Part shown: positions 1 to 64,000 of the stretch, in pieces | Layout of the letters: each line of letters starts with the position of its first letter | How positions within the stretch are numbered: the stretch's first letter is position 1 | From: a virus | Taxonomy: Duplodnaviria > Heunggongvirae > Uroviricota > Caudoviricetes | DNA: 64,000 nt | Reading direction: 5' to 3' (one strand) | IMG/VR virus record: IMGVR_UViG_3300022719_000283 | Location: 188,067 to 252,066 of that record | Notes under the pieces: generated by a model | Seen by the model: the letters and a program-made list of their open reading frames with translations, nothing else | Databases searched by the model: none | Told to the model about the DNA's origin: nothing | Program-made: the position numbers and the translations under genes

Positions 1-1778
1 CACGGATCCTGGACGTTGGAATTTACGTTGGCAGTAGGGCCCAGGTAGCGGTAGTTGACCGCCGTGATGGACCACGCCATGTTTTGGTAGTCAACGTTGT
101 CCTGGTCGTGATCGTTGGTCCACCCCGAGAAGTTGGCTGCTCCAACACCGAACCCAGCTTGGTTCAAAGTAGGGAGCCCGTACTCGGGGCCGTTGATCGT
201 CACGTTCGTCGGGATACGTTGGGTATCCCGGTTGAGCTGGTCCATGTCCGTGACATCAACCGTAAAATCCGAACCGAGGATGTAGTACTCGAGACCTGAC
301 AGGTGCTTCACAACCTGACCACCGCCCGTCTCCGCGATGGTCACGACACCGTTGATGGAAGGCGTCGTAGGATTGTCGTCGTAGAAAGCATCAGACTGGA
401 CGTAGGTGTAGGGACCGGTACCATCCGTCGCCGGGTCCGTATTGTGTGTGACCTCAATGTGGTACCGGCCGCCCTCGAGCGCGTTGTCGACGAAAACCCC
501 ATCTACATCGACATCCACAGACGCGTTTGCTGAGAATCTCGTGGAGTCCACCGCAAAAGCCGTGATCGTCACCGTGATCCGACCGCTCCCGGAGACGTGC
601 ACCGCATTACCCACAAGGGAAGGCGTGGTGTACGTGTCCAACACGGTGGTTCCGTCGGCGGAGTACATCGTCACCACCATGGTGGAGGTGCCTCCGAACC
701 CAGTAGTACTCCCCGGTGTTGTGTTGATGTTGGTGGCGTCGATACTGGCGTCTTCGTTCGTGCCGGCCCAACCGTCGGTGAAGAAAGGGATGCCTTCGCC
801 TCCAGCCGGAGTTGAAATGCGGGCGGTAGTTCTTGAGATGCTTTCCGTGACGAACTGAGCCCCATTGGAACCATCCGCTGTGTTCCAGTGCGACAAGAAT
901 GACGGGGGTGGGATGTAGATATTGGCGACACCCGGGACCCCGTTGTCCGCCAGCACTCCGGTGCCGATGAAGTTCAAGGTGGAGAAAGGGTTCCCCGTCA
1001 GGAGGACGCCTTCGTCCTGAACCAGAATGGTGCTTCCACCACCGCCTCCAGTACCTGCGGTCGGAAGGAGCATCCCGGCCACGTACCCGAACACATCGGA
1101 CCCAAGACCACCCACATCCCCAGTCGCATTGAACTGTGACGTGACGCGTCCCTCAGACAGGCACAAGCTCACTCCGGGTGGGTGGGTGATCGCAGCGATG
1201 TCGGGACCGGGAGAAGGGACTTCGACGAGGTAACTTCCAACCGCTGCTCCGGCCAACCCCGTGCCTGGAACGATCGTCGAGATGACGTAATCTCCGTTGA
1301 GGTTCACAAAGGCCGGATCGGTCAGCCCCGTAATCGTCAAGGGCTCGCCAGCAAGGAACCCCACGGACGTCAGATCAACAGGAGGCCCCGCATTTGGAAG
1401 CACCACGTCGGGGATGACCATTCGCAGGACCCCACCAACACGCTCAATATTCAGGACTGCTGGCAGCAGGTCCTGACCCGTTCCAGCCGGTCCTCCGCAA
1501 TTGGATTTGTCACGAAGCTGGAGAATGATCTCGGACGTGATCAGTCCTTGCTTCGTAAACGTACAAATGTCGCCTTCGTGCCACGAGATGAAGGTTCTCG
1601 TGGACATCGGGATATCCACGAAACCATTGGGAGGCACCGGTACCGCTCGCGTACGGTTTTTCTGAATCGTGATCTCGTCGAGATCGTAGAGAGTCACCGA
1701 CGCCGTGTTCGGGCGCCCGTCTGCGTACACCCCCGTGTGAGTGCACCGGACGATCAAGACGGCGACGATGTTGCTCAT
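1..1778 (-). CDS. Large Gly/Thr-rich structural protein (tail-fibre-like), C-terminus cut by window edge
   Basis: Uninterrupted minus-strand reading frame checked at 1-240, 600-660 and 1400-1778. ATG at 1778-1776 gives MSNIVAVLIVRCTH... and the frame runs off the left edge, so the ORF track missed it for lack of a stop. It ends ...NFSGWTNDHDQDNVDYQNMAWSITAVNYRYLGPTANV and has Gly runs (GTGGGGGS). The tail-fibre call is only an inference. Confidence 0.5.
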   Translation of the reverse strand, partial: MSNIVAVLIVRCTHTGVYADGRPNTASVTLYDLDEITIQKNRTRAVPVPPNGFVDIPMSTRTFISWHEGDICTFTKQGLITSEIILQLRDKSNCGGPAGTGQDLLPAVLNIERVGGVLRMVIPDVVLPNAGPPVDLTSVGFLAGEPLTITGLTDPAFVNLNGDYVISTIVPGTGLAGAAVGSYLVEVPSPGPDIAAITHPPGVSLCLSEGRVTSQFNATGDVGGLGSDVFGYVAGMLLPTAGTGGGGGSTILVQDEGVLLTGNPFSTLNFIGTGVLADNGVPGVANIYIPPPSFLSHWNTADGSNGAQFVTESISRTTARISTPAGGEGIPFFTDGWAGTNEDASIDATNINTTPGSTTGFGGTSTMVVTMYSADGTTVLDTYTTPSLVGNAVHVSGSGRITVTITAFAVDSTRFSANASVDVDVDGVFVDNALEGGRYHIEVTHNTDPATDGTGPYTYVQSDAFYDDNPTTPSINGVVTIAETGGGQVVKHLSGLEYYILGSDFTVDVTDMDQLNRDTQRIPTNVTINGPEYGLPTLNQAGFGVGAANFSGWTNDHDQDNVDYQNMAWSITAVNYRYLGPTANVNSNVQDP

Positions 1779-1878
1779 GACAGGTCCGAAGGCGGGATGC
1801 GCGAATCCCTACCTACCCCCTACTATTGAGCGAAAACCGATCTACGACCGAAGCGCGGTACAGGCGCAGTCCCTGAGC

Positions 1879-4308
1879 TCAGGCCAGAAACTCAGCCAAC
1901 CGTATTTTCACGTTCTCGGGATCGGCCTTGACCTCGGATTCCCAGATCACCAGGCATTCGAGCCCGACTTCGGCGTAGGCTTCGATGAGCTCGGACTCGT
2001 GCTCGAACGGCGCCTTTCCCGTGAACATCCGTGAGTGCCAGAAGTCGCCGAAGGCTTCGACAATTTTGGTCACGTTCTTCTTCGGTTTCTTCGGATCAGG
2101 CCCCGGCAAGATGAAGTCCGGGTTCTTATGGTGCCCAAGTTTCGGCAGCCACCTCCAGAATTTCCGATCCCCTGTGTACATGAGCCGGGACTCGAGCCTG
2201 GCCACGCGACGCTCGAGGCCGTTCGGACCGAACTTCGTGGACTCTCCCATCTGATGCAGGAAGTAGGACGCGTAATCGCGATCGCTCTGTGGGTGCGTGA
2301 CCCCGTAGCGCTCGACCAAATCGTCCTCCGATGAAGCCGGGGTCTCGTAATCCGGGAACGTCTTTCCCACCTTGGCGAGACAGGTGCGAATCGTCTTTTC
2401 ACGTACAGGGATAGCGACAAGCGTGTAGTCAACTCCGAACCGCTCAAGAACCGTCTCACGGATCTTCTCCCTGATGACAGGAGAAGCCCCTGCTTTCCGC
2501 GCCCCATACCGTTCCTCCAGCACGTCCCCGACATGCTCGGATTCGATGGCGGATTTTGAGCCATACCGGTCCAAACAAGTGGCCACGACCTTGGCCATGG
2601 TCTCGGGGCTTTGGAGCGGGCTGTTTACCCCGTAACGCTCTTGGCAGGTCTCCCGGCGCTTCTCCAGAAACTCCTCGAGCTGGAGCGGGTGGGGGACCCC
2701 GTACTTCTCGATGAATCTCTCAACCTGCTGCTCCCAGAAACCTTCGACCTGGGCGTAGTAGTCCACGCCGTACTTGGCCTGCATCCCCTCAACCACACGA
2801 CGCTTGCCCTCCTCGGAGGCGAAGAAATGTGAGCCATAGTTCGTCTCCATCGTCTCAAGTTGCCGGCGACGTACATCAGGGTCCATCGTGGTCCACGGCA
2901 CCCCATACCGCTCAAGATTCGTTTGCCGCTGCTTCTCCATCACTTCAGGGGAACACGAAGGGGCAGAGCCCCCGTAACGCTCCTCGTTAGTCGCCACGAT
3001 CTTCTCCCGGATTTCTGGAGCAGCGAGCACCTCCTCATGCCCATACCGCTCGAGGTTCGTCTCCATCGTCCGAGCTCGGATCTCTGGCACTTGCTGCGGG
3101 TTCTCGGCCCCATACCGCTCGGTCATCGTCTCCCTGATCTTCTCCTGCACCTCGGGCTGTGCGAACGGGTTGTCCTCTCCACGGAGTACAGGGCGTTTGC
3201 CCTCCAAAGATGCCTGGACCTCGTCGAACTTGCTGGACTCCTTGGAGAAGATACTCTCGGCGCCATACCGCTCAAGATTCGTGGCGCCCACCTTGGCGCG
3301 AATCTCCTCGGATTGCATCGGATTCTCCACTCCGTGGCGCTCCAGCATCGTCCGCACACGTCGAGCGCGGGCCACCGCATCCGCATCCCGCGTCTGCCAC
3401 ACCACACACACCTGCCGGTGCCTCTTCATCTGGGTCAACGAGGTGCTCTCATGCCCGCACAGACACGGCTCGGGATCTTCCGTGTCAGACCACCCCTCGC
3501 AGATCGCCTTATGGCGACTCGTGACCTTGGTGAACACCTCGTCACAATGAGGACAGATCTCGTAGTTGCCCGAAGCGATCAGATCTTCTCTCCGCGCCTT
3601 TTCGCGTTCTCCTCGAACACGCGCCAGCTCGGCATGCCAAATCGCGGATTGCAGGAACGAAACAGACCCGTGACGCTCCAACGTGGTCTGCTCGGTGCGT
3701 CGTCGAATCTCAGGAACCTGCTGCGGATTCTCGGCCCCGTGACGGTCAAGGTTTGTCGCGCGGATTTTCTCCTTGATCCCCTCGGACGCGAACACGTTGT
3801 CGACGCCGTACCTTTTGAGATTGGTCTTCTTTCGCCGCCGTTTCACCTCTTCAGCTTGGAGATGGTGATCAACACCGTACTTCTCCTGGGCAATTTGGCG
3901 CGTCTTCTCCTTGACTTCTTCGCTCTGACCGACGTTATCGACGCCGTACCGTTTCTGCGTCGTCTTCTTCCGTTTGGCGCCTGAAGAACGCGCGACCACC
4001 GGAACTCCAGGAAACCGGGTCTCGTACTCCTTGCGTTTCATCCCGTCGTGAACGCGCTTTAGATGGTCGCTCAGACGCTTCACACGGACCTCTGCGCCCT
4101 CGGAGGCGCAGAGAAGGCATCCGACGTAGTCCTCCCCCTCGACCTTCTCAGGGGCCCACAGACCGCGCTCGAAGTGCCTATCAAAGTTGAACTCCGACGG
4201 CGGCACTCCGATGACCTCGTCCCATTTCGAACAACTGTTCGTGTGCTTGGGAACGGCCTTGGGGGAGGAGAGGAGTTTCTGGCAAGCGGGACAGCGCAAC
4301 TCGGTCAC
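1879..4308 (-). CDS. Homing-endonuclease-like protein: N-terminal Cys/His zinc finger, about 16 tandem ~30-aa NUMOD3-like repeats, C-terminal Vsr/DUF559-like PD-(D/E)XK nuclease domain
   Basis: 809-aa ORF. N-terminus CPACQ...H..C. Repeated units of the type [SQ]EEI+AK+xATNLERYG[VA]ENPxQ occur about 16 times. C-terminus KIVEAFGDFWHSR resembles the Vsr FVDGCFWH motif. Confidence 0.6.
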   Translation of the reverse strand: MTELRCPACQKLLSSPKAVPKHTNSCSKWDEVIGVPPSEFNFDRHFERGLWAPEKVEGEDYVGCLLCASEGAEVRVKRLSDHLKRVHDGMKRKEYETRFPGVPVVARSSGAKRKKTTQKRYGVDNVGQSEEVKEKTRQIAQEKYGVDHHLQAEEVKRRRKKTNLKRYGVDNVFASEGIKEKIRATNLDRHGAENPQQVPEIRRRTEQTTLERHGSVSFLQSAIWHAELARVRGEREKARREDLIASGNYEICPHCDEVFTKVTSRHKAICEGWSDTEDPEPCLCGHESTSLTQMKRHRQVCVVWQTRDADAVARARRVRTMLERHGVENPMQSEEIRAKVGATNLERYGAESIFSKESSKFDEVQASLEGKRPVLRGEDNPFAQPEVQEKIRETMTERYGAENPQQVPEIRARTMETNLERYGHEEVLAAPEIREKIVATNEERYGGSAPSCSPEVMEKQRQTNLERYGVPWTTMDPDVRRRQLETMETNYGSHFFASEEGKRRVVEGMQAKYGVDYYAQVEGFWEQQVERFIEKYGVPHPLQLEEFLEKRRETCQERYGVNSPLQSPETMAKVVATCLDRYGSKSAIESEHVGDVLEERYGARKAGASPVIREKIRETVLERFGVDYTLVAIPVREKTIRTCLAKVGKTFPDYETPASSEDDLVERYGVTHPQSDRDYASYFLHQMGESTKFGPNGLERRVARLESRLMYTGDRKFWRWLPKLGHHKNPDFILPGPDPKKPKKNVTKIVEAFGDFWHSRMFTGKAPFEHESELIEAYAEVGLECLVIWESEVKADPENVKIRLAEFLA

Positions 4309-4372
4309 TTGTGATAGTGTACCCGAACGAAAAGATGAGGGAAGTCAAGGCGATATGAGAAACTTCACAAAC

Positions 4373-5281
4373 TCAAACGAACGACCTCGGGCTGAGCACA
4401 CCTCGACCCACGTTTGGGCCAAAACTTGAGCGAACCCCAAAGCCGAACTTGGGCTGCTTCAATCCACGGATAAACTTCACGGTCCGAGCTTTAGCTTCAG
4501 TGGCCTTATCCAACTGCCCTTCGGCATTCTGTTTCAGGCTCTCGTACTTGCTGGACTTCTCCAGGCTCAGGCTGATACCGCCAATGCTGTAGTCGAATTC
4601 GTCCGCCACCCAGTTGATACTCAACGCAAACAGGGCGTGGACTGCTGCACCCCACAAGATGAAAGTACGCCATACAGGCTTGCGGGCACACAGATCGTTG
4701 AGGGTGCGGATCCCCTCCGTCTCGGGAGGCATCGCATTGAACCAGTCCAGAGCCATCTCGAGGTAGCACAAGAGCTCATGGTCCTCCCAGATATAGCCGA
4801 AGACACGGTTGTACTTTTTGACAACGCCCTCCTGTTCTGGGGGACGAAAATGGTAGTTCCGATCGGGGTTGTGGTCTCGGAGCATGACCCGAAGCTTGCT
4901 GATCAGATCCTTCTCGCAGGTCGAAAAGAGGCGCTGCCCAAGTTCCGAGCTCGAAGGAGCGACCACCCCGAACTCCTGAACGACTTCTTGGGGGTCATCC
5001 ATCAACGTTTTGCGGAAGGTCCATCGGATCCGATAGTCCCCGGCTGAGGCGCCAGGAGGCACCATGATGGCCGCATAATACTCCCCAACGGCGGGGTTTA
5101 CTGGAATACGTTCAGGAGGCCCCACGAGGACCTCAACGCCAGGAGGGCCCATGCTCTGATCCACGAAGTACAGGGCATAGGAGATCTCGGCAGCATCACA
5201 GGGGACACCGAGCTCATCGACCAGAAAGATTTTCAGATCGTTGCGGCCCAGCTCCTGTCCCACAGTGAAACAGACAGCCAT
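4373..5281 (-). CDS. Hypothetical protein (302 aa)
   Basis: Long ORF, minus strand like its neighbours, protein-like composition, no recognisable motif. Confidence 0.5.
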   Translation of the reverse strand: MAVCFTVGQELGRNDLKIFLVDELGVPCDAAEISYALYFVDQSMGPPGVEVLVGPPERIPVNPAVGEYYAAIMVPPGASAGDYRIRWTFRKTLMDDPQEVVQEFGVVAPSSSELGQRLFSTCEKDLISKLRVMLRDHNPDRNYHFRPPEQEGVVKKYNRVFGYIWEDHELLCYLEMALDWFNAMPPETEGIRTLNDLCARKPVWRTFILWGAAVHALFALSINWVADEFDYSIGGISLSLEKSSKYESLKQNAEGQLDKATEAKARTVKFIRGLKQPKFGFGVRSSFGPNVGRGVLSPRSFV

Positions 5282-5284
5282 AGG

Positions 5285-5800
5285 CTACAACCTCAAATCG
5301 CCCACATCGAAGATGTCGGCCATGGAAATTGGCAGCTTCTCTTCATCCGACTTTCCGGAGAACTCAACTTCGACGTTGTCGCCGCCTTCGGTTTTTACGT
5401 TGATGTCCGATTCGACCTCGACCTTCACTTTCACCTCACCTGGGTCGGTGGGTTTACCTTCCTCGAGAACCTTCTGAGTCTTCTCGGCCCACTCGTCCAT
5501 GACGTGCATGAGATCGTCCAGAAATTGGTCGTCGGACTGGTCGATCGACTTGTACTGGATGAGTCGCGTATAGATCTCGCTCTTGGCCTTGAAGGCGGCC
5601 TCGATATCGTCCTTCGTTGACTTCGCGAGCTCTTCGATGTCTTTTGCGCTCGTTACAGAGTCATCGAGCTGTGGAAGCACTTCCTTTTCAATTGCCCTGC
5701 GCGCCATAGGGGATACGGCTTCCAACGCATGTTTCTCACGTTCAGAAGCGACATGTTGTTGGACCGAATCATCTCCCTGAATCAGTTGCTCAAGGCGCAT
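5285..5800 (-). CDS. Acidic hypothetical protein (171 aa)
   Basis: ORF abutting its neighbours; D/E-rich, helical-looking composition. Confidence 0.45.
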   Translation of the reverse strand: MRLEQLIQGDDSVQQHVASEREKHALEAVSPMARRAIEKEVLPQLDDSVTSAKDIEELAKSTKDDIEAAFKAKSEIYTRLIQYKSIDQSDDQFLDDLMHVMDEWAEKTQKVLEEGKPTDPGEVKVKVEVESDINVKTEGGDNVEVEFSGKSDEEKLPISMADIFDVGDLRL

Positions 5801-5806
5801 AGGCGG

Positions 5807-6061
5807 CTACCCCCTGTCTTCGTGAGTCAAAGCCTTCATGACCTTGATCTCATCTGCGTATGTCAGGGCGGCAACTTTGCTGGTGCGGTTATAGTACTGA
5901 TCTCGCAACTCACGCATATTGTTCGTGTCTCCCTCATCGAAGAGGAAGTAAACACGACCTCCGTCGCGATCTGTGCCCGTCAGCTTCACTCCTGCCACCT
6001 TGAGATACGCGGCGTAATACAGGTCTGAAGTCCTGTAACCGCTCTTCTTCTCTTCCGTCAT
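5807..6061 (-). CDS. DUF5659-like small phage protein
   Basis: YRTSDLYYAAYLKVAGVKL...GGRVYFLFDE...YYN...AL resembles the DUF5659 consensus (tsDlylAayL...g.rv.F.F...l..l...Y). Confidence 0.5.
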   Translation of the reverse strand: MTEEKKSGYRTSDLYYAAYLKVAGVKLTGTDRDGGRVYFLFDEGDTNNMRELRDQYYNRTSKVAALTYADEIKVMKALTHEDRG

Positions 6062-6107
6062 GTTTCATCTCCGTTCGTTGGGTTTGACCGTTCCCAAAGG
6101 GAAGGAA

Positions 6108-6135
6108 GGGCGCCGACTAGAATGAGCCGGCGCCC
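6108..6135 (-). terminator. Candidate intrinsic terminator after the 6144-6818 gene
   Basis: Perfect 8-bp inverted repeat gggcgccg...cggcgccc with a 12-nt loop. On the minus strand it is followed by UUCCUUCCCUUUGGG, 8 nt after the stop. Confidence 0.35.
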
Positions 6136-6143
6136 TTAATCGA

Positions 6144-6818
6144 CTACAGGATGGCGCCCGCGGCGTCGTACACCGTGACAGCAGCGCCCATCGTGTCGTC
6201 GTAGGTGAAGTTCGCCGACTTGAGCAGCGATACGTTGCCGTTCAGGTTCGAGACCAGGAACTGTCCGATATCATAGAGCTGCTTGTAGACACCCTCGACG
6301 AAGTCGCCGACGCGTCCCGCGAAAGCTCCGGCGCCATCCGACAGCTCGGAGCCATTCGGAATCAGGTAGCCTTGTCCTGCCATGACCGCCAGGAGCTCCG
6401 TGAGCACGCCAGTCGAGCCGCCGCCACTGAGGGTCGTACCCGCCACAACGCCTCCCAGGACGCCGTCTACGGCCGCTGTGTCGAGAACCGTACCAGCCTG
6501 GGCAATGGCGACGAGACCGGCCGCTGCCGTGTCGGCTTCGGCATCCGTGAAGGGAGCTCCGCCCGCACCTGCGCCCGTGTCGATGTTGCCGATCAGGTAG
6601 GCCGCAAGACCCGTGAGATCGGCGAGGGCGACCACTGGGGGACCAGCAGCCGTGAGCCCTGTGATCTCGGGTGCAGGGATGTTGTGGATGTATCCGGTCT
6701 GACCGAGTCCCGGCGGGTAGATGTAGTTCTTGCTCGAGGTGTTGGGCCACAGGTCGAGCACCTGAAGCACCCCGTCCGGGATGTCGGTGCGACGCATGAT
6801 GAGGTAAACTTCCGGCAT
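6144..6818 (-). CDS. Paralog 1 of a triplicated structural-like protein family (224 aa)
   Basis: N-terminus MPEVYLIMRRTDIPDGVLQVLDLWPNTSSKNYIYPPGLGQTGY and C-terminus ...VTVYDAAGAIL are shared with 6831-7859 and 7872-8537. The middle is Ala/Gly-rich. Confidence 0.7.
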   Translation of the reverse strand: MPEVYLIMRRTDIPDGVLQVLDLWPNTSSKNYIYPPGLGQTGYIHNIPAPEITGLTAAGPPVVALADLTGLAAYLIGNIDTGAGAGGAPFTDAEADTAAAGLVAIAQAGTVLDTAAVDGVLGGVVAGTTLSGGGSTGVLTELLAVMAGQGYLIPNGSELSDGAGAFAGRVGDFVEGVYKQLYDIGQFLVSNLNGNVSLLKSANFTYDDTMGAAVTVYDAAGAIL

Positions 6819-6830
6819 CGTTTTGTCTCC

Positions 6831-7859
6831 TTACGGGGTGAAGAAAGTCCCGTCATCGTTGTAAACGACGACCGCTTCGCCGTTCGGATCACCAGCCACG
6901 CCCTGGTAGACGAAGCTGCTATCAGTGAACTCGGCGAGCTCACCCACCACGAACGAGAGCGGAAGCCCGTCGTTCCGGAAAAGGGAGCGGTTGCCGCTGG
7001 GCGGGTTCACCGGAGGATCCACGATGAAGAAACCACCCGCATCCGCCACCTGCGTCCCCGCCGGCAACGTGAACTTCGCACCCGCCAGCATGTTGAGCAG
7101 CTCGGCATGCGAAGCAGCATCGAGCACCGCGCCCACCAGAAGACCGTTCACGGTCGCAATGTCCAGCGCGCCCGCTGCCGAGGTGAGGTCGCCAAAGGCA
7201 AACTGACCAAGCACCGCAAGCGCACTTGCGTTGGCGTCGGCAGCCGAGATGGCCATCGCATCCACACCACCAGCCATCGCGGCGGAAACCGAAAGGTTGG
7301 CACCAACGGCCGCGAGAGCGATGCTGTTGGCAGCGGTACCCGCAGTCACTGCCGTGAGGTCCACGTCGGAAGGAGGACCGCCACCCGGCGCTGCGGCACT
7401 GACATACGCGGACACCCCATTGAGTGGGTTGTTAATCGCCGCAGCCAGGTTGGTCGCAGAGTCATCCTCTGTACCTCCAACGGCCACGTCTGTGCTGGCC
7501 GATGGGGCAGCCCGGAAGGTGAAGGTGACCGAAGGGCCTCCCACTGGAGAGGTATCGACCGTGACCGTATCCCCGTCCGCAGCATTGCCGGCTGCGATCT
7601 CGAAGGACCCTGTCGCAGCGACAGCCGTGCCGTCATTGGTGCGCGCCAGGAACCAGGCCGAGAGCCCGGAATATGTCCGGAAAGACGTCACCGGGCCCGC
7701 ACCAAGTGTCACGACGGTCTCGTTGTCTACCGCATTGACGTACTTGGTCTGGCCTGGAGCATCGAGAGTGTAGTTCCGCTGAGACGTATTCGGCTCCATG
7801 TCGAGAACTTGGAGCGTCCCATCGGGGATATCATTCCGCTTCATGATGATGTACGGCAT
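6831..7859 (-). CDS. Paralog 2 of the triplicated family (342 aa, longer Ala-rich middle)
   Basis: MPYIIMKRNDIPDGTLQVLDMEPNTSQRNYTLDAPGQTKYV ... ELLNMLAGAKFTLPAGTQV ... VVVYNDDGTFFTP. Confidence 0.7.
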   Translation of the reverse strand: MPYIIMKRNDIPDGTLQVLDMEPNTSQRNYTLDAPGQTKYVNAVDNETVVTLGAGPVTSFRTYSGLSAWFLARTNDGTAVAATGSFEIAAGNAADGDTVTVDTSPVGGPSVTFTFRAAPSASTDVAVGGTEDDSATNLAAAINNPLNGVSAYVSAAAPGGGPPSDVDLTAVTAGTAANSIALAAVGANLSVSAAMAGGVDAMAISAADANASALAVLGQFAFGDLTSAAGALDIATVNGLLVGAVLDAASHAELLNMLAGAKFTLPAGTQVADAGGFFIVDPPVNPPSGNRSLFRNDGLPLSFVVGELAEFTDSSFVYQGVAGDPNGEAVVVYNDDGTFFTP

Positions 7860-7871
7860 TTTCTTTTCTCC

Positions 7872-8537
7872 CTAGAGGACGGTCCCGTCGTCGGCAAGAA
7901 CGAGGACGGCCGGACCGAACACGCCGTTGTATTCAAAGTCGGCACGCTTGTAGTTGAAAAGGTCCCCCGCGCCATTGCTGACGTTGAAGGCACCCGTGGC
8001 TTCGATGCGCTTCACCCCTGGAGTGGTGGCGAAAAATCCGAGACGAGTCGTATTGAACAAGTTTCCACCGTCCTCGACCTCGGATCCAGCGGGAAGCTGA
8101 TACTTGGCTCCCATGAGGATCTCAAGGAGCTCGGAGAGCATGCCGGTAGAGGCACCCGCTTCGAGACCTGTGCCAGCCGTCGCACCTGCGGCAACGAGAG
8201 CAGCGTCGACATCAGCCAAAGTCACCGCCAAACCAGCCACCGCTCGAGCGATGATCGTCGCTGCGGAACTGTTGGCCACGGCGGCTGTGATCGCTGTACC
8301 TGAAGAATCCTCGACGTTGTCGATCAGGTAACCAGCCAGGCCACACACATCACGCACAATCAGGATTGGCCCACCGCCCGTGGTGATGACGGTATCGCTG
8401 GCCGGGATTTCACGGACGTACCCGCTCTGACCCGGAGGATCGAGCGTGTAATTCCGCTGGGAATCGTTGGGCTTGAGATCGTCGACTTGCAGCACCCCAT
8501 TCGGGATGTCCGTGCGACGCATGATGATGTACGGCAT
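7872..8537 (-). CDS. Paralog 3 of the triplicated family (221 aa)
   Basis: MPYIIMRRTDIPNGVLQVDDLKPNDSQRNYTLDPPGQSGYV ... ELLEILMGAKYQLPAGSEV ... AVLVLADDGTVL. Confidence 0.7.
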   Translation of the reverse strand: MPYIIMRRTDIPNGVLQVDDLKPNDSQRNYTLDPPGQSGYVREIPASDTVITTGGGPILIVRDVCGLAGYLIDNVEDSSGTAITAAVANSSAATIIARAVAGLAVTLADVDAALVAAGATAGTGLEAGASTGMLSELLEILMGAKYQLPAGSEVEDGGNLFNTTRLGFFATTPGVKRIEATGAFNVSNGAGDLFNYKRADFEYNGVFGPAVLVLADDGTVL

Positions 8538-8615
8538 CGTAAAAATTCCTCCGGTCCCGAGTAGGGCTCTCTCTGTATTGGAGTGCCCTATAGAGGGATA
8601 ACCGATAGAGCGTTA

Positions 8616-9404
8616 TTAGCGCAGACCCGTCACGGTCGAAATGAGCAGGGAGAAGTTCGGGTTGCCGCCCGACGCGCAAAACACGAGGTCATCCTTCATC
8701 CCGCTTGCGTGGGTGATGCTCCTCTCAGGGTCAATCTGCATCAGAGGCTGATCCTCTGCGACCGAGAACAGGAGCGGAGTCGCAGCGTCGTGATTGGTGA
8801 TCACGATGGCGTCGGCAAACGCGGGAACACCAAACACAAGGGCTTCAGGAGGGGCCGGCAGTCCGGGGGCGGCCGTCGCCAAGTCGGGAGCCGTCCCATA
8901 CAAAGACAGGGCCGGCCGCGGAACGACTCGGAAGTCCGGGTCCCGTATGATGACGATCTTCGACTGATTGGTGTTGTCAGCAGTGCCAGGAAAAACACCA
9001 CCAGGGAATCCAGCAGGAACGCTACCGGCCGCCGCAGCCGTCGAGACCGTCGACACCTGCACACGCAGGAACCAGAGCTGGCTGTCGGGAGGGACTTCGG
9101 GACTCAGACCGAAATACTCGTTGGGATCAAATGTCGCTCGAGTCTGTCCTCGAGTGATATCTCCCGAAATTCCTGTTCCCTTCTGGCGAATCTCCTTGCT
9201 GATGAAAGAGCGGCCACGAAGAACATCGAAAAGAGCGGTCGTACCAGCCCCTCCAACGCCGTTATCGGCCCCGTAGGCGTTGTCGAGCGTATTCGCAACA
9301 CGAATCCGGTAACCGAGGATATCGGAGTCGTTGATGAATTGGAGTACAGCAAACTGCTTCTGCCGCTCCAAGAGGTTGGGAACTGGGATGCCGCTGGTGG
9401 TCAT
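8616..9404 (-). CDS. Hypothetical structural-candidate protein (262 aa)
   Basis: ORF in the same operon-like run as the paralog triplet; Gly/Ala/Thr-rich; no named motif. Confidence 0.5.
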   Translation of the reverse strand: MTTSGIPVPNLLERQKQFAVLQFINDSDILGYRIRVANTLDNAYGADNGVGGAGTTALFDVLRGRSFISKEIRQKGTGISGDITRGQTRATFDPNEYFGLSPEVPPDSQLWFLRVQVSTVSTAAAAGSVPAGFPGGVFPGTADNTNQSKIVIIRDPDFRVVPRPALSLYGTAPDLATAAPGLPAPPEALVFGVPAFADAIVITNHDAATPLLFSVAEDQPLMQIDPERSITHASGMKDDLVFCASGGNPNFSLLISTVTGLR

Positions 9405-9799
9405 GTCGAACTAGCCTTTTCTTTCCGAGCCAGCCGCTCGTAACCGCTGGAGTCTTTGCCCTTGGACTTCGCGAGTTTGGCGGCCTCACCCCATGAATCG
9501 ACACGCTCACCTCCCACATTGGGAGCCAGCCGAGGAGTCAACCCAGCGGCCTTCTGCTCCTGCTCTCGGGACGCGAGCCGCTTGTTCTTCTTCCGCATCT
9601 GTTGGGCGATTCGGGTGTTCTTGGTCGCCCAACCATCACCCGAAAAGTTGATCATCGGAGGCGTGAAAATTCGAAGCACCTGCTGTTCACGCCCGCACTC
9701 GGGGCATGGGGGCTTTACCTTCGAGTCGTACTCGGACATCTTCATCACGATCTCGAAGTGGTGTTCGCAACCTTGGCATTCGTAGTCGTAGGTGGGCAT
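9401..9799 (-). CDS. FmdB-family zinc-ribbon protein
   Basis: MPTYDYECQGCEHHFE...PCPECG matches the FmdB MPxYEYxCxxCGxxFE ... CPxCG zinc-ribbon signature. Its stop overlaps the next start by 4 nt. Confidence 0.5.
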   Translation of the reverse strand: MPTYDYECQGCEHHFEIVMKMSEYDSKVKPPCPECGREQQVLRIFTPPMINFSGDGWATKNTRIAQQMRKKNKRLASREQEQKAAGLTPRLAPNVGGERVDSWGEAAKLAKSKGKDSSGYERLARKEKASST

Positions 9800-11667
9800 C
9801 AGCGGTTCTCCTCCTTGGCAAGGTACCGACGTAGGACGCGACGGCTGATTTGCCGTTCCTGATGCTTTTGCGCTACGCGCGCTGCGATGTGGGACTCCAC
9901 GAGCTCGATCTCAATTTCGTGCTCGCTATCGACCAAAAACCGTGAACCAAGCTTCTTGAGCGGGCTCTTTCTGGGGCGCACGAAGAAGTCCTTCGACTTC
10001 TCCAGAACAGCGTAGGCGTGCTTGCACACGGGTCTCCACTTCGCTGGATCACGGATTTTTGGGTAAGCCCCCGTCCCACGGAGAGCTCCTTTTTGGTAGT
10101 CCCCCTTCGTTCCCCAGTGCTCGGGACCCCACCACCTCCAGAAGGGACAGCTACATGAAATTCGGAGGTTGAGCTTCGGAAGGTTCTTGGCGTTCCCCCG
10201 TTTGAACGCTTGGACCCGAACGGTGTGATCTCCGGACTTCCAGTGCCAGATCCAGTTTTTGGTGTCGATGCGACTGAGCTTGGGAGGACGGTTTTTGGCG
10301 CGCTCCTTGATCTTCCTGTCGCATCGCTTGAGGATCTCGCCCATTGTCATGGCCACGCGGGAGTGGTCTCCCTCGGGACCGGATGACCCCCGCACCTCTC
10401 GACCGAAGCCCGGATGACAGAGCTCGTGGATGAAGGTTCGCGTGGCCTGTTTCACCTCGAAGTTGTTGTTGTGGAGGTAGCGGTCTTGCCGACCGTCCGG
10501 GATGGCCTGCGTGTTGTTGACGATATCCGTGTAGTAGGACATCGGAAGGACTTTCCCGGATCCATCAGTAGGGTTCATCGTCGTGACCTGGGGGTAATCG
10601 AGACCGCCAGAGGCCGGGGGCTCGAGCTCCCACTTCAACCCCTTTTGGGGTTTTCGATCCAGATCCGGAGCACGCAACGATTCACCCTTCTGCTTCTTCG
10701 GATCCTTGCGGGGAGTGCCCGTGTCACGGCTGCGCCCTTTGCCGTAGTTCTGATCCAGTTGCTCGGGAGGCTGTGTTTTCTTGACGTGCGTGTTCCAGTT
10801 GGAAGACCAATTCGCCCCCTCCATCTCAAACCCCAGCAGCTCCAACACCTCTCCCAGGAGCTCCATCCCGGCACGGCGATCTCCAGAGTCACGTCCCTCG
10901 CGTTTTTGCTCTTCGCGCCAGTCTTTGGTCTTCTGCGCAGGCGTACGGGGATCGATACCTCGCCGCTTGTACCGATGCGGATACATGCGTCGGTACTTCC
11001 GTTTCAGCTTTTTCCGGGGAAGCCGTTTCCCTCGCGTGCGGTACTTGATTCTTTCCTTGCGACCTTTGGCCGGGTGTCGCTTGTACCACCGTTTGGACCG
11101 GATACGCCCGACTGCACCTTGATTCTTCTGGCGTTTTTTCGGGAAGATGCTGCCGCCAGCACCTACGACCTCTTGCTGGTCATCGATGGGATCTTCTTCG
11201 TAGATGTCCTCTGTTTCAGCATCAGCCAGCATCTCGAGAAGACTGGCCAGAGCTTCCTCGTAGTCGCCCTCGCCCTCATCCTCGTCCTCCTCCAACGCCG
11301 TTACATCCTGGCGGCGACGGACATAGTTGTAGTCGTACTTGGTAGGATGGCCATAGTCCTTACCAGGAACATCCAGGGTGCGATTCGGGCTTCGCCGTGG
11401 CTTGTTGTACGTGGTCGGGCCGATTCGTTTCTCACGCTTCTTGTCGTGATTGGACGGCAATGGGAGGGCCCGTTGCTTTTCCCTCGACTGGGGCGCTTGG
11501 ACAGGCCACATCGAATCGAGGTTGGACTGCCCTCGATCTACGGAGTCGCTTTCGGTCTGCTCCGGGAAGATCCCCATCTGGGAATCCTGATCAACCACCG
11601 TCTTGTACCCGGGCGTGTCTTGCCACCGGGGACGGTAAGCTTTCTTCTTGATGCCGAAGTCTGGCAC
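9799..11667 (-). CDS. SWIM zinc-finger protein, highly charged (622 aa)
   Basis: CSCPFWRWWGPEHW...CKHAYAV fits the SWIM pattern CxC-x(n)-CxH. Long K/R-rich and D/E-rich tracts. Confidence 0.5.
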   Translation of the reverse strand: MPDFGIKKKAYRPRWQDTPGYKTVVDQDSQMGIFPEQTESDSVDRGQSNLDSMWPVQAPQSREKQRALPLPSNHDKKREKRIGPTTYNKPRRSPNRTLDVPGKDYGHPTKYDYNYVRRRQDVTALEEDEDEGEGDYEEALASLLEMLADAETEDIYEEDPIDDQQEVVGAGGSIFPKKRQKNQGAVGRIRSKRWYKRHPAKGRKERIKYRTRGKRLPRKKLKRKYRRMYPHRYKRRGIDPRTPAQKTKDWREEQKREGRDSGDRRAGMELLGEVLELLGFEMEGANWSSNWNTHVKKTQPPEQLDQNYGKGRSRDTGTPRKDPKKQKGESLRAPDLDRKPQKGLKWELEPPASGGLDYPQVTTMNPTDGSGKVLPMSYYTDIVNNTQAIPDGRQDRYLHNNNFEVKQATRTFIHELCHPGFGREVRGSSGPEGDHSRVAMTMGEILKRCDRKIKERAKNRPPKLSRIDTKNWIWHWKSGDHTVRVQAFKRGNAKNLPKLNLRISCSCPFWRWWGPEHWGTKGDYQKGALRGTGAYPKIRDPAKWRPVCKHAYAVLEKSKDFFVRPRKSPLKKLGSRFLVDSEHEIEIELVESHIAARVAQKHQERQISRRVLRRYLAKEENR

Positions 11668-11670
11668 CTG

Positions 11671-12099
11671 CTACTCCCTCCTGAGATGACGTCGAGCGAC
11701 TCGTCGAGCAAGGTGTCGATGAAACACGCGCTTAGCTGTCATCCGGAGCATGGGAGCTCCAAAGGCTCGAGCTCCCTCGATCGTCTCATCAACACGATTG
11801 CGACGGGTCAAAGGAAGACGCTCACGAAGATGGTCTTTTCCCATCACCGAAAGGGCGTAGTTGATCTCATCGAGCTGGGCCTCGAGCATCTCAAGACGCT
11901 TCGGAAAATCCACAATGATATCTCCAGCCACCTGGTACAGGTGTTCCTTGGCTGGAGAGGTCTCGACGAGCTTCAAGACTTTCGTCAAAAGCTGGTGAAG
12001 CCGGTGAGCCTCCACCCGTGCGGCACTGACGCCCCCCGTGATGAGGGCCCAGCCTGCTTGGCTTCCTGCGCTTCGTGAAATCGACATCGGCGCCTTCAC
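11671..12099 (-). CDS. Hypothetical protein (142 aa)
   Basis: ORF packed between its neighbours; Arg-rich C-terminus. Confidence 0.4.
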   Translation of the reverse strand: MKAPMSISRSAGSQAGWALITGGVSAARVEAHRLHQLLTKVLKLVETSPAKEHLYQVAGDIIVDFPKRLEMLEAQLDEINYALSVMGKDHLRERLPLTRRNRVDETIEGARAFGAPMLRMTAKRVFHRHLARRVARRHLRRE

Positions 12100-12135
12100 A
12101 GAGGGGGCGCCATTGGCCGAAAACCGAAATCAGGG

Positions 12136-13905
12136 CTACTCGGTGATTTCCTCTTGCACGATGGCAGCAAAACCGTCGAGATCGGGCGCCTTCTTGTCTT
12201 TCGACGAAGTGCTCGATTTCGCCGCTTTTTTGATCTTCTCAAGCTCCTTGGCGAGCGCCGTCTTGATTTCCTCTCGCGCCAGTTCGGTCTCTACCGCCAG
12301 GATTCCCTTGATGTACTGCGGGTTTTTGATGTGCTTCAGCGCTTCGGCCACACGTTCTTTGACTGGCCGATCTTTGTCCCATTTGAAGTCTGGAATCAGC
12401 ATCTTCACAGCTTGGTAAGCCGGATCGTCCTCGGGGCGCCGATGCACCTCGGGCTTAGGTCCAGTCGCAGCATTCGGAAGGACTTCCTCCAAACTGTCCC
12501 CGGCTGTGGTTTCTTGCACGTCCCCTGTAGCCGCCGTTTTCGCCTCAGCCCCTTCAGAGACATGACCGACCACGTTCTCGTCGGCCTCGAACTTCTCGAC
12601 CCGAAGCTGTTTTCCTTGCTCCGCTCGTTGAATGGCTGAGCTCGAGGTGTTGGCATCACTGGCTACGAAACTTCGCTTGGTAGGTGAAAGCACACGCCCA
12701 ACCGCAACACCCCCATCCACACTGACGGAGGGCGCCTTTCGACCCACTTCAGCCTCTCCCATCTTGATGCTTTCCTGGCTCGAAGAGGCAACCTTGGCCG
12801 ACTCGTCCAGGCGAATAGGAGCCGCACCTCCGGACAAAGAAATCTGCCCCATGTCTCGTTGCTCATCCACCACGATCGCCCCTGTGTCCCCGAACCGTTT
12901 ACGCGGAGCCGGGCTTTTCTGAGGCGGTTTGGCTTGCGCCACATCGATGGCAATCTCTTCCTCGCGCTCGATCACCGTCTTCTTTTGCTCCGTGACGTTG
13001 CCGATAACGGTGCCTCCGCTTTCGCTTTCGTCCTCTTCGACTACGGGCATCGTCTTGCGCTCATGATCCGCATCGACGGGGAGGTTTCGCGCACTTCCAG
13101 TCTTCACCGCAGCGTACCCCGACAAAGATGCCTGGTTCGGCACAGCCGCTTTCGCCTTGGCGATGGGTGTCGTTTGCTGATCTTCGGGTGCGTCGATCGG
13201 AAGGTTTCGAGCCGTCTTTTTGGTTCGCTTCTTCGTCTTGGGTTTTGCGTCTTCTTCTTCGGCCCAGTTCAGCATTGAGAGGATATCCGACTCAACCTGC
13301 TCTTCGATGTCGACATAGGAGTCATTGACTTCCTCCCCCGTTTCCTCTTCAAGCCCCTCGAAGAGGGCTCGCATCTCGTCATCCATTTCGGTGATGAGCT
13401 CATCGAGGTCCTGATCACCCGTCAAACTGGAAGCGGCCATAGCCTGGGCGGCCATAGCATCTCGAGCGGCTTGGCTTTCCAGTGGTACTCGACGAGTAGC
13501 CTCGAGATTTGTGGCTTCACGGTTTTTCTTGCGATCGGCGATCGAAACTACTTCCCGCTCGTCATGTTGTTCCGTTGTGACAGTAGTCCGAACCGCTCGC
13601 TCGTTTCCTCGCGTTTCAGTGGGGCGCACCTGGATCCCAGCGGACTTGGGACGCACCTGGGTCACTTTGTCGCCAACGGGGACAAGCCAGTTCGAGTTGA
13701 GGATAGCGGAGCGGAGCTGAGGTACATCGGTGAACTCGCGACCATCCTTGAGGATGACGGTAGTTCCATCGTATTGAAGCTTCTCGCCGAGGCCAGGGGT
13801 GTAAGCACCCCCACCCGGGTTGATAAAACCCAGGGAGAGTCCTTCAACCCTCACCTCATAGGTCCGGAAGTGGTTCACTTGAAAGTCGATTGAAGACATG
13901 GGCAT
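12136..13905 (-). CDS. Acidic hypothetical protein with an internal direct repeat (589 aa)
   Basis: Long ORF with D/E-rich tracts. KTARNLPIDAPEDQ and GSARNLPVDADHER are encoded by a DNA direct repeat near 13050-13220. Confidence 0.55.
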   Translation of the reverse strand: MPMSSIDFQVNHFRTYEVRVEGLSLGFINPGGGAYTPGLGEKLQYDGTTVILKDGREFTDVPQLRSAILNSNWLVPVGDKVTQVRPKSAGIQVRPTETRGNERAVRTTVTTEQHDEREVVSIADRKKNREATNLEATRRVPLESQAARDAMAAQAMAASSLTGDQDLDELITEMDDEMRALFEGLEEETGEEVNDSYVDIEEQVESDILSMLNWAEEEDAKPKTKKRTKKTARNLPIDAPEDQQTTPIAKAKAAVPNQASLSGYAAVKTGSARNLPVDADHERKTMPVVEEDESESGGTVIGNVTEQKKTVIEREEEIAIDVAQAKPPQKSPAPRKRFGDTGAIVVDEQRDMGQISLSGGAAPIRLDESAKVASSSQESIKMGEAEVGRKAPSVSVDGGVAVGRVLSPTKRSFVASDANTSSSAIQRAEQGKQLRVEKFEADENVVGHVSEGAEAKTAATGDVQETTAGDSLEEVLPNAATGPKPEVHRRPEDDPAYQAVKMLIPDFKWDKDRPVKERVAEALKHIKNPQYIKGILAVETELAREEIKTALAKELEKIKKAAKSSTSSKDKKAPDLDGFAAIVQEEITE

Positions 13906-14298
13906 CGTCCCTGAGTTGGTGAAAACCGACCAGGATCATGTTACCCGCCTCCTCGCGCACCAGATCAGTGAAGTGTCTTGCCGTTTTTTCCCGCAGAGGC
14001 CCCGTTTTGGCCTTCTTCGACATCTTCGCCTGGAAATTCCTCCATCGCAGACGTCAGGGTATTCCGGATATGGGGCAGGAAGTCCCGTCGAACCCGGACT
14101 CGAGACACCACCGTGGCCTCTTGAAGGTCCGCGGAGTAGATCATGAAATCCAAAAAGCAGTCGGGCCCAACTTCTTCGACTACGCGAAAGGCATTGGCGA
14201 ACTGACCGAACTTGTTCACATCATCCTGGATGTGGACCTTGGTGGTGCGTCGTGTTTCGGCCATGGGTGAGCTTTCAAAGGGTCACTGTACCGGCAGT

Positions 14299-14622
14299 TC
14301 AAGAGTTGTCTTCGACGGGTTCGAACCCCATCTTGAGCAGTGAAGAACGATACCGACGAGGCACTTGGAAAACGAAGACAAGGTGTCCGTCGATGAAGTG
14401 TGTTCCTGTCTTGTAAGTGGCTTCAGGGCACTCCTCGAACAACAAGGCGAGATCGTCGAACTGCTCAGCGACCTGCTGCATAGCGACAGCAACATGGGAC
14501 ATGCCAGCCGCAGGATCCTCATGCTCCCCCAACGTGGAACTTACGTTGGGGAACCAGATGTGATAGGTGAGCTTCTCATCCGCTGAAGGGAAGGGAAGCA
14601 CATTTGCTTCCGAGGCCATCAC
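14299..14622 (-). CDS. Hypothetical protein (107 aa)
   Basis: ORF with balanced composition; no motif. Confidence 0.35.
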   Translation of the reverse strand: MMASEANVLPFPSADEKLTYHIWFPNVSSTLGEHEDPAAGMSHVAVAMQQVAEQFDDLALLFEECPEATYKTGTHFIDGHLVFVFQVPRRYRSSLLKMGFEPVEDNS

Positions 14623-14635
14623 TTCTTAGCCCCTG

Positions 14636-15205
14636 CTATAGAGGGTTCACCGCCAAATCCCGCAAGAAATCGTGGATTTCGTGGGAATTTCGAAACCATT
14701 CGGCCTCGAGCCGCAGATGGGAAAACCGCGCGTGTAAAGAGGCTTCCGTCTCCATCGTCCCAGGAAGAGTGGCGAGGAGAACGAGTTTCTGAGCATTCGC
14801 GGTTTGGAGCTCCGCAATTCGACGATCAACATTTTGAGTCCAGCCCACCTTGATAGCCCCTTCGGTGCCCGCCTGGATGAAGTAGACCAAACCCTCCCGC
14901 TCTTGAAGGGGTACGTAATCGGCGTCATACCGTACAGACGTGACCTCTACTCGGCCGTGGATCTGGAAAGATTGCCACAGGCCAGTCGAAAGAACCCCGT
15001 ATAGAGGCGTACTGGGATCCGGGCCGTAAGCGTAACGGACTCCTCGATCTCCGACGCTGCCCAGACGTACATAATCCATGCACAGAACATGCGTAGGTGA
15101 TCTCGGGTCCAGCACACGTACGCGATGCGTGGGGACAAAGGGTTCTTCAAGATCAGGGTAACGATCTTGAACGTCCGCACGCGTCACGGTTAGACGCCGA
15201 GCCAC
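14636..15205 (-). CDS. T5orf172 / GIY-YIG-like domain protein
   Basis: VYFIQAGTEGAIKVGWTQNVDRRIAELQTANAQKLVLLATLPG...EASLHARFSHLRLEAEWF matches the T5orf172 (MUG113) signature Y.I...G..KIG.T.N...R...LQT..P..L.....G....E..LH..F...R..GEWF. Confidence 0.6.
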   Translation of the reverse strand: MARRLTVTRADVQDRYPDLEEPFVPTHRVRVLDPRSPTHVLCMDYVRLGSVGDRGVRYAYGPDPSTPLYGVLSTGLWQSFQIHGRVEVTSVRYDADYVPLQEREGLVYFIQAGTEGAIKVGWTQNVDRRIAELQTANAQKLVLLATLPGTMETEASLHARFSHLRLEAEWFRNSHEIHDFLRDLAVNPL

Positions 15206-15235
15206 AAACTCTCTCTACCGCACCCGCAACAGATG

Positions 15236-15871
15236 CTACGGGCTATCCAACATCCAGATCTCGACTGCCTTGTTGACAGCATAGTCCCTTGGCATCGCGC
15301 CGAGGTCATAGCTTTCGTAGAGTTTTTCAGCGCGTGGCTTCATCCGTTCACGAATAGTTTCTTCGGGAACTCCGAAAATCCGCTGCACCCGAAAACTTTC
15401 ACGATATGCCTGGACTTCGAGTGCCCAGCGACCTTCCGGCACTACGTACATAGCCCCCATCTCCAAAGGCGTGTGCTCATCGTATTCCCGGACATGAACG
15501 AGCTCGTGCCAAAGGATCTCGGCTTGGACATCCTCGGAGAGCTCATCCCAGTGCTTGGCGACAAAGATCTTCGTCGGAAAGGTGGTTGTGAAGCGGTCCC
15601 ACTTCTCGATCCCCTGCGCCTTGTGGAGGATCCGAATCCCATTGTCCTCGATCTCCTGCATGGCAACGAGCCACGCTTCGTGTGGATCCGAAGGGATCTC
15701 CCCGTCCCGCGCCATCTCCGAAGTGCGCTTGGCCAGGTCTTCGTAAAAAAGATCCTGGGGAACGCCATCCTCGTAGACCGGGGGCCCGACAACCTCAATG
15801 GTGGGCCCGTGAGGACACCCGGTCATAAAAAGGCCGAAAGCAAATACGAACGGAGTGAGTACCTTCTTCAT
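15236..15871 (-). CDS. Lipoprotein with HExxH zinc-metallopeptidase motif
   Basis: The N-terminus MKKVLTPFVFAFGLFMTGC has a signal peptide and a lipobox (LTGC). WHELVHV supplies the HExxH motif. Confidence 0.5.
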   Translation of the reverse strand: MKKVLTPFVFAFGLFMTGCPHGPTIEVVGPPVYEDGVPQDLFYEDLAKRTSEMARDGEIPSDPHEAWLVAMQEIEDNGIRILHKAQGIEKWDRFTTTFPTKIFVAKHWDELSEDVQAEILWHELVHVREYDEHTPLEMGAMYVVPEGRWALEVQAYRESFRVQRIFGVPEETIRERMKPRAEKLYESYDLGAMPRDYAVNKAVEIWMLDSP

Positions 15872-15989
15872 GATGATGTTCCATTGAATGGACCCCTATA
15901 GGGGGAACAGCGATCATGTGGTGGGTCTACGTCATTCAAAGCGAGCAATCTCGGTTCACCAAAACGGGCAGGGAAGCCCCTGGATTTCA

Positions 15990-17354
15990 TTACGTGGGCT
16001 CCACAACCGACCCAGCACGCCATTCATCCGGCGTGGGCGGTCTCCATGCAGGATCTCGAACCCAGGGGTGATCAGCCCCGTCACCGTGACAAAGTTCAGA
16101 ATCTTCGAGGGACCATGCCGGTCGCCCTTCTCCGCGTTTCTGTCGTTTGAGCGCATACTCAGCTCGAAGAGCCTCTGACCGCGTGAAATAGGGCCCATAT
16201 AATGCACGCGCCACCCACGGACGATGTTTTGCGGTGTACTTCCCACCGCCTTTCAATCCCGGACGCCCATCCGCTCGAAGTCCGTTGTGCTGCCTCAGAC
16301 GGGCCGCCGGGTCCACAGCCATGCCAACGTAGAAAAACCCTGGAAGTTGTTGTCCGCGTTTGCCCACCCGACGTTGCTGGCTCTGAATGACGTAGACCCA
16401 AAAGAGTTTCCGCGGCAGAGTAGGAACCACGGTGTTGAGACATAGAGGGTCCCCCTGCGCCTCTCGAATCAGGGCCGCTTCTTTTTCCAAAGCCTCAAGC
16501 TCATCTCCACACTCGTGTAGAACGGAGAGCTGTGCTTCCTCGAAATCCTTGTCATTCAAGGCTTCGATGTGTTTTTTCTTCTTGGCCTTCGACTTGTGGT
16601 TGTTAAACCGAAGATCGTAGTGACTCGAAGACCCCAGGTAGTAGGTGCTGTCCGCGAACTGAATCTTGTAGACCGCCCACCGGCGCCGGAGTTCACGTTT
16701 TTGTCTGATCAGCTCCTTGTTCCTGGCGTAGTACGCCCGATCCTGGTGTCGATTCTTACGGCGGTACCTTTTGATTTCGTCCTTGTTCTGTGAACGCCAT
16801 CGCTGCTGACGATCCTTCACTTCTTCGGGGTGATTGGCAGCGTACTCCCGGGCAACCTGCCGGCGCTCGTCTGCATGACGAGTGTACGATCGTCGGTTCT
16901 GGACGCGCACCTTCTCCGGATTGCGTTCTTTCCACCCCCGGTTGTAAGCAGCACGCTGTGCCTTCACCTCGGGACGTGCTCGGCGACGAGCACGGTTTTC
17001 TTTCACCTTCTCAGGGTTGGCTTTTCGCCACGCCTGGGTCGTCTCATTCAATCGTTTCCGGTTTGCTTTCCGGTACTCCTGCTGGCACAGCTTGCACCAA
17101 ACCTGAAGACCGTCTTTCCGTGATTGATCCTTTCCAAATGCGGACAAAGGCCGTTCTGACCCGCATTTAGAGCACCTCTTCACCCCACTAAGATAACACG
17201 AAAACGGTGAAATCCAAAGCGGAGGGGTACACCGAACGTCACTACCGATTGAGCAGCCAGTGAAGATGCGGAGCCGCGTAGTAGGCCCACGCATAGTCGG
17301 CGTACCCATGGTTGTCGAACACCGCCTGCGTGGTCTCGGATCCTGCAAGCACAA
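15990..17354 (-). CDS. GIY-YIG homing-endonuclease-like protein with two GIY-YIG modules and basic NPEKV repeats
   Basis: VYKIQFADSTYYLGSS and FWVYVIQSQ...GFFYVGMAVDPAARLRQHN...RSEALRAEYALK are GIY-YIG-type motifs. The repeats AWRKANPEKVKENRARR, GWKERNPEKVRVQNRRS and ANHPEEVKDRQQRWR are typical of phage homing-endonuclease linkers. The true start may lie downstream of 17354. Confidence 0.6.
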   Translation of the reverse strand: MCLQDPRPRRRCSTTMGTPTMRGPTTRLRIFTGCSIGSDVRCTPPLWISPFSCYLSGVKRCSKCGSERPLSAFGKDQSRKDGLQVWCKLCQQEYRKANRKRLNETTQAWRKANPEKVKENRARRRARPEVKAQRAAYNRGWKERNPEKVRVQNRRSYTRHADERRQVAREYAANHPEEVKDRQQRWRSQNKDEIKRYRRKNRHQDRAYYARNKELIRQKRELRRRWAVYKIQFADSTYYLGSSSHYDLRFNNHKSKAKKKKHIEALNDKDFEEAQLSVLHECGDELEALEKEAALIREAQGDPLCLNTVVPTLPRKLFWVYVIQSQQRRVGKRGQQLPGFFYVGMAVDPAARLRQHNGLRADGRPGLKGGGKYTAKHRPWVARALYGPYFTRSEALRAEYALKRQKRGEGRPAWSLEDSELCHGDGADHPWVRDPAWRPPTPDEWRAGSVVEPT

Positions 17355-17516
17355 GTGCTCCGGGTCCGACCGCTGTGACGGTGAAGACCGTGCAGCGATC
17401 CATGGCCAAGAGACGGTCTCCGAGCTCGAGCGCAGACACGAGTCCGGCGGGGAGGTGAAACAGCGGGACAGAAGGGTATTGGCGGCGACGAATCCACCGG
17501 TCCGCGACTTGCTGCG

Positions 17517-18188
17517 CTATGCGGGCCTGTTCTTCTCGAACCATTTCCAGTACCCATGCACGAGCTCTTTGTAGTCGTCGTTCATCACGCCGGCCGAGGG
17601 AAGAGCATCCGCCAACTTCATGGCACTCGCCAGGTTCATGCCGAGATACCGCATGGCGTAGGCGGCCACTGTGGCTCCTGTACGGTCTGTCCCGTTCATG
17701 CAGTGGATGTAGATGAGCCCCTTGTTGAGCGTTCGCAGAACACCGAGGTACTCGATGAACCCGATGAAGTTGTAGCTTCGAACCGCGGGTCCCAACGTGA
17801 TCTCGTTGGAGCCCCCTTCGATCTGCCACCAGACCAGATGACCGGGTGCTTTGCCCTGCCGAACCTTCACCCCGTCACCGAGTAGCTGGGCAGGATTCCA
17901 GTCCGGCTCGTTGAACTGCGGTGGGATATCGCGGCCTCCGGGGAACCGGGTGACCGGTACTTCGTAGGCTCCGAGCTCGACTAGCCACTGAGGGCGCTCG
18001 CCTCCCTCCACGTTGTCGATCACGCTCACGTCGACGAGGACGGTGGCCGGTTCCAAGCCGAGTGCCGCTGCCATCTCGTGGTAGGCAAAATTCCCGGCCT
18101 CATTGACCGGGAGGTTCCCACGCCAAACTTGGGTCGTTCCCACCTTGTCGATGCAGGCGCATCGCTCTGGATCGAACACGGCAGCCAT
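17517..18188 (-). CDS. Protein tyrosine / dual-specificity phosphatase
   Basis: HCMNGTDRTG is the CX5R(S/T) P-loop signature of the PTP/DSP family. Confidence 0.65.
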   Translation of the reverse strand: MAAVFDPERCACIDKVGTTQVWRGNLPVNEAGNFAYHEMAAALGLEPATVLVDVSVIDNVEGGERPQWLVELGAYEVPVTRFPGGRDIPPQFNEPDWNPAQLLGDGVKVRQGKAPGHLVWWQIEGGSNEITLGPAVRSYNFIGFIEYLGVLRTLNKGLIYIHCMNGTDRTGATVAAYAMRYLGMNLASAMKLADALPSAGVMNDDYKELVHGYWKWFEKNRPA

Positions 18189-18190
18189 AA

Positions 18191-20353
18191 TCAGACCGTC
18201 AGGAACCAGCCAGTGTGCTTCTCGAAAGTCTTGGCAAGCTCTTCCTTCGGCACCGTGTAGTTCGCCACGATCACCTGAACGCCATCAGCCCTCTTCGCGA
18301 AAAAACCGATGCGGTACTTGTCGTCCTGCTTGGTGATCGCGCAGCGCGTGCCCTTGGAGGCCACCCGGTTTGGCCACCGGAACGCCACCGTCTCCTTGAG
18401 GAACCGGAACCGCCGGGCTCCGATGAGAGAAGCCAACTTCTCCTGACCTCCCAGGGCCTCCAGGATCTCCTGGACCACAGGATCTTCGCTGGCTTGCTTG
18501 TTCTCGGCCTTGAGCTTGTCGATGAGCTTGCTGACCTCGACCTCGGACATCTTCTTGACCGAGTCTTCGGACGGGGAGCCGCGGCCGAGACTGTCCAAGA
18601 GGCTCATAGCGTAGGACACCTGCTTCTCAGAGGCGACGGTCTCCTCCTTCTCCATGTCCTCGATGATCTTGGAGATCTCATCCTTGGTCTTCTTTTGAAG
18701 ATCCGACTTGGAGTAGCTTTTCCCCTTCTCCTTGGCGAGATCCATGGCGAACTCAACCTGAGCGGCAGTCGCCTTGTCGCTTTGGGCCTCGGCCTCTGCC
18801 GCGAGTTTCGAATGGACGATCTTGAGCTGGATGACGGGTCGTGCCGGTTCGCTGGCTCCCGGCTCCCACATCAAGGGCATTCCCTGACCTCGATCCACCA
18901 GCAACTCCTCTTCTTGAGAGGTTCCCCGAAGCGCTACTCCGGGGATGGCCGGATCGAAATCTGAGGCCACAAGGCGCGTTGCAATACGACGTGGTTTGGG
19001 TTCCCCGGGCTCGTATGTGATCTCCACGAGGTCTCCTTCACGCAGGTTTCGAAGCATCTGGTGCTGCGAGAACTCGTCGACTGCAAAGTCGCGGATGTTG
19101 ATGTTGATGTTGGACTCTTTGGTGACCTCTCGAAGCAGGGCGGTACGGAAATCCTGGTTCTCCCTGGCGAGAGCAATGAGAGCTCGGGTTGAAATTTTGG
19201 TCGTCATGGTCTTGTCCTTCTTCTTGGGCGTCTTGGGAAGGCTGTCCCAAATCTTGCCCAAGATTTGGAGATCATCCTTGTCGAGCCGGGGAGCCTGCTC
19301 GATCTTGTTTCGGGTGCTGTTTTTTCCTCGTATCTTCTTGGAGGCGTTATGGAGGAACTGGCCTACCGTCTTTCCGGCGTCCTTCGCTTTGTGTTCCACG
19401 TATTTTTGGAGCACCTCATCGTTGTCAACGGTGAACTCCAAATCCTCGAGCTCATTGCCGTTCTCTTTCCACCAATCACGTCCTTCCTGGAAGGACATGA
19501 GCTCGCTGATGTAAAAAGGAGGGCCTCCGCCGGTATCGATGAGCTCTTCTTTGAGCTCGCGAGGCATCTGATCCACTTCGTTCTCCGGAATAGGAGCATC
19601 AAACCCAAGCAGGGGCCAGACGTAGTACCCCACGTAGTCAGAATCCGCGTTTCCGGCCCCGGTAGTCACGATGTGACTGCAACCTGCGTCTTTTACGGAA
19701 GCCACCTGAGTAGCAAGCATACGTGTACCGGTTCCCGGCGGTGCTTCTTCACTCAACTCCAGGATCATGTTTCGAACACTTCGGAGCCGACCATTTTTGA
19801 AGGTGAGCAGGCGCTCCATCTCCATGATGTGATCGCCTTCTCCCAGTACCGTCACGGCAGATCGGTCACCCAGTGTCTGGACCACAATCCTGGCCTCCTT
19901 GATCTGCCCTGCTAACCCGCCTCCTCCAGCCAAATCCATCACCATCTGTTCTGGGGTCATTCCAGCCGATTTGGCTTGCTCACCCAAAAGACCGTGGAGC
20001 TCCTGGCGGATTTTCTCGGGATCTTCTTCCAGGGCCCCGTACTGAACCTTCACCCCTCGATACCGATCGGGATCCCGATTGGAGATGAGCTTTGTGGATT
20101 TGAGGGCTTCCTCCGGGATCCGTCGTTGTGAAGGCTGCTCCCCTTCCTGGCGCCGCTGACGAGCCTTACTCCACATCTGATAGATGCGCGCCTGCTCCGG
20201 ATCCGGCAACGAATCGAAAACTACTTCGCGTTTACGGGCATTCGGGTTCGGGTTGTGGAACCTCCGTCCTCGAGTCCATTCCAAAAACTCGGGAGTGTAC
20301 CGGGCCCGACGACGCATGCCAGGAGGCGGAGCGAAGAGATCGAGGTCCACCAC
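18191..20353 (-). CDS. Large proline-rich protein (720 aa), paralogous over about 300 aa to the C-terminus of 20353-23835
   Basis: The N-terminus MVDLDLFAPPPG matches the motif repeated in the upstream gene. The block GDHIMEMERLLTF...RMLATQVA...GYYVWPLLGFDA...GRDWWKENG aligns with GDHINSMRRYISF...KMFATQVA...GYYVWPRFGYDG...ARDWWKDRG. Its start overlaps the upstream stop by 1 nt. Confidence 0.7.
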   Translation of the reverse strand: MVDLDLFAPPPGMRRRARYTPEFLEWTRGRRFHNPNPNARKREVVFDSLPDPEQARIYQMWSKARQRRQEGEQPSQRRIPEEALKSTKLISNRDPDRYRGVKVQYGALEEDPEKIRQELHGLLGEQAKSAGMTPEQMVMDLAGGGGLAGQIKEARIVVQTLGDRSAVTVLGEGDHIMEMERLLTFKNGRLRSVRNMILELSEEAPPGTGTRMLATQVASVKDAGCSHIVTTGAGNADSDYVGYYVWPLLGFDAPIPENEVDQMPRELKEELIDTGGGPPFYISELMSFQEGRDWWKENGNELEDLEFTVDNDEVLQKYVEHKAKDAGKTVGQFLHNASKKIRGKNSTRNKIEQAPRLDKDDLQILGKIWDSLPKTPKKKDKTMTTKISTRALIALARENQDFRTALLREVTKESNININIRDFAVDEFSQHQMLRNLREGDLVEITYEPGEPKPRRIATRLVASDFDPAIPGVALRGTSQEEELLVDRGQGMPLMWEPGASEPARPVIQLKIVHSKLAAEAEAQSDKATAAQVEFAMDLAKEKGKSYSKSDLQKKTKDEISKIIEDMEKEETVASEKQVSYAMSLLDSLGRGSPSEDSVKKMSEVEVSKLIDKLKAENKQASEDPVVQEILEALGGQEKLASLIGARRFRFLKETVAFRWPNRVASKGTRCAITKQDDKYRIGFFAKRADGVQVIVANYTVPKEELAKTFEKHTGWFLTV

Positions 20354-23300
20354 TACCCCTTCTCCTTGACCAACTCTTTCAGAAACAAAGCGCGGAACTG
20401 AGGAACTTCTCCGGCCAGGTCAAGAAGGTAAGTCGCGGCTTTTTTCTTGCGCTCTTTCTTCTCGTTGGTCTCCCGGACCTCCTCCCCCATCTTGTCCCAG
20501 ATCTCGTCGGAGATCTCCTCTTCCTCGGGCCCAAAGGTGGGATACCACTCGTGTTGATCCTTCTGGTCCTTCTTCGCTGCTGCTCGGTTCAGGAATTTGT
20601 CAGCCCCTACATTGGCCTTTTTCTTCGCAACATCTCGCACGTACTCGGTCAGGTACTTGAAGCTTCGGGAATCGGAGTCAAGGTCAAACGACAAATCTGA
20701 ACGGCTTCCGCGATCCTTCCACCAGTCACGAGCTTCCTGACTCGCCATCATCACGTCGAGAAAACGCAGGCCATTAGGAGCTTCCGGTCGGATCTGACGA
20801 ATCTGGTTTTGAATCTCTTCGGGCATCCGCTCAAACTTGGAGCTGGGAAAATTTCCGTCGTACCCAAACCGTGGCCAAACGTAGTATCCGTTGTACTGGT
20901 CATTCCGCCACGGGCCGTGTCCCGCCGCCGACACGTTGATGTGTTTGAACCCGTACTTGTTTGCTGCCGCCACCTGCGTAGCAAACATCTTGAGCCCCAT
21001 CGATGGAGGAGCGGAAGATCTAAGTGTGAAGTGCGAATTGCTAATCGAGTAGGGACTTCTATCCTGAAAACTGATGTAGCGACGCATGCTATTGATGTGA
21101 TCACCGGCCCCCGTCACAGTCACTTCTGATCCTCTAACCTTGATGGAGAGGCTCTTGAGTGATTTGGCCAGACCCCCAGCTCCGGACAAATCCGCGATAA
21201 CATGTCTTGGATTTGGCCCGTCCGCAGGCAAGTTCAACAACCTGCGCAGGGTTCCGTCATTCCCCCCAGTCACCGAAATCCGCACATCGTCGTAACGGCC
21301 GGACTGCATGTTGGGAGAGAGCTCTCCCTTCCCGGGTTCGGCGAATCCCCCAGGAGGTTCCTCAAGTGGGGGCAGAAGGGCCTCGGGTAAACTGCCAGTC
21401 TTGGTGAGGTAAGCCCAGCGTTTCAGGTCGGTTTTCGACAGCTCTTCAGGCTCTCCTTCGGGGTTACCCGTCTCAGCGTTGATAGGTTGAATCTTGAGCT
21501 TGTCCCCGATCGATTCGACACGAACCCATTTGGGGTTCCGGTAGTGCATCGCTTTCACTACCTGACCTTCACGAAGACGGGCGAACGACGTGACGCGTTG
21601 TCCGGTCTCGGCCCCTTCAGGAGAGAGAGCAATCTTGTATTCCCCTCCTTCCAGATCAGCCTTACGAACCCTCGTGGGGCGTCCCACACCACGACCCTCG
21701 TGCACATCTTGAATCTGAAATTGGGTCTTTGTCCGATGCACGACTCGGTACAGGTTATCCCCCTTCTTGACGTACGTACCGGGACCAACATCGGAAGGTG
21801 AGCTCACCGTGTGTCCAGGACCTATGAACCGCTTGTATGGGCCATGATTCCTGATGGAGGCGGCGGTGAAAGGCTCAGGACCTGCCCTCTGCCGGCCGCT
21901 CTCGTGCATGAGTCGAGCCATTACTGTGCCGTCTGGCCGAATTTCGACAACCTCACGATATAGGCTACTACCTTTCAGGTAGTCGTTACGGAAAGTGTCA
22001 CCGACCCGAAGAGCGCCAGGAAGGGTGATCGGTTCGCCCACGGGAACATGGGGTTGTTGCTCCTGCCTCTGTTGCTCCTGCCTCTGTTGCTCCTGCCTCT
22101 GTTGCTCCTGCCTCTGTTGCTCCTGCCTCTGTTGCTCCTGCCTCTGTTGCTCTTCGTCAGGATTCGGCTCGCGTCGATACTGACCGTAATTGCTATACGG
22201 ACCTGATCGCTGAATCTGCAACCGAGGGGTCGTTTGCGGGTCTTCCATAGGAGATCCGTTTCGAGCATTCACGCGCTGTGTCTTGAGATCTCCATTTGGC
22301 AACACTTCCAGCACCTTGCGGACCGTTCCATGGTTACGCAAGACGTTATTGGAGATGACATCTCCAGCACGGAGCTGGTTAGTGTCGTCGATGTTGTCCC
22401 CGACAGAAACTCGCGGCCCCTCGTCCGCTTGCTCGATAATCTTGTGGTTTTCGATCTGAGAACCGCTGATATGGGATCTCCCAATGAGGCCCCCATCCTC
22501 ATCGAGATTCTCAGTCCTGACGTTGTTGCCACTAATCTCCACGATCCTACGACGTGGAGCATTTTGCCGATCCGATTGAATCACATCTCCAACACGCAAA
22601 CGATCGAGACTTTGAACCCGCTCGCCCACTTGAGCTCGAGGTTGTGCCTCTTCCTCGCGCTCTTGAAGAACATAGTTTCGACGGAGGAAGTTCTCTGCGC
22701 CGCTCGTGCGCGTGCGACTACTCCAGGAGCCGTCGTCTTTCTTCCACTGAAACCGAACCACATGATCATCGACACTAACAACGCGAATGTTTTGGGGGGT
22801 GCCTGCTTCGGATTTCAGCACCATGCCCTCGCTGAGCTGATCAAGGCTCTGCACTTGAGATCCTGGCTCCAACCGGCCAACAGGTTGTGGCTGTTGTTGT
22901 TGCTGCTGCTGGCGCTGTTGCTTCCAGGCTTCGTACTCTCGCCCGATTGTGTTACGGAAATTCTCGTAGTTCATCGCGGTGTTGAACCGAATACGGGGTT
23001 CGGCTCGGTTGCGACGACGGCGACGCTGAACTGGATCGGGGTGCTCCACAAGCTCTCGGCCGCCTTGGTGTTTCTCGTTGAGGAACACCTGGAACAGATC
23101 TTCGTTCTCGAATCGGGCGGGCTCTCGACGCGGTCGACGTGGTCGCTGAGGAGCCGGACGGCGAGGAACTCCAGGAGGGGGCGCAAAAAGGTCCAGATCG
23201 TCGGATGGAGCTGCCGGGGGTGCTGGAGCTTGAGGCGCCGCAGGAGGTCGCTCAGGAGCTCGAGAAGGGGCACTCGGGGGCGGCGCGAAGAGATCAAGCT

Positions 23301-23835
23301 CGGGTTCGGGCTCAGGTTGCGCCTCCGCCGGTTCAGGGGCCCTCGATGGGCGTCTTGGAGGAGCACTCGGGGGCGGGGCGAAGAGATCAAGCTCGGGCTC
23401 CCTACGGGCTTGGGAAGGGGCCGCAGGGCGCTCAGGAGCGGGTTCTTGCGCAGCTCCTGGCGGGGGAGCAAAAAGGTCCAGACCATCGTCCTGACGCTGA
23501 GGCTCGGAAGAAAAGGGCTGGAACAGATTGAACTCAACCGCACGACCACCACCCCTCAAAATCGCATCTCGGAGCTCTTCATGCTGCTGAGCTAGATCGA
23601 GGATCTTGGCAGCTCGCTTTTTGCGTTGTTGGGCCTTCTCGCGCCTCCGTTTTTCCATGAGTTCGCGCCTCATCCGGTCCCACACGCTATCCATGATCTT
23701 CTCGTCCTCTTCCGTCAGGACAATCTCTTCGACCAGGCGACGCATCTGGGTCTTCGTCTTGGGGCGCGGTTTTCGGGAACTGGCCATGAGTCGGGTCCTA
23801 AAAGGGTGCAGGTCTCCCGTCCAAGGGAGACCCAT
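20353..23835 (-). CDS. Giant proline-rich protein (1160 aa) with 4 copies of ELDLFAPPP, a (QQRQE)n tract and a C-terminal domain shared with 18191-20353
   Basis: Long ORF. Repeats LDLFAPPPGAAQ, ELDLFAPPPSAP (twice) and DLDLFAPPPGVP. (QQRQE)7 is encoded by the 15-bp tandem repeat. C-terminal GYYVWP domain. Confidence 0.7.
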   Translation of the reverse strand: MGLPWTGDLHPFRTRLMASSRKPRPKTKTQMRRLVEEIVLTEEDEKIMDSVWDRMRRELMEKRRREKAQQRKKRAAKILDLAQQHEELRDAILRGGGRAVEFNLFQPFSSEPQRQDDGLDLFAPPPGAAQEPAPERPAAPSQARREPELDLFAPPPSAPPRRPSRAPEPAEAQPEPEPELDLFAPPPSAPSRAPERPPAAPQAPAPPAAPSDDLDLFAPPPGVPRRPAPQRPRRPRREPARFENEDLFQVFLNEKHQGGRELVEHPDPVQRRRRRNRAEPRIRFNTAMNYENFRNTIGREYEAWKQQRQQQQQQQPQPVGRLEPGSQVQSLDQLSEGMVLKSEAGTPQNIRVVSVDDHVVRFQWKKDDGSWSSRTRTSGAENFLRRNYVLQEREEEAQPRAQVGERVQSLDRLRVGDVIQSDRQNAPRRRIVEISGNNVRTENLDEDGGLIGRSHISGSQIENHKIIEQADEGPRVSVGDNIDDTNQLRAGDVISNNVLRNHGTVRKVLEVLPNGDLKTQRVNARNGSPMEDPQTTPRLQIQRSGPYSNYGQYRREPNPDEEQQRQEQQRQEQQRQEQQRQEQQRQEQQRQEQQPHVPVGEPITLPGALRVGDTFRNDYLKGSSLYREVVEIRPDGTVMARLMHESGRQRAGPEPFTAASIRNHGPYKRFIGPGHTVSSPSDVGPGTYVKKGDNLYRVVHRTKTQFQIQDVHEGRGVGRPTRVRKADLEGGEYKIALSPEGAETGQRVTSFARLREGQVVKAMHYRNPKWVRVESIGDKLKIQPINAETGNPEGEPEELSKTDLKRWAYLTKTGSLPEALLPPLEEPPGGFAEPGKGELSPNMQSGRYDDVRISVTGGNDGTLRRLLNLPADGPNPRHVIADLSGAGGLAKSLKSLSIKVRGSEVTVTGAGDHINSMRRYISFQDRSPYSISNSHFTLRSSAPPSMGLKMFATQVAAANKYGFKHINVSAAGHGPWRNDQYNGYYVWPRFGYDGNFPSSKFERMPEEIQNQIRQIRPEAPNGLRFLDVMMASQEARDWWKDRGSRSDLSFDLDSDSRSFKYLTEYVRDVAKKKANVGADKFLNRAAAKKDQKDQHEWYPTFGPEEEEISDEIWDKMGEEVRETNEKKERKKKAATYLLDLAGEVPQFRALFLKELVKEKG
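22054..22158. repeat. Seven tandem copies of a 15-bp unit (ctgttgctcctgcct), last copy degenerate
   Basis: Read directly at 22054-22158. It lies inside the 1160-aa ORF and encodes QQRQEQQRQE... on the minus strand. Confidence 0.9.
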
Positions 23836-23876
23836 AGGCCGAAAACCACGAAAATGAGCCGTGCGCTCTGAGCGCC

Positions 23877-25280
23877 CTAGCTCTTGAAGGTGAGCAGCGG
23901 CCGAAGACGAAGGACCGGGCTTGCAAGTCCTTGCTCTTCTTGGATTTTCACGATGGGATCGATGTCCTTGTAGGCTGCGGGAGCTTCCTCCCAGAGCCGC
24001 TCTTCACGAAGTGTCACGCAGTCCACCCCATCGAGTCCAAGATCGAAATCCGGCCGGCCTTTTCGAGTCATCTCAAACCGGGTCCGAGACCGACCCGCCC
24101 CGTGGGAAGCCGACCGCAAGAAACGGTCGTTCCCCAATCCTCGCATTACGTACGAGGATGTTCCCATGGAGCCGGGAATCAGAACCCACTGTCCTTCCCA
24201 GGCCGGCGTCGCACCCTTGCGATGAACGAAGGCATCGTCTTCGTAGGTCACGATGTTATGGGACACGTCGTAGAAACAGCTCGCATCAACATTTCCGAAA
24301 ACCTGACGAAATCGGTAACGCACCATCGTGGAGAGAAGGGCACGGTTCACAGCAGCGAAGTTAGCCGCACATCCCATGGCAAGCATGTACTCGTGGGCGT
24401 CCTCATTGTAGAGCGGGAACACTTCCGGCCACTTGAGCCCTTTCGGCCACTTTTTCTTCGCAATCTCTTGGAACCGTGTACCGATCCCCTTCCCCACCGA
24501 ACGGGAACCTGTGTGAATCATGAACACGATGTCTCCGTACTTCAGGTTGGGCCAGGTCCATTGGAGAGCCTCGTAATCAAGAACCTCTTCGACCATCTGG
24601 ATTTCGACGAAATGGTTCCCTCCTCCGACCGTCCCCAGGTCTGGGTCTCGGATCACGTCCCTGCTGTAGTCGATCCGGTCTTGAACCCACTTGGTGTCGG
24701 ACACGAAAGACCCCTGGTGCCAGATGTACTTGGCATCAAGGGCCAAGTGATCCTTGGCGCGAGCCATCAATCCCATCGGGTTCTTATAGAGCTCCTGTTC
24801 CCAACCATAGGCCCCGTGCTCGTAGATCGCGTGCAGGGTGGACGGAGTCATCGGAAGGTCCCGGGTCCCCAGCAAAAGATCACCGCGAAGTAGCTCCACG
24901 AGCTCGTCCTTGCGAGCGAGGAATTGGTCGACCGTTACGTCGATCAGATCCAAACGCATCCCGCAATTGATGTCCGTCCCGATGGCCTGCGGAATCACCA
25001 TGTCGGCCGTTGCCACAACGCATCCGACAGGAACGATGTTGCCAGGATGAAAGTCGGGAGTGGCACAGGCTTGACACACGTGGCCGCCACTTGGGTGGGA
25101 AGCCGAGGCAAATGACACGAGCTGTTTCACCGCTTTGGTCTCGAGCGGGGAGCCTTCGGGCAAAAGAATCTCAGCCGCCGGGCCTTCGTGAGAGGCGCGA
25201 CGAACCTTGTAAACAGGACCGTCTTGAGAAATCTCGATGCCTTCACGCAGGAGGGCTCGAGCCAGTCGTTTGAATTTCAT
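23877..25280 (-). CDS. rtcB: RNA ligase RtcB (3'-phosphate/5'-hydroxyl RNA ligase)
   Basis: GTVGGGNHFVEIQ, HTGSRSVGKGIG, IPGSMG and SHGAGR are RtcB active-site signatures. The start is set at the internal MKFKRL (residue 50 of the 516-aa ORF) to drop an implausible N-terminal extension. Confidence 0.85.
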   Translation of the reverse strand: MKFKRLARALLREGIEISQDGPVYKVRRASHEGPAAEILLPEGSPLETKAVKQLVSFASASHPSGGHVCQACATPDFHPGNIVPVGCVVATADMVIPQAIGTDINCGMRLDLIDVTVDQFLARKDELVELLRGDLLLGTRDLPMTPSTLHAIYEHGAYGWEQELYKNPMGLMARAKDHLALDAKYIWHQGSFVSDTKWVQDRIDYSRDVIRDPDLGTVGGGNHFVEIQMVEEVLDYEALQWTWPNLKYGDIVFMIHTGSRSVGKGIGTRFQEIAKKKWPKGLKWPEVFPLYNEDAHEYMLAMGCAANFAAVNRALLSTMVRYRFRQVFGNVDASCFYDVSHNIVTYEDDAFVHRKGATPAWEGQWVLIPGSMGTSSYVMRGLGNDRFLRSASHGAGRSRTRFEMTRKGRPDFDLGLDGVDCVTLREERLWEEAPAAYKDIDPIVKIQEEQGLASPVLRLRPLLTFKS

Positions 25281-25429
25281 GATGCTGAACTCCAGTGAAC
25301 CTCTCTCAACCGCGCGGGAGAGAGGCTCGGAAAGGGTCTGGTTGTTCAGCAGCCGCGGCAGTGCGCGGACAGCTCCTTGTAACCCAAGACCCGAAGAAGT
25401 GCAAGCGGGGCTGCCGGTAAGGTGCATGC

Positions 25430-26074
25430 GTGGCCGTCGTCCTTCCCGGCAAGTTCATCTTCCTGGCCCATCCTCACACCGGATCCAGCGCCATGGTCCT
25501 GGCCCTCCAAGACGTGTTCCCGGAAACATTCGATTTACGACCCCACCACATGCGCCTCACCGATGTTCGAAGTCATCAGGGAGGGGTAAGGATCACACAA
25601 ATCAGCCGGATACGTCAGCGTGTTTGGGATGAACGTCCGCACAAACGGATGCGAGATTCCGACGTGGATCCGGAGATGGTGCGGGCAGCTATCCAGGGAA
25701 CTGAGCGCATCTTCACGATCATCCGCAACCCTTACGACTTTCTGGTGACCTGCTACGTGCGCCGAGGACGGGATGCTTCCTTCGAAAAGTTTGTCCAGAG
25801 CTACAACGAGCCACCCTATATCGTGGACGGCCGGCTGTACTACCACGAACCCGACTGCGAGACCGTTTTACGTTGGGAAAAGCTTCAGGTCCAGCTCAAC
25901 AAGCTCATGCGGGAACTGAAGCTCCCCAAGGTCGAGCTCGGGAAACACAACGTCACGAAGGACAAGAAGCCTTGGGAAAGCTACTACACCCCCAAGGCTT
26001 TCGAAATCGTGAACGCACGGTTCAGAAAAGAGTTCGAACCATTCTACGAGCCCCGCAAGTCCGGTGCAGGATAG
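25430..26074 (+). CDS. Sulfotransferase-family protein
   Basis: The N-terminal P-loop-like LAHPHTGSS corresponds to the 5'-PSB PKSGTT motif. IRNPYDFLVTCY matches the 3'-PB motif R[ND]PxDxxVSxY. It is on the plus strand and overlaps the 3' end of the Tpt1 gene by 31 nt in convergent orientation. Confidence 0.5.
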   Translation: MAVVLPGKFIFLAHPHTGSSAMVLALQDVFPETFDLRPHHMRLTDVRSHQGGVRITQISRIRQRVWDERPHKRMRDSDVDPEMVRAAIQGTERIFTIIRNPYDFLVTCYVRRGRDASFEKFVQSYNEPPYIVDGRLYYHEPDCETVLRWEKLQVQLNKLMRELKLPKVELGKHNVTKDKKPWESYYTPKAFEIVNARFRKEFEPFYEPRKSGAG

Positions 26075-26658
26075 ATCCCCTTGCCGATCGAATTGTAACG
26101 ACGGTCCTCTGGCCAGAGCAGAAACTCGATGGGCACGTGATCCGTATACCAGACTCCGTTACCAGTCAGGTAAAACTTGTGCCCCTCATCGTGCATGACC
26201 TTGGCTCGGACCTTGATGATGATCGGACGACCCCGCCGCTCACCCACGCGAATGGCAGTCTCGTAGTCAGGGGATAGATGGACCGCATGACGATTCATCT
26301 TGAGTAGGCCCTCTTCTCGGATCGCAGGTACGAACCTCTCCGGAGTCCCGTGGTACAGACACTCCGGAGGCTCCCTCTCTTCGTATCCGAGGTCCACCGG
26401 AACGGAGTGTCCTTGTCGGGCGCGGATTCGTTCCCCGTCTTCGCTGAGTTCAAACCGTTTCTTGTCGTTGGTGTCGACGACTTCTTGCAGGAGCTCTCGG
26501 GTGAGTCCTCGAGCCCGTTTCTGATCGACAGAGCGCTTGAGTAGCTCATCCACATCGGCCCATCCGGCGTTGTCCAGCTCGATGCCGATTTTGCCCGGGT
26601 TGTGCCGGAGCACCAAGCTCAGGAACTTCGAATAGTTCTTCAGCTTTCGTTCTTCCAT
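26044..26658 (-). CDS. kptA: RNA 2'-phosphotransferase Tpt1/KptA
   Basis: SKFLSLVLRHNPGKIGIELDNAGWADVDEL, RFELSEDGERIRARQGHS, LYHGT and HAVHLS match the conserved Tpt1/KptA blocks. Confidence 0.85.
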   Translation of the reverse strand: MEERKLKNYSKFLSLVLRHNPGKIGIELDNAGWADVDELLKRSVDQKRARGLTRELLQEVVDTNDKKRFELSEDGERIRARQGHSVPVDLGYEEREPPECLYHGTPERFVPAIREEGLLKMNRHAVHLSPDYETAIRVGERRGRPIIIKVRAKVMHDEGHKFYLTGNGVWYTDHVPIEFLLWPEDRRYNSIGKGIYPAPDLRGS

Positions 26659-26668
26659 CGCGGCTCTC

Positions 26669-27001
26669 CTACTCTTCGGGTTCCATCGAAGACATCAACG
26701 GGTAATCGCTTCGACGCGCTAGTTCATGCACAATGGCACATTTGGTTTCGGCGATCTCGTGAGTATAGACCCCGGCCACCGACAGACCTTCTTGATGCAC
26801 TTGCATCGTGATCCGTTCCGCTTCGGTGCGCCCCTTACGGAAGACCTGCTGAACGAGCTGTACCACCCATTCGACAGGGGTGAAGTCATCGTTGTGAAGA
26901 AGGACTTTGTAGCGCCGGGGTTTTTGGAGTTCCTGCTTCTTTTTCTCGAGAAGACCCACTCCTCCCTGGCGGTTGTCTTCAGTATCATCGCGCTCAGGCA
27001 T
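26669..27001 (-). CDS. clpS: ClpS, ATP-dependent Clp protease adaptor
   Basis: YKVLLHNDDFTPVEWVVQLVQQVF...AERITMQVHQEGLSVAGVYTHEIAETK matches the ClpS core (YKV.LLNDDYTPMEFV...VH..G...CGVYT.EVAETK). Confidence 0.8.
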   Translation of the reverse strand: MPERDDTEDNRQGGVGLLEKKKQELQKPRRYKVLLHNDDFTPVEWVVQLVQQVFRKGRTEAERITMQVHQEGLSVAGVYTHEIAETKCAIVHELARRSDYPLMSSMEPEE

Positions 27002-27006
27002 CGTTC

Positions 27007-27654
27007 CTACTTTCTACGCCCCCGCTCAAAGATGCGCCAAACTTCAGTCACCTCCGGGCCAAACAGCCGGCTAGGGACCTCCTCCACAAGACGCATCTCA
27101 CGGTACTCCGGAACCTGTTGATCCTCGAGCGCGTGGAGGGTCTGCCAAGGAACAAGACCTCCCGTCTCCTCAATCGGATTCACGTTCTTGGACGACCTGT
27201 AGTAGAAGCCTGACACGAGCCCCCACCGGAGCCCGTCGATGCGACGGAAAAGCTCTTGGTAGTACTCCGTGTTCTGAGCTGCCGAGGCGGTGATCTCCGT
27301 GGAGAACAAACTGACGAAGGCCGTGATGGGCTTTCCCTCGAGCTCGGCGAGAAATGCAGGATCCCGGTAATTACCGGGACGTGGGTCTTGAGGTTCCGAA
27401 GGGTTTGAACTGGCGTTCTCATCGAACCCGACGTAACTCTCCCAAATTCCGTGTTGCCGGAACTCCTGCGATCGTCCACAACCCAGATCAACAACCCGGG
27501 GGACGCCGGCCACCATGGTGAAAAAGCGCAAGGCTCGGTCATGAGCCCGCCGCACCCCAGTTTCTGCCAAGTAGCTATCGTACTGCTCGTAAAAATCGTG
27601 GTCGTATCCCATCGAATCCTCTACATAGTACGAGGTCTCGATAGAATCAGTCAT
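27007..27654 (-). CDS. Putative SAM-dependent methyltransferase-like protein
   Basis: VVDLGCGRS resembles SAM-binding motif I (D/E-x-G-x-G). This is weak evidence. Confidence 0.35.
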   Translation of the reverse strand: MTDSIETSYYVEDSMGYDHDFYEQYDSYLAETGVRRAHDRALRFFTMVAGVPRVVDLGCGRSQEFRQHGIWESYVGFDENASSNPSEPQDPRPGNYRDPAFLAELEGKPITAFVSLFSTEITASAAQNTEYYQELFRRIDGLRWGLVSGFYYRSSKNVNPIEETGGLVPWQTLHALEDQQVPEYREMRLVEEVPSRLFGPEVTEVWRIFERGRRK

Positions 27655-27666
27655 GTGACAGATGCG

Positions 27667-27888
27667 TTAAGGGGTCAAACGGCGAGCAATCCCAGCATTT
27701 GCCCACATGCGCACTTCTTCCAGATGGGTCATGGCCAGGGACTGCTCACGAGAATCGGGGCAAAGCGCCACAATCAGGTCTGCCAGCTCGCGGACCTTGT
27801 CCCCGATTTTCGTGTATCGCTCGGGCTGGTCTCCGTGAGGAGGGTGGTAGGTGAACCGGGTATCGAGCTCTTCTTGGGTGAGAGGCAT
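27667..27888 (-). CDS. Small conserved phage-type protein (73 aa, RFTYHPP motif)
   Basis: MPLTQEELDTRFTYHPPHGDQPERY...ALCPDSREQSLAMTHLEEVRMWANAGIARR. The author recalls seeing this as a hypothetical in actinobacterial phages; function unknown. Confidence 0.45.
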   Translation of the reverse strand: MPLTQEELDTRFTYHPPHGDQPERYTKIGDKVRELADLIVALCPDSREQSLAMTHLEEVRMWANAGIARRLTP

Positions 27889-27910
27889 CCTCTACCATAC
27901 CCGATCAAGC

Positions 27911-28096
27911 TCAATCGGGTTTTCCATGACTCTCGAGAGTCACGTTACCGTGCTCGTCGACAGTGGTCTTGATGCCGTACTTCCCCCGAATGCCTCCTTT
28001 GCCGCATCCAGGATTCGGGCAAAAGTAGTTGCCAGTCTCGAGATCCCGCTCGAACTCGGCCCCGCACTCACGACAGCTCATCTTGATGCTTCCCAC
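27911..28096 (-). CDS. Small zinc-ribbon protein (61 aa)
   Basis: CRECG...CPNPGCGKGG is a four-Cys ribbon. Confidence 0.4.
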   Translation of the reverse strand: MGSIKMSCRECGAEFERDLETGNYFCPNPGCGKGGIRGKYGIKTTVDEHGNVTLESHGKPD

Positions 28097-28116
28097 GGTG
28101 CGACTCTACCGGTGCC

Positions 28117-28434
28117 TCACTCTTTGAGGCGCCATTCGTATATCGGTACTTGCCGCACATTTCCGCCCAGAGGACGAACGTTGTTGGCTGTACGCCAACG
28201 GCAAAAATGCTTGCCCTCCCCACCCCCCTTCACAAAACACCACGGGCACCGGGGCCGGGCGTCCACCACACTAGGATGGTGCCCGCGCCCTTCCGCTTGG
28301 GCGATCTCATCAACCTGGCTAGCCTGCATGGCTACCAGGCGGTACCCCACAACCACTCGCTCGTAGCGAGGGTCGTGCTCCTTACTGGGGTTGGGGTTGT
28401 TGTTCTGGCTCTTGTTGGAGTTGGACGTGTTCAT
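28117..28434 (-). CDS. Hypothetical protein (105 aa)
   Basis: ORF only; a plus-strand alternative overlaps it. Confidence 0.25.
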   Translation of the reverse strand: MNTSNSNKSQNNNPNPSKEHDPRYERVVVGYRLVAMQASQVDEIAQAEGRGHHPSVVDARPRCPWCFVKGGGEGKHFCRWRTANNVRPLGGNVRQVPIYEWRLKE

Positions 28435-28539
28435 GACGAGTTGCGAAGTGCAACTACGTCATGGCGGCTGTCTCCAAGGGAGCTTCAGTTGTGGTGCAGT
28501 GCGCACGAGTCCTCAAGATAGAGGGAGCTCGGATCGGAG

Positions 28540-29061
28540 TCAAGTCGAAAAAAGATCAAGAGCCGAAGGCTGATTCTCCCCCAGCCTCTCTCGGATTTCG
28601 TGCTCCGTCGCAAGCTCCCCGTCCTTCAGGATGTGAAGGAGCTCGATGCCTTGCTCGACCAGATCAGCCCCCACCAAGCGCCGCCGATGGCATCCAGAAG
28701 GGTCAGCTTCGCTACACATAAGCGTCACTTCACCGAGCTCCTTGTTCATCTCAAAGCCACGAAGGAGCTCCTGAAGGCCATCCTGGTACTTCTGCGAGGC
28801 CCGGATCTTGTCGTAGTCGGGAGCCCCCATTGTGAAAAGGTTAGGGTCGTCCGGAAGACCCCCCAGAGAGTGCCCCATCCAAACGTACGGAACCCCGGCC
28901 CTCCGCAAGTCCTCTGCAATCACGTACCGGTTGTACTGAGGGTTGTGGCGGCTAAAAGGCTTGCTCCGGATGTCGACGACCACGGCGATATTGCAGCCGC
29001 GCAGACGCCTGATGAGCTCCTCAGTGGACAGGTTGCTGTGGCCGATCGTGTAGCTCTTCAT
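28540..29061 (-). CDS. DUF488-family protein
   Basis: MKSYTIGHSNLSTEELIRRLRGCNIAVVVDIRSKPFSRHNPQY matches the DUF488 N-terminal consensus TIGHS....EF..LL....I..VVDVR..P.SR..P.F. Confidence 0.6.
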   Translation of the reverse strand: MKSYTIGHSNLSTEELIRRLRGCNIAVVVDIRSKPFSRHNPQYNRYVIAEDLRRAGVPYVWMGHSLGGLPDDPNLFTMGAPDYDKIRASQKYQDGLQELLRGFEMNKELGEVTLMCSEADPSGCHRRRLVGADLVEQGIELLHILKDGELATEHEIRERLGENQPSALDLFST

Positions 29062-29245
29062 CGAGCTCCCTGTCCAGGGCCTGGCACTGTTCCGGCGTCA
29101 ATTCGAACACGGAGGTATCGTCGTCGGGCAGGATGCACTTCGCCGCCGCCTCGGCTTCTTGGCGCGTCTTGTAAGGCCCGACACATCCTTCGTCGGGATA
29201 CTCTGTGATGTAGAAGGCGTAGCCGCCTTCGGACCAGTTGTTCAT
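29021..29245 (-). CDS. Small hypothetical protein (74 aa)
   Basis: ORF overlapping its neighbours by a few nt on both sides, as in an operon. Confidence 0.3.
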   Translation of the reverse strand: MNNWSEGGYAFYITEYPDEGCVGPYKTRQEAEAAAKCILPDDDTSVFELTPEQCQALDRELDEELHDRPQQPVH

Positions 29246-29919
29246 GTTTCACTTCCGTTGAGTAGGTCCATGATGTTGGGACCTTCGATGACTTCGGGTT
29301 TCTTCCGCCACGTCCACGACTTGCGTGCTTCGAAGGGGAGTCGCCCATGTTTGGCCTCGAAAGCTTCAAGGAATTGGCGAGTCCCTTTGTTGACATACCC
29401 CCCACCAGTAATCTTGCCATACTCGGGCTCATATCGGGCCAGAATGCGGTCCATCTCTTCGTCCCGAGTAGTCTTAGCAACGATCGACGCCGCCGAAACG
29501 GACACGTGTTTTGTGTCGGCTTTGTTCTCCGCGATGAGGTTAGGCCATTCTGAAGAAAGGCAACCGAAGATAGGAGCTCCGTCACACACGATATGGTCTT
29601 CAGAAGTGGCCTCAAGCATCTTGAGGAGCTCAAGAGCTCCTCGCCTTTCAAGATCATCCAAGGCACCCCGCTCCACGTAGGTGTCAATCTCGGCAGGCTC
29701 GAAGATAAGGACCGCACAGTGACATCGCTGGTAAATCCAGGGGCGAGCCTTAAGCCGTGCCGTTTTGGCTTTCCCTCCACTACCGTATTTCTTGCTGTCT
29801 TGGATGCCCAACCCTCGGAGCTCGGTCTCATGCTCTGGAGTCAAGGCGACAGCCGCCATCACCAGTGGCCCCAATACAGGTCCGCGTCCAGCTTCATCGA
29901 TCCCGATCAAGCGCACCAC
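29242..29919 (-). CDS. rnhB: Ribonuclease HII
   Basis: LIGIDEAGRGPVLGPLVMAAV, DSKK and SAASIVAK are RNase HII catalytic and substrate-binding motifs. Confidence 0.85.
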   Translation of the reverse strand: MVRLIGIDEAGRGPVLGPLVMAAVALTPEHETELRGLGIQDSKKYGSGGKAKTARLKARPWIYQRCHCAVLIFEPAEIDTYVERGALDDLERRGALELLKMLEATSEDHIVCDGAPIFGCLSSEWPNLIAENKADTKHVSVSAASIVAKTTRDEEMDRILARYEPEYGKITGGGYVNKGTRQFLEAFEAKHGRLPFEARKSWTWRKKPEVIEGPNIMDLLNGSET

Positions 29920-30296
29920 GATCTCTTCCCTACCTCCACATCACCGAAAAACCGTTTACACGACCAGTCATACATCCCGTGACTAGCGTCGTAGTTATAC
30001 TGCTTCACGAGGTACTGGAGACGTAACCCGATAGAGACCGGGTCGGGGCGGTTCGTTTTGGGGCCTGGGGTTTTGACCGTGATGAGTTGGTAGCCGCGAC
30101 CTCCACGCGAAATCCTAACGGAATACTTAGCATTCGGGAGGATACCCGCACGAACATCGTCTTTGATGTCCCGCCGAATCCTTTTAGCAACTTCAGTCAG
30201 ATCAATATTCCGCGTTTCCCAGTACTTCGCCCCGATGTGGGGTGCGGCTTCGTAGGCAGCAATCTCCTTGATGAACTTCTCGAGCGTATCAGCCAC
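29907..30296 (-). CDS. Hypothetical protein (129 aa)
   Basis: ORF overlapping the rnhB start by 13 nt; no motif. Confidence 0.4.
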   Translation of the reverse strand: MADTLEKFIKEIAAYEAAPHIGAKYWETRNIDLTEVAKRIRRDIKDDVRAGILPNAKYSVRISRGGRGYQLITVKTPGPKTNRPDPVSIGLRLQYLVKQYNYDASHGMYDWSCKRFFGDVEVGKRSWCA

Positions 30297-30828
30297 CCCA
30301 GTTGATCCTTTTGTAGACTCCTTCTTTCTCTCCCCAGTCGAGCCACCGTTCGATCAGGACAGGCAGGCGTCCGGCCTCTTCCTGGCTGTGAACCGTCTCC
30401 CCCGTGATGTCGTGCAACGCAGCCAGAGGCTCCCAGATCGCAAGATCATCCCATGGCTCTTCGAAACAATCGAGCCGACGTAGGAGGGCTGGAACAGCCT
30501 CTTCGCCTAAATCAACGAGCTCTTTGTAGAGCGGATCATCAGTCACGATTCGGGACAGAAACTTGTGCTTCTTGTAGAGCTCTCGACAGAGTTCCTTGAC
30601 CTGATCCATGTGTGGGTAGTCTCCGAGTTGGTAAGTTCCGCTCTCGAGAGCTTTCACGGCTGCTTCCACACAGTCCGGGCAAGCTAAAAGCCGTCCTTCA
30701 TCCAAGGCATTAGCACTGGCGTGATCGAGCCCGGTGAACGCGAACTCACGATACCATGGCGTGTTACACCAGAAAACCTTCTTCTCTTTCGGGTGCTGAA
30801 TGTGCTTTACGTAACTCGGGAGTTTCAC
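30289..30828 (-). CDS. Hypothetical protein (179 aa)
   Basis: ORF in the operon-like run; no motif. Confidence 0.4.
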   Translation of the reverse strand: MKLPSYVKHIQHPKEKKVFWCNTPWYREFAFTGLDHASANALDEGRLLACPDCVEAAVKALESGTYQLGDYPHMDQVKELCRELYKKHKFLSRIVTDDPLYKELVDLGEEAVPALLRRLDCFEEPWDDLAIWEPLAALHDITGETVHSQEEAGRLPVLIERWLDWGEKEGVYKRINWGG

Positions 30829-31121
30829 CCCACCTCCACCAACTTTTCACGAAAGGTCTTGCGGGTGATCGCGTTGTAATCCCGCCGTGTGCGCGTCATC
30901 GGCTCCAGAAGTTTAGCCGACAGCTTGCGGCGTCCCTCCGGTGTACGGAAGTACTCCGACATCAGCTTTTGATTTCGCTCTCTTTGAGTGAGCATCTTTC
31001 CGGAGCCTTTGCATAAGTCGCAAGGGCGCCGGGTGACCAGCAGTACGATCTCGCCTTGGCCCAGACAGTCAGGACATTCGGCCATGCCCTGACTATACCG
31101 GCCAATCAATACGGATGTCAC
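30825..31121 (-). CDS. DnaJ-type CxxCxGxG zinc-finger protein whose C-terminal 40 aa mimic the capsid-protein N-terminus
   Basis: CPDCLGQGEI...CDLCKGSGK is the DnaJ-type finger. KLMSEYFRTPEGRRKLSAKLLEPMTRTRRDYNAITRKTF has 22 of 38 residues identical to KLISEYIKTPTGRAKLAASLTQPLRTRRDYTSVGRKTF at the N-terminus of 60096-60974. Confidence 0.6.
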   Translation of the reverse strand: MTSVLIGRYSQGMAECPDCLGQGEIVLLVTRRPCDLCKGSGKMLTQRERNQKLMSEYFRTPEGRRKLSAKLLEPMTRTRRDYNAITRKTFREKLVEVG

Positions 31122-31133
31122 TGGGCTTCCTCA

Positions 31134-31496
31134 TCAAGGAGCTACCTTCTTCTCGAACTCATCGAGAGCCTTCTCGTGCTCCTCTTGAGCCTCCTTCATC
31201 GGATCCGGTTTCGACGCTGGCTTGATCTCCACCTTCTGGGCAGGAGGGGTCGGTTCCGGCTTTTCAGGGAGCTCGATCCCTTCGGGCTCGAGAGGGTTCG
31301 GCAGTTTGTAGATGTAGCTGTCGACGATGCCAATGACGCCCAGGAGAGCCATGAGGGCAGCTCCAGCGGCTGCCCATCGTAGACCCCAAGCCAGGTGTTC
31401 GTCCTTCTCTTCGTCAGCAACCTCATGGAGCTTGCGGCGAAGAGCAAAGAGAAAGCCGATGCCGGCGGCAACGGCGATGATACTGACGATGCCCAT
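31134..31496 (-). CDS. Small membrane protein with two predicted TM helices
   Basis: Hydrophobic stretches IVSIIAVAAGIGFLFAL and WAAAGAALMALLGVIGIV, followed by a Pro/Glu/Lys-rich tail. Confidence 0.45.
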   Translation of the reverse strand: MGIVSIIAVAAGIGFLFALRRKLHEVADEEKDEHLAWGLRWAAAGAALMALLGVIGIVDSYIYKLPNPLEPEGIELPEKPEPTPPAQKVEIKPASKPDPMKEAQEEHEKALDEFEKKVAP

Positions 31497-31498
31497 GG

Positions 31499-32479
31499 TT
31501 ACTTGGCTTGCTCTTTCTCGGACTTCGGAGCCTCGGGTGCGGGGGTTTGCACGATCACATCGTGGTTGCCTTCGGCTACCGCCTCCGCCATCGCATCAGC
31601 GGAATCAGCGAACCGCTCCTGGTTCTTGAGCTCGACGTAGGTAGCGTAATCCACTCCGGCGATCTGGGCGTTGACCACGTCATTCTCCGCGCGTACTTTC
31701 TGAACGATCTGCCTCTGCTGTTCGACCTCGAGTTCGGCCTTGAGCGCACGGACGGTCCGGGCCTTCTCCTCATCGACCGCGTAGAGACGACGCTTGGCCT
31801 GAATCACCTCTCGAGGCACCTCACCAATCCCGTTCGGAAATCCGAGTTCGGTCACCACGATGGGGGCATCTCCGAGCATCTCGCTGATCGCCTGCTTGGT
31901 GGAATCCGCGATCTCAGGGACGTTTGTCAGGACCTCTTCGACAGTATGCTTGCGCAGCTCGGTCACGATGGCATCAGGAGCCTTGCGGGCCAGGTACTTC
32001 TCGTAGACTTGGTCTGCGGAGATCAGCATCGTGAAAGGGGCATCGCCTTCCGCGGACACCTTGGCGAAGATCTCATCTTGGCTCTCCTGGTCTGGCTTGA
32101 CTTCGAAAACCAGACCCACCTGCACGTTCTTGATGTCCACGTTGGAGTCGGGGAGGTACAGCGTATCGATCGTCATGTCTTTGGTGCTCTTGCTGACCTG
32201 AAGACGGACAAGCTTTTCGCACGCCTCGAGAGGCCCGCACCAATCCAGAAGGTACGCTCCCGGACCAACCGTTTTCTCTTCCAAACCATGTTTGCCGAGG
32301 ACGCGACCGACTTCGCCCGTTTCGACGGTCACACGCTCACCGACGCATGCGCCCAAGAAAAGGGCGGAGAACAGAACGGGAATGAAACGTTTCACAGGAC
32401 TTTTACCCTTCGCACGAAAGACCTTACCAGGTACCGAGTCTCGGTATTCCCAGGGCCTCCACAGCAGGGTTTTCGTCAA
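31499..32479 (-). CDS. SPFH (band-7/stomatin/HflK-like) domain lipoprotein
   Basis: Lipobox LFLGAC. VTVETGEVGRVLGKHG...TVGPGAYLL...TKDMTIDTLYLPDSNVDIKNVQV follows the SPFH pattern. Confidence 0.6.
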   Translation of the reverse strand: MTKTLLWRPWEYRDSVPGKVFRAKGKSPVKRFIPVLFSALFLGACVGERVTVETGEVGRVLGKHGLEEKTVGPGAYLLDWCGPLEACEKLVRLQVSKSTKDMTIDTLYLPDSNVDIKNVQVGLVFEVKPDQESQDEIFAKVSAEGDAPFTMLISADQVYEKYLARKAPDAIVTELRKHTVEEVLTNVPEIADSTKQAISEMLGDAPIVVTELGFPNGIGEVPREVIQAKRRLYAVDEEKARTVRALKAELEVEQQRQIVQKVRAENDVVNAQIAGVDYATYVELKNQERFADSADAMAEAVAEGNHDVIVQTPAPEAPKSEKEQAK

Positions 32480-32500
32480 TCCACGCCTTGATCCCCAAGA

Positions 32501-32794
32501 TCAGGGCTTGGCCATGAGCTCTTGGAAAGATCCCCCAGGAGGAGGCGTGACCACCTGCGTGGGATCTTTGGCCCCCTCGGGGAGCCGAATCCAGACCGTC
32601 TCGTAGACGAAGGCGACGAACTTTTTTAGATCGGTCTTCTTCTTGAGATCCTCGTAGCCTGTGGCTTGATCCACCAAGACTGCCATGGGTGTTCGCGGTT
32701 CTCCTCCGATGTGGGTACCGGCAACCCGGTCAAACTCCCGCACGAACCCCTCGTTCTCCAAACACTCCTGGACGCACTCTTCAAATTTCAGCAT
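32501..32794 (-). CDS. Hypothetical protein
   Basis: ORF; start placed at the internal MLKFEEC to avoid overlap with the next gene. Confidence 0.3.
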   Translation of the reverse strand: MLKFEECVQECLENEGFVREFDRVAGTHIGGEPRTPMAVLVDQATGYEDLKKKTDLKKFVAFVYETVWIRLPEGAKDPTQVVTPPPGGSFQELMAKP

Positions 32795-32804
32795 GTCGAG
32801 GATT

Positions 32805-33242
32805 CTACCCCATCCTGCTGAAAACCCAGGCATCCGAGGTAGGAACAAGGCGCCATTCCCCCCAGTGGCTACGCCCATCTTTGCCTGGACGCCATCTGAC
32901 CAGGTAGCTCCCGTCTTGATCCTTCTTCACGATGTGCCACTGATGCTGGCAGATCGCAATGGTGTCCTCCATCACCCCTCCGTAAACGAGGTCCTTCTCA
33001 ACGACCGCCTCTCCGTCCTCGATGAGCGAGTACCACGGACGTGAAAACGCGAGAGGAGGTGTATGCTCGAGAGGCTCTTTCTCCTCGATGAGAAGCCGGT
33101 ACAAGAGACCGCCCCGAAGAGAGTGCTCGGCCTCGATCAGGAACCGTTTTCTATCGATGACGGGGGAGTATCCTCCTTGCTCGCGGAGCTCCATCCAACG
33201 AGCAATCGCCTCCAAAGTTTTCTGAGCTTCCTGGTGATCCAT
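32805..33242 (-). CDS. Hypothetical protein (145 aa)
   Basis: ORF; no motif. Confidence 0.4.
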   Translation of the reverse strand: MDHQEAQKTLEAIARWMELREQGGYSPVIDRKRFLIEAEHSLRGGLLYRLLIEEKEPLEHTPPLAFSRPWYSLIEDGEAVVEKDLVYGGVMEDTIAICQHQWHIVKKDQDGSYLVRWRPGKDGRSHWGEWRLVPTSDAWVFSRMG

Positions 33243-33250
33243 GGTGGTTC

Positions 33251-33586
33251 CTAGTCAGGTTCGTTGCGAAGCCACTCCGCAAACGCTGCAAAATCCAAAT
33301 TCAAGAAAGCCCTACAGTAAGGCATCTTGTGCGTGATCACGTCTCGGTTATCTCTCACTCCCAACACGAGAGGCTGCCCGCATCGACACAAGGTCTCTTC
33401 TTCCTCTTCTTCGATGTTAGATCGAGAGAGCTCAAAGACCTTCTCGGCTACCTGACGGTACGGGTAGTGAGGAGGGCCTTCCTTGCCGCATGCACATGTG
33501 GCCGGTTCCGGGTCAGCATCAGGAGCCTCCTCCGGGACGCCGTAAACCCGAGCAGCTCCGCAAAAAGGACACGGCTCGTGGGACAC
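33251..33586 (-). CDS. Cys-rich hypothetical protein
   Basis: CPFCG...CACG...CRCG...YC suggests metal-binding. The start is uncertain; the N-terminus of the ORF as listed overlaps the upstream gene. Confidence 0.3.
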   Translation of the reverse strand: MSHEPCPFCGAARVYGVPEEAPDADPEPATCACGKEGPPHYPYRQVAEKVFELSRSNIEEEEEETLCRCGQPLVLGVRDNRDVITHKMPYCRAFLNLDFAAFAEWLRNEPD

Positions 33587-33623
33587 CTCCCATGTTACCC
33601 GCCCAGACCCATGTTCGAAACGC

Positions 33624-34274
33624 TTACCACCGCCCCATGACCTCTCGGTAGTCGTACTTGGATCCCAATGCTTCTTGAATTGTGATCTGGTCCGTGGAGT
33701 AGCCCAGACACTGACCGTTGTAGCCCCAAGCGGTCTTGGCAATCCGGACCTCGCCGCGTACAAACCGGATCCCCTTTTCCGTGGGACGCCAAAAACCCGA
33801 GCTCCGTTTGGAGGGGTCCGTCTCATTGGGCTTCTCTTCAGCTAGCCCGAAGAACTTGAGCTTGTCCTTGTCTCCGCCCCCACGTCGCCCTTGAAGCAAA
33901 GGCGCATCTTGAAGAGAGGCCCACGCACCATCTTTGCACGTGCGAACGAGCCAGATGAGGAAAACTGCAACTGCTCCGTAGACCTTACGTGGGTAAAGCT
34001 GGACGCGCTGATTACAGCAAGGGCAGTAGGTGCCTGCGTAGAAACTGGCGTCAAAGAGAGGCCACGCTTGCGCCATCGTCATGTCTTCGCGCGTCGAAGG
34101 GCGTGGAAAAAAGATGCCCGGATCTGCTTTCGACTTCGTAGACTTGGGTGGTGTTCGTATCTCCTGTTGTCGACGAGCCACCTCTGACAAGAGGTCCGCT
34201 GTCGACGCAGCACTCAGGTCCAGTTTGTACTCCTGAACGGAATCCTCAAACCCAAAATCGTCCCACTCTGCCAT
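33624..34274 (-). CDS. Hypothetical protein (216 aa)
   Basis: ORF; contains CPCCN and one hydrophobic helix. Confidence 0.4.
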   Translation of the reverse strand: MAEWDDFGFEDSVQEYKLDLSAASTADLLSEVARRQQEIRTPPKSTKSKADPGIFFPRPSTREDMTMAQAWPLFDASFYAGTYCPCCNQRVQLYPRKVYGAVAVFLIWLVRTCKDGAWASLQDAPLLQGRRGGGDKDKLKFFGLAEEKPNETDPSKRSSGFWRPTEKGIRFVRGEVRIAKTAWGYNGQCLGYSTDQITIQEALGSKYDYREVMGRW

Positions 34275-34291
34275 GGTCTGCCCCTACCCCC

Positions 34292-34849
34292 CTACCCCGT
34301 ACTCCGAATCCGTTGCCGGGCCTCCATGATGGCGAACCCGAGCAGATTCTGTCCCCGCCACTTGTGAGGGTTATGGGCGGCCTTATCTTCGCGCCGAAGA
34401 CCGATGCCCCAAATGCAGTCGTGTGGGCTGGCCTCGACGAGCACCATGTCCTTAGTGCCCAGCAGGTACTTTCGAAGCTCGGTATCCTGGCTGAACTTGG
34501 CAACATTGCCTTTGACCACAGCCTCGAACTTGTGAGCGTCCCACTTGGCCTGATCCCAGTTACGAACCTGACGACCCAGCTCCTTCGCTTCGTCGGGGCC
34601 ACCACAGGCGAGGATCTGCTGGAGTGTGTCCTCGTCACCCATGACCCGAGCCTTTTCGGCCATCATCCCATGCTCGGCCGTAGGGTACTCGATACCGTCA
34701 ATCTCGAAGTCCGAAAAGTGCCACTGACTGAAGACATAGGGCCCGATGGTGCTGACATCGTGTCCCTTGCGGCCCCAAAACATCAGGAACTCGGGACGGT
34801 GCCCTTCGTCCCAAGCTTTGGTGAGAGTTTCTCGATCTCGAAATTCCAT
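34292..34849 (-). CDS. NADAR (YbiA-like) domain protein
   Basis: FWG...FSQWH..DFEIDGIEYPTAEHGMMAEKA...AKELGRQV..WDQAKWD...NVAKFSQDTELRKYLLGT...LVEASPHDCIWGIGL matches the NADAR/DUF1768 blocks. The start is set at the internal MEFRD. Confidence 0.65.
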   Translation of the reverse strand: MEFRDRETLTKAWDEGHRPEFLMFWGRKGHDVSTIGPYVFSQWHFSDFEIDGIEYPTAEHGMMAEKARVMGDEDTLQQILACGGPDEAKELGRQVRNWDQAKWDAHKFEAVVKGNVAKFSQDTELRKYLLGTKDMVLVEASPHDCIWGIGLRREDKAAHNPHKWRGQNLLGFAIMEARQRIRSTG

Positions 34850-34904
34850 ACGCCCCTTATACCCGATGCGGATCTCGCGATCCTGGATTTTCACGGAAAG
34901 CGCG

Positions 34905-35426
34905 CTACGGCTTCCGAGAAGCCCACCGCTTGATCGCGCGACGATCCTTCCCCGTCGCTCGGTCGCTGAGCAGGGTACCTTCCAGGTGGTCGTATTCGTG
35001 TTGGAGGGCCACCGAAAACAGGTGGTTGTGGGTCGCATCTAGCGTGAACTGTTCACCCTGGCGATTAAAAGCCGTTACCTTCACCCACTCCTGGCGCTCT
35101 ACCTCGGCAAGTAGACCAGGAAAACTGAGGCAGCCTTCGGGACGCACAACCTGATTGTCATTAGTAGGTTCGAGTTCAGGATTGATGAAGACCCAAGGCT
35201 CCACCAGGCGGTTGCCGTTAATGGGTCGCTGGTCGATGATGAACAGCCGCAAGTTGCGTCCCACTTGTGGCGCCGCAAGCCCAACTCCCTCCTGGTAGAA
35301 CATGGTGTAGATCATGTTCTCGATGAACTCCTGGAGACCCTCGAGCTCGTCGAGATCTACCGGAACGCTTGGCGCCTCAAGACTCGGTGCCGGGTATTCG
35401 AGGACCGTGAGAAGCTTCGAAGGCAT
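34905..35426 (-). CDS. def: Peptide deformylase
   Basis: GLAAPQVG, EGCLSFPG and HEYDHLEG are the three canonical PDF motifs. Confidence 0.85.
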   Translation of the reverse strand: MPSKLLTVLEYPAPSLEAPSVPVDLDELEGLQEFIENMIYTMFYQEGVGLAAPQVGRNLRLFIIDQRPINGNRLVEPWVFINPELEPTNDNQVVRPEGCLSFPGLLAEVERQEWVKVTAFNRQGEQFTLDATHNHLFSVALQHEYDHLEGTLLSDRATGKDRRAIKRWASRKP

Positions 35427-35504
35427 GGGACACCTTACCAGAGCGCGATCTTGGCGTCCTCACCAACGCGCCCCTAACGAGCCTATGCGTCACCCTTAGC
35501 GAAG

Positions 35505-36272
35505 ATGGTCGACTCCGAAAAGCTCCGCGTTCTCATCGCTGAGGACAACCCAGGGGATGTTGCAATCTTAGAGCATATTCTGGCGGGGTTGAATACAGAA
35601 TTGCGGCATACGAGATCGCTCAAGCAGCTCCGTGAAGACGGCCACATTTGGGACCCAGACGTGGTCCTGCTCGACCTTCATCTTGAGGACAGCCAGGACT
35701 TCATGGTGACGGCACGGACCGTAGTCAGTCTCTTCCCTACCATTCCCGTCATCGCCGTAACCGGGCTAGATGAAAAAGAGTTCGCCCTCCGAGCGCTTCA
35801 AGCAGGCATCTCCGCGTACCTGATCAAAGGCACGTTGTCAGGGTCTGATCTGATGAAACACATCCACGAGGCCATCGCGCGCAAGAAAGCTCAGTACCGA
35901 TCTCTTACCACAGCCGTCTCACAGGATGAACTACGCGCCATGGTCAAGGAGGCGGTGGAAGAAGCTCTGACCGATGAGCCTGAGCCCCCGACCTCAATGC
36001 GCACCGTGATCCTCGCCGTCTTGGCAATCCTTCTGTTGCTAGGGGGCACCGGTGCATGGGCCTATTTCCAGCTCGCCAAAATCGAAAAGCAACGCAAAGA
36101 GATCCATCGCAAGAGCTCCGAAGATCTTCGGGCCGAGAAGTTCCAAGAGTTCCAAGAGCTCCGTCAGGAGCATATGGACAACCGAAGGCAGTGGGAAACC
36201 GGTGGGGAAGTCGGTCCCAAGCCCAAGAAGCCACCTCGTCTTCTTCAACTCGAACAAGAACTTGCCCAGTAG
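35505..36272 (+). CDS. Response-regulator receiver-domain protein with C-terminal TM helix and coiled-coil
   Basis: RVLIAEDNPGDV...VVLLDLHL...YLIKG gives the receiver-domain Asp and Lys positions. ILAVLAILLLLGG is a TM segment, followed by a charged helical tail. Confidence 0.65.
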   Translation: MVDSEKLRVLIAEDNPGDVAILEHILAGLNTELRHTRSLKQLREDGHIWDPDVVLLDLHLEDSQDFMVTARTVVSLFPTIPVIAVTGLDEKEFALRALQAGISAYLIKGTLSGSDLMKHIHEAIARKKAQYRSLTTAVSQDELRAMVKEAVEEALTDEPEPPTSMRTVILAVLAILLLLGGTGAWAYFQLAKIEKQRKEIHRKSSEDLRAEKFQEFQELRQEHMDNRRQWETGGEVGPKPKKPPRLLQLEQELAQ

Positions 36273-36274
36273 CC

Positions 36275-37444
36275 ATGTCCGACCATTACCTCAAAGCTGA
36301 GCTCTATGATCGACTTAGCTCCGACCCCACCCTCTTCGAATGGCTTGAGGCCGGGAGCTTAGACGGTGTCTGGTTTCTCAACGTCGAAAACTTCATCGAC
36401 CAATGGTATTCGCCACGGTTCAAGAGACTTTTCGGCTACGAAGATCACGAGATCCCCAACACATTCCAGTGGTGGCAAGAAAACATCTTCCCCGAAGACA
36501 AACAACTTGCTCTGGACAGCTACTACAAACACCTCGAGAACCCCGAAAAGTTCCCCTACGACCAAATCGTCCGATACCGACACAAGAACGGCTCCACTGT
36601 CTGGGTTCGTTGTCGTGGGCTTGTTTTGAAGGAGAAAGGCAAGCCTGTGCGTATGCTAGGAGCCCACACCGACATCACTCCCATCAAGAAGGCTGAAATC
36701 GAAGCAGGCCAGCGAATTGAGGAACTTGAGACCCTGTCCGCTGCTCTTCAACGTTCCAACTACGAACTCGAGCAGTTCGCCTACCTAGCAAGCCACGATC
36801 TACAAGAACCACTGCGCATGGTGGCATCCTTCGCCAAGATGATCGACGACACGTATGGCGAAACGGGAGCCCCTCTTGATGAGCGTGGGCGCCAATGGCT
36901 CGGGTACCTGGTCGAAGGGGCAAGTCGGATGCAGATACTCATCAACAGCTTGCTCTCCTTGAGTCGGATCAAGGAACAGGTAGAGGAGATGGCATCCATC
37001 GACATGGAACAGATCATGGAAGAGATTGTCACCGATCTCGGTATCCGTATCATCGAGAAGAACGCCAAGATCCTCACCGGAGACCTACCGTCTTTTATGG
37101 GGGTACGCAGCCAAGTACGACAGGTGTTTCAAAACCTCATCTCTAATACACTTAAGTTCCATGGCGACAAGCCACCAGTGGTTCGCATCCGTGGGGACGA
37201 ACTCGATGATGGGATGGTGCGCTACACGGTTCATGATGAAGGCATCGGGATCCTCCCTTATGACGCGGGCAAGATCTTCGAGGCGTTCTATCGAGGGAAA
37301 GAAACGCAAGACATTTCGGGAAGTGGTATCGGGCTTTCCATTTGCAAAAAGATCGTCACATTACACGGCGGCACTATCCGATGCGAATCGGAACTCGGCG
37401 TGGGAACGACTTTCATCGTTACGTTCAAGGGAACAGGAAAATGA
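36275..37444 (+). CDS. Sensor histidine kinase (PAS - HisKA - HATPase_c)
   Basis: H-box LASHDLQEPLR. G-boxes HDEGIGI and GSGIGLSICKKIV. An N-terminal PAS-like segment. The start is set at the ATG just after the stop of the response-regulator gene, not at 36056 inside that gene. Confidence 0.8.
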   Translation: MSDHYLKAELYDRLSSDPTLFEWLEAGSLDGVWFLNVENFIDQWYSPRFKRLFGYEDHEIPNTFQWWQENIFPEDKQLALDSYYKHLENPEKFPYDQIVRYRHKNGSTVWVRCRGLVLKEKGKPVRMLGAHTDITPIKKAEIEAGQRIEELETLSAALQRSNYELEQFAYLASHDLQEPLRMVASFAKMIDDTYGETGAPLDERGRQWLGYLVEGASRMQILINSLLSLSRIKEQVEEMASIDMEQIMEEIVTDLGIRIIEKNAKILTGDLPSFMGVRSQVRQVFQNLISNTLKFHGDKPPVVRIRGDELDDGMVRYTVHDEGIGILPYDAGKIFEAFYRGKETQDISGSGIGLSICKKIVTLHGGTIRCESELGVGTTFIVTFKGTGK

Positions 37445-37860
37445 GACCACTGGAAATCTTACTCATCGAAGACAACGACGCCGACGTAGAGATCCTCCGC
37501 CACACCCTCGAACAGGAGAATGTGGTGCTGACGTTGTCTCGTGCCCGTGACGGGGATGAGGCGATAAGGTACCTGCGGAACAGTAACAACCCACGGCCCG
37601 ACCTCATTTTCTTGGACCTCAACATGCCGCACATGGACGGTCGTGAGGTACTAGGGGAGCTACGCGTAGATCCGAAGCTCGACCCTATCCCCGTGGTTGT
37701 CATGACCTCGAGCGAGGAAGAGAAAGACATCGTGCGCAGCTACAACCTCGGGGCCGCCGCCTACGTGGTCAAACCGCTCAAGCTCCAGGACATCGAAGAA
37801 GTCGTTCGCTCGATCAGCAAGTTCTGGCTGAGAGTCGTTCGATACCCCAACCGTAAGTGA
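37441..37860 (+). CDS. Single-domain (CheY-like) response regulator
   Basis: LLIEDNDADVEILR...LIFLDLNMP...PVVVMTSS...AYVVKP is a receiver domain. Its start shares ATGA with the kinase stop. Confidence 0.75.
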   Translation: MRPLEILLIEDNDADVEILRHTLEQENVVLTLSRARDGDEAIRYLRNSNNPRPDLIFLDLNMPHMDGREVLGELRVDPKLDPIPVVVMTSSEEEKDIVRSYNLGAAAYVVKPLKLQDIEEVVRSISKFWLRVVRYPNRK

Positions 37861-37866
37861 TTTGGC

Positions 37867-38304
37867 TTAGTCTTTCTGGTTTTGGGAGAATTGGAATTCG
37901 CCGTTGAAAACAAAGATCTCACGACCTTCGTCTTGATATAGCCGGTGACGTGTAGCGGTGTCGTTGTCTGGACCGCCGTAGAGCCATTCTTCGCCTTTGT
38001 ACAAGACGACGGCCCGATTCTGACGCAACGCGTTATACCACCGAGCCGTTTCGGAGGCCGCAAGATGCTCTCGCCAATGAGGAACCTGGGAAGCCAGAAA
38101 CTCCGTAAATTCACCTGCCAGGCAATTGAGGATGTCTGTGGCCGTGTCTACCTTGACACTGTTGCGATAGGTCGAAATCCCGGGAAGCTCTCCTTCTTCG
38201 GGAAGCTTAAATGTAACCAGAGCCCGCTGGAAACCGTCGTCCGAATCCTCGGGGACTTCGAGCTCGAGAACTACGGTCTTCTTCCAAACGCGTCGGCGTC
38301 CCAT
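37867..38304 (-). CDS. Hypothetical protein
   Basis: ORF; start set at the internal MGRRRV. Confidence 0.35.
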   Translation of the reverse strand: MGRRRVWKKTVVLELEVPEDSDDGFQRALVTFKLPEEGELPGISTYRNSVKVDTATDILNCLAGEFTEFLASQVPHWREHLAASETARWYNALRQNRAVVLYKGEEWLYGGPDNDTATRHRLYQDEGREIFVFNGEFQFSQNQKD

Positions 38305-38678
38305 CAGGACCCCTTGTTGCCAGTGGTTGCGTGCTCCTTGTGCCAGGCGATGTAACGTAGCAACTCCTGGCTGAAATCCAGACCTACTTCCTTGCTTCCT
38401 GTCGCAACGCACCGAATCGGCCCTGGGACCTTCGGATACCGTTCGTACATGTAGTGCCGCTGATCGTCCCGGCTCACTCCCTCATTCCCCATCGCACAAT
38501 CACGGATATGGAGCAGGATTCGAACCATAACTTCCGCCGCATGGAGATGCTCTTCACCCCCTACGTACATGAGAGGGCGTTGGGCAATTTGCATGATCTG
38601 AACATCGATGCTTTCAAGTGTCTCCTTGAGACGCTGAGAAGCCATGCGGTCATCAAAAGAATCGGAGCCTTCCACCAT
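38304..38678 (-). CDS. Hypothetical protein (124 aa)
   Basis: ORF; no motif. Confidence 0.4.
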   Translation of the reverse strand: MVEGSDSFDDRMASQRLKETLESIDVQIMQIAQRPLMYVGGEEHLHAAEVMVRILLHIRDCAMGNEGVSRDDQRHYMYERYPKVPGPIRCVATGSKEVGLDFSQELLRYIAWHKEHATTGNKGS

Positions 38679-38686
38679 GAATCACT

Positions 38687-38944
38687 CTACCCGCACTGGA
38701 TGCACCGGATCTTGTTCGGTGCAGGTGCTGCATCCTTGAGAGATCGCAAAGGACCGTCTTTCCGACGCCCTCCCCAGGTCAGGCCCACGTTTCCCCGATA
38801 GACCACACGCCTCACGTCCTCGTGACCACACTCGAGCTCCAAGCACCAGAAACGGCCCAGCTCGTCGTCCTGGAGATCGGCTTTCACGACACGACGGAAA
38901 GGATCCTTTCGGTGCGCTGTCATAGAATCTGATCGCGATCCCAT
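38687..38944 (-). CDS. Small Cys-containing protein (85 aa)
   Basis: CLELECGHE...CIQCG. Confidence 0.35.
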   Translation of the reverse strand: MGSRSDSMTAHRKDPFRRVVKADLQDDELGRFWCLELECGHEDVRRVVYRGNVGLTWGGRRKDGPLRSLKDAAPAPNKIRCIQCG

Positions 38945-39224
38945 TTCCTTAACCTTGACTCCTGATCAAGGAGGATCGCGGAGGGCTTCGAGCATCGCGG
39001 TCTTGAGACGACTCATCATCTCGGGACTCTCATACTGATCTGACGCGATTCCCAGCGTGCCGCAGACCGCCCCGATCACCCGCTCCATCTCCACATCGAC
39101 AGGAGGGACACGAGCCAAGCGCCGATGACGATGGGCAAAGCCCCTCCATGGTGCATTCGAAACACGGAAGATCGTGATCTGGACTTCGTCCTTGAGATCC
39201 AGGATGCGAACCGTACTCCGAAAC

Positions 39225-40667
39225 CTAGGTAATCCTAGGTGACTCGGATTCGAGGCTGTGCCGACCTCTCCTCGGGGGAGATGCTCCGGTAGTAAGCCTC
39301 CGGCCTGACGGTTCAGGCGCGGGGGGTGCCTTTCGGCAGAGTCCCGCGGGACTGGTCCTCGATCCCCTTCGGAGATCTCGGAATCGCGCTCGCAGCAACT
39401 CCCTCACGTCTCGATGGTGATCTCCAAGACCAACCTGTTCATCCTCGGAACGTCCGAGCAGATTGATCCCTCCCACCACATCAGCGTGAGACCGCCTGCC
39501 GCATGAGCGACAGACGAAATTAACTCCTGATCGGTTCCGTCGTGAGACGTAACCACAGGAAGGACAAGTCTGGGACGTGTACGCCGGATTCGCCTTGATG
39601 GTCGGCGCCTTCGTCTCCAAACTGTGGGCTAGAGCCCTGTAAGCAAATCTCTTCTGCCCTCGACAACCTCGGAGGTCGAGGTCTTCGACCACGAACACCG
39701 TGCCCTTGGGGGCATCACGAACGAGCTTGTTCGCTACCTCTCCAGTGATCGTTTTCACCATCCCCGTGAGTTTCGACTCTAAGCGGTCGAGCCTGGGGCT
39801 GTTCTCCTTCAAACCCTGTCGTTGGCGGTTGGCCCGGAGACTCCTGACGCGCTCGTAGAGCCGGTCGAACTTGGGCTTGAGTTCGGCACCAAAGGTTCGG
39901 CCGTCCGACGTGGCAGCCACCACGTTCAGGCCAACATCAACACCGATTCTGGGAGCGTCAGGTTGGGGTTCGGGGACAACCCATTCCTTCTTCTCGACCG
40001 TCTCAAACCTCCAACGTCCCCTCTTGTCCTTGCGAGCGTGAATCCCTTTCGACACGTCGGATGCGGACTTGACGTAGGGGTTCCCACACAACGGGAGCCA
40101 GATGACTTTCCTGGAGACCAAGGTGGAGATCTTGATCCACATGGGCGCCACCACGGCTTCGTCGGCGTCGGTCAACGTGCAGGTGTTCTCCGACAACCGC
40201 ATCGGGATGCGTTCGGACACCTTTGGTGGATTGCCGGAGATCTCGGTATCGAGGAGGATCGCCCAATAGGCGTTGATGGCCTCCTGAGTGACGTGTTTCC
40301 AGGGCTCTGATATCAGGTGCTTGCCGACCGTGCAGAGGGCGTATCGTTCCTCTTGGGAGATTCCCCCGAACCTGTGGAGACGAGTGATGTACTTCTTGAG
40401 GGCGCGCTCGTAGGTAGCCTTGGCCCATGTGGAGACGATTTGGATGGCGTGGTCGCGTGCGTTCTTTTGAATCTGGGAAGTGAGCCCCTCGGCTTTCGGG
40501 AAGAACGCCTGTTTCTCCGACCGCTTAAGGTTCAGGCGGTGGTTGTCGAGCATGTGCTGCACGCAGATGCGGACGTAGGACACGTACTCGACGTGTAACG
40601 CCTCCAAGGCGGCGACCTTGCCCGGATTGGTCTCCGAGTGGAGGTAGAGGTGTCGTGACTTCTTCAT
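39225..40667 (-). CDS. tnpB: TnpB (OMEGA / RuvC-like RNA-guided nuclease), IS605/IS607 OrfB family
   Basis: RuvC-I IGVDVGLN, RuvC-II VFVVEDL, zinc finger CPSCG...CRSCG, RuvC-III HADVVGGINLL. The C-terminal tail probably reads through the omega-RNA region. Confidence 0.8.
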   Translation of the reverse strand: MKKSRHLYLHSETNPGKVAALEALHVEYVSYVRICVQHMLDNHRLNLKRSEKQAFFPKAEGLTSQIQKNARDHAIQIVSTWAKATYERALKKYITRLHRFGGISQEERYALCTVGKHLISEPWKHVTQEAINAYWAILLDTEISGNPPKVSERIPMRLSENTCTLTDADEAVVAPMWIKISTLVSRKVIWLPLCGNPYVKSASDVSKGIHARKDKRGRWRFETVEKKEWVVPEPQPDAPRIGVDVGLNVVAATSDGRTFGAELKPKFDRLYERVRSLRANRQRQGLKENSPRLDRLESKLTGMVKTITGEVANKLVRDAPKGTVFVVEDLDLRGCRGQKRFAYRALAHSLETKAPTIKANPAYTSQTCPSCGYVSRRNRSGVNFVCRSCGRRSHADVVGGINLLGRSEDEQVGLGDHHRDVRELLRARFRDLRRGSRTSPAGLCRKAPPAPEPSGRRLTTGASPPRRGRHSLESESPRIT

Positions 40668-40915
40668 TCGTCTTTCGGGTCAAGTGCAGGACCATCCGGC
40701 TCAGCCATAGGCTCCCCAGGATCAAGGCTATCGTCTAATGCGTTCGCAAGGTGATCGCGTGCGCGTGTAACAAAGCCCGGCGGCTTATCCATACCATTCA
40801 ACCACTGTTGAAGTTCCGCCCAAGCCTGCACGACGTTTTGAAACTGCCGACGTGCCAGGTGATTGTCGGGCAGTTGCCGCAGATATTCTTTCATTGACAT
40901 TTCCCTATCAGCCAT
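40664..40915 (-). CDS. 83-aa ORF between tnpA and tnpB
   Basis: Its start is 22 nt after the tnpA stop and its stop overlaps the tnpB start by 4 nt (ATGA). Helical-looking composition. Confidence 0.4.
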   Translation of the reverse strand: MADREMSMKEYLRQLPDNHLARRQFQNVVQAWAELQQWLNGMDKPPGFVTRARDHLANALDDSLDPGEPMAEPDGPALDPKDE

Positions 40916-40936
40916 CGATGCCTCCTTGAATTCCGG

Positions 40937-41683
40937 TCATGCTGCTTTCTCCTTCCGTTTCTTCTTGCGGCGGTTCTCCGCGCTTCGTTTGCCGTAGATG
41001 CGGGCCGAGAAGCTCGACATCAGCGACAGCATGTCCTCCACCAACTCTTCCTCGTAACTCTTGCCCAACACGTCTTCTACCCACTCCACCTCGACACCGT
41101 GGCTCTGGAAATACGCCTGCAAGAACCCGAAGTTGAACCGGCACAGACGGTCCTTGTGCTCGACCACGACAACATCGACCTCGTGGGCGTCCACCAGCTT
41201 GAACAGCCGGTGGAGTTTTGGCCTCGTGTCCGACATGCCCGAACCTATTTCTTCAAATGCGCCAACGAGTTTGTATCCTTGACGGGCGACATGGGCGACG
41301 ACGCGATCCGACTGGCGTTCGAGATCACCCTTCTGTTTCTGGTCGTGACTGCTGACCCGGCAATAGGCAACCGCCCGAATCTCCTGGTTTTCACGCTCGG
41401 GGGATTCTCGACCCTGGAACTTCTCGACGTCGGAGAGCCGGTACTTCCGCCACCCTCCGGGCGTCCTGACGGCTTTCAAGGTGCCGTCAGCGTCCCAACG
41501 GCGGAGGGTACTGATGTGGACGCCGAGAAGCTCAGCGGTCTTTCCTGGACCCAGGAGCCTGTCCTGGGAGGAGTCCTTGGGTTTTGAAGATTTCCCGCCA
41601 CTGGTCGTGGATCGCCTGGAACTCCTTGACGGACGGGATTTTGCCGTCTTGGAAGGGGATCGGGTGCGGGAAGACTTTGCCAT
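40937..41683 (-). CDS. tnpA: IS607-family TnpA serine recombinase with N-terminal MerR-like HTH
   Basis: TAELLGVHISTLRRWDADGTL is a MerR-type HTH. AVAYCRVSSHDQK is the serine-recombinase catalytic motif, followed by a resolvase-like core. Confidence 0.8.
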   Translation of the reverse strand: MAKSSRTRSPSKTAKSRPSRSSRRSTTSGGKSSKPKDSSQDRLLGPGKTAELLGVHISTLRRWDADGTLKAVRTPGGWRKYRLSDVEKFQGRESPERENQEIRAVAYCRVSSHDQKQKGDLERQSDRVVAHVARQGYKLVGAFEEIGSGMSDTRPKLHRLFKLVDAHEVDVVVVEHKDRLCRFNFGFLQAYFQSHGVEVEWVEDVLGKSYEEELVEDMLSLMSSFSARIYGKRSAENRRKKKRKEKAA

Positions 41684-41962
41684 CTTCGGTCTCGAATTCG
41701 GTGGCGCTGACGCGAATCACCTTGATCTTGGACATCGCGTCTCTCCTTTCGTGGAAAGTATAGGCAGAAAAACGCAGCTTTGAGAAACTATACCCACGTT
41801 TCACCCGAACAGTTCAGAACCCCTCTGGGGTCCGGATTTCGATGAGCCACTGGTCCTCTACCACGCGCCGGATGGGAGCGATTTCAGTCCCGGCCCGATG
41901 GACGTGTCCCGGGCGATCCTTGCTGGGGAGGTCAACCTTCAAACGTGAAATGTAGCTGACGG

Positions 41963-42235
41963 TCATAGTCCCTTCTCCAAGAGATCGTTGACCATCTCAA
42001 GGGTGACCTTGCAGTGGGCACGATACACGACGATGTCGGGAGGCTCGAGAGGAGTCATGGGAGGTTCTTTGTCATGGAGGCCCAAAGTCAAAATACTCTG
42101 AACGCCCCACCGAAACGAGTCCCACCAACTCGGGGGCTGAGGCTCCGGGTGCGTGTCAAGCCAGTCTTGGCAGCGCTTCCTGACGCGTACGCAGAGGGCA
42201 ATATCCTCAGCGGAAAGTTCCTCGGCCTTATCCAC
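41963..42235 (-). CDS. Hypothetical protein (90 aa)
   Basis: ORF. Confidence 0.35.
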   Translation of the reverse strand: MDKAEELSAEDIALCVRVRKRCQDWLDTHPEPQPPSWWDSFRWGVQSILTLGLHDKEPPMTPLEPPDIVVYRAHCKVTLEMVNDLLEKGL

Positions 42236-42316
42236 GCGTCAAGTTGCCTTTCCAAATCGAACCCGAAATACCTCGAGAACTACCTGGCCCGGTAGGCCAA
42301 TTTGGATTCGCGGACA

Positions 42317-42784
42317 TCAGGCCGCCTTTCTACTCTGCTGCGTGATCCATTCTCGTAGAGTTTGCCAGAACCCGCCCTTGGGTTTTTCGGGCAGCTCTTC
42401 CTGGTCGGCGTAGACATACCAGATGGATGCCGGTGCCCAGGCATCATGGCCTTGAACCTGCCGGGGTCCTTTGAGCCGGAAAAGCTTCTCGGAGTGGACC
42501 CGGAGTGCGTCTCCCTCTTTCACACCAAGAAGCGCACGACCATCCCCGGGCTCCCAGGGCTTCCAGAAGTTCTGTTGGAGCATGCGTTTGTTCTTGTCCA
42601 GAATTGCAGAGGTGATCTTCAGGGCCTCCATGCAGTCACACGAGTACCCGAACTCCCCATGGCCGCACCCCCGGATATGGTGTTTCGTGTACCCGACGAT
42701 CCTAATGGAGCCGTAGTACAAGATGATGTCCCAGTCCCAGATGTCCATGTAGACCGGGCTTTCTTCTCGGTAAACCATAGACAT
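42317..42784 (-). CDS. Hypothetical protein (155 aa)
   Basis: ORF; contains HIRGCGHGEFGYSCDC. Confidence 0.4.
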   Translation of the reverse strand: MSMVYREESPVYMDIWDWDIILYYGSIRIVGYTKHHIRGCGHGEFGYSCDCMEALKITSAILDKNKRMLQQNFWKPWEPGDGRALLGVKEGDALRVHSEKLFRLKGPRQVQGHDAWAPASIWYVYADQEELPEKPKGGFWQTLREWITQQSRKAA

Positions 42785-42875
42785 TTCAACCCTTATACGC
42801 CATCTCCAGCCTGCATGGTTCTAAAGGCTGTAACCCTCCTCGCAGACCCCGTGTAGGCCAAAAGGCAGGTGATCC

Positions 42876-43097
42876 TCAGTTCTGGACGTCGTCGACCCGT
42901 TTCCGGATCCACTTGGCAGCATCCTCGTTTCCGAGCTCTTCGGCGGCATTCCCCAAGATCTTGTGCCATGCGAGCGCGGCGTCTTGGTCAGGGAGCACCT
43001 GGAAAAGTTGTTCGAGCAGCCACGTCATCTCGAACCAGATTTGGCCCTGGCGTTTCTCGACGCCTGGCGCTTCGGGGTCTTCATGGGCATCTGTCAT
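42876..43097 (-). CDS. Small hypothetical protein
   Basis: Start set at the internal MTDAHED to remove overlap with 43105-43923. Confidence 0.3.
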   Translation of the reverse strand: MTDAHEDPEAPGVEKRQGQIWFEMTWLLEQLFQVLPDQDAALAWHKILGNAAEELGNEDAAKWIRKRVDDVQN

Positions 43098-43104
43098 AGG
43101 GTCT

Positions 43105-43923
43105 CTACTCGGGCCTGAAGGATTCAAGATCTGGATGTCGAGCCGGGCCTCGCAGAAACCGGCACAACCGCTCAACGGTTTTCTCCGACGCTCCCTTGTA
43201 CTGCCGTGCCTTTTCGTCCATCGACTCCAAAGCATCGGCGAGCTGCAACCTTTGGCCTACACGGAGCTCGTGAAGTCGGGATCGCATGGTGTGGATGGTA
43301 AACAACGCCGATCGGTATTCAGGGAACCCCCATGTCGTCTGTCGCTCGACACGAAACACGGCCTGCGAAGGAAGACAAGTCTCCCACCGATCGGAATGAT
43401 CGAGTCGATCCAAAGCCATCGTGGTATGGACCCCCCAGGCAAACCGCTCAAAAGGACCGTGGTCCACCATGGCACCCACGATTTTGTTTTGCCGAGCAGC
43501 CATGGCTTCAAAATGTGCAACGGGTTCATGGACCGAAGCGAAGGTGCCACCAATCTTCTCGGCTGGATTCCACCCATTCGGAAACGACACATGCAAGTAG
43601 ACAACTCGGTTGCCATGCCCCTCTTGACGCACGATGGCCAGATCCTCCTGCACCTGCATGCCCAGACGAGCACCCATCGTCAAAGGGCGCTCGGGGTGTT
43701 CCTGGACATACCTACCTCCCACACGCAACAGGATGTCGTCAATGGCCTCTCGGTCAGCGCAAGGAGCGATATGGAGCGGAGAACGTTTCACCGCACATCG
43801 TTGTTTTGCTCGAATCTGTTCGTCAAACTCGTCGGTGATCCAAAAGAAGCACTCACGGTCCGGGTCCATCTTGCGCAGACCTGGAACAACCTCGTACTTG
43901 CCACCGCGAATCGGGAACAGCAT
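43105..43923 (-). CDS. Hypothetical protein (272 aa)
   Basis: Long ORF with enzyme-like composition; no motif assigned with confidence. Confidence 0.5.
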   Translation of the reverse strand: MLFPIRGGKYEVVPGLRKMDPDRECFFWITDEFDEQIRAKQRCAVKRSPLHIAPCADREAIDDILLRVGGRYVQEHPERPLTMGARLGMQVQEDLAIVRQEGHGNRVVYLHVSFPNGWNPAEKIGGTFASVHEPVAHFEAMAARQNKIVGAMVDHGPFERFAWGVHTTMALDRLDHSDRWETCLPSQAVFRVERQTTWGFPEYRSALFTIHTMRSRLHELRVGQRLQLADALESMDEKARQYKGASEKTVERLCRFLRGPARHPDLESFRPE

Positions 43924-43973
43924 AGCAACCTTGATTCCAGCGTAGCATTGGGGTCCCTATGAAGCATGGCGCT

Positions 43974-44513
43974 TCACGCGTGTTTCAGGATTGCGGAAAC
44001 GGTGTTTCGAAGCTTCTTTGCAAGCAGGGGTCGGTCCCGCTTTGCGTCCGTCTTCGCCTCGTCCTCCAGGACGTCGCTGAGGGCTCTCAGGAACTCAGAT
44101 CGGACCTCGGGACGCTCCAGACACGACAGCCAGTAAGACGGCTCCTGATCCCTCACACGGGCCTTATGAGGGTCTCCTATCCGGGGTCGACAGAACTGCC
44201 AAAGGCGATCAAATTTCTTGGCTATGTCGGCGTATCCAAGCAGTTCGAAGAGCTCCTGGTGGTATCGATATTCCACACGCCGAAAATCCCGAGCCAGATC
44301 ACGCATCTCCTGCTTTTTCGTGAACTTCGCGTGAAGCGCATAAACCTCCCGTCCCGCCGCTTCTCGAGTTCCACGAATTCGAGAACACTCCGTACCATCG
44401 GGGCCAAAGGCGTGCCACCCGTCTCGCTCCTTGCTCACGGTGCCCACCTCTGCACCCCGCACGAGCACCTTTGCCAACCCAGGCCGGATCGTCTGGAACT
44501 TGAACAGCTTCAA
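43974..44513 (-). CDS. Hypothetical protein (179 aa)
   Basis: ORF. Confidence 0.45.
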   Translation of the reverse strand: MKLFKFQTIRPGLAKVLVRGAEVGTVSKERDGWHAFGPDGTECSRIRGTREAAGREVYALHAKFTKKQEMRDLARDFRRVEYRYHQELFELLGYADIAKKFDRLWQFCRPRIGDPHKARVRDQEPSYWLSCLERPEVRSEFLRALSDVLEDEAKTDAKRDRPLLAKKLRNTVSAILKHA

Positions 44514-44515
44514 GG

Positions 44516-44932
44516 TCAGCGTGCTTCGTTGTGCATCTGGCTAAGAAGGCGCCCGATCTCTGTCCACCGGGCGTCGTTTGGATCGACAGCCTTCGGAAGA
44601 GACACCAACAGCTCTCCCACCTCCACAGCTTTGGTACCTGCGGCATTGAATACCGGGTTGATGTCATACGAGGCCAGGTGTCCGTACGGAACTTTGTCCA
44701 AGTAGCCTTCCCGCTGGAGGTAGGCACCACGTTCACGGAAGTGCATGTGCAGGATATCCTCGGAATCGAAGTAGAGAGACACCGTACCAATGCGAGATCC
44801 GTGACCGTTGAACTCCGGGTTCCGGCCTTGAGGCCATTGCCGGTCTATCTCGCGGAGAAAATTGCCGAGGTAGCTGTCCCCCTCGATCAAAAGGTCGGGA
44901 GGGGTCACATCGATATCGAGGGAGTTGCCCAT
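44516..44932 (-). CDS. Hypothetical protein (138 aa)
   Basis: ORF abutting the previous gene. Confidence 0.45.
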   Translation of the reverse strand: MGNSLDIDVTPPDLLIEGDSYLGNFLREIDRQWPQGRNPEFNGHGSRIGTVSLYFDSEDILHMHFRERGAYLQREGYLDKVPYGHLASYDINPVFNAAGTKAVEVGELLVSLPKAVDPNDARWTEIGRLLSQMHNEAR

Positions 44933-44967
44933 GGATCATCTTACCCTCTTGATCCTCTCGGCAGTCC

Positions 44968-45192
44968 GTGTTCCCATGGAACCGCATGTTCGACATCAAA
45001 AGCGCCTTCCGAGCTCTGAATGACACAGTCTTCTCCCCCAAGGAACTCCACAAGACGCTCGACAAGATGCGCCGAGACAACTTCCGCCTCATCCCCGTCT
45101 CCGTGGATACGAAGAGTTTCTTCCGAATCGGCGTAGAACAACGCTGGATCTGGAAGACCAAAGAAGGCGACTACCTGATTCGAGTCAGTTAG
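44968..45192 (+). CDS. Small plus-strand hypothetical protein (74 aa)
   Basis: ORF in a short plus-strand run from 44968 to 45963; no antisense competitor. Confidence 0.35.
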   Translation: MFPWNRMFDIKSAFRALNDTVFSPKELHKTLDKMRRDNFRLIPVSVDTKSFFRIGVEQRWIWKTKEGDYLIRVS

Positions 45193-45468
45193 GGTCTCAC
45201 TCGATCTCCCGGTAAGGAGCTCCATGAGGAAATTTTCACGGCACATGAAGGCACCCTCTGCTAGCTTCACATGGTGAGCGAGTTGCCCGAAACTGTTCGA
45301 CGTGCCTACGAGGCCGAAATTCGACGGCTCGAAGAGGCACTCGAACATGCGACAGAAGATGAGGCCGCGAAGATCCGGGAATCAATCGTGGATCTTCAAA
45401 TGGAGCTCATGTCCGAGATGTTCGACATCAACTAAGCGCCGTTACCGCTCCTTTGTTTTCACGTAGAT

Positions 45469-45963
45469 GTGGAAACGGTCCCGACGCTTGAGATGTACTT
45501 CTACGATCGGGTGGAGCCCTCGTCGCTCCACGGGGATGTGAAAGCGTACCTGGTAATGCGGCTCGCCCACTGGGCGAAGAACGAGCCAGCCAACGACACC
45601 GCGCTTGGGATCGCCTACATGGAGGCGATCCACGCGCACCGCTGGCAGCTCCGAGAAATCGGAGACCGGGCGCTGTACTGGGCCGGCGTCGTGCCCCACA
45701 GCATGGGTCCGATGGTCACACGCCGGTATGTGGAAGACGTGGGGAGCTCCGCCTATGCCCGGTTCGCCGAGGCCATCGACTCAGCGCTGTTCTGGACCCT
45801 CTCAGAGGCGTTCAGGGAGGCCACAGACGTGTTGTACGAAGCCTGCCGGGGTCACGACGAACCCATCGAAGAGCTCGTCCAAAGGGCACTCAGGAACGCT
45901 GACGAGCGCGACGAAGAAGAACTCCGCCAGCAGGGGGTCGTGCTACTCAAACATCCCCGATAA
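45469..45963 (+). CDS. Hypothetical protein (164 aa, plus strand)
   Basis: ORF with helical, acidic C-terminus. An unlisted 55-aa ORF at 45272-45436 precedes it in the same orientation. Confidence 0.45.
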   Translation: METVPTLEMYFYDRVEPSSLHGDVKAYLVMRLAHWAKNEPANDTALGIAYMEAIHAHRWQLREIGDRALYWAGVVPHSMGPMVTRRYVEDVGSSAYARFAEAIDSALFWTLSEAFREATDVLYEACRGHDEPIEELVQRALRNADERDEEELRQQGVVLLKHPR

Positions 45964-46044
45964 AGACACCAGACCAAGAGTTTCAAGCCTTTACTCTTGC
46001 GCACGGAGCCCCGTGCTGCTCCATGCACGCGACCCCAAGAGGGC

Positions 46045-46326
46045 TTATGGCCACTCAGAGCAAGCAATGACCTCGGGATTCTTCGTGTCTCGGAACACGT
46101 CCCAAAGTAGGCGCTCGGATCCGGCCTCGTCGTCCATGCGGATCTTGATCTTCCGGGCGCCCCCTTCGTAGACCTGGTCAATTTGGATACCATCAAGAGT
46201 CGCCACGTCCTCGAGAGAGCCTTCGTTTTCCCAGCAGGCACGGGCGACCTCAAATGCCTGGATCAGGTTCTTCGCCACGACCCAATACGTAGCACATACG
46301 TCGACTTCGTAGAGGTTCATCTCCAT
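46045..46326 (-). CDS. Small hypothetical protein
   Basis: Start set at the internal MEMNLYEV. The 120 aa upstream of it in the listed ORF are R/S-rich and look non-coding. Confidence 0.4.
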   Translation of the reverse strand: MEMNLYEVDVCATYWVVAKNLIQAFEVARACWENEGSLEDVATLDGIQIDQVYEGGARKIKIRMDDEAGSERLLWDVFRDTKNPEVIACSEWP

Positions 46327-46531
46327 TGTTGTGTCCTTCGTTACCGGTAAATGCCGAGGCTGGCCTTCGGTGGATCTTCTTTTTGGGTCCCCAACATTCC
46401 CGCGGCTTTGAGGGTGTAGTACGCTGCGGCCGTAGGGATGATGTAGACAGTGCTCTGCTTCTCGATGTGCTCGGCTAGTGACGGCATCCCGAGCCGCCGG
46501 GCGAGCTCGGCCTGTGCTCGGGCCTCGGGAC

Positions 46532-46870
46532 TCACGGACGGCCCTGCTCACGGATAAGCTTGAGGAGGAGCTTGATCTCAGGGAAATGCCCGTACTTTTC
46601 CTCGATCTTCGGCAGTTTTTCGCCGTACAGTTTGTCGTACTCCTCAAGCGCTTGATTGGCCTTCGACGCAATGGAGTCATCCTCATGACCGCAGAGCTTT
46701 CGGAGCTCCGTCATGTTGAAACTGACGGTCCCGAGACCACGAAGCGCTCCCCACAGCTCCCTCTCAGCCCGGCTCTTGTCGCAGTTGTGGACCCCGTTTC
46801 CGGGGATGTCATCGCCGCACCGTGGGCAGTGTCGTGGTAAAAGACATCGTTCGTCTCCTGGCATCTCCAC
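46532..46870 (-). CDS. Cys-rich small protein (112 aa)
   Basis: CPRCGDD...HNCD. Preceded by a variant of the recurrent upstream element; GTG start. Confidence 0.45.
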   Translation of the reverse strand: MEMPGDERCLLPRHCPRCGDDIPGNGVHNCDKSRAERELWGALRGLGTVSFNMTELRKLCGHEDDSIASKANQALEEYDKLYGEKLPKIEEKYGHFPEIKLLLKLIREQGRP

Positions 46871-46931
46871 CCTTCTACCCCCCCTTTCCGGCGCTCTCCC
46901 GTATTTTCACGTTCCTCGCCCGTGCGGCACC

Positions 46932-49055
46932 TCACCGCCCGGCCTTCTTCTTGCCCTTGTTCTTCGCCTCGACGTCGGCGACGAACTTCGCGTACTCCAT
47001 CTTGTGGTGCTCGAGCAGGCCCGCGTAGCGCTTCTCGTCGCTGAACTGCTCGACGCCCGCCATGTCCTTCTCGTTGAAGGCCATCTCGCCCCGCATGTTC
47101 TCCGTGCCGTAGTCGAAGGTGACCACGAGGTGCGAGGACGAGTGACCCTCCCCGCTTCCTCGAAGGACGCGGCCTACAGCCTTGAGCGGGATCATGGACG
47201 GGGGTCGTGCACTCGCGTCGACGTGGAGGTGCCCCATCTTCGACTGCGTGCCGCTCAGGACCCCGATCGCGTACCGCTCCGCATCCTCCTTCTTCGCCCA
47301 GCACCCCTGGGCCCAGCAGAATGATCCGTCTTCGATCTTCGACGCGTCGAAGACGAAGTAGTCGCCCTTCTTGACGGTCGAGGGTGGCTCACGCCGACGT
47401 TCATCGTCCTCGGGGGGATTCGTGACCCCGTAGTCGAACTCGGCCACGTACCTGTCGAGGTCCGTCTCCTGCATCCAGCGGTCGAACTCCTCGTCGAAGA
47501 CGATGTCCGGGTACTTCTTCCGGTAGGCCCGGTAGACCTCGACGAACTTCGCCATATTGTCCCTGGCAAAGGGGACTTCGTAGGCCGGAGGATACACGTC
47601 GGTGTTGAGCCGGGGCTCCTCCCCGTGCCTGATCGCGCTCTGGCAGATGTTGAGTCCGAGCAGCACGAAACTCGGCGCGAGATCGGGGAAGGGGCCGAAC
47701 ATGCTCTCGCCGAGGCCGGCGCCGAGGCAGATGGCGTCGTAGTCCTCCGAGGGGCTCCCCCACGGGCCCTGGAAATCGAAGGAGCCGATGTCGCCGTACT
47801 CGGCCGCGAGCTGCTTGACCTCGTCGGTCACCACGGTGCGCGGGAACCCGTTCTCATGCCAGTCGTCGGCACGCGACGTGAACATGGCCTGCCGAGCCGC
47901 GTGGGCGAACGAGTGGAGACGCTGCTCGTCGTCGAACTCCTTCCACCGCTCGATGGCAGCCTCCATGCTCTGGTCGCCGTCAAGGCTGCTCACGCCCATG
48001 TACAGAGTCGGCCATGAGAGACACTGCTGGAGCAGAACCTCGGTGGCGGTGTAGCTCTTTTCACGCTCTTCCTGGATGTAGTCGCGTACGGGATCCGGTT
48101 CCCGAACCCACTCGAACGTCGCGAACTCGACGATGCCCGCATCTCGGTTGACCCCTTGTTCCTGCCGAAACTTGTAGACCCCCGGCTTCACGTCCACGAC
48201 GTGCACGGTCCAGTGCTCGATGATCTCCTTGACCGTCCTGTCGGGCGTGTGATGGGCCACGCGACGCACGAACTCGTCGTAGTCCGCGATCGAATACCAC
48301 CACAGATCAGTGCAGATAGAGGCGACGGGCTCTTCCCACGGGCACGGGTCAGGGTTCGGGTAATCCTCGTTCTTTTCCCGGTCCCACAGGTCCTCACGGT
48401 AGCTGCCGATGACGAACTTGTCCTCCCCGTTACGGTAGACCTCGGGACTGGTGTTGCCCACGAAGCCGTAGGCCATGCCGACCTTGGCCGCCGCAAGGCT
48501 GCTCAGGTGACAGCCGATCATGGCGTTCACGTTGTAGTCCTCGTCGACGGGGAACCACTGTCGCAGGTCATCGTCCACGACGATCTTCCCGGACGGCACG
48601 TTGAGCTCGTACTCGGTGATGAGCCCGTCGGGGTAGGGGCACGCTTCGTTGAAAGCCACAAAGCCCTTCCCATTGAAGGCCAGGCTGAACACGGCTCCAC
48701 AGAACGTGCATTCGTGCCGCAAACTTAAAGAAGCCAGGGAGATGGGCTCTTCGAGCTCAACCCCAGCCTCAATGGCATCCGCGAACTTTTGGAGCTGCGG
48801 GACCTGCATGAACCCCCATAGGAGGGATTCCCGAACCATGTCTCTGAGCCGTTTTTCGGGGCTGTCGAACCATCCTTCGTCATGCCAGTACTTTCCGCTG
48901 CGGTAGTGCCCTCGCCAGTCGAGAAGATCTCCACCCTTGCAGAAGGGCATGAGCATCTCCTGCACCTTCATCGCAAGCTGGAAGCGCTCGTGCGCCTCTC
49001 CGGAATCGTCGGCCATGAGCTCCTTGAGTCGGGTCAAATCATCGATTTGCGGCAT
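46932..49055 (-). CDS. Large hypothetical protein (707 aa)
   Basis: Long ORF, Trp/Asp/Glu-rich, several Cys pairs, no named motif. Confidence 0.6.
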   Translation of the reverse strand: MPQIDDLTRLKELMADDSGEAHERFQLAMKVQEMLMPFCKGGDLLDWRGHYRSGKYWHDEGWFDSPEKRLRDMVRESLLWGFMQVPQLQKFADAIEAGVELEEPISLASLSLRHECTFCGAVFSLAFNGKGFVAFNEACPYPDGLITEYELNVPSGKIVVDDDLRQWFPVDEDYNVNAMIGCHLSSLAAAKVGMAYGFVGNTSPEVYRNGEDKFVIGSYREDLWDREKNEDYPNPDPCPWEEPVASICTDLWWYSIADYDEFVRRVAHHTPDRTVKEIIEHWTVHVVDVKPGVYKFRQEQGVNRDAGIVEFATFEWVREPDPVRDYIQEEREKSYTATEVLLQQCLSWPTLYMGVSSLDGDQSMEAAIERWKEFDDEQRLHSFAHAARQAMFTSRADDWHENGFPRTVVTDEVKQLAAEYGDIGSFDFQGPWGSPSEDYDAICLGAGLGESMFGPFPDLAPSFVLLGLNICQSAIRHGEEPRLNTDVYPPAYEVPFARDNMAKFVEVYRAYRKKYPDIVFDEEFDRWMQETDLDRYVAEFDYGVTNPPEDDERRREPPSTVKKGDYFVFDASKIEDGSFCWAQGCWAKKEDAERYAIGVLSGTQSKMGHLHVDASARPPSMIPLKAVGRVLRGSGEGHSSSHLVVTFDYGTENMRGEMAFNEKDMAGVEQFSDEKRYAGLLEHHKMEYAKFVADVEAKNKGKKKAGR

Positions 49056-49136
49056 ACCACCCTTTGTACACTCTTCCGGACGAAGTCGGCGTTCTGAAGG
49101 TATGAGGCACCCCAGAACACAAAATCCGGTTGATCC

Positions 49137-49454
49137 CTAGTCCTTACGGGCGAGGGCGAAAAGCCGATCCCGGATATCCGAAATTTCACCATATTCAGCG
49201 TTGGTGAGATCCTCCCCCATGAGGTCGAGCTCCGAAGCCATGCGGAGCAGTATGTCGCGCTCCGTCCCCTCCATGAACTCGAAACGGCCCTCGTCCTCAA
49301 ATTCGTCTTTGGGACGCACCCAAACCGTGCCGTTCAGAAGGTTTCTGTAGATGACAACATCGCCGCATGTCTCGCTGTCCTTCCCGAACTCGAGAATCTC
49401 GTAGCGACCGCCCTTCTTGTGTCGGTACCTTTGTCCCTTGATTGCTTGTGCCAT
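49137..49454 (-). CDS. DUF1653-family protein
   Basis: YRHKKGGRYEILEFGKDSETCGDVVIYRNLLNGTVWVRPKDEF matches the DUF1653 consensus YRHYKGG.YEVL.....SET.E.VVYR.L.......WVRP...F. Confidence 0.55.
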   Translation of the reverse strand: MAQAIKGQRYRHKKGGRYEILEFGKDSETCGDVVIYRNLLNGTVWVRPKDEFEDEGRFEFMEGTERDILLRMASELDLMGEDLTNAEYGEISDIRDRLFALARKD

Positions 49455-49996
49455 AGTCTATCGTTCTACTCTTGCCACAGCTCTTCAGGACGCAAGGTGA
49501 CAACATAGCCCACAACCACTCCCCTATTGAATGCGCTCAACGGGCCTGATCGAGCTCCACGGTGGGCTCAAGTGATTTGAAGCTCTTGGGGGGAGGGGAA
49601 CAGCTCACGTCAGCACAATGGCCGCAGTGCTTGCGATGCCTCCTCGCTATGGCCGACGAGTCGGCGCGCGACCGAGGTCAGACTACGACGTCCCGGCCGA
49701 TGACGATGATCTGGCTGAAACACGTTGAAAGGCCGAGGTTCCCGCGACCCCATGTGGCCCAGCCGCCTCCCCAGAGCTCATGAGGCTCATTGTGGTAGTG
49801 CTCTGGGGTCTTGACAGACCCCATCGGCACGGGCTCGTGCATCGTAGGAAACCGCTGAGGACTCGTGATCGTTTCTCCGTGGCCAGACATCTCAGGGGTT
49901 TTACCCCCCGTGGGGATGCCCATGTCTTCCCCTTTCTCGGGGGTCCCGTCGGCCTGCGCTCCTGGCCGGCGAAGGAGGGCATCTCAGGGGCTCTAC

Positions 49997-50413
49997 CTAT
50001 TTTTCCTCGGGCGCCCTGTCGGCAGCGCGCACCTCCCGGAGGGCCGGATCGTTCAGAGTCCTGCACTCGACCTCCGCCAAAACCGCGTTGCCTCTCGCCT
50101 CGAGCTCGGCATCCTCCGTCAACCGTCCTAGCGCCAGTGCCGTCTGTCCGTACTCCTTCAACAGCTCAAATCGCATGAGGTTGCCCAGGAATGCCGGTGT
50201 TGCATCGTGGAATCGACCGAAAGTCTTCCAGTGACGTCGCAGATGCTTTAGCAGCTCACGCTCCTCCTTGGTGCCCAGCCACCTTTGGAACTTGTCTATG
50301 GCCTCGGAACGGTTCAACAGGAGTAGGGCCGCGAGGGGCTCCTCAAACGCTATCCCGATCACAGCAAGCAACTGAAAAACCGGGTGCCGAGACGCCTTCA
50401 TCATGAAACCCAT
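49997..50413 (-). CDS. Hypothetical protein (138 aa)
   Basis: ORF; GGGTAGAGGTAGAG lies just upstream of its start. Confidence 0.4.
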   Translation of the reverse strand: MGFMMKASRHPVFQLLAVIGIAFEEPLAALLLLNRSEAIDKFQRWLGTKEERELLKHLRRHWKTFGRFHDATPAFLGNLMRFELLKEYGQTALALGRLTEDAELEARGNAVLAEVECRTLNDPALREVRAADRAPEEK

Positions 50414-50592
50414 GACCCACTCTACCTCTACCCAAGAGCCTCAGCGTGGCTTGGGAACGTCCATGACTTGCACGCAGACGGGGACGCCATCAATCTCGGA
50501 AGGGAACTCGTTCTCGATGCTCGCGTCGTAAAGACGCACCTCCACACTGTCCCCGGGCCCGATTCCAATCGAGAATTCACCCTCGTGCGCCT

Positions 50593-51009
50593 TCATCTGC
50601 TTGAGCACTTCCTTCCCTCGGGGGTCACCACGGCCTCCAGAGAGGCGTCAGGGCCCTCGTGAGGGATGGGGAGACAGTAGACGCACCCACCCGTCTTCTT
50701 GGCCTGATCGGCCTCATAGCGGTCCACAGCGACTCTCAGGGTGTCCTGGCGCCGGTGCCGGATAAAAGGGAGCCGTCTCGGCATTCCCGGCCTGCCCGGC
50801 TCCTCGCTCAGGACACGGTTGTAAAGATCCCTCCACGGGCCCGGATGGCCCACCGCCCACTCGAGCTCGTCGCCCTCCTCGGGGCTCAGGAGGCCGCTCA
50901 GCCAGTCCTCGATGCGTTTTCGGTCGTTCATCCCGCCCTCACCAGGAAGACGGAGGCCGGGGGCAAGACCTGACAGATGGGACTCGATTTTCTCGTCGTT
51001 GTGGCTCAT
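50593..51009 (-). CDS. Hypothetical protein
   Basis: Start set at MSHNDEK; contains CVYC. Confidence 0.35.
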   Translation of the reverse strand: MSHNDEKIESHLSGLAPGLRLPGEGGMNDRKRIEDWLSGLLSPEEGDELEWAVGHPGPWRDLYNRVLSEEPGRPGMPRRLPFIRHRRQDTLRVAVDRYEADQAKKTGGCVYCLPIPHEGPDASLEAVVTPEGRKCSSR

Positions 51010-51419
51010 CGGGGGTTCTACATGGAACACTCCCCCGAAACCCGAAGCTGATACCCCTTCGTGAAAAAGAAGGCGCGAGGGCCTCTGGGGTCAGCGCTTC
51101 GGCAGCTCGTAGACCCCGAGGAGCGCGGCCACCTCGGCGCAGTTGCGAGCTCGAGGGATGGTCGGGCTATTGATCCGGCAGGTCTCGCACTCGCAGACGC
51201 CGATCTTGAACCCGTAGTCCTTCATGTTCTGGCACCGCACCCGCGGCCAAGCTCCGAACACGCCGTGGGGCGGGGAACGTCGCGCCCGCGTCCTGTGCAC
51301 GCCGTCCCAACGTGAAACTCTCACGGAGACTGCGCTCGAGCTCGGTTTCCGGGGGCCCTTGGCTTCCCACCTCGACTTTCACCCGTCGTGCGCGCTCCAC
51401 ATTCATGTCGCTCATGCGG

Positions 51420-51722
51420 TCACTCTACTCGTTCTTCAGCGACAGGCCGGGCGCAAGCCCGCGCCTGCTCAGGGGTGAGAACTCGAACTCGTTGGGTGCC
51501 CTGGGTCAGCTCCAGTGTGTCCCCGTCGCGGACCCTCTCTCGGAGATAGAGTTGCCGCAGGAGACACTCTCGCACGAGTTGATCCTCCGGCATCTCGGGA
51601 TACACAGCCCGAAGACGATCCCATTGGTCCTGGTAGATCGTGCAGGAGACCGTAACCTCCTTGGTTTTGCCGAGGTCGATGTCCGCAGAGCTTACGTGGT
51701 CGGGGCCGGTGTGAAAGGGCAT
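51420..51722 (-). CDS. Possible ribbon-helix-helix-type small DNA-binding protein
   Basis: Start set at MPFHTG. TKEVTVSCTIYQDQWDRLRAVYPEM resembles an RHH beta-strand plus helix. Preceded by a variant of the recurrent upstream element. Weak. Confidence 0.3.
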   Translation of the reverse strand: MPFHTGPDHVSSADIDLGKTKEVTVSCTIYQDQWDRLRAVYPEMPEDQLVRECLLRQLYLRERVRDGDTLELTQGTQRVRVLTPEQARACARPVAEERVE

Positions 51723-51827
51723 CTCGCTCCTTCTACTCCTTCCTCGGGCGCTCGGGTAGAGTGACCTCGAGAGCACCGCAGCAAAGTGGGCGTAGCGCTG
51801 GCCCAAGAGTCGTGTGGAACCGGTAGA

Positions 51828-51852
51828 AGGGGTTCGATTCCCCCGGTGCGAG
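51828..51852 (+). other. tRNA-like 3' fragment: T-arm and acceptor 3' strand
   Basis: aGGGG-TTCGATT-CCCCC is a canonical T-stem and loop, followed by GGTGCGA and a G. No matching 5' acceptor strand, D-arm or anticodon arm could be folded upstream. A perfect 6-bp hairpin gggtat...ataccc follows at about 51852-51870. Coordinates are within 1 nt. Confidence 0.4.
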
Positions 51853-51916
51853 GGTATTTAGCTGATACCCAGGTACTCACTCCCTCAAGAACGACCTTGA
51901 GGGAGTGGGTTCTTTT

Positions 51917-52108
51917 TCACGAATCGAAACGCCCCTGCACCGCTCCACGAACCCAACGGAGGTATTCGCCGTGCTCCAGCTTCTTGAAGTGCTCGCAGTG
52001 TGGTTTCGTATGAACGACCACGATCGCCTCACCCTCCGGAGAACGTGGCATGACCACCGCGGTCCCCCCACATGGGCACTCGCCCGCCATGATTTCGTTG
52101 GCCTCCAC
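51917..52108 (-). CDS. Cys/His-rich small protein (63 aa)
   Basis: CPCGG...HTKPHCEHF. Immediately downstream of copy B of the conserved 47-nt upstream element. Confidence 0.4.
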   Translation of the reverse strand: MEANEIMAGECPCGGTAVVMPRSPEGEAIVVVHTKPHCEHFKKLEHGEYLRWVRGAVQGRFDS

Positions 52109-52301
52109 GACTGATTCTACCCCTTCGGAGGGCGCCCCCTCTTTTTACGTTCCTGGCCAGTCAGTACCGACGAATCCAGTGGCGAGGCAACAGGTCCTTG
52201 TATTGAAGCCACCGTCCGGGGTTGCTCCCTTCCTCGAGTTCGACGATGACAAGCCCCCATGAAGTGCGATTACGTCGCAGCAACCTTGTCATGGGTCAGT
52301 C

Positions 52302-52718
52302 TTACCGCAAATCCACTGAAACCGCAGAAACACGAACAAGACGTTCGTAGTTGCTCCGCAACAACGAAGGGTAGTCAGGTGAGGCCATCACTTCCGTGTA
52401 GCTCCTACCCAACGCCTCGTAGGCATAAGCATCTACGTCCCAACCCCGAGACTCCAATGCCTCAGCCGTTCGGTTGAAAAGAGCGTGCGCATTCCCTAAC
52501 CACGTGCCCTCTGGACACGCAAGAAGGAATCGAACAGGATCTTCTCCCTTTCCCACAACATCCACACAAGGACCCGCATCCTCCAACACCTCCTCGGCGT
52601 CGCCCGGACAGACGGGGCCTCCTCCACACTTCAGGCAAAACCTTGCCCAACCATCAGCGCGGTGCGAACAAGTGTCCTTGTGGTACAGACCGTCCCGGCG
52701 AAAAACGTAGTTTGCCAC
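52302..52718 (-). CDS. Cys-rich hypothetical protein (138 aa)
   Basis: CLKCGGGPVCPGD...CVD. Confidence 0.4.
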   Translation of the reverse strand: MANYVFRRDGLYHKDTCSHRADGWARFCLKCGGGPVCPGDAEEVLEDAGPCVDVVGKGEDPVRFLLACPEGTWLGNAHALFNRTAEALESRGWDVDAYAYEALGRSYTEVMASPDYPSLLRSNYERLVRVSAVSVDLR

Positions 52719-53049
52719 GGGAGCATCTTACCAAAATCGGAGTATCGGCGAGCGCCACCCTTGCGTCACACGTCTCTTTGGCCTCTGCCTCGGAGAAACA
52801 CACGCCCCCGACGAGCCACTCGTCGGACCCGTGCCAGCGCTCAGGCTCGCTGCCTTGGAAGGACACCGACCACGTCCAGTACTCCTCTTGCGGCGACCGC
52901 TCGTTCACGATCTTCTCGAGCTCGTGGCGCGGCTCACGAGGCGCCGAGTGGGCGACGTGCCACCTCCACTCGGGGTCAGGCCAGTACTCCCACTTCTCGA
53001 CGGTAGACACTCGAGGGTTGTCGACGACGGCGTGCTCCCACTCGGTCAT
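52654..53049 (-). CDS. Trp-rich hypothetical protein (131 aa)
   Basis: Preceded by GGGGTAGAAGGAGGGCCATG. Its C-terminal end overlaps the next gene. Confidence 0.4.
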   Translation of the reverse strand: MTEWEHAVVDNPRVSTVEKWEYWPDPEWRWHVAHSAPREPRHELEKIVNERSPQEEYWTWSVSFQGSEPERWHGSDEWLVGGVCFSEAEAKETCDARVALADTPILVRCSRGKLRFSPGRSVPQGHLFAPR

Positions 53050-53072
53050 GGCCCTCCTTCTACCCCAACCAA

Positions 53073-53108
53073 AGAGAAGACCCCGAGGCCGAAACCGCGG
53101 GGGTCTCT
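53073..53108 (-). terminator. Candidate intrinsic terminator after the 53118-53555 gene
   Basis: Imperfect 8-9-bp stem AGACCCCG / CGGGG(G)TCT with one bulge. On the minus strand it is followed by UUUGGUUGGGG. Confidence 0.3.
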
Positions 53109-53117
53109 CCCGTCAGG

Positions 53118-53555
53118 TCAGGCCGCACGGTAACTCCACCACGTCCGGTATTTGCAACCTGGACACTCCCACTGGTGCGCCACCTCGGGCCCCCTCGCCT
53201 GCACCTCCCCCGTGGAACGCACGGGACCCCCCGAGCAGCGTAGGCCGTCCTGACGGTACGGGCATTCCATCTCGTCGGGCTCCTCGTAGACGACCCGCAC
53301 GGTCTCGCCGACCAACCACCCCCTTGAACTTCGGTCCGGGTGCCAAGCGACCCACAGCGAGTCGTCCCCGGTCTTGCGCGTCACGGAGAAGTGGAACGGC
53401 ACCCCGTCACGACCGGCCCAGACGTAGGGCTTCTCGACGAGCTCACGGCCATCAACGAATACACGCAATGTGCCCCGTCGAGCAGGTCTCCGAGTCCAAA
53501 ATGGACCAGCACAGTGCGGCTCCCTCGGGGCCGGGAACGACTCAATCCTCAACAC
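53118..53555 (-). CDS. Cys-containing hypothetical protein (145 aa)
   Basis: ECPYRQ...CPGCK. Preceded by an element variant (GAAGGTGTAGAAGGAGGG). Confidence 0.4.
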   Translation of the reverse strand: MLRIESFPAPREPHCAGPFWTRRPARRGTLRVFVDGRELVEKPYVWAGRDGVPFHFSVTRKTGDDSLWVAWHPDRSSRGWLVGETVRVVYEEPDEMECPYRQDGLRCSGGPVRSTGEVQARGPEVAHQWECPGCKYRTWWSYRAA

Positions 53556-53635
53556 ACAGCCCTCCTTCTACACCTTCCTCGGGCGCCTTCAGTCCGCGCG
53601 TTCCTGAAACGCGGGACGGTTGGCCCCGTGCCGGC

Positions 53636-54076
53636 TCAGCACTCCGGACACCGAACCGACGAAATCATCCCGATGTTACCGGTGCCCCCACAGCGGCGAC
53701 ACGTCAGCGGCTTGCCCGCCCCGAACCTCCAAGACGAGCCGTCCCGGGCCACGAACACGATCTCCTCCGCGTCCAAATCGGCCTTTTTGAAAGCCATGAC
53801 CAGACGACCCCACAGAGTGGCTTGGAGACCTGCTCGGATGAGTTTCGCGTTACACTCGATGTCCAAAATGTCCCGGCTGAACTGCCTCAAGTCAGCGTAG
53901 GCAGCGGTACCCAACCCGAATACGTCCACATCCACGTTGTGGACGTGCTCGAGGTGATCCAGCACCTCCCCCAGGGGACCTGGGGAGAGAGGCCGGGGAA
54001 TGAAATCCATCCCCGGCACGACGAGAACACGATGCGACCCCTCCGTAATGATGTCCCTGGCTCGAGCGAGCTCCAC
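53636..54076 (-). CDS. Partial capsid-protein paralog fused to a C-terminal zinc ribbon
   Basis: YADLRQFSRDILDIECNAKLIRAGLQATLWG has 22 of 29 residues identical to YADIRKFGRDILDIESQATLLKTGLQATLWG in 60096-60974. The encoding DNA is also similar. Ends CRRCGGTGN...CPEC. Confidence 0.6.
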   Translation of the reverse strand: MELARARDIITEGSHRVLVVPGMDFIPRPLSPGPLGEVLDHLEHVHNVDVDVFGLGTAAYADLRQFSRDILDIECNAKLIRAGLQATLWGRLVMAFKKADLDAEEIVFVARDGSSWRFGAGKPLTCRRCGGTGNIGMISSVRCPEC

Positions 54077-54085
54077 GTTGCAACT

Positions 54086-54766
54086 CTACCCTTTCTGTTT
54101 CGGAGGGGCGTCCCACCCGAGGTGACGCTCACGCCACGCAGCACAGTCCTGAGAGTGCTCGCCCGCGAAGGCCGGAGGGCTCACCGACCCGCAGCCGTCG
54201 CACCGGAACGAGAAAACGAACGCACCCCGCTCGTCCTCTCCCGTCTTCACGACCGTGAAGTCGCCGCGACACAGACCTGGAACAACCCGGAACCTCGTGT
54301 CCAGGGTCGTTCGCACTGTCCTCGTCGCGGGACGGTCGGAGAAGTCTGGCAAGTCGATGTGCCAGCGCAGCAGGTAGGAGCCGACCGCGACCTCGTCCTT
54401 CGGAACCAGCAGAGAGGCGTAATACACGTCGTCCTCGTCGAGGACCGGGACGCGCTCCTCTGGACCGATAAGCCCGAGAACCCCGTGAGGCACTTCGCTC
54501 ACGTCCACGTAGTAGAGGCTGTACCGGACGCGCCTCGCGAGCGGAAAGTGGATCGCCAGGTCCCGACGCCCCAGCTCCTGCCCGAGGACGAAAGTGGAAT
54601 GGGCCCCCAGCGTCTCCATGAGCCGGTCGGGGGAGCGCTCGTCGCCAGGAGGGTCAAGAGGACACGGGACGTACAGCGGCCTCCCGCGGGCGATCCCAGG
54701 CACGAGGGCCACGGCTGCTCCGGCCCCGACGGTCTTCACGAAGGTGCGGCGGTCCATGACGCCCAT
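54086..54766 (-). CDS. Tat-signal (twin-arginine) secreted protein
   Basis: Start set at the internal MGVMDRRTFVKTVGAGAAVALVPGIARG, which gives an RRxFVK twin-arginine motif, a hydrophobic core and an AxA cleavage site. Copy A of the conserved upstream element lies immediately 5'. Confidence 0.55.
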   Translation of the reverse strand: MGVMDRRTFVKTVGAGAAVALVPGIARGRPLYVPCPLDPPGDERSPDRLMETLGAHSTFVLGQELGRRDLAIHFPLARRVRYSLYYVDVSEVPHGVLGLIGPEERVPVLDEDDVYYASLLVPKDEVAVGSYLLRWHIDLPDFSDRPATRTVRTTLDTRFRVVPGLCRGDFTVVKTGEDERGAFVFSFRCDGCGSVSPPAFAGEHSQDCAAWRERHLGWDAPPKQKG

Positions 54767-54938
54767 TCTACCCCTTCGGAGGGCGTCCCATCTTTTTACG
54801 TTCCTGGCCAGCGATCCTGCACCACCGGAACACCAGGACGGCTGGTCCCGTGCGCCTTTTATTTTAACACCACGGAACACAGGAGACTCGGTTCTATACC
54901 CCATCTCTCCTAATTCGTCGCGGGACATGCCGCAGCCG

Positions 54939-55598
54939 TCATCGACGACCGTGCGGCAGTAAACTCCCAATCCCAGTTTCCGCCTCCCACGCCTCGGAGA
55001 ACTCCCGGTCCCGGAACGCCTCAGCCAGCCCCGTGATCTGCTTGAGTCTAAGAACCTCATCCGGGTCCATCCCGAGCTCCTCGCTGATCCTCTCGTTGGT
55101 CCAGTGGTGCTTCGTCAGGGACGTGACGAGCTTCGCGCTGAGCTCGACTTGGTGCGTGCCTCGCGCCATGTTGTGGCGCACCGTGGAGGTCATGCGATCC
55201 TCGATCGACTTCTCCAGCTCCACCAGAGGCACATACCCGGCCAGGCTCTCCTGCACCTCCTCGCACGTCTGGATGACCGTGGTCCGGTGAAAACCGTCCA
55301 CGACGACATGCTTCTCGAGACCCTCGTCGTAGGCCGCCACCACGGGCATCGTCATTCCATCCTTCCGGATCGAGAACTCCAAGAGACGCATCTCCGGAGG
55401 AGCGACCACGTTGGGGTTGTAGTCGTTCCCCTTCACCTGGTCGGCCTTCACGAGTTTCACGCCGGTGACCGGGTGCGGGAGACCCAAGAAGTCCTTCATC
55501 GTCTGAGAGACCTCGTTGAAGATCTCCACACGCTCGTCCACGTTCAGGTCTCCGCACTCCTTGAGAAGGGCGCGAAGTTTCTCAGCTACGTTGCTCAT
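54939..55598 (-). CDS. ParB/Srx-like nuclease-domain protein (IbrB-like)
   Basis: DYNPNVVAPPE...VVVDGFHR resembles the ParB N-terminal domain (DGHHR/GxxR region). It is paired and slightly overlapping with a PAPS-reductase-like gene, as in IbrA/IbrB. Confidence 0.45.
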   Translation of the reverse strand: MSNVAEKLRALLKECGDLNVDERVEIFNEVSQTMKDFLGLPHPVTGVKLVKADQVKGNDYNPNVVAPPEMRLLEFSIRKDGMTMPVVAAYDEGLEKHVVVDGFHRTTVIQTCEEVQESLAGYVPLVELEKSIEDRMTSTVRHNMARGTHQVELSAKLVTSLTKHHWTNERISEELGMDPDEVLRLKQITGLAEAFRDREFSEAWEAETGIGSLLPHGRR

Positions 55599-56886
55599 GT
55601 TCCTCCGAGAAGCTCGCTATCAGGGCGAGCTGCCTGCTCATCTCACGCTTCGTTTGACTGAAACTCAAACCCTTTGCCCAGTAATCGTTCTTCAGAAGGA
55701 CCTTCACGATCCTGCGCCACGAGGGAACCTTCCTCTGAGACTCCATCTTGGGGTCCGCCTCATCGGGAATCGGCGGGTAGGAGACCCCCAGCTTCTTCTC
55801 GCCATTCGCGTACCACCACGCGAGGAACTTGTCGATCTTCTCGCGGTAGTGGGCGGCGAGATAGGGAGGCATCGTGTCCAGAAGGAAGTTGGCGTAGCTC
55901 TCGTAGGTGTGGCCGGGAGGAAGAGACACCTTGAAGTTGCCGAACACAGTACCTCTGGTCTTGCTGTACCGGCACCCGAAATTCGCCCCCTCGACACGCG
56001 TCACCACGCGAATCCACGTCTCCGGCTCGAGAAGTCGGAAAAGGTAGAGACCCTTGCGCTGGTCGTCTCCGTACGGCTGACACAGCCGCTGCTGCGAGAG
56101 GGGGACACCGGCGAGGTGCATGAGATCGTAGATCTCGTTGTAGTCCCACCCGAACTTTCCGTTGGCCGTCCAGACGTCCTCCGTCCTCCAGTCGTAGATG
56201 GGGAAGGCGGTGTAAGTGTCCCTCGTCTGCCGGGTGGTCCACGGGCGCCCTCCGAGCGTCTCCTTGCGATCGTTGATGAGCGTCCGGAACCGGTTGAGGC
56301 TCTCGTCGCTCCGGATGCCCACCAAGCAGCATGTCCTGCGCCCGTCGGCGATCCACTCCCCGAACTCCGGGACGAAGTCCTCGAACTCCATGCCCCTGTA
56401 GAAGAAAGGATAGTGCGTCTCGCTCGAGACGACCCCGGGAGCCTCGGGCATCGGCCGCACCCACGCGTCCTTCTTGTCCGGATTCCAGCACAGCCAGTGC
56501 GGTTGAACCTGGCTCACAGCATTGCGGAGGTGCAAGGGGAGACACACCCAGTGGGGGCGTACCTCGGGCCGGGCAAGTGTCCTCTCCACGTACCGGATGG
56601 TGTGGGCGTACTGGGCCTCGAGGTCCACAAGAAGCACGTCGAGGGGGAGCCGGCCGCGCTCCCGGGCAACCTCGACGGCGAGGTTGAGGAGAACCCCGGA
56701 GTCCTTTCCCCCGGAGAACGAGAGGTACACGTGCTCGAACTCATCGAACACCTCGTGCAGGCGCTCCACGGCCGCGTCGTAAACACTTTTCCCTAGCGGT
56801 CTCTTCGGCATCCTCCCACCTTGTACTCCGACGAAGAAAACACGAAGATTATGCCCCCCGCGTCCTCTTGAGCGCCGCACGCTCAC
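55582..56886 (-). CDS. PAPS-reductase / PP-loop ATPase-family protein (IbrA- or DndC-like)
   Basis: YLSFSGGKDSGVLLNL is the PP-loop SGGxDS. Followed by a long C-terminal extension typical of phage PAPS-reductase-like proteins. Confidence 0.7.
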   Translation of the reverse strand: MSVRRSRGRGGHNLRVFFVGVQGGRMPKRPLGKSVYDAAVERLHEVFDEFEHVYLSFSGGKDSGVLLNLAVEVARERGRLPLDVLLVDLEAQYAHTIRYVERTLARPEVRPHWVCLPLHLRNAVSQVQPHWLCWNPDKKDAWVRPMPEAPGVVSSETHYPFFYRGMEFEDFVPEFGEWIADGRRTCCLVGIRSDESLNRFRTLINDRKETLGGRPWTTRQTRDTYTAFPIYDWRTEDVWTANGKFGWDYNEIYDLMHLAGVPLSQQRLCQPYGDDQRKGLYLFRLLEPETWIRVVTRVEGANFGCRYSKTRGTVFGNFKVSLPPGHTYESYANFLLDTMPPYLAAHYREKIDKFLAWWYANGEKKLGVSYPPIPDEADPKMESQRKVPSWRRIVKVLLKNDYWAKGLSFSQTKREMSRQLALIASFSEEHEQRS

Positions 56887-58054
56887 TTTTGGAGATTGCA
56901 GTAATCCCGTACTTCTTTCGTCGAGACCGGATCGGCATTTTACTTACGCCGTAGAGGTCTCCGATCTCCGTGTCGGTGAGAAGCTCCTTTTGGTAGAGAC
57001 GGGCGAGCTCCTCCCCCGTCAAGGTCGAGAGCCGGAGACCTCCCTCCTGCCGCCGTTCTTTTCGTTCTTGATTAGAGACCGACGGGATGCCCCACTTCCT
57101 CCGAACACGCGCCACCGCAGCTCCATCGAAAGGAGGGTCTACACCCGCCTCCCGAGACAATAAAAGCGCAATTTCCCCGTCTGTCTTCAGTTCCCCTTCG
57201 TATAGGTCCCTGAGTAGGTCCGGGGTCAGCAAAGAAATGAGTTCTCCTCTGCGCGCACTGCCTCTTGCGGACCCGGGACGGCGAACCCCCAGCCGAGGCT
57301 GAGGCAGTTTAGCCCCCATGCAAACGGGCATGTGCTCTCGGACGAGAGCGAAAAAGCGATCATCTTGCCCAGAAAAGGTGAGGCTTTTAGCGCCATTGCC
57401 CGGGTGAACCGTTGCGCTCAGATCCAAAGCCTCAAGCGCCTCCAAAGCCCGCTCCAAACTAAGGTTATCGAGCCCGAAGGTGATCCTCGGGTAGTACCGG
57501 TTCATGATCCCCCCATCATCCATGTACCACACCGCAAGTACAAAGGGGTCTATGATCTCAGGCAGCGTAGCCGGAAACACACGATGCCCGGAGGTGTAAA
57601 AAAGATCGTAAAAAGGACGAAGCCTTGTTGTCGAAACCGTGGCAAAGTTCCAAGCGTGGAACTCCCGACCGTCCTCCCCTCGCTTCGTAGAAGGATAGCG
57701 CGACGAAACGTAAGGACCCAAGAGGTCCGCTTTCCAGTCCGTATACTCTCGCTGTTTTAGGGAGTGTCCCTCCGAAAAACGTGCGGTGGTCGGACTGGGG
57801 GCTGACATGCTCCCATCCCCCAAAAGGGACCCGATGATGAGGCTTCTCTGTCTTGACGAAAGCTCGTCAAGTTGCTTTTCAATCCGCCCCGTCTTACCCA
57901 AATTCTCCAGCCCGTGTCGCGCCTTGAACCGGTTCACAGCCACTTGGTAAGTCCCGTATCGCTCGGCGATCTGGGACTCTGTCAGGAGCTCATCGTAGTA
58001 AAGTCGTTGAAAGTCTTCGACCGTAAGGTCTTCAATAGGCACGGTGCCTATCAT
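56849..58054 (-). CDS. LAGLIDADG homing endonuclease (two motifs, monomeric type) with flanking HTH modules
   Basis: LIIGSLLGDGS and LAVWYMDDGG are the two LAGLIDADG motifs. HTH-like LYYDELLTESQIAERYG (N-terminus) and LYQKELLTDTEIGDLYG (C-terminus). Confidence 0.8.
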   Translation of the reverse strand: MIGTVPIEDLTVEDFQRLYYDELLTESQIAERYGTYQVAVNRFKARHGLENLGKTGRIEKQLDELSSRQRSLIIGSLLGDGSMSAPSPTTARFSEGHSLKQREYTDWKADLLGPYVSSRYPSTKRGEDGREFHAWNFATVSTTRLRPFYDLFYTSGHRVFPATLPEIIDPFVLAVWYMDDGGIMNRYYPRITFGLDNLSLERALEALEALDLSATVHPGNGAKSLTFSGQDDRFFALVREHMPVCMGAKLPQPRLGVRRPGSARGSARRGELISLLTPDLLRDLYEGELKTDGEIALLLSREAGVDPPFDGAAVARVRRKWGIPSVSNQERKERRQEGGLRLSTLTGEELARLYQKELLTDTEIGDLYGVSKMPIRSRRKKYGITAISKSERAALKRTRGA

Positions 58055-58096
58055 ACCCTATCTGAAAACATACGCAAACAGTCGGGTAGTTTCTTC

Positions 58097-59068
58097 TTAG
58101 GACTCATATTGCGGGTTTCCTTTGGCCCGGAGGTGCTCAATGCCATGCCTTCGAAGATGGCGGTCGATCGTCGAAGCCCCAACTCCAAGGATCTTCCCCA
58201 TACGTCGAAGAGGAACTCCGTCGGCCGCCAACTCACGCAGGGCAACTGGGTCTAGCCTTTCCTTGATCCGGTTGTTTCGACCACTGTTGTAGCCAAAACC
58301 GCTGAGTTTGTGTCTCATGCACTCGGGGACGTGAGGCGTGATGATTTCCAAGAAGCGACCGGCCGTGTCTTCCCTCTCCATGTGAAAAGCCCCAGTCTCA
58401 CGTCCGTCCTTCTCTTTAACAGGCTGCCACCTGGGGCTAAGTTTGAACCTTTCAAAGATGGCCCACGCGATCTTTCGGCTCTCGGCAGTCCCTCCGAACG
58501 TGATGTCTGGCCACCAGCAAACACACCCGTCATCGAGATACCAGAGGGCAAGAGCGAGATCGTCCACATGGTCCACGATCTCTGGAGACAGAATTTTCCA
58601 TCCCTTATATCGACTCTCGTAAAACAGGCGTTGCCACTTGTTGAGACTTGGATGGGCGACCGTGTTGAAGCGCCATGCTCGGTAGTTTTTACCCCTCACG
58701 GTCTTGTCATTGTACTGAGGCTCAGACTGAACCCAAGGACCCCACCTCCGCATCTTCCAGTCGAGGTAGGGTCTCTGCTCATCACTATGGCGCTCGGTGT
58801 AGTGGGTCGCGTTGGTGCGGTGGACGAGTCTCCCGTCGCCCAGCATAGAGCCCACAAGAAGGGACTTGAGGCACCCCTCAATGGGCGGTACGTCATGACG
58901 CTCCCACCTCTGAAGCGTGCGGATGCCAAAGCGCTTGCGCCACGTCCGGACGCGCTTGGCGGTAGTTTCCTTTCCGATGCGGACCGCGATCTCTTCGTCG
59001 GTGAGCTTCTCGACGAGATAAAGCTGCTCAAGTTCAGACTTGCTGACGGGACAGAGGATCGACCTCAC
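58097..59068 (-). CDS. LAGLIDADG homing endonuclease (second of three)
   Basis: LLVGSMLGDG and LALWYLDDG motifs. HTH-like modules at both ends. Confidence 0.8.
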   Translation of the reverse strand: MRSILCPVSKSELEQLYLVEKLTDEEIAVRIGKETTAKRVRTWRKRFGIRTLQRWERHDVPPIEGCLKSLLVGSMLGDGRLVHRTNATHYTERHSDEQRPYLDWKMRRWGPWVQSEPQYNDKTVRGKNYRAWRFNTVAHPSLNKWQRLFYESRYKGWKILSPEIVDHVDDLALALWYLDDGCVCWWPDITFGGTAESRKIAWAIFERFKLSPRWQPVKEKDGRETGAFHMEREDTAGRFLEIITPHVPECMRHKLSGFGYNSGRNNRIKERLDPVALRELAADGVPLRRMGKILGVGASTIDRHLRRHGIEHLRAKGNPQYES

Positions 59069-59081
59069 CGAAAAACGCTCC

Positions 59082-59963
59082 TTACACCTTAACCAGTTTG
59101 CGCCTCATTGAGGGAAGAATGTGGGGGGCCACGATCGGCCAGAACTTCTCAGGTTCCATCACTCGCAGGTGCCACTCCTTGGCATACCTCCTGGCCGAAA
59201 ACTCCAAACTGAAAATCTCAGACACCACAGGCGCGATAGGCTCAAGATCAATCTGAAGCCCCACATGAAACACAGCCGTGTTTCGGTTCTTTGAGCCATC
59301 GCCCATGTACCACACAGCGAGAGCCAGAGGAGTCAGCCTCTCCGCCGTCCGGGGAGTCAAAGTCTTGTGCCCCTTCCCACTCGGGTAAAACTCGCGCCGC
59401 CATGAGGAGAGCGCGCGACAGCTCCACGTTCCCATCGAGCAGACGCCAAGCTTCTCGAGTTCTCGCACCCTTGAGGTGAGAGGCGAAAACTCGCAAGCCT
59501 TCCACTCCACGAACTCCTTCTGAGCGGTCGAGTGTCCACAGTGGTAGTAAGCGCTGCGGTCCGAAGTTCCCCAAAGACCCCCATCCCCGAACATCTCGCC
59601 GAGCAGTACCTCCTCTTGACGACCCGTGAGGCGGTAACCTGCAACCCACTCCGGAGGCGACGGACGATATTCCGGCCACTGGTACCCATTGCGACGCAGG
59701 AGACGTGCTACCGAGGTGCGGTTGATTCCCATGTCGCTGGCAACAGCGGTCATGGTCTCGCCGTTTTCTAGACGCCTCACGATCTGGATGCACTGGTCCG
59801 GATCGAGTCCCTTCTTGTTCGTCTTCGACGGGATACCATGTCTCCTGCGCCACTCTCGGAGACGACTACGACCTACTCGGAGCATCCTCGCCACCTCGTA
59901 GTCGTTGAACCCCTCCACGAGGAACATGTGACGCAGTTGATCGTCGTCGAGTTCGACGCTCAC
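59082..59963 (-). CDS. LAGLIDADG homing endonuclease (third of three)
   Basis: LLGEMFGDGGL and LAVWYMGDGS motifs. N-terminal HTH-like modules. Confidence 0.8.
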   Translation of the reverse strand: MSVELDDDQLRHMFLVEGFNDYEVARMLRVGRSRLREWRRRHGIPSKTNKKGLDPDQCIQIVRRLENGETMTAVASDMGINRTSVARLLRRNGYQWPEYRPSPPEWVAGYRLTGRQEEVLLGEMFGDGGLWGTSDRSAYYHCGHSTAQKEFVEWKACEFSPLTSRVRELEKLGVCSMGTWSCRALSSWRREFYPSGKGHKTLTPRTAERLTPLALAVWYMGDGSKNRNTAVFHVGLQIDLEPIAPVVSEIFSLEFSARRYAKEWHLRVMEPEKFWPIVAPHILPSMRRKLVKV

Positions 59964-60095
59964 CTCATGACTTTACCAGATCAAAAACTTGACTTCCTCC
60001 CCTGCCTGAAGGCCGGGGACTTTCTCGCTCAACCCGGGTAAAAAGAGACCCCCACTCCGAAGAGCAGGGGTCTCTTACCGTCTAGGCTAGCAGGA

Positions 60096-60974
60096 CTAAC
60101 GGGTGACGGTGAGGCGCGTGAGGCCGCGGGGGTTGTAAGCCCCGATGCCGAGGTTCTCGAAGACCGAGAACCCGATGGTGCGCGCCTTGGGATCGTCCGC
60201 GGACAGGACCGTGAGCTCCGTGCGAACAGGGATGCGGCCAAACATCTCTGGCTCGCAGCACACGTAGACCGTGCCGGCGGGCACGATGCGGCTCGTGATG
60301 ACCTGGGCACCCCAGAGGGTAGCCTGAAGGCCGGTCTTGAGCAGCGTCGCCTGGCTCTCGATGTCCAGGATGTCCCGACCGAACTTGCGGATGTCGGCGT
60401 AGTCCCTGGCATTCATGTACACGCGCGCGACCCGGAGGTCGTGGCGCTCGATGAGAGCGAAGGCGTCGGCCAGCACAGCACCCGAGATCGGAGCGACCAC
60501 GGGAATGTCCGGGTTGAGACCACCGGGCAACGAATCGAAGCCGTTGGTGGCGATGGCATCCAGAACAGCGAAGACACGCTCGTCCTCGGCGGCCTGGATC
60601 TGCGCACGGGCAAGATCCTGGGCACGCTCGATGAGGTCGAAACGACGCTCCTTGATCTGGGTGAGCGGGATCTCGGGGTTCGAGGCAATCTCGAACAGCG
60701 GGAAGATCACACGACGCGGCTTGGTGACCGCGATGATGTTCTCGCCCTCTTCACCGACCACGTAGGCGGTGACATCGGGATCCTTGTCGTAGATCGGCAG
60801 GGCACCATCGGGAAGCTGCTCGACCAAGAAGGTCTTGCGGCCAACCGAAGTGTAGTCCCGTCGAGTACGAAGGGGTTGGGTGAGAGAAGCTGCGAGCTTG
60901 GCACGACCGGTTGGGGTCTTGATGTACTCGGAGATCAGCTTCTGCTTGACTGCGTTGGAAACACCAGTGGGCAT
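60096..60974 (-). CDS. HK97-fold major-capsid-protein-like (292 aa)
   Basis: Position: downstream of an acidic scaffold-like gene and a decoration-like gene. Size and composition fit. A conserved ILDIE...GLQATLWG region is present. No search was run, so the call is moderate. Confidence 0.5.
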   Translation of the reverse strand: MPTGVSNAVKQKLISEYIKTPTGRAKLAASLTQPLRTRRDYTSVGRKTFLVEQLPDGALPIYDKDPDVTAYVVGEEGENIIAVTKPRRVIFPLFEIASNPEIPLTQIKERRFDLIERAQDLARAQIQAAEDERVFAVLDAIATNGFDSLPGGLNPDIPVVAPISGAVLADAFALIERHDLRVARVYMNARDYADIRKFGRDILDIESQATLLKTGLQATLWGAQVITSRIVPAGTVYVCCEPEMFGRIPVRTELTVLSADDPKARTIGFSVFENLGIGAYNPRGLTRLTVTR

Positions 60975-60990
60975 TTTCTTTTCTCCTTTC

Positions 60991-61650
60991 CTAGACGCGC
61001 TGGTCGTAGACCAACTCGAACTGCTCCGAGTCGGGCGGCATCTTCAGGATAGCCAGCAGGGTTGAGGCAGCATTGCCGTTGGCCACTTCGGACGCGATGG
61101 TTGCGGTGTCCAGGGAGATCGCAGCACCGGTCTGGGTGGTGACTCGCATCATCAGGTAGCCATTGCGCGAGGCGATGAGCTCCTGACCAGCCGTGTAGAT
61201 GAGGTCGTCGCCAGCGGCGATCGCACCTGCGGCGTCGAGGGCTTGCGTCTCGAACAAGGCGTTCCCATACGTGCCCTGACCGGACATGTAGGGACCCTTA
61301 CCGGAAGCGGGTCCCGGCTGGTTTTCGAAGGCGTTGCCCACGGCGGTGTTGATGAAACATCCCAGAGGACGGATCAGAATGTTGTCGGGCGCGCCGGGTT
61401 CGACGGGTCCACCAACAAAGTTTGATCCTTGGTCGGGACGGGTGAAGGCGACGGAACCGCTCAGGACACCGGAAACACCGGTGTTGGTCTGAGTCGAAAC
61501 CGTCCCCGCGGTCGTGACGATGGGCGGGTTGGTCTGCGTGAAGGCATCCGCGGTCAGAACACCGACCGTGTTGCGCACTCCAGGGTGCAGGAGTCGAAGG
61601 GCTGAGGAGCTCTCCGTAAACCCACCACTCGCCTGTCCAAGTAGAGGCAT
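60991..61650 (-). CDS. Capsid decoration / auxiliary structural protein candidate (219 aa)
   Basis: Sits between the scaffold-like and capsid-like genes. Gly/Thr/Ala-rich. Confidence 0.4.
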   Translation of the reverse strand: MPLLGQASGGFTESSSALRLLHPGVRNTVGVLTADAFTQTNPPIVTTAGTVSTQTNTGVSGVLSGSVAFTRPDQGSNFVGGPVEPGAPDNILIRPLGCFINTAVGNAFENQPGPASGKGPYMSGQGTYGNALFETQALDAAGAIAAGDDLIYTAGQELIASRNGYLMMRVTTQTGAAISLDTATIASEVANGNAASTLLAILKMPPDSEQFELVYDQRV

Positions 61651-61840
61651 TTTGCTCGTACTCCTTGTTTACTGGTCGAGTGAGTTGGGGATCGTGTCGG
61701 CTGTTCTCACCATGAGCACATTTCACGTTACCGACCCGAACCTCGTCTGTTCACATAATTGGGCCCACGTATCGGGGCTTTACCGAGGCCGAGGGGTCTT
61801 ATAGGGAAACTAAAAATCCCCTCGGCCTGGAGTTTGAAGA

Positions 61841-63379
61841 TCAACGAGTCGGGGTGACTCCGAAGACCGACGAAACGTCGGGAGCGGACGCCCACAGTTT
61901 CGAGAGTTGGTCCATCTCATCGCCCGCGACCTTGGTCTGAGGAGCGACGTTGCCGAGACGCTGAGCGCCTTGGCTGGCGGCCTTCTGCTGAGGCTTGAGC
62001 TCGATGTTCTCGTCTCCAGCCTTCTTCTTGCCGCTCTCCTTCTCCTTGGGCGACTCTTCTTCACCCTCTTCCTTCGACTTCTCCTCGAGCTCTTCCATCT
62101 CCTCGAGAACGTCGCCGCCACCGATATCCTCGTCCTTGTCGGACTCGGCATCCTGGTCGTCAGCGCCAGTCTTGGGAAGATCGAGGTCCGCATAGAGCTT
62201 CATGAGCTCATCATCGGCGGAAGCCTCCTTCTCAACGAGGCTCAGAGGATCCTCCTCACCAGCAGTGAGTTGGATGTCGTTCTCCGCGGCTCCAGTGTCT
62301 TCGGCCTTCTTGCCATGAGGAGTGGGGTCGGCTTCCTTGTCCGAACCGTCACTCTGCGCGACGACGGGGGTAGGGGCGTATTCGTCGGGATTGACGTTGC
62401 CACCCTCGCCGCTTTGGATGGTAGGTCCCTTGGCGAGGTCCTCGGTGACGTCCTCGACTTCCGAAGCGCCCTTGGACATCTCCTCGTCCATCTCGTCGAG
62501 CATGGCCTTGAGCATGGCCTCTTCCTCGTCGTCCTCCTGGGCCATCTTGTCGCCTTCGGCCTCGTCGTACTCCTTGGTACCTTCCGACTCCTCACCGCGA
62601 TCGAACTCATCCTGCTCTTCGGATTGCTTGTCGCCGTAGCCGTAGTCGGGGGCATTTTGATCGACGCCATCGCCGTCCATGTCTTCGGCCATGAGGTACG
62701 CCATGAGCTCGTTGTCGCTCATGTCTTCCTCATCCCCCTCCCCGCCGAAAAAATGGGTCATAGCCTTGACCAGCTTGTTCATGCCGGACTCGAGCTTGTC
62801 GAGGCGGGCCGTGATCTCGTGGCTGGCCTTCTTGCCTCCCTCGATCTCGACTTCCTCTTCCTCTTCCTCTTCTTCTTCCTCGCCAGCGAGGACCTTGAGG
62901 GTGTTGGCGGTAGCGGAAAGCTGAGCGTCGTCGAGATCCATCAGCTCGAGGGCCTTGTTCTCGACAGCACCCGCATCAGCGCCGGGCATGAGGGCAGAAG
63001 CGATCCGCACGCAGAGGGTTGCGCGCTGTTCGGCCATCTCTTTGAGACTGGCCTGCTTCTTTCCACCACCGCCGCCTTGATCCATCGCCTCCTCGGGGCT
63101 CTCCGGGTCCTTTTGGAACTCGGAGGTAGCCGGGTGAGTGAGTTTGTCCGTCGTCAGGTTGCCGGGCATGGCCGGGGGAGGGGACTCCTCCGACATCGGC
63201 TTGTGGGGGTCCTCCGCCCAAGCGGAGGTGTCACCCTTCTCGTACTTGTCCTGATTGGGATCTTCGTAGTACGCCGGGTGGCTGGGCCCCTCGGTGCGAT
63301 CGACGGCCGGAACTTGAGGCGGCGGGGAAGCCGTCTTGTCCTGCTCGGCCTGCTTCCAAGTCTTGCGTTGACGTGCCAT
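61841..63379 (-). CDS. Very acidic scaffold-like protein (512 aa) with an E10 run
   Basis: Extremely D/E-rich with an EEEEEEEEEE tract. Sits upstream of the capsid module. Confidence 0.5.
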   Translation of the reverse strand: MARQRKTWKQAEQDKTASPPPQVPAVDRTEGPSHPAYYEDPNQDKYEKGDTSAWAEDPHKPMSEESPPPAMPGNLTTDKLTHPATSEFQKDPESPEEAMDQGGGGGKKQASLKEMAEQRATLCVRIASALMPGADAGAVENKALELMDLDDAQLSATANTLKVLAGEEEEEEEEEEVEIEGGKKASHEITARLDKLESGMNKLVKAMTHFFGGEGDEEDMSDNELMAYLMAEDMDGDGVDQNAPDYGYGDKQSEEQDEFDRGEESEGTKEYDEAEGDKMAQEDDEEEAMLKAMLDEMDEEMSKGASEVEDVTEDLAKGPTIQSGEGGNVNPDEYAPTPVVAQSDGSDKEADPTPHGKKAEDTGAAENDIQLTAGEEDPLSLVEKEASADDELMKLYADLDLPKTGADDQDAESDKDEDIGGGDVLEEMEELEEKSKEEGEEESPKEKESGKKKAGDENIELKPQQKAASQGAQRLGNVAPQTKVAGDEMDQLSKLWASAPDVSSVFGVTPTR

Positions 63380-63419
63380 TGTTGCAGTTCTCCTTCAGCT
63401 CTTGGTGTCTCGGGTTCGG

Positions 63420-63989
63420 CTAGAACCGGGTCTTCTTTCGAAGTGAAAGGATCCGCCCAAGACGAACCAAGGTCTTGGCTTCTCCCACTGTTGGTTTACG
63501 GGTCAGCACCTCAGCACAACGCTGTAGGTACCCCTCGAGAGACTCATGCCCATCGGTAGACCCGACCCGAAGAGCAGTTCTGTAGAGATCTCTCGAAACT
63601 TTCAGCCCGAAGCTCGCCTTGAGACGAGCAAGCCCATCGAGAAGCTCGATGTCGGAACGGGCAATCCGAAGCAGGGCTTCGGTGCCGGCGACGAGCTGCG
63701 CCGCCTGCTTGTTGAGGTTTTCGTTCTTGGACGTAGCGAGCTCCGGATCGGTCGCCGCATCCTCGCTGATCTCATCCGTCAGCTTGTCCTTGATCTTTTT
63801 CCGAATCTTGTCGAGGACGTACTTCTCGATATCGCCCTCGAGCTCCTCCATCGGATCCTTCTCTTCGCCGCCGGGGGCACCCGGCATGCCGCCTCCTGGA
63901 GGAGCCATAGGATCGGGAGCCCCGCCAGGGGCTGGTGCCATGGGGTCCGGAGCTCCCCCACCGGCGTCATCGCCAGGTGGAGGGGCCAT
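63420..63989 (-). CDS. Hypothetical protein with N-terminal GGAPDPMAP repeats (189 aa or longer)
   Basis: The ORF reaches within 11 nt of the window edge, so the N-terminus may extend beyond it. Repeats GGAPDPMAP and GGAPDPMAPPGGGMPGAPGG. Confidence 0.45.
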   Translation of the reverse strand: MAPPPGDDAGGGAPDPMAPAPGGAPDPMAPPGGGMPGAPGGEEKDPMEELEGDIEKYVLDKIRKKIKDKLTDEISEDAATDPELATSKNENLNKQAAQLVAGTEALLRIARSDIELLDGLARLKASFGLKVSRDLYRTALRVGSTDGHESLEGYLQRCAEVLTRKPTVGEAKTLVRLGRILSLRKKTRF

Positions 63990-64000
63990 AGGATCAGGGA

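Follow-up and report, generated by a model that had tools for sequence, protein, structure and literature searches.

A recurrent element before small genes of a huge phage is best read as a promoter cassette with a −10-type motif beside the start codon

Introduction

A run of small genes at 46.8–54.8 kb of the window (the whole 64-kb stretch of phage DNA analysed here) carries recurrent sequence directly in front of its start codons. This array belongs to a variable region, specific to its lineage, in the genome of a huge soil-type phage. The preliminary description took the 5′ part of the element for a shared promoter or operator and its 3′ part for an extended Shine-Dalgarno (SD) sequence. 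The locus thus raises the question of what kind of signal the element is, and which of its parts acts in transcription or in translation.

Results

The full element is 47 nt long, and its copies A and B on the minus strand are identical at 45 of 47 positions. As first described, they share two 21-nt blocks, CTGGCCAGGAACGTAAAAAGA (54791–54811 in copy A; 52140–52160 in copy B) and CGCCCTCCGAAGGGGTAGAAT (54765–54785; 52114–52134). Each block occurs exactly twice in the window, in both cases on the minus strand, and none is expected in shuffled sequence. The limits initially given to the copies (54761–54815 and 52113–52168) proved a few bases too wide: the likeness ends at 54811/52160 on one side and at the T of TAGAAT on the other, where it coincides exactly with the end of the hexamer. 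Read from ATG 54757, the product behind copy A has a twin-arginine signal at its N terminus (MDRRTFVK); the hexamer is overlapped by an alternative ATG, at 54766. Copy B itself sets in immediately behind the stop codon of a 43-aa open reading frame (ORF), and Logan contigs from the same sample break beside this copy, at 52161.

Diverged relatives retain the plan of the element to varying degrees (Table 1). Copy C, with GGAACGTGAAAA at 46904–46915, has its upstream box 37 nt from the hexamer, versus 33 nt in copies A and B. Copy D retains the 33-nt distance, its AGGAACGCGCGG being the box minus the A-tract. The sequence GCGCCCGAGGAAGG[AT]GTAGAAGGAG recurs with 96% identity across 25 nt at 53562–53587 and 51727–51752, and GGCGCCCGAGGAA is additionally present at 50003–50015. 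Copy F overlaps the 3′ end of gene 49997–50413, and the coding value of the ORF downstream of it is doubtful. In copy G, the TAG of the hexamer doubles as the preceding gene's stop codon. A box also stands by itself at 1901–1916, where no hexamer of the −10 type follows at the usual spacing. The upstream flank of copy A contains two direct repeats, TCCTGTGTTCCGTGGTG (54868–54884) and TCCTGGTGTTCCGGTGGTG (54820–54838); the second is shared with the metagenome contig L144, where it lies upstream of the element of that contig.

Table 1. Copies of the element, hexamer sites and neighbouring features in the window.
Feature	Position	Strand	Sequence	Start codon and remarks
Copy A, full	54765–54811	−	CTGGCCAG-GAACGTAAAAAGA-TGGGACGCCCTCCGAAGGGG-TAGAAT	ATG 54757 (7 nt); box 54791–54803, −10-like hexamer 54765–54770
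Copy A upstream flank	54820–54902	−	GGGGTATAGAAC (54891–54902)	two direct repeats
Copy B, full	52114–52160	−	TAGAAT (52114–52119)	GTG 52108 (5 nt); box 52140–52152
Copy C, diverged full	46872–46922	−	GAGGAACGTGAAAATACGGGAGAGCGCCGGAAAGGGGGGG-TAGAAG	ATG 46864 (7 nt)
Copy D	53565–53611	−	AGGAACGCGCGG ...GGCGCCCGAGGAAGGTG-TAGAAG-GAGGGCTGT	GTG 53555
Copy E	51730–51753	−	GAGCGCCCGAGGAAGGAG-TAGAAG	ATG 51722 (7 nt); no upstream box
Copy F	49990–50015	−	GGCGCCCGAGGAAAAATAGG-TAGAGC-ccctgag	ATG 49982
Copy G	54083–54114	−	GGGACGCCCCTCCGAAACAGAAAGGG-TAGAGT	GTG 54076 (6 nt)
Array site	53057–53096	−	GGGG-TAGAAG (hexamer 53057–53062)	ATG 53049 (7 nt); terminator-like hairpin and T-rich tail 53079–53096
Array site	52725–52730	−	GG-TAAGAT	GTG 52718 (6 nt)
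Array site	51422–51427	−	TAGAGT	ATG 51415 (6 nt)
Array site	51015–51085	−	TAGAAC (51015–51020)	ATG 51009 (5 nt); terminator-like hairpin 51070–51085
Array site	50419–50424	−	GGGTAGAGG-TAGAGT	ATG 50413 (5 nt)
Array site	49898–49906	−	GGG-TAAAAC-ccctgag	ATG 49890, assigned via L144 homology (MSGHGET...)
Array site	49463–49468	−	TAGAAC	ATG 49454 (8 nt); DUF1653 gene
Array site	49063–49068	−	TG-TACAAA	ATG 49055 (7 nt); 707-aa protein conserved in huge phages
Window-wide site	4316–4321	−	GGG-TACACT	GTG 4308 (7 nt)
Window-wide site	25418–25423	+	CGG-TAAGGT	GTG 25430 (6 nt)
Window-wide site	27894–27899	−	GGG-TATGGT	ATG 27888 (5 nt)
Window-wide site	28103–28108	−	CGG-TAGAGT	GTG 28096 (6 nt)
Window-wide site	32802–32807	−	GGGG-TAGAAT	ATG 32794 (7 nt)
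Window-wide site	33592–33597	−	GGG-TAACAT	GTG 33586 (5 nt)
Window-wide site	35432–35437	−	TGG-TAAGGT	ATG 35426 (5 nt); peptide deformylase
Window-wide site	38684–38689	−	GGG-TAGAGT	ATG 38678 (5 nt)
Window-wide site	44938–44943	−	GGG-TAAGAT	ATG 44932 (5 nt)
Window-wide site	58050–58055	−	GGG-TATGAT	in-frame GTG 58042 (7 nt); LAGLIDADG endonuclease gene
Window-wide site	59970–59975	−	TGG-TAAAGT	GTG 59963 (6 nt); LAGLIDADG endonuclease gene
Plus-strand site	51754–51762	+	GGG-TAGAGT	back to back with copy E; ~9 nt upstream of tRNA-like RNA
Candidate non-coding RNA	51772–51918	+	T-arm GGGGTTCGATTCCCC	tRNA-like fold 51772–51851, short hairpin, terminator
Isolated box	1901–1916	−	AGAACGTGAAAATACG	15/16 identical to copy C; in 3′ end of gene 1879–4308

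In all, some 13 shorter relatives of the 47-nt element precede other small genes of the array. Their common 3′ core is a G-rich run followed by TA[G/A/T]A.. (in forms such as GGGGTAGAAT, GTAGAAG and GTAGAGT), which lies 5–9 nt, mostly 5–7 nt, upstream of the start codon. GGGTAGA-type motifs had already been reported before the starts at 54076, 53555, 53049, 51722, 46864 and 50413, which we confirm; others precede 51415, 51009, 49982, 49890, 49454, 49055 and 52718. Nine of the 15 array hexamers end in G, C or A and lack the canonical final T, and AAGGAG(G) lies within three or four copies, including D, E and the 53049 site. Element-bearing intergenic gaps measure 28–200 nt, and a neighbouring gene without an element overlaps its predecessor (ATGA). 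At the 51422–51427 junction, GTAGAGTGA takes in the stop codon of the gene before it, and this junction sequence is repeated in L144 and in a second contig, L147. Nine starts (54766, 54076, 53555, 53049, 46864, 51009, 50413, 51415 and 49454) match independent gene calls on the same-sample Logan contigs. The products were described as a set of small Cys-rich proteins, a label that holds loosely, in that most have 3–6 Cys and several have CxxC pairs; they are not paralogues. The ORF from GTG 52718 (138 aa, Cys-rich) overlaps the end of gene 52654–53049.

Five full copies are known from three metagenomes, the window and L144 contributing two each and L147 one. Common to all five are an invariant GAACGTAAAAAGA, GGG, CG.CC, CG and GGGGTA.AA; the flanks are unrelated, as are the genes downstream. 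The L144 elements are 86–93% identical to the window copies and the L147 element 97.6%, versus ~70% for homologous coding DNA, and in L147 the element is the sole DNA that matches the window. Conservation is strictest in GAACGTAAAAAGA, as expected of a protein-recognition site, and in this respect the proposal of a shared promoter-type signal with a conserved 5′ part stands. The L144 counterpart of the 49890 site reads GGGG-TAGAGG-gatcgag-ATG. A possibly homologous sequence in contig L146 (42% GC) has GTAGAAGGAG 7 nt before an ATG, which is proper SD spacing, with its box 41 nt from the hexamer versus 33–34 nt in well-kept copies. Contig L024, whose major head protein is 96% identical to that of the window, carries GTAGAAG or GTAGAAC 5–6 nt before ATG. 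Its synteny runs from the head gene to a ParB-like gene and is lost just beyond, where the window holds ~25 kb extra. At independently annotated starts of Tunturiibacter phage Tunturi_5, we found GGGTATTAG-N5-ATG and GTAGGTTGA-N4-5-ATG. The likeness of the head protein to that of an Acidobacteria phage suggests a possible host.

The association of the core with start codons is far above chance. On the minus (gene) strand, 18 of 40 GTAGA occurrences are followed 5–9 nt further on by the ATG or GTG of an ORF 50 aa or longer (3.2 expected, p = 3.6e-10), as are 16 of 36 occurrences of GGTANNNT (p = 4e-9); the other strand showed no effect. When 5-mers were counted without bias in the 22 nt before all starts of the window, these being picked by coding potential alone, GGGTA was the most enriched (16 versus 1.3 expected, p = 3e-13). 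GTAGA (14 versus 1.05) ranked with it ahead of the SD words AAGGA and AGGAG. TA-led and SD-led genes barely overlap (15 TA only, 19 SD only, 2 both).

The reading of the 3′ part as an extended SD found no support. What is invariant is the T and A of TA..A. (T1 and A2 in 26 sites of four phage contigs, with one orthologous L144 copy reading TATAAC), not the purines complementary to CCUCC. Where AAGGAG(G) does lie within an element, it ends 0–5 nt from the start, versus 7–10 nt for the true SD sites that precede structural genes elsewhere in the window. Furthermore, GG-TANNNT precedes at least 11 other genes window-wide at the same start distance and without a following purine run; all 11 sites have the final T, a variable middle and no box. 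The motif is also found as GGGTAGAGT on the plus strand before a candidate tRNA-like RNA, with no ORF start downstream. This RNA folds with z = −3.3 and ends in a strong 15-bp intrinsic terminator with a T-run (51875–51910). ARAGORN detects its tRNA-like fold at a lowered threshold only; at default thresholds it is uncalled, and Rfam gave no hit. The T/A invariance, the TATAAC copy, the mis-spaced SD words, the purine-less sites and the non-coding RNA together mean that the 3′ part is better read as a −10 element.

Discussion

The signal is most likely of a known kind, a −10 box for leaderless mRNA in a new phage setting, and not a ribosome-binding site. We consider it moderately probable that the full element is a promoter cassette with a −10-type 3′ end 5–7 nt before the start, a near-leaderless mRNA and an upstream regulator box. 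The −10-type element would consist of a G-run and TA[G/A/T]A[A/G]N (e.g., GGGGTAGAAT) at 5–7 nt (range 5–9); no sigma-70 −35 hexamer was found upstream of it. Such a position would have transcription begin at or near the start codon, with 5′ ends at the ATG/GTG or within ~3 nt, and the mRNA would be translated without an SD site, presumably by 70S-type initiation. We infer the leaderless reading from geometry alone. Several element-led starts are GTG, which counts against it: GTG is less favoured in leaderless initiation in some bacteria.

The 13-nt box GAACGTAAAAAGA is not a sigma-70 −35 hexamer. It starts 33 nt ahead of the TA hexamer, at roughly −45 to −33 relative to the start, and probably serves as a contact for a regulator or sigma. 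With the GC-rich spacer (GGG.CG.CC..CG) it may make up a second recognition surface, most likely one bound by a transcription factor of the phage or the host, or a contact of sigma or the alpha subunit that would set strength or timing. The variable distance to the hexamer (33–34, 37 or 41 nt) and the lone box at 1901–1916 mean that box and −10 may not be one rigid promoter. Every small gene of the array has its own or a decayed copy, two of them (53049 and 51009 starts) with a terminator-like hairpin ahead, and the array would thus consist of short transcription units in series, each independent. The cassette seems portable, the same element being fused to unrelated genes in related phages, and may also be a point at which recombination shuffles genes.

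Which polymerase reads the element is a related question. For T-ending hexamers we lean towards the host primary sigma. Position 6 of the Deinococcus radiodurans −10 motif was irreplaceable (PMC12340547). A canonical primary sigma would use the non-T hexamers only weakly, unless something else reads them. A phage-encoded or phage-modified holoenzyme could read the GGGGTAGAR class with the same −10/leaderless anatomy, the box being a phage activator site, a variant that we regard as possible but rather doubtful. The array keeps GTAGA[AG] without the final T that the primary sigma needs (PMC12340547), the T-ending window-wide sites with their variable middle suggest two classes, and the box is invariant in diverged phages. 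Tunturi_5 likewise combines repeated non-canonical motifs (GGGTATTAG) with a sigma factor gene. However, Pfam and PHROGs searches found no sigma factor or known RNA polymerase-binding protein in the 64-kb window, which is part of a genome of perhaps 300–500 kb, and neither the window nor its close relatives L024, L126 and LR745208.1 yielded a homologue of the sigma factor of Tunturi_5. Furthermore, much of the TAGA conservation within the array could have been inherited through duplicated cassettes of one origin instead of being maintained by selection.

The division first proposed, with the promoter in the 5′ part and a ribosome-binding site in the 3′ part, now seems unlikely. It would make GGAAC...(A-tract) −35-like and CGCCC/CCGA −10-like for an alternative sigma (ECF-, sigma-28- or phage-type), with transcripts starting near GGGGTAGAA, a 10–20 nt leader, and GAAGGGG or GTAGAAGGAG pairing with the 16S rRNA 3′ end. 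The strict conservation of GAACGTAAAAAGA favours it, as do the AAGGAG(G) of copies D, E and 53049, the SD-like spacing in L146 and the sigma factor of the distant relative Tunturi_5. GGAAC is reminiscent of ECF −35 motifs, and TAAA-N14/15-CCGA faintly recalls sigma-28 promoters. Yet the putative −10 partner, CGCCC/CCGA, keeps no fixed distance, is missing after the box at 1901–1916 and differs in both L144 copies and in copy C. In most members, and in every one of the 11 window-wide sites, the TA hexamer is present at 5–7 nt without any box. TAGAAT, TATAAC, TAGAGT and TAGAAC copies lack an SD-like run at usable spacing. Pairing with CCUCC leaves the invariant T and A unexplained, the motif is also found before a non-coding RNA, and no counterpart of the Tunturi_5 sigma turned up in the window or the relatives searched. 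It is more improbable still that the repeats are mainly recombination or junction sequences, such as cassette borders or the targets of a homing or recombination system, that mark insertions of accessory genes without a transcription role of their own. The genes that the element adjoins in the window and in L144 and L147 are indeed unrelated, L024, a close relative, lacks the array region, the neighbourhood contains several homing endonuclease genes, and further junction sequences recur where genes end in L144 and L147 (GTAGAGTGAC(C/G)GCATG and TTCCGCAAGCCG(T/C)(G)GTAG). A pure scar, however, would hold neither a fixed 5–7 nt start distance nor a strict strand bias, and the core also precedes conserved genes window-wide and in other phages. 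We give almost no credence to chance likeness or a remnant of local tandem gene duplication: the window has only two near-identical copies, and G-rich words abound in a high-GC genome, but shuffles gave no match, the core p values range from 1e-9 to 1e-13, the downstream proteins are unrelated and the element is conserved in other metagenomes.

The promoter cassette that we favour has counterparts in known systems. Its geometry matches the leaderless −10 signature, TANNNT whose first T sits ~12 bp before the start codon (PMC3160421), and that of D. radiodurans, where experiments showed that a −10 motif 6–7 bp upstream of the ORF suffices as promoter and that a ribosome-binding site is no substitute (PMC12340547). 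If a phage-directed polymerase were involved, the T4 middle (MotA box plus −10) or late (TATAAATA only) promoters would be the analogue of its temporal class. T4-type phages also carry PeSL cassettes, and the array likewise lies in a lineage-specific variable region. As PeSL cassettes combine promoter function with a recombination role (PMC2839356), recombination may be a second role of the element more than an alternative to transcription.

A recurrent element in front of small genes

Two 21-nt blocks each occur exactly twice on the minus strand (0 occurrences expected by chance), in two copies of an element, A (54765-54811) and B (52114-52160), that are identical at 45 of 47 positions over 47 nt. 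Their similarity opens with the bases CTGGCCAG and closes with the last base of TAGAAT, and the flanks and downstream genes are unrelated. A repeat search recovered two further sequences at 46876-46922 (copy C) and 53565-53611 (copy D), each 62% identical to copy B over the full length, as well as a 25-nt family at 51727-51752, 53562-53586, 52111-52135 and 54762-54786. The same search placed the word GGCGCCCGAGGAA at 50003-50015 and 53575-53587 and a one-mismatch form of it, AGCGCCCGAGGAA, at 51740-51752. The shared element that the preliminary description had noticed before small genes is real and statistically solid as a regulatory element, with both 21-nt blocks present twice and a core locked in position. 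The publicly available assembly made from the same sample (SRR23862439) is broken at copy B, and Logan contigs L180 and L023 end at 52161 and 51798. Since the 47-nt repeat is longer than the assembler k-mer, the break is a practical sign of true multi-copy sequence.

The core of the element is a TA hexamer behind a run of G. Listing all GTAGA words of the window, we found that 14 of the 15 on the minus strand between 46.8 and 54.8 kb lie a few bases before the start codon of an ORF; the words at 38690, 32808, 28109, 27017 and 15218, outside the array, are placed likewise. An ATG or GTG opening at least 50 codons follows 18 of 40 minus-strand GTAGA words at 5-9 nt (3.2 expected, p = 3.6e-10), and the same start-proximity test gave 16 of 36 for GGTANNNT (p = 4e-9) and no effect for either word on the plus strand of the window. 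A motif-blind 5-mer count, run over the 22 nt in front of each of 88 starts picked by codon statistics alone, also ranked GGGTA (16 versus 1.3 expected, p = 3e-13), GTAGA and GGTAG at the top, with Shine-Dalgarno words lower. Nine of the array gene starts were the same in independent calls on Logan contigs from the same sample.

Alignment of 24 sites anchored on the hexamer yielded the consensus gGG-TAgAat, with no -35-like consensus upstream, and no sigma-70 -35/-10 pair turned up on scanning 45500-56000. The gap between hexamer and start codon is 5 nt at three, 6 nt at three and 7 nt at seven of the 15 array sites (13 of 15 at 5-7 nt), and 8 and 9 nt at the other two. It is 5-7 nt at all 11 window-wide sites, the GG-TANNNT motifs that precede genes outside the array. 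The first two positions of the hexamer, T1 and A2, are invariant at all 26 sites, on four contigs. T6 is present at 11 of 11 window-wide sites but only 6 of 15 array sites, the remaining nine ending in G, C or A. Some of the TAGA conservation may reflect common descent.

A -10 box or a ribosome-binding site

The preliminary description had taken the 3' part of the element for an extended Shine-Dalgarno (SD) site. Its place just upstream of start codons and the AAGGAG(G) found in three to four copies resemble such a site; its conserved letters, however, are T and A, and the spacing differs. The ordinary SD sites of structural genes in the window (AAGGAG, AGGAGG) end 7-10 nt before the start, whereas the AAGGAG(G) embedded in copies D and E (51730-51753) and in the 53049 site ends 0-5 nt before it. 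The GTAGAAGGAG copies have the same 0-5 nt spacing, and many copies, those with TAGAAT, TATAAC, TAGAGT or TAGAAC, carry no run complementary to CCUCC at 5-10 nt from the start. One clearly homologous copy on the metagenome contig L144 reads GGGGTATAAC-N7-ATG. GG-TANNNT, not followed by a purine run, also stands 5-7 nt before at least 11 other genes of the window, among them the peptide deformylase gene and two homing endonuclease genes. Among the 88 predicted genes, 15 have only the TA signal, 19 only an SD and two have both.

The plus strand offers a further indication. A candidate small RNA gene diverges there from copy E, with a tRNA-like fold whose acceptor stem is GCACCG/CGGTGC and whose T-arm is GGGGTTCGATTCCCC. 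ARAGORN recognizes the fold only when its threshold is set to 80%, and then either as His(gtg), interrupted by a 9-nt intron, or as a Leu-like tRNA; Rfam holds no match for the candidate. Because the GGGTAGAGT motif precedes a candidate non-coding RNA, where a ribosome-binding site has no role, its presence argues for a -10 function. Two tRNA splicing or repair enzymes, RtcB and Tpt1, are also encoded by the phage in the window.

Taken from the sequence, this evidence favors a -10 box over a ribosome-binding site for the 3' part of the element. In view of the invariant T and A and of AAGGAG standing only 0-5 nt from the start, we replaced the SD reading with that of a putative -10 box and a leaderless mRNA. 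A weak point of this reading comes from L146 (Ga0233427_10000006), a 267-kb contig of 42% GC on which GTAGAAGGAGTTTTAAGATGAGCAAAGTCGG occurs twice in minus orientation (4805 and 6495). One of these copies is preceded by GGAACGTGAAAA...GGGGCTCCGCAGGG, with 16 nt in common with the L144 element; L146 also shares CTCCGCAGGGGTAGAA with L144 and has no related proteins. The sequence is possibly a distant homologue with true SD spacing, or else a coincidence. As GTAGAAGGAG stands at true SD spacing in this possibly homologous sequence, the three or four AAGGAG copies may serve as promoter and SD at once. An archaeal TATA/BRE reading was rejected, the conserved TA lying at -12 and not at -26.

The upstream box and its relatives in other metagenomes

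Scanning metagenomes for GGAACGTRAAAA-N15-30-GGGTAGAA returned 41 matches, two of them true homologues, on L144 (5.4 kb, 58% GC) and on a 1.4-kb contig, L147. L144 has two copies of the element, one from the scan and a second, one base longer, that was recognized on reading the contig; L147 has one. In an alignment of five full copies, GAACGTAAAAAGA, GGG, CG, CC, CG and GGGGTA.AA are invariant, and conservation runs from about 4 nt before the box to hexamer position 5. By blastn against the window, the element is 86-93% identical in L144 and 97.6% identical in L147, compared to about 70% for homologous coding segments; it is the best-conserved DNA shared with L144 and the sole match in L147. 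Proteins that the window has in common with these contigs are 57-64% identical, and the proteins encoded behind the five full copies are unrelated to one another. Because the element is more conserved than coding DNA and stands before unrelated proteins, these alignments identify it as a portable unit under purifying selection of its own.

The distance from the start of GAAC to the hexamer is 33 nt in copies A, B and D, the first L144 copy and the L147 copy, 34 nt in the second L144 copy and 37 nt in copy C. The box thus comes to lie at about -45 to -33, a position too distant for a sigma-70 -35 hexamer. An isolated box lies inside the 3' end of a DUF7487 gene, approximately 125 nt upstream of the next ATG (1778), and has no hexamer at the usual distance. 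We read the box as a putative, separate protein-recognition site. The earlier proposal of a shared promoter or operator draws support from this conserved upstream box and from the position-locked, strand-specific character of the element.

We found no counterpart of the GAACGTAAAAAGA box in Rfam or among the phages of the collection, and Rfam covariance models run on both strands of 45500-56000 gave no match at E up to 1. A nhmmer profile of the five full copies retrieved no further full copies from the other loci examined, and searching 50,697 phage records with the region (megablast) and with the 47-mer (blastn) returned nothing relevant. An IMG/VR scan for GGAACGTRAAAA-N15-30-GGTAGAA gave 11 chance matches in unrelated sequences, and scans for GAACGTAAAAAGANGGGG and GGTARARCYCCTGAGATG gave chance or coding matches only, with no related proteins. 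A CCCT-loop-AGGG hairpin in the spacer drew no support, as predicted folds differ across 13 copies. We also inspected the five-copy alignment, copy C and the 1901-1916 copy for ECF (GGAAC-N16-17-CGT), sigma-28 (TAAA-N15-GCCGATAA) and sigma-54 (TGGCAC-N5-TTGC) promoters and rejected these readings of the 5' part by eye, since the second block either lacks conservation or varies in its distance.

Other words recur as well. One motif, (C)CTG(G)TGTTCCG, is found upstream of the element (54820-54884, minus strand, in the window; 2569-2600 in L144): copy A has two direct repeats of it, separated by 48 nt, and the L144 element has one. Similar words follow the ParB gene of L024, another metagenome contig (10620-10690). 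Each copy can pair with adjacent bases into a short hairpin and is a candidate terminator or binding site. The words TTCCGCAAGCCG(C/T)(G)GTAG, which encode ...FRKP(R)*, recur at gene ends in L144 (1725-1745, 2037-2052 and 2580-2595) and in L147; in L144 they close three consecutive, otherwise unrelated genes, a recurrent junction sequence in a related phage.

Genomic setting of the array

The gene content of the window identifies it as phage DNA: a major head protein, a ParB-like protein, a PAPS-reductase/DUF3440 protein, three LAGLIDADG endonucleases, RtcB, Tpt1, RNase HII, peptide deformylase and an IS607-like pair. Identity of the head protein is 91% with its counterpart in LR745208.1, an uncultured 485-kb phage, 49% with the one in the Tunturiibacter (Acidobacteria) phage Tunturi_5 and 39% with the one in Bacillus phage G. 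The closest contig is L024 (head protein 96%, ParB-like protein 80%). Its synteny with the window starts at the head gene, holds as far as the ParB-like gene and then breaks down completely, and RNase HII, DUF488 and RtcB resume after about 4-5 kb in L024 versus about 25 kb in the window. This difference assigns the array to a lineage-specific variable region. The ParB-like protein was set aside as a clue to the host, its best matches being Bacteroidota MAGs at an uninformative 62% identity.

Within 8 kb of this region, which L024 lacks, about 15 sites stand directly upstream of genes whose products match no Pfam family above the cutoff. The array elements occupy intergenic gaps of 28-200 nt, and a neighboring gene without the element overlaps its predecessor (ATGA). 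Terminator-like hairpins lie upstream of two array sites. The 707-aa protein encoded in the array (46932-49055, minus strand) likewise has no Pfam family; its relatives, at 31-36% identity, are found only on contigs of 62-529 kb, most of them above 250 kb (huge phages). The regions upstream of its distant homologues (L012-L018) had ambiguous starts and were set aside as uninformative. Two of the three LAGLIDADG_2 genes also occur in L024, and the TnpB-like protein has no close copy in 185,579 species genomes.

Relatives place similar motifs next to other start codons. L024 has GTAGAAG or GTAGAAC, 5-6 nt and an ATG before its own, different genes, and Tunturi_5, whose starts were annotated independently, repeats GGGTATTAG-N5-ATG and ...TCATCTTTGG...GTAGGTTGA-N4-5-ATG. 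Judging from these genomes, the start-adjacent motif architecture is a habit of the clade. Around the head gene of LR745208.1, we found few GGTANNNT-start pairs, with no enrichment and no box. In Tunturi_5, a cultured Acidobacteria phage, the longer motif is spaced as AAaTTCATCTTTGG-N13-GTAGGTTGA-N4-5-ATG; gp3 of this phage is a sigma factor and gp25 an antiterminator.

Coordinates of features discussed in the text (window coordinates unless another record is named)
Feature	Coordinates	Strand	Remark
Isolated box AGAACGTGAAAATACG	1901-1916	minus	15/16 identical to copy C box (46900-46915)
GIY-YIG endonuclease gene	15990-17147	minus	
RtcB ligase	23877-25427	minus	RNA/translation accessory cluster 23877-35426
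Tpt1/KptA 2'-phosphotransferase	26044-26658	minus	same cluster
DUF488	28540-29061	minus	same cluster
RNase HII	29242-29919	minus	same cluster
SPFH/Band 7 protein	31499-32479	minus	same cluster
NADAR	34292-34894	minus	same cluster
Peptide deformylase	34905-35426	minus	same cluster
IS607-like pair	39225-41683	minus	in variable region; serine recombinase with MerR-type HTH 40937-41683, TnpB-like 39225-40667
Candidate small RNA gene	51754-51918	plus	divergent from copy E
GGGTAGAGT promoter-like motif	51754-51762	plus	no ORF start after it
tRNA-like fold	51772-51851	plus	starts ~9 nt downstream of GGGTAGAGT; fold z = -3.3
Intrinsic terminator, 15 bp + T-run	51875-51910	plus	ends unit, after short hairpin
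Three tandem LAGLIDADG_2 homing-endonuclease-like genes, HTH domains	56849-59963	minus	between head and PAPS-reductase genes
955-aa gene, Hint/intein and LAGLIDADG_3 matches	1-1347 of L180 (Logan contig)		just past window end (64000)
Tunturi_5 (PP885688.1) start-proximal motifs	4230-4253, 18160-18199, 41240-41300, 43884-43940, 44465-44489		

Proposed mechanism and implications

We propose that RNA polymerase would open the DNA at the hexamer and start transcription at, or 1-3 nt before, the ATG or GTG. The resulting leaderless mRNA would be translated through direct binding of the ribosome to its 5' start codon. The box may recruit or exclude a factor that sets the strength or timing of transcription, and the repeated cassettes could serve as recombination points. 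A two-component system encoded at 35505-37444 on the plus strand, opposite to most genes, comprises a response-regulator receiver protein (35505-36272; 255 aa, its C-terminal half without an assignment) and, after it, a histidine kinase of PAS-HisKA-HATPase type. This system may supply the box-binding factor; the HTH-bearing proteins of the window are further candidates.

Which polymerase would read the hexamers is a separate matter. Position 6 is needed by the primary sigma factor of Deinococcus radiodurans (PMC12340547), whereas in the array 9 of 15 hexamers have G, C or A there. Copies without T6 may therefore be weak, activator-dependent or read by a phage-directed polymerase. The phage sigma factor that the preliminary description had suggested looking for was not found in the window, and no homologue of the Tunturi_5 sigma factor is detectable in the relatives compared or in the phage collection. 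We keep a phage-directed polymerase as a separate but quite unlikely alternative. A wider hypothesis takes GAACGTAAAAAGA-N20-GGGGTAGAA as a dedicated promoter class of one lineage of huge soil or sediment phages, read by a putative phage activator or sigma-like factor and driving leaderless mRNAs; the cassette of about 45 nt would in addition be mobile and carry accessory genes from phage to phage (shuffling of the PeSL kind outside T4-like phages, with SD-independent translation). We regard this combined proposal as rather unlikely.

The promoter reading bears on annotation, as the strongest signal before genes in this huge-phage clade would be a -10 box and not an SD, and gene callers tuned to SD sites misplace starts (for example, 54766 versus 54757, and 49923 or 49842 versus 49890). 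The array points to a large phage, probably of a soil bacterium, that would express accessory ORFan genes as many short leaderless units. In evolutionary terms, the non-coding cassette is 86-98% identical between phages, against about 57-64% for their proteins, and stands before unrelated genes, which suggests that promoters mediate gene shuffling outside the T4-like phages too. The 13-nt box is a defined candidate operator for finding the regulator, the 47-nt element a candidate promoter of compact size for high-GC hosts that are hard to work with, and Tunturi_5 a tractable model for the leaderless-promoter idea.

Comparison with known systems

T4 middle promoters combine a sigma-70 -10 with a MotA box that replaces the -35 and is centered at -30, at a fixed distance. 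The element would similarly pair a host-type -10 with a phage-specific upstream box in place of a -35 hexamer. However, its box lies at about -45 to -33, the distance varies in diverged copies and no MotA- or AsiA-like genes were seen. Thermus phage phiYS40 reportedly produces leaderless middle and late transcripts with 5' ends mapped by experiment. It is a large phage with promoters lacking a -35 and mRNAs that start at the initiation codon, as proposed here, but it belongs to another lineage and has a low-GC genome; we know of no equivalent of the GAACGTAAAAAGA box in phiYS40.

Cellular genes led by a TA hexamer provide a close parallel. The leaderless signature TANNNT, approximately 12 bp upstream of the start codon, is common in Deinococcus-Thermus (39%), Actinobacteria (19%), delta-proteobacteria (16%) and Acidobacteria (13%) (Zheng et al., 2011, PMC3160421). 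In D. radiodurans, experiments identified a motif 6-7 bp upstream of the ORF as the promoter -10 region, which is sufficient for expression, cannot be replaced by a ribosome-binding site and has a sixth position essential for the primary sigma factor (Zhong et al., 2025, PMC12340547). The phage sites share with these genes a TA hexamer that begins 11-13 nt before the ATG or GTG, the lack of a -35 consensus and of a usable SD, and mutual exclusivity with the SD-led genes of the same genome. They differ in belonging to a homologous cassette family of a huge phage, in the G-run before the hexamer and in the final T missing from 9 of the 15 array copies. Furthermore, the cellular motif has no 13-nt upstream box, which is strictly conserved in some of the copies described here.

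The promoter-early stem-loop (PeSL) cassettes found before ORFans in hyperplastic regions of T4-type phages provide the second parallel (Arbiol et al., 2010, PMC2839356; Comeau et al., 2014, PMC4122927). Like the element, they are short, repeated composite motifs of a hyperplastic region that lie directly upstream of small ORFan genes; they begin with A-rich sequence, which a segment of G/C tracts separates from the -10. Terminator-like hairpins are attached in places, here as predictions at two array sites, and in both cases related phages carry one and the same cassette before unrelated genes. However, PeSLs contain consensus sigma-70 -35 and -10 sequences followed by an SD and the start, whereas the element has no -35 consensus, abuts the start with its putative -10 and shows no consistently predicted stem-loop. 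The phage is also not T4-like, its head protein being related to those of phage G and Tunturi_5, and recombination at the element is something we infer. The element is thus not a PeSL member in the strict sense. By analogy, it would work both like leaderless, -10-adjacent promoters and like PeSL promoter cassettes.

Follow-up and report, generated by a model that had tools for sequence, protein, structure and literature searches.

A stand-alone HK97 A-domain with a DnaJ-type zinc hairpin, encoded beside the parental capsid gene of a phage-G-like huge phage

We conclude with high confidence that a small gene in the 64,000-nt window (the whole stretch of viral DNA analyzed), here called ORF-A, is functional and under selection, having arisen long ago by partial duplication of the gene for the HK97-fold major capsid protein (MCP) of this same phage; that its product is without the N-arm, E-loop, and P-domain but keeps the whole A-domain together with the last part of the spine helix; that one DnaJ-type zinc center (CxxCxGxG-x9-CxxC) has been added at its C-terminus; and that phage-G-like huge phages carry a large accessory family of A-domain-only "mini-MCPs," of which it is a member. 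In the capsid, A-domains pack about the 5- and 6-fold axes, where they form pentons and hexons. A stand-alone HK97 A-domain beside a full capsid gene is previously undescribed in viruses. The two genes and their corresponding parts are the following:

53636..54076, minus strand: ORF-A, stand-alone HK97 A-domain plus zinc hairpin (146 aa, GTG start, stop included; from the ORF list)
53702..54076, minus strand: ORF-A residues 1-125, end of the spine helix and HK97-fold A-domain (profile and predicted structure)
53807..53899, minus strand: ORF-A residues 60-90, the most conserved motif common to ORF-A and the MCP, YADLRQFSRDILDIECNAKLIRAGLQATLWG (22/31 aa and 69% nt identity with MCP 60309-60401)
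53639..53701, minus strand: ORF-A residues 126-146, C-terminal DnaJ-type zinc hairpin, CRRCGGTG-x9-CPEC (motif read in the translation)
60096..60974, minus strand: MCP, the parental gene, full-length 292-aa HK97-fold protein of the phage G gp27 type (phrog_2522, 6wkk_A, homologues)
60240..60617, minus strand: MCP residues about 120-245, spine-helix end and A-domain, counterpart of ORF-A (BLASTP, MAFFT, HMM)

Both reading frames lie where the earlier note had placed them, and the ORF list puts both on the minus strand. The assignment of 60096-60974 as the major capsid gene was borne out by matches to phrog_2522, "major head protein" (E=5e-50), and to PDB 6wkk_A, phage G gp27 (E=4e-62), and by 2083 homologues, many of which are named HK97 family MCP and the best 120 of which are at least 90% identical. 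Its identity is 38.6% with phage G gp27 and 48.8% with Tunturi_5. Among PDB chains, phage G gp26 included, none matched the sequence of the 219-aa gene upstream of the MCP. An acidic 512-aa protein encoded at 61841-63379 is a scaffold candidate.

The likeness between the two proteins is real. BLASTP with composition-based statistics aligned ORF-A residues 29-94 with MCP residues 162-226 (44% identity over 66 aa, E=9e-15), a tblastn search of the whole window with ORF-A returned the MCP at E=1.6e-12, and the shared segment is not of low complexity. The earlier note had put the identity at about 75% over about 30 aa; the core likeness stands, with a measured value of 22/31, or 71%. The underlying DNA, which had also been recognized as related, is 69% identical over the 93-nt core (53807-53899 versus 60309-60401), 86% identical over 29 nt, and 59% identical over all 65 aligned codons, in which third positions are 46% identical; the likeness is weak but detectable.

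The homology is neither confined to about 30 aa nor drawn from the C-terminal region of the capsid protein, as had been thought. Profile and structure evidence carries it across ORF-A residues 1-125, and the copied part is the spine-helix end and A-domain. MAFFT aligned "ELARA" of ORF-A on "DLARA" at MCP 120-124, BLAST alignments with other clade MCPs are longer and start at ORF-A residues 2-8, and the HMM match spans MCP 145-313 in the numbering of the stop-to-stop ORF. In Pfam and PHROG scans, ORF-A itself gave no MCP match at threshold and nothing at normal thresholds. No Pfam or PHROG family describes its architecture of MCP paralogue plus zinc ribbon, in keeping with the earlier remark that this is not a standard phage feature, and megablast of 52-62 kb of the window against annotated phages returned no match. 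The neighbors of ORF-A are phage genes without assigned function, IbrA/IbrB-like genes, and homing endonucleases.

Structure prediction, which had been suggested as a check, gave a pLDDT of 39.8 with only four close homologues and a confident fold with 86 sequences. The predicted ORF-A retains the A-domain fold and the spine-helix end, and its top Foldseek PDB match is T4 gp24 (1yue). Measured against the HK97-fold MCP families (phrog_2522, PF05065, PF25209), ORF-A has the homologous A-domain but not the complete fold, as its 146 aa align only to MCP about 120-245. Compared to the phage G gp27-type MCP (PDB 6wkk; phrog_2522), ORF-A carries a zinc hairpin in addition, is an accessory and not a universal gene, and is without N-arm, E-loop, and P-domain and therefore unable to form the interlocking lattice. 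The T4 gp24 vertex protein, other full-length MCP paralogues, and satellite capsid-redirecting MCP homologues are likewise HK97 MCP paralogues or homologues retained in a genome, where they have a specialized capsid-assembly role. However, each of these has the full HK97 fold and takes its place in the lattice, whereas ORF-A is one excised domain.

ORF-A has evolved under constraint. Its full-length homologues include P0002 and P0003 at 75-77% identity and P0004 at 38-40%. Against relatives, dN/dS is 0.20-0.24 at dS 0.7-1.0, a dS that excludes these relatives as recent copies of one sequence. The gene is intact with the same start in four diverged contigs, both start and end being conserved in L002, L004, and the window, and an RBS-like GGGTAGAG lies 5' of its GTG. 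The zinc motif (CRRCGGTGNIGMISSVRCPEC in ORF-A) is invariant in subfamily members only 24-37% identical. Across seven subfamily members (24-77% identity), the invariant residues are C126, C129, G131, G133, I135, G136, R142, C143, P144, and C146; across 86 family members, R64, G83, and G90 are nearly invariant. To judge from the codons, the duplication is old, with third positions against the MCP near saturation and the amino-acid motif kept.

These data bear on the suggestion that ORF-A is a non-functional leftover, produced when illegitimate or homing-endonuclease recombination copied part of the MCP beside a zinc-ribbon ORF. Three LAGLIDADG homing endonuclease genes do lie between the MCP and ORF-A, the homologue of one of them is found 0.9 kb upstream of the ORF-A homologue in L002, and a GIY-YIG domain is fused to one family member. 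However, a remnant should have dN/dS near 1 and a disrupted or unconserved ORF, and ORF-A has neither. The selection and conservation data refute this account, which we regard as scarcely credible; the zinc ligands held at 24% identity, the near-saturated third positions, the confident fold, and the absence of a nearby endonuclease at most other family loci also speak against it. So the earlier note was right to see a diverged partial capsid copy fused to a C-terminal CxxC...CxxC zinc ribbon but not in reading it as a possible recombination remnant. A general tie of the family to homing endonucleases was rejected as well: it was found in the window, in L002, and in one GIY-YIG fusion and was absent from L006-L011 and L022.

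A further gene lies directly upstream of ORF-A:

54086..54766, minus strand: ORF-X, separated from ORF-A by a 7-nt gap (start inferred from the conserved upstream element and an ATG)
54766..54809, minus strand: conserved upstream element (GGCCAGGAACGTAAAAAGA-GGGxCGCCC-N4-AAGGGGTAGAA), immediately 5' of the ORF-X start (repeated copies)

ORF-X and ORF-A are likely co-transcribed, and the upstream element is probably the promoter or 5' leader of this unit. The element has a second exact copy at 52115-52158 and diverged copies at 49925-49972 and 46898-46920, and it also stands 5' of start codons in L002 and L003. ORF-X, whose C-terminus is Cys-rich, is paralogous in part to the N-terminal domain of a 302-aa protein at 4373-5281 (BLASTP E=3e-15; tblastn), for which no Pfam, PHROG, or PDB match was found.

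Another MCP piece in the window, the N-arm, is joined to the same zinc motif as the A-domain of ORF-A:

30825..31121, minus strand: ORF-B, 98 aa, two CxxCxGxG motifs (aa 16-41) and, after them, a duplicate of the MCP N-arm (tblastn, ORF list, BLASTP E=1e-14)
30852..30971, minus strand: ORF-B residues 51-90, N-arm copy of MCP aa 11-49 (window 60828-60944; 25/39 aa identical)

The two N-arm sequences are 63% identical in nucleotides, with 69, 82, and 38% identity at codon positions 1, 2, and 3, values which indicate an old duplication with the protein sequence kept. In L005, an independent assembly, ORF-B is likewise called as a gene. Its homologue search returned only ORF-B itself, so selection on it can be judged only by this codon-position divergence from the MCP. 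The six frames of the window together hold three CxxCxGxG motifs, against 0.56 expected from composition, and all three fall within ORF-A and ORF-B. The motif residues are C126-G133 and C143-C146 in ORF-A and C16-G23 and C34-G41 in ORF-B. This fusion had escaped the earlier note, as had the completeness of the stand-alone A-domain and the size of its family, some 115 clusters.

The zinc hairpin resembles the DnaJ cysteine-rich domain (PF00684) in having CxxCxGxG followed after 9-10 residues by CxxC(xGxG), and such motifs occur in both ORF-A and ORF-B, with the zinc center predicted from the ligands. It differs from the four repeats and two zinc centers of that domain: ORF-A has one center, ORF-B has one hairpin with two motifs, and neither reaches the PF00684 gathering threshold of 32.7 bits (22.3 bits for ORF-B, 15.7 bits for the ORF-A ribbon). 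ORF-B matched DnaJ_CXXCXGXG at E=1.6e-4, below threshold. The best Pfam likenesses of the ORF-A hairpin are DnaJ_CXXCXGXG and Anti-TRAP, both sub-threshold; for Anti-TRAP (PF15777), ORF-A, P0131, P0139, and P0141 scored 10.9-15.5 bits against the 32 bits required. A ribbon-subfamily search found nothing in viral contigs and, in metagenome contigs, only a genuine bacterial GrpE-DnaJ operon, L012. The true DnaJ of this operon, retrieved by a pattern scan for the ribbon motif, has repeats 2-3 that read CPRCKGTGSI...RPCPEC, and it aligned by tblastn with ORF-A residues 95-146 at 39% identity (E=3e-6 among the candidate stretches). This match is used here solely to call the ribbon DnaJ-like. A J-domain with an HPD motif, as in DnaJ/Hsp40 proteins, was found nowhere in the window, ORF-A and ORF-B included. 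The L022 paralogue has a separate J-domain protein 3 kb away, but none of the other loci has one, so a link to Hsp70 is anecdotal. Anti-TRAP provides a precedent for a small zinc-finger protein acting by binding one specific oligomeric partner. Plant BSD2-type assembly chaperones, which are DnaJ-like and zinc-finger-only, also bind one specific oligomeric partner.

A profile search for small A-domain-only proteins gave about 115 clusters at 50% identity, a count that leaves out eight matches which are possibly contig-truncated MCPs; 105 of the 115 clusters are closest to this MCP type. The related-locus profile search used a 14-sequence alignment. Five giant repeat proteins among the profile matches (P0129, P0134, P0162, P0248, and P0250) were set aside, four of the five being judged spurious. 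P0162 (771 aa) carries an A-domain module near its N-terminus. The best family match of mini-MCP members is phrog_2522. Most members keep the MCP-specific motif YADLRKFGRD(I/V)LDIE...GL.A.LWGA, and several retain the last A-domain strand of the MCP ("...VTR") with the P-domain hairpin precisely missing. The zinc-ribbon members P0131, P0139, and P0141 are diverged and have lost the MCP-like YADLRKFGRDILDIE motif. The fusions at the N- and C-termini are varied and include coiled coils, HTH, Cys clusters, and GIY-YIG (E=3.6e-6). Family genes lie outside head modules, in arrays made up of small non-structural genes; L009 has two in tandem, and in one case a phage CRISPR-Cas operon is adjacent. Complete relatives lack the family by tblastn, among them LR745208 with an MCP of 91% identity, and a mini-MCP is therefore dispensable for building this capsid. 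Small uncharacterized proteins of similar fold occur in the unrelated jumbo phages Erwinia Y3, Noxifer, and Motura.

Paralogues seem to match the MCP of the same genome. The GLQATLWG variant is exactly the same in ORF-A and its own MCP. On JAKQDD010000211.1, the small paralogue L022 and the same-contig MCP L021 have three derived states in common, of which GRE and LDF were absent from every other clade MCP examined and the Tyr of YGA occurs also in L019. This co-variation rests on two genome pairs, and patchy gene conversion could give the same pattern. The clade MCPs are mostly 74-99% identical.

The closest known kind of protein is the Family 4 "A-domain encapsulin" (DUF1884; PF0899, PDB 2PK8), a cellular protein of about 100 aa from hyperthermophilic Euryarchaeota and a few Bacteroidetes, encoded downstream of a hydrogenase, OsmC, GAPDH, or DeoC gene as part of a two-gene operon (Andreas & Giessen 2021, PMC8346489). 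Like ORF-A, these are truncated HK97 folds that consist of the A-domain only. ORF-A, by contrast, is encoded by a phage together with its full-length parental MCP and bears a zinc hairpin, and instead of such an enzyme partner it has phage genes for neighbors, on a huge-phage contig of about 619 kb. DUF1884 was not listed for ORF-A at E<=10, and for the 86 family members it was not among the best 25 of 65 families at E<=1. These differences mark ORF-A as an independent truncation.

We tentatively propose that ORF-A is a mimic of the capsomer-forming face that docks on the phage's own unassembled MCP and controls assembly, where the binding to the MCP is our inference, as is the part played by the zinc hairpin. 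ORF-A would display this face of the A-domain and dock through the native A-domain/A-domain contact. Without P-domain and E-loop it could not propagate the lattice, so that MCP monomers and incomplete capsomers would be capped or held by it. As for the zinc hairpin, this would stabilize the excised domain or add a holdase surface like that of the DnaJ cysteine-rich domain, and the outcome would be control of premature MCP self-association; docking would also cover the face by which bacterial sensors recognize monomeric MCP. At the N-arm binding site, ORF-B, with its zinc hairpins and N-arm copy, would play the same part. Paralogy to a co-resident MCP, selection, zinc association, family size, and matching to the cognate MCP count for such a mimic. 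Against it count the accessory nature of the family and its absence from complete relatives, its location outside head modules, a fusion diversity more like that of conflict or accessory genes than of morphogenesis genes, the loss of the YADLRKFGRDILDIE motif in P0131, P0139, and P0141, and co-variation drawn from two genome pairs only.

The same evidence can be read in terms of immunity. The bacterial MCP sensors Avs7, Avs8, Avs10, and Dsr1-type read the penton- and hexon-forming A-domain face on MCP monomers (bioRxiv 10.64898/2026.01.04.697583). ORF-A might be a decoy that binds such host receptors and, being without P-domain and E-loop, occupies the sensor without triggering oligomerization, thereby shielding a phage with an MCP under too much constraint to mutate. 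We consider this possible but doubtful. The strong conservation of the clade MCP (the best 120 of 2083 homologues at least 90% identical) would make mutational escape costly; the small family is diverse, patchy, and multi-copy in some genomes, as in the L009 tandem pair; its accessory small-gene setting, once beside a phage CRISPR-Cas operon, is typical of counter-defense genes; and each paralogue matches the motif variant of its own MCP, as a mimic must. However, no decoy of this kind has been described so far, and none is mentioned in the report on these sensors (bioRxiv 10.64898/2026.01.04.697583). An isolated A-domain might also activate a sensor instead of blocking it, and sensors reading the A-domain leave the N-arm fusion of ORF-B unexplained. 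This N-arm copy fits a mimic of an assembly contact better than a mimic of a sensor epitope, because A-domain, P-domain, and E-loop are the parts touched by the published sensors (bioRxiv 10.64898/2026.01.04.697583).

It is unlikely that the A-domain fold has been recruited for non-capsid jobs, binding phage or host proteins or nucleic acids through its variable extensions, in parallel to the archaeal A-domain encapsulins. Such non-capsid A-domain-only proteins do exist, since a Family 4 encapsulin complexes with GAPDH in P. furiosus (PMC8346489), and the highly varied fusions, the non-structural gene contexts, the lost motif in diverged ribbon-subfamily members, and the similar-fold proteins of the three jumbo phages agree with recruitment. 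However, most members keep the MCP-specific motif far beyond the needs of the fold, the family tracks the clade MCP, and the parallel fusion of N-arm and zinc motif points to a function centered on the MCP. Quite improbable is a dominant-negative fragment that poisons the capsomers of co-infecting related huge phages or satellites, a form of superinfection exclusion at assembly. Satellites redirect or hijack assembly using MCP homologues, as with the PICI Ccm, which counts for this idea, as do the patchy accessory distribution, the fast diversification of the family, and the retention of the very domain that makes intra-capsomer contacts. Yet the phage's own MCP bears the fragment's motif, so that self-poisoning would be expected, and the high identity among clade MCPs leaves little room for discrimination.

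Stand-alone HK97 A-domains were formerly known only as a small enigmatic archaeal group, Family 4. The mini-MCPs form a large unannotated group in huge phages, in which excised capsid pieces have repeatedly been joined to DnaJ-type zinc hairpins, and their genes are at present left unannotated or given a misleading partial "major head protein" match. The phage G capsid is reported to be T=52. As the retained surface both builds pentons and hexons and is read by immune receptors (2026 preprint), these proteins open a testable route to two questions: what prevents misassembly when a very large capsid is built from hundreds of MCP copies, and how a phage evades protein-sensing immunity if its structural proteins are immutable. 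It is conceivable, though far from assured, that phage-G-like huge phages, whose MCP is too constrained to mutate, carry diversified excised capsid pieces (mini-MCPs and an N-arm copy, some of them zinc-locked) that defeat Avs7/8/10 and Dsr1-like receptors as decoys or as shields of the MCP face. If true, this would be the first structural-protein self-mimicry as a phage counter-defense.

The larger gene of the pair compared here encodes a major capsid protein (MCP), as the earlier note had assumed. Its product matched phrog_2522 'major head protein' (E=5e-50) and, over nearly its full length, chain A of PDB entry 6wkk (E=4e-62), which is titled 'Phage G gp27 major capsid proteins and gp26 decoration proteins'; gp27 has been confirmed as the phage G MCP (PMC12484599). 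There were 2083 database homologues, the best 120 of which were at least 90% identical, and many homologues lay on contigs of 200-520 kb. Relatives in annotated phages included phage G gp27 (38.6%), Tunturiibacter phage Tunturi_5 (48.8%) and cluster-C-like mycobacteriophages. The product of the small gene, ORF-A, has a 99% identical counterpart on a 618,736-bp contig, and therefore the window is very probably from a huge phage.

Features of the window and of related contigs (L001, L002, L003)
61841-63379, minus: very acidic 512-aa protein with a poly-Glu run, just upstream of the MCP region
60991-61650, minus: 219-aa protein immediately upstream of the MCP, conserved in LR745208 (L001:4823-5509)
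60974 to 60096, minus: MCP gene, 292 aa
56849-59963, minus: three free-standing LAGLIDADG homing endonuclease genes in a row, separating the MCP from the IbrA-like gene
54939-56886, minus: IbrA/IbrB-like pair (PAPS reductase with DUF3440, phrog_2302, E=6e-92; ParB-like, phrog_2159, E=2e-63)
54766 to 54086, minus: ORF-X, first gene of the ORF-A unit
54076 to 53636, minus: ORF-A, 146 aa, GTG start
31121 to 30825, minus: ORF-B, 98 aa, found by tblastn of the MCP against the window
54766-54809, 52115-52158, about 49925-49972 and 46898-46920, all minus: copies of a ~45-nt element, before small genes
L002:1163-1228 and L003:1284-1342: the same element, just before start codons of small genes

ORF-A is a paralogue of the MCP gene. 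Using BLASTP with compositional adjustment, ORF-A residues 29-94 aligned with MCP 162-226 at 44% identity (E=9e-15), and whole-window tblastn with ORF-A found only itself and the MCP gene (E=1.6e-12); an HMM search with the shared module likewise found nothing in the window beyond these two. In the core, 22 of 31 amino acids were identical (53807-53899 in ORF-A, 60309-60401 in the MCP). The relatedness of the underlying DNA proved recognizable but faint: 86% over 29 nt, 69% in the core and 59% across all 65 aligned codons. Codon positions 1, 2 and 3 were identical at 60, 71 and 46%. The duplication is therefore old, and what has been retained is the protein sequence.

ORF-A is a real gene under purifying selection. 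Full-length relatives were P0002 and P0003 (146 and 149 aa; 75-77% identical) and P0004 (184 aa; 38-40%), which keeps the capsid-like part with a different C-terminus. The start position was common to all homologues, an RBS-like GGGTAGAG lay upstream of the GTG, and dN/dS was 0.20-0.24 at dS 0.69-1.0 (Nei-Gojobori, three close sequences). An overlapping long plus-strand ORF (52643-54913) was rejected as an antisense artefact of high G+C.

A structure model built on four sequences was uninformative (pLDDT 39.8), and one built on an 86-sequence alignment of the wider family reached pLDDT 88.2 and pTM 0.81, with residues 1-125 confident and the zinc hairpin poorly defined. In each structural comparison of this model ~100 residues aligned, and its Foldseek matches, too, were mostly capsid proteins. 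The 'ELARA' of ORF-A was placed on 'DLARA' at MCP 120-124, inside the end of the spine helix, and extended BLAST alignments with other clade MCPs started at ORF-A residues 2-8. From the spine-helix end onward ORF-A covers the helices and sheet of the A-domain; it has no N-arm, no E-loop and no P-domain strands. What it encodes is therefore an A-domain standing on its own rather than a motif of 30 residues. The observation in the earlier note is real and more substantial than first reported.

The C-terminus reads C126-R-R-C-G-G-T-G133...R142-C-P-E-C146. Across an alignment of seven members of the ribbon subfamily (ORF-A, P0002, P0003, P0127, P0131, P0139 and P0141), with identity to ORF-A as low as 24%, C126, C129, G131, G133, I135, G136, R142, C143, P144 and C146 were invariant. 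The nearest Pfam likenesses were DnaJ_CXXCXGXG and Anti-TRAP, all under curated cut-offs. When metagenomes were scanned for the pattern of the ribbon motif, a true DnaJ came back; its repeats 2-3 are CPRCKGTGSI...RPCPEC, and it was 39% identical to ORF-A residues 95-146 (tblastn, E=3e-6 among candidate stretches). The putative hairpin thus resembles one DnaJ zinc centre, but ORF-A has no J-domain and falls outside the DnaJ family.

A second gene joins a different MCP piece to the same type of motif. MCP 11-49 matched 30971-30852 in ORF-B at 62.5% identity (tblastn against the window, E=1e-10); this N-arm copy occupies ORF-B residues 51-90 (BLASTP E=1e-14) and follows an N-terminal CPDCLGQG-x10-CDLCKGSG, that is, two CxxCxGxG motifs. 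In six frames of the 64-kb window CxxCxGxG occurred three times, always in ORF-A or ORF-B, against ~0.56 occurrences predicted from composition, and the chance that both MCP-fragment genes are also both motif genes was 2-6e-4 (assuming 60-100 genes). Codon positions 1, 2 and 3 were identical to the MCP at 69, 82 and 38%, so that this duplication too is old, with the protein sequence retained. ORF-B was called as a gene in an independent assembly (L005), and a homologue search found it only in another assembly of the same phage. Because it runs into the start of a downstream 179-aa gene, the two are probably translationally coupled.

The small A-domain proteins form a large family without earlier description. 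Searching the ORF-A family profile against 1.84 billion cluster representatives (E<=1e-3) yielded 132 proteins: 115 small A-domain-only clusters, four full-length MCPs, eight possible contig-truncated MCPs and five proteins of >600 aa that were set aside (four spurious repeat matches, and P0162, which bears the module). The small clusters had a median length of 172 aa and ~43% identity to the window MCP across MCP 162-238; among four reference MCPs compared, the window type was closest for 105 of the 115. They share the module P(L/I)S..LADAF..(I/V)E...RV...MNARDYAD(L/I)RKFGRD(I/V)LDIE...LLK.GL.A.LWGA. Besides the zinc-ribbon subfamily, some members keep the last MCP strand ('...VTR') and lack precisely the P-domain hairpin (P0136, ...GEPE-linker-NPEAVAILHVTRP, versus MCP ...CEPEMFGRIPVRTELTVLSADDPKARTIGFSVFENLGIGAYNPRGLTRLTVTR), some have an N-terminal 'FFECHPAEAR' domain with a C-terminal coiled coil, and others a different C-terminal Cys cluster. 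Furthermore, P0128 and P0156 contain two tandem modules, P0240 an HTH-like N-terminus and P0167 a GIY-YIG nuclease domain (Pfam E=3.6e-6). For the members tested, the MCP PHROG was the only significant family-level match.

LR745208 (MCP 91% identical), Tunturi_5 and phage G, all complete or long annotated relatives, gave one match each, the MCP itself, and no small paralogue; this capsid can therefore be built without the small A-domain genes. The small-paralogue loci with recoverable context consist of tightly packed arrays of small genes without assigned role or of non-structural genes, with neighbours such as DUF4942, DUF1653 and thymidine kinase, and the neighbourhoods of ORF-A homologues differ from contig to contig. 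L009 holds two module genes in tandem. Neighbours at L011 were a DnaG-type zinc ribbon, an RF-1-domain protein and a phage-borne CRISPR-Cas operon of type I-C; the operon (Cas5d, Csd1, Cas7 and a ResIII helicase) and the RF-1 protein (L011:12134-18127) lie <2 kb from paralogue P0130.

The unit that contains ORF-A as its second gene begins with the conserved ~45-nt element (54766-54809), whose layout is GGCCAGGAACGTAAAAAGA-GGGxCGCCC-N4-AAGGGGTAGAA with an 8-bp palindrome GGGCGCCC. The element was not present upstream of the MCP and is likely a shared promoter, operator or leader for one gene class. ORF-X is paralogous in part (E=3e-15) to the N-terminal domain of an unannotated 302-aa protein 50 kb away (4373-5281, minus). 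The C-terminus of ORF-X is Cys-rich (CDGCGS...H..DC), its N-terminus weakly resembles a Tat signal, and it had a weak DUF7848 match; it may represent a third gene of the 'protein piece plus Cys motif' type. Small ORFs with Cys/His clusters occupy 51917-53555 (minus): 53118-53555 (...ECPYRQDGLRC...ECPGC), 52302-52718 (CLKCGGGPVCPG) and 51917-52108 (CPCGG...HCEH). These had no match in Pfam or PHROG and, with ORF-X and ORF-A, make up an array of genes for small, putatively zinc-binding proteins. Other paralogues in the window are three adjacent related genes (6144-8537 or 6147-8612, minus), two large related proteins (18191-23835 or 18194-24003, minus; 33% over 295 aa) and a gene pair (35505-37860 or 35478-37857, plus); the phage also encodes an RtcB RNA ligase (23877-25427, minus; Pfam E=1e-92).

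Around the MCP, the 512-aa and 219-aa proteins are, by position, scaffold and decoration candidates; no family matched either of them, and PDB gave no match for the 219-aa protein. The highly conserved MCP gene looks like a homing hotspot. In LR745208 the protein encoded after it has 1229 aa and, judged by sequence reading, LAGLIDADG-like repeats (L001:6600-10289). Elsewhere the window encodes an 809-aa multi-domain homing endonuclease (1879-4308, minus) and an endonuclease VII/HNH-like protein (15990-17354, minus). The IbrA/IbrB-like pair, which separates the endonucleases from the ORF-X/ORF-A unit, is missing at the equivalent place in L002.

A genome-assembly scan gave eleven loci (L013-L023) in MAGs of scattered phyla, ten with clade MCPs and one with a small paralogue (L022). 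The MAGs were labelled Nitrospirae, Altiarchaeales, Actinomycetota, Legionellales, CPR lineages, Anaerolineaceae, Methylobacter and Verrucomicrobiota, with G+C from 33% to 67%. Most simply, these are phage contigs swept into bins, probably mis-binned huge-phage contigs, and the labels are therefore not to be read as hosts. L022 and the full MCP L021 share one 155-kb contig, ~80 kb apart. The L021 MCP is divergent (60-68% identical to other MCPs) and reads YADLRKFGREILDFDT...GILGTIYGA; the L022 paralogue reads YADLRKFGREVLDFET...GALVKVYGA and has its own MCP as best BLAST match. The two share three derived states, GRE, LDF and YGA, of which GRE and LDF were in no other clade MCP examined and the Tyr of YGA was also in L019. 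Similarly, ORF-A carries exactly the GLQATLWG variant of the window MCP. Such matching is the pattern that a mimic or binding partner of the cognate MCP would show, in two pairs, too few for statistics; patchy gene conversion is an alternative source of it. On the L022 contig (JAKQDD010000211.1), the phage encodes a J-domain protein (Pfam DnaJ, E=1e-14) at a distance of 3 kb on the upstream side of the paralogue, and an HD_4 domain protein directly upstream (L022:1996-3000 and 4939-5715). The J-domain gene is the sole hint of an Hsp70 link, and no J-domain protein was found in the window.

ORF-A would act, we infer, through its retained surface, the face by which A-domains pack against one another in pentons and hexons. 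The favoured reading, held tentatively, is a subunit mimic of the MCP: ORF-A would dock on unassembled MCP and, without P-domain and E-loop, cap or hold it, and ORF-B would act equivalently at the N-arm site. Contact with the MCP is favoured by the fusion to an N-arm copy, by the zinc module that the two proteins have in common and by a location downstream of the MCP gene on its strand. Exaptation for an unrelated task seems unlikely, and a poison acting between phages is less probable still. Three LAGLIDADG genes lie between MCP and ORF-A, and an endonuclease also adjoins the ORF-A homologue in L002; despite these neighbours, the selection data exclude a non-functional recombination remnant.

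A possible counter-defence role, in which the small proteins would occupy host sensors of the MCP, fits the extreme conservation of the clade MCP and a family that is accessory, diversified and housed in small-gene arrays. It converges with the subunit mimic in a 'shield' version, where the MCP face covered by ORF-A would also be hidden from sensors.

Compared to known proteins, the nearest kind is the Family 4, or A-domain, encapsulins, cellular proteins of ~100 aa consisting of the HK97 A-domain alone (DUF1884, structure 2PK8). Thermophilic archaea and a few Bacteroidetes encode them in operons with hydrogenase, OsmC, GAPDH or DeoC, and their role is still speculative (PMC8346489). ORF-A has the same truncated fold but differs in sequence family, operon context and host range, and phage MCPs are structurally nearer to it. 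It is thus an independent, viral instance. Small uncharacterized proteins of similar fold in BFVD from the cultured jumbo phages Erwinia Y3, Pseudomonas Noxifer and Achromobacter Motura suggest that such proteins may be spread more widely, unannotated in jumbo phages too. With a function that we infer, ORF-A adds a viral A-domain-only HK97 protein, a large family and a recurrent fusion to a DnaJ-type zinc motif.

Follow-up and report, generated by a model that had tools for sequence, protein, structure and literature searches.

A phage-borne IbrA/IbrB (YbdN/YbdM) two-gene module and its candidate role in ATP-dependent nucleic-acid modification

PAPS-reductase-like ATP pyrophosphatases pair with ParB/Srx proteins in DNA-modification systems, as DndC does with DndB, and the ParB-like DpdB is a further example (PMC12839542). 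The DndC/DndB arrangement (and those of SspD and BrxP) resembles IbrA/IbrB in that a PAPS-reductase-family ATP pyrophosphatase is likewise combined with a ParB/Srx protein bearing a DGxHR-type motif, and both DndC/DndB and IbrA/IbrB often have an ATPase partner. The closest described counterparts of the locus analyzed here are E. coli YbdN/YbdM and ECOR-9 IbrA/IbrB, which have the same domain architectures, gene order, and overlapping coding sequences. IbrAB reportedly activates prophage eib genes, an observation attributed to Sandt et al. 2002, and phage annotations describe the pair as a "co-activator of prophage gene expression". No biochemical work on IbrA, IbrB, YbdN, YbdM, or DUF3440 turned up in the searchable literature, and the "polyvalent proteins" paper makes no mention of the pair. 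The pair is already known and is annotated in cultured phages, including those of S. thermophilus, E. coli, Lactobacillus, Flavobacterium, Mycobacterium, and Microcystis, although its members are routinely mislabelled as a sulfur-assimilation gene or a partition protein. Here, we describe a well-conserved copy within a 64 kb stretch of phage DNA, referred to as the window.

Gene organization and family assignment

Two minus-strand open reading frames (ORFs) were confirmed at 55582-56886 and 54939-55598. The features of the locus are as follows.

55582..56811, minus strand: IbrA/YbdN-type enzyme, 409 aa, with an N-terminal PP-loop ATP-pyrophosphatase domain and a C-terminal helical DUF3440 domain
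56812..56886, minus strand: in-frame 5' extension with a GTG at 56886, probably untranslated, overlapping the 3' end of a LAGLIDADG gene
55582..55606, minus strand: IbrA/IbrB junction with a 17-nt overlap; the IbrA stop is the TGA at 55584-55582
54939..55598, minus strand: IbrB/YbdM-type protein, 219 aa, with a predicted ParB/Srx-fold nucleotide-binding domain followed by a near-invariant helix-turn-helix (HTH)

A preliminary description of this DNA had given the larger gene as 434 aa, which is the length of ORF 55582-56886 if read from the GTG. While the ORF itself stands, this start was dropped in favor of the ATG at window position 56811 because the identical database protein P0121 (409 aa), the gene calls on L008 and L009 (two contigs of the same phage), and the homolog alignments, which start at M26 of the 434-aa ORF, all begin there. 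The ATG follows the stop of the LAGLIDADG gene upstream by 37 nt, with the purine-rich AAGGTGGGAGG in front of it; the GTG start would run into that gene. The true length of IbrA is most likely 409 aa.

IbrA contains the motif SFSGGKDSG, and its PP-loop domain belongs to the PAPS-reductase-like clade of ATP-pyrophosphatases. Both PAPS_reduct (50.3 bits, Pfam gathering cut-off 22.5) and DUF3440 (117.6 bits, cut-off 25) match the protein, which bears out the earlier assignment to this family. The proposed likeness to E. coli IbrAB is also upheld by full-length homology of IbrA to YbdN (39% identity, 393 columns, E 2e-94) and of IbrB to YbdM (43% identity, E 4e-52). The PP-loop S33-G34-G35-K36-D37-S38 (SGGxDS) is intact. 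Across 115 family representatives, which span identities down to about 30%, residues S33-S38 together with D63, E65, R167, E170, S171, and R174 are at least 93% conserved, and the figure for D207, D212, R242, and R272 is at least 98%. This pattern of PP-loop and polar residue conservation suggests that IbrA catalysis matters. The nearest folds to IbrA are FMN adenylyltransferase/FAD synthase, CysD, and the APS/PAPS reductases, all of which transfer AMP or release AMP as a leaving group. Compared to these enzymes (the PAPS domain in the case of FAD synthase), IbrA is only about 13-19% identical and has an extra DUF3440 domain of ~170 residues. No structural match was found for the DUF3440 domain, and thus nothing directly ties this domain to DNA.

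The preliminary description had regarded the smaller, overlapping gene as ParB/Srx-like. Here the profile evidence is divided, in that Pfam ParBc (PF02195) has no match in IbrB even at E<=10, and NCBIfam likewise has none. A PDB sequence search with IbrB returned only chance matches to the Cbk1 kinase. We nevertheless retain the ParB/Srx assignment because homologs at 63-93% identity bear PF02195 and the NCBI name "IbrB-like", with PF02195 present in many at 61-71%, because phrog_2159 "ParB-like" matches IbrB (E 1.8e-63), and because of the predicted fold. The AF2 model of IbrB (pLDDT 78.7) resembles KorB, Noc, and ParB, with E of 1.7e-7 to 1e-5 for matches over 140-180 columns that span the N-terminal nucleotide-binding domain and HTH of these clamps; for the N-domain, sulfiredoxin and the serine kinases SbnI/SerK are further matches. 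IbrB has the motifs GNDYNPNxVAPPE, VVDGFHR, and TVRHNxARG, and DGFHR and RHNxARG are common to IbrB and YbdM. In a profile alignment, the invariant DGFHR sits opposite AGERR of Noc (the ParB GERR box). The GERRxR (box II) CTP-binding motif of ParB-type clamps is absent from IbrB, which differs from ParB, Noc, and KorB in having DGFHR for GERRxR and RHNxARG for ENLQR, in lacking a C-terminal dimerisation domain, and in always being paired with an enzyme. The HTH is near-invariant from Actinobacteria to Bacteroidota to Desulfovibrio, which argues against recognition of element-specific operators and for a universal substrate.

IbrA, sulfur enzymes, and sulfur chemistry

The preliminary description had further suggested sulfur or thiol chemistry for the pair, and this part of it was not supported. 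The CysH model PRK02090 scored 16 bits on IbrA (cut-off 154), the CysD model 29 (cut-off 397), and the DndC model TIGR03183 16.3 bits (cut-off 290.4); LarE and related NCBIfam models were also far under their cut-offs. The PADLOC matches are short, with those to DndC spanning residues 185-241 only, that to BrxP covering 36 residues (3e-4), and that to SspD covering 48 residues (0.013), and PADLOC does not assign the pair to any known defence system. The ECG[LI]H C-terminal catalytic-Cys motif of CysH is absent from translated IbrA, which instead runs on into DUF3440. IbrA also lacks the conserved cysteines expected of DndC (Fe-S cluster, sulfur relay). C90, C108, and C244 are present and conserved in a close alignment of the window/YbdN-like clade, but E. 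coli YbdN is without C90, and C108 and C244 are limited to that clade, most members of the wider family having Pro and Ala at these positions. A conserved cysteine pair was therefore rejected as a sign of sulfur relay, since it holds in the close alignment and is lost in the wider family. Because none of the 115 diverse representatives' cysteines is invariant, sulfur or thiol chemistry is not a family-wide inference. Sulfur insertion within the window/YbdN-like clade, through C90, C108, and C244, is possible but not favored.

Two readings would place IbrA among the sulfur enzymes. Dnd/Ssp-like phosphorothioation or base thiolation, with the IbrA cysteines carrying persulfide from a host cysteine desulfurase, would account for the clade-level cysteines, for the position of C244 just past PAPS_reduct (judging from the domain limits, the place of the CysH catalytic Cys), and for the weak partial DndC, SspD, and BrxP matches. 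Given the replacement of C108 and C244 in most of the family, the absence of C90 from YbdN, and the very low TIGR03183 score, we consider this quite improbable; moreover, no equivalents of dndA/D/E or sspA/B/C were found among the genes examined beside the pair, here or in relatives. That IbrA is an auxiliary metabolic gene (AMG), a viral CysH (PAPS reductase) boosting host sulfate assimilation, is scarcely credible. The Pfam PAPS_reduct match and the PHROG label "phosphoadenosine phosphosulfate reductase" point that way, and a DUF3440-bearing clade was counted among viral cysH AMGs. Against these stand the PRK02090 score, the complete ATP-type PP-loop (SGGKDS) without an ECGLH-type C-terminal motif, the obligatory ParB-like partner, and the finding of no other sulfur-assimilation gene among the window genes examined. 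The CysH reading of IbrA fails. A possible tie to a supposed sulfotransferase gene at 25430-26074, which had also been suggested, is likewise unsupported, as the ORF has no Pfam match at E<=10 and no PDB sequence match and is flanked by the RNA-repair genes RtcB and Tpt1/KptA, at a distance of 29 kb from IbrA/IbrB.

Pairing, co-inheritance, and genomic neighborhood

At the gene junction, a GGAGG (55606-55602) precedes the IbrB ATG (55598) by 3 nt and is contained in the last IbrA codons. Together with the 17-nt overlap, this implies coupled translation, and the arrangement is consistent with translational coupling of IbrA and IbrB as read from the sequence. Overlapping or abutting junctions are found in most related loci and in E. 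coli ybdN/ybdM. The preliminary description had asked whether the pair co-occurs across phage genomes, and we found IbrA adjoining IbrB in 57/60 viral loci as well as in 51/55 genomic loci. These comprise all the related loci whose upstream sequence is long enough for the comparison. Six of the seven partnerless loci run off a contig edge, and the seventh, L069, has only an IbrB fragment. In 56/57 viral loci, IbrA precedes IbrB on a shared strand, with the order reversed in L061. The divergences of the two proteins are tightly correlated (Mantel r 0.89) and nearly equal in the mean (0.385 for IbrA and 0.387 for IbrB). IbrA and IbrB behave as an obligate unit. Partner conservation is essentially absolute, and no profile placed IbrA in a different PP-loop family.

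Purifying selection is strong on both genes, with dN/dS of 0.027 for IbrA and 0.044 for IbrB, which indicates that both are functional in this phage. We regard it as nearly certain that the feature is a phage-borne IbrA/IbrB (YbdN/YbdM) two-gene module that is co-inherited and under strong purifying selection. By the sequence comparisons, the family matches of both proteins are far above chance. Each has at least 8000 database homologs, and the IbrA family comprises about 2000 clusters at 50% identity. The family is about 60-70% identical between phyla and is found in phages, prophages, and chromosomes, including that of E. coli K-12. Metagenomic phage and bacterial copies (63-93%) are nearer to the present pair than the E. 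coli proteins are.

The setting is that of a phage, with a major head protein and a scaffold-like protein encoded near IbrA/IbrB. Compared to the IbrA/IbrB of E. coli and of annotated phages, the pair occurs here among structural genes and not beside regulators. In a Microcystis phage, the IbrAB genes are found together with a helicase gene and recombination genes (YqaJ/RecT); they adjoin antirepressors in E. coli phage PhiR5_2; and in 16 loci, an Xre-type HTH gene comes after IbrB. A compact SNF2 protein (SNF2-rel_dom + Helicase_C) adjoins IbrA in 54 loci, about half of the related loci, including that of S. thermophilus phage CHPC1148. The SNF2 helicase, a 107-aa protein, and the Xre HTH protein had no match in the 64 kb window by tblastn and hmmsearch.

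IbrA/IbrB also turns up repeatedly within type IV-B CRISPR-Cas loci. Among the relatives, L004-7/L012-13, L014, and L072 have IbrAB flanked by Csf genes and a short CysH-like gene, and no csf or CysH-like gene was matched in the window by tblastn with the L004 proteins as query. The type IV-B CysH-like accessory protein is of the same superfamily as IbrA, but it is a separate, single-domain protein of about 230-260 aa.

Possible roles of the pair

Our tentative proposal is that IbrA and IbrB form a DNA-directed complex that depends on ATP and adenylylates or otherwise modifies its target. Within such a nucleic-acid-directed, ATP-consuming complex, IbrB would use its ParB/Srx fold and HTH to bind DNA independently of element-specific operators and would position or gate IbrA on it. 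With its intact PP-loop, IbrA would then split ATP at the alpha-beta phosphate bond and transfer AMP to an oxygen of the target, after which a second group could displace AMP or AMP could stay. The target would most likely be on DNA, and marking of phage DNA could result in protection or altered expression. Where a SNF2 ATPase is encoded directly upstream (about half of loci), it might supply DNA translocation or opening. That DNA is the substrate is likely, based on the IbrB fold, the HTH conservation, and the SNF2 and recombination neighbors. Counting against a DNA-modification reading are the failed DndC, SspD, and BrxP models, the failure to find a cysteine desulfurase, SNF2 homolog, or other modification partner among the window genes examined, and the known genetics of the pair, which concerns gene activation. 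In addition, we know of no modified base in E. coli K-12, which has ybdNM, although this operon is tightly repressed under CitR.

A rival reading is that of a transcriptional co-activator or counter-silencer. IbrB would then be a ParB-like DNA clamp gated by a nucleotide, as KorB is, and would remodel the transcription of phage or prophage genes; IbrA would produce or use up that nucleotide, or license IbrB in some other way, and DNA would receive no covalent mark. Structurally, IbrB is best matched by CTP-dependent DNA binders (KorB, Noc, and ParB, HTH included), and the PhiR5_2 antirepressors, the Xre-type genes following IbrB, and the CitR repression of ybdNM would fit a regulator. We nonetheless consider this unlikely, as IbrB has DGFHR in place of the GERRxR nucleotide-binding box and, at 219 aa, no C-terminal dimerisation domain, and a near-invariant HTH across phyla would be unexpected in a site-specific regulator of diverse elements. 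It also leaves an invariant, energetically costly PP-loop enzyme and its frequent SNF2 partner unexplained. That the two proteins are strictly coupled 1:1 and co-evolve could instead reflect protein-directed modification, whereby IbrA adenylylates, or ligates a small molecule onto, IbrB or a phage or host protein, with IbrB as substrate or adaptor, much as the PP-loop QueC-like Cap9 modifies a CD-NTase; the extreme conservation of the IbrB surface could then mark a protein-protein interface. This appears improbable, given that Cap9 is a distant QueC-type relative, that the closest folds to IbrA handle nucleotides and sulfate, and that the SNF2 partner and HTH point to DNA. Many PP-loop enzymes modify RNA or tRNA, such as TilS, TtuA, and ThiI, and IbrA could be of this kind, possibly tied to the RNA-repair genes of this phage. 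Those genes are 29 kb off, and none of the related loci links them to the pair; IbrA is partnered by a ParB/HTH protein, often joined by a SNF2 dsDNA translocase, and the window has no tRNA genes, which makes an RNA-modifying role very unlikely.

Returning to the DNA-directed complex, it is a more doubtful extension that IbrA-IbrB, with SNF2 in about half of loci, constitutes an undescribed, very widespread, ATP-dependent nucleic-acid marking system of mobile elements that works by non-sulfur adenylylation. If true, some type IV-B CRISPR-Cas loci, which have their own unexplained CysH-like enzyme, would have IbrA-IbrB as a functional accessory as well, and many virome "cysH AMG" calls bearing DUF3440 would be misassigned. 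The size and conservation of the family give an otherwise ordinary pair wider value, and experimental handles are offered by the obligate two-subunit unit, by the SNF2 partner in tractable S. thermophilus phages, and by the link to type IV-B CRISPR-Cas.

Two minor observations concern the immediate surroundings of the pair. IbrA/IbrB lies here behind three homing endonuclease genes within the structural-gene neighborhood, and the IbrA/IbrB locus is a homing-endonuclease hot spot. The GC3 of the pair is 0.82-0.83, above that of most neighbors; we did not read this as recent transfer, since it matches the value of the capsid gene (0.81).

Gene structure and identity of the pair

The window contains two minus-strand ORFs that overlap by 17 nt, in agreement with the slightly overlapping pair of the preliminary description.

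55582-56886, minus strand: IbrA ORF, long form, 434 aa from a GTG
55582-56811, minus strand: IbrA, preferred form, 409 aa from an internal ATG at 56811
54939-55598, minus strand: IbrB, 219 aa

The 434-aa enzyme reported there exists as an ORF from the GTG, but the true protein is probably 409 aa long. Arguing against the GTG start are the 409-aa length of P0121, a database protein identical to the window IbrA, the gene calls of L008 and L009 (contigs of the same phage), which begin at the ATG at window position 56811, and the IbrA family alignments, which start at the methionine of this codon. The internal ATG is located 37 nt past the stop of the upstream gene, after the purine-rich AAGGTGGGAGG. 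A GGAGG precedes the IbrB ATG within the last IbrA codons, so translation of the two genes is most likely coupled.

The 409-aa IbrA matches Pfam PAPS_reduct (50.3 bits, cut-off 22.5), DUF3440 (117.6 bits, cut-off 25), and phrog_2302 (E 5.9e-92). The 219-aa IbrB matches the PHROG ParB-like family phrog_2159 (1.8e-63), and Pfam and NCBIfam searches with it gave zero matches, even at E<=10; of the profiles named earlier, PAPS_reduct and DUF3440 were found above cut-off and ParBc was not. IbrB homologs number in the thousands at 61-93% identity among the matches listed; many carry ParBc (PF02195), and some are named "IbrB-like domain-containing protein" by NCBI. Comparison with ybdN and ybdM of E. 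coli K-12 (NC_000913.3) revealed full-length homology of IbrA to YbdN (39% identity, E 2e-94) and of IbrB to YbdM (43% identity, E 4e-52). The E. coli genes have the same order as those in the window and likewise overlap. The full-length homology and the family matches therefore bear out the proposed IbrA/IbrB-like identification, and the pair is a real, functional phage module. This kind of pair is already known and annotated, and the window adds one more member: in cultured phages it is labeled "IbrA / IbrB, co-activator of prophage gene expression" or, alternatively, "PAPS reductase" plus "ParB-like partition protein," and IbrA alone matches 138 phage records.

Co-inheritance and residue conservation

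Relatives of IbrB were sought in IMG/VR and in one genome per species, and IbrA was then sought at each locus. The pair was adjacent in 57/60 viral and 51/55 genomic loci, and 56 of the 57 viral pairs have IbrA upstream of IbrB in the same orientation (the order is reversed in L061). Six of the seven partnerless loci end at a contig edge, and L069, the seventh, has no more than an IbrB fragment. Across 93 distinct loci, pairwise divergences of the two proteins were correlated (r 0.89; 0/999 permutations as high) with equal means (0.385 and 0.387), and dN/dS between the window and the related locus L001 was 0.027 for IbrA, 0.044 for IbrB, and 0.071 for the capsid gene. Taken together, adjacency, correlated divergence, and low dN/dS mark the pair as an obligate, co-inherited, selected unit.

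Structural matches to IbrA are all limited to the ∼165-180 N-terminal residues, and a PDB structure search with DUF3440 gave no relative. Among 115 representatives, down to ∼30% identity, the PP-loop SGGKDS and residues D63, E65, R167, E170, S171, R174, D207, D212, W214, Y228, R242, and R272 are at least 98% conserved, which suggests that the predicted catalysis is under selection. The cysteines behave differently. C108 and C244 appear invariant in the close alignment and are common to YbdN, and these positions are mostly Pro and Ala in the wider family; C90, conserved at 92%, is replaced by Ala in YbdN. No cysteine is needed throughout the family.

The AlphaFold2 model of IbrB (pLDDT 78.7) matches KorB, Noc, and ParB (E~1e-7, 140-180 columns) over its ParB/Srx nucleotide-binding domain as well as its HTH, and the N-domain alone gives weaker matches to sulfiredoxin and the serine kinases SbnI/SerK. 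In profile alignments, the invariant VVDGFHR lies opposite the AGERR box of ParB/Noc, and NDYNPN opposite the NxxxPR box. VVDGFHR in this place puts IbrB in the DGxHR branch of the superfamily rather than among the GERR CTPase clamps; unlike ParB-type clamps, IbrB has no C-terminal dimerization domain. Sequences from Actinobacteria, Bacteroidota, Verrucomicrobia, Desulfovibrionaceae, and Proteobacteria share a nearly identical HTH segment, ELGMDxDEVLRLKQxTGLAEAF.

Proposed action on DNA and its alternatives

IbrA has an intact ATP-type PP-loop with invariant polar active-site residues, its ParB/Srx and HTH partner is obligatory, and linkage to a dsDNA-translocase-type ATPase is frequent. Our current, tentative hypothesis is that an IbrA-IbrB complex acts on DNA, in which IbrB would bind the DNA and act as the gate, and IbrA would be the adenylylating subunit. 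Literature searches found no biochemical work on the family, and published accounts treat the genes as regulators or as cysH AMGs (auxiliary metabolic genes). A regulator or clamp is the less likely reading, held at perhaps a minor share of our confidence: a purely regulatory role sits poorly with an HTH that is constant between very different hosts and elements, and an invariant ATP-pyrophosphatase is an odd need for a transcription factor. We prefer the DNA-acting complex because of the invariant HTH, the invariant ATP-pyrophosphatase, and the DNA-modification precedents, as the known ParB/Srx partnerships of this enzyme family are in DNA-modification systems (PMC12839542). A DNA mark could also account for the reported gene-activation phenotype.

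The preliminary description suggested nucleic-acid sulfur or thiol chemistry, which the data do not support. The lack of a family-wide cysteine weakens a family-wide sulfur relay, and in agreement with this, IbrA scored far below cut-off with the models for CysH (16 versus 154), DndC (16.3 versus 290.4), and CysD (29.4 versus 396.6), while PADLOC gave only short partial matches to DndC, BrxP, and SspD. Strict phosphorothioation or thiolation is accordingly improbable, and CysH-type sulfur assimilation, despite the cysH label, is very improbable indeed. Modification of a protein is an unlikely reading, slightly ahead of thiolation, and modification of RNA another, slightly behind it.

Additional partners and genomic surroundings

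Side observations that add a little to the pair's interest are an SNF2 partner, type IV-B CRISPR-Cas loci that enclose the pair in relatives, and a concentration of homing endonucleases. Clustering of neighboring ORFs revealed that a compact ∼400-aa SNF2-rel_dom and Helicase_C protein abuts the IbrA start at 40 viral and 14 genomic loci (54 in all), three of which are listed with the embedded pairs.

L021 3504-4802; L073 3612-4820; L127 2761-3999: SNF2 partner (51 other loci)
L004-L007 (= L012/L013) 4010-9354: type IV-B-embedded pair
L014 1367-6440: type IV-B-embedded pair
L072 3450-6056: type IV-B-embedded pair

The SNF2 partner is also present in S. thermophilus phage CHPC1148, where its gene lies upstream of IbrA and has no annotation. 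A ∼107-aa protein of no known family lies farther upstream in 24 loci and an Xre-type HTH protein downstream of IbrB in 16; the window holds no homologs of these three proteins, and we found no paper describing the SNF2-IbrA-IbrB unit. The embedded pairs belong to relatives whose IbrB is 66-75% identical. In L004 the genes run Csf1, small subunit, Cas7-like, Csf3, IbrA, IbrB, and a 242-aa CysH-like protein; in L014 IbrA is preceded by genes for a RAMP protein and for a PAPS_reduct protein of 232 aa, and in L072 (a Microbacterium MAG) a 259-aa PAPS_reduct protein comes after IbrB. The type IV-B papers checked make no mention of a ParB or IbrAB association, and a 2015 virome paper lists one scaffold with an "IbrA/B CRISPR/Cas system." In Desulfovibrionaceae-type loci (Desulfovibrio/Mailhella-type; L110, L112, L114, L075, L095, L103, and others) and in viral L043 and L054, a ∼450-510-bp spacer with a ∼150-170-aa ORF of no known family parts the two genes.

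The window itself is phage-like.

60096-60974: major head protein (phrog_2522, 4.9e-50)
61841-63379: acidic scaffold-like protein
56849-59963, minus strand: three tandem, free-standing LAGLIDADG_2 and HTH homing-endonuclease genes (401, 323, 293 aa)
1879-4308, minus strand: 809-aa protein, four stretches matching homing-endonuclease PHROGs phrog_3339 and phrog_12131
39225-40667, minus strand: transposase-like gene (phrog_12300/506)
15990-17354, minus strand: endonuclease VII-like protein, 454 aa
17517-18188, minus strand: weak dual-specificity-phosphatase-like match (30.3 bits, under cut-off 33.5)
36056-37444, plus strand: PAS, HisKA, and HATPase_c sensor histidine kinase, 462 aa
23877-25427, minus strand: RtcB ligase
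25430-26074, opposite strand to RtcB and Tpt1/KptA: 214-aa ORF
26044-26658, minus strand: Tpt1/KptA RNA 2'-phosphotransferase (4.6e-49)

The LAGLIDADG_2 genes separate IbrA from the major head gene, and they do so in the 93%-identical relatives as well. L011 has two LAGLIDADG genes upstream and a 326-aa zinc-finger (DUF723/DUF4379) ORF between IbrA and IbrB, and in L063-L068 an opposite-strand SegE-like GIY-YIG gene occupies that position. The highly conserved locus looks like a homing-endonuclease hot spot. Just past the window end, L008 (525-3392) carries an intein-bearing gene with Hint and LAGLIDADG_3; with the 809-aa protein and the three LAGLIDADG genes, selfish endonucleases are unusually many in this genome. 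The 214-aa ORF, earlier taken for a sulfotransferase tied to the pair, gave no Pfam match at E<=10 and no PDB sequence match, and it is flanked by RtcB and Tpt1/KptA in an RNA-repair-type module (23877-26658), so that link is not upheld. Most large window ORFs tested had no family match. The window may derive from a very large phage-like element; the biggest contig in the P0121 protein cluster record is 618,736 bp, and the contigs retrieved were 36.8 and 6.3 kb.
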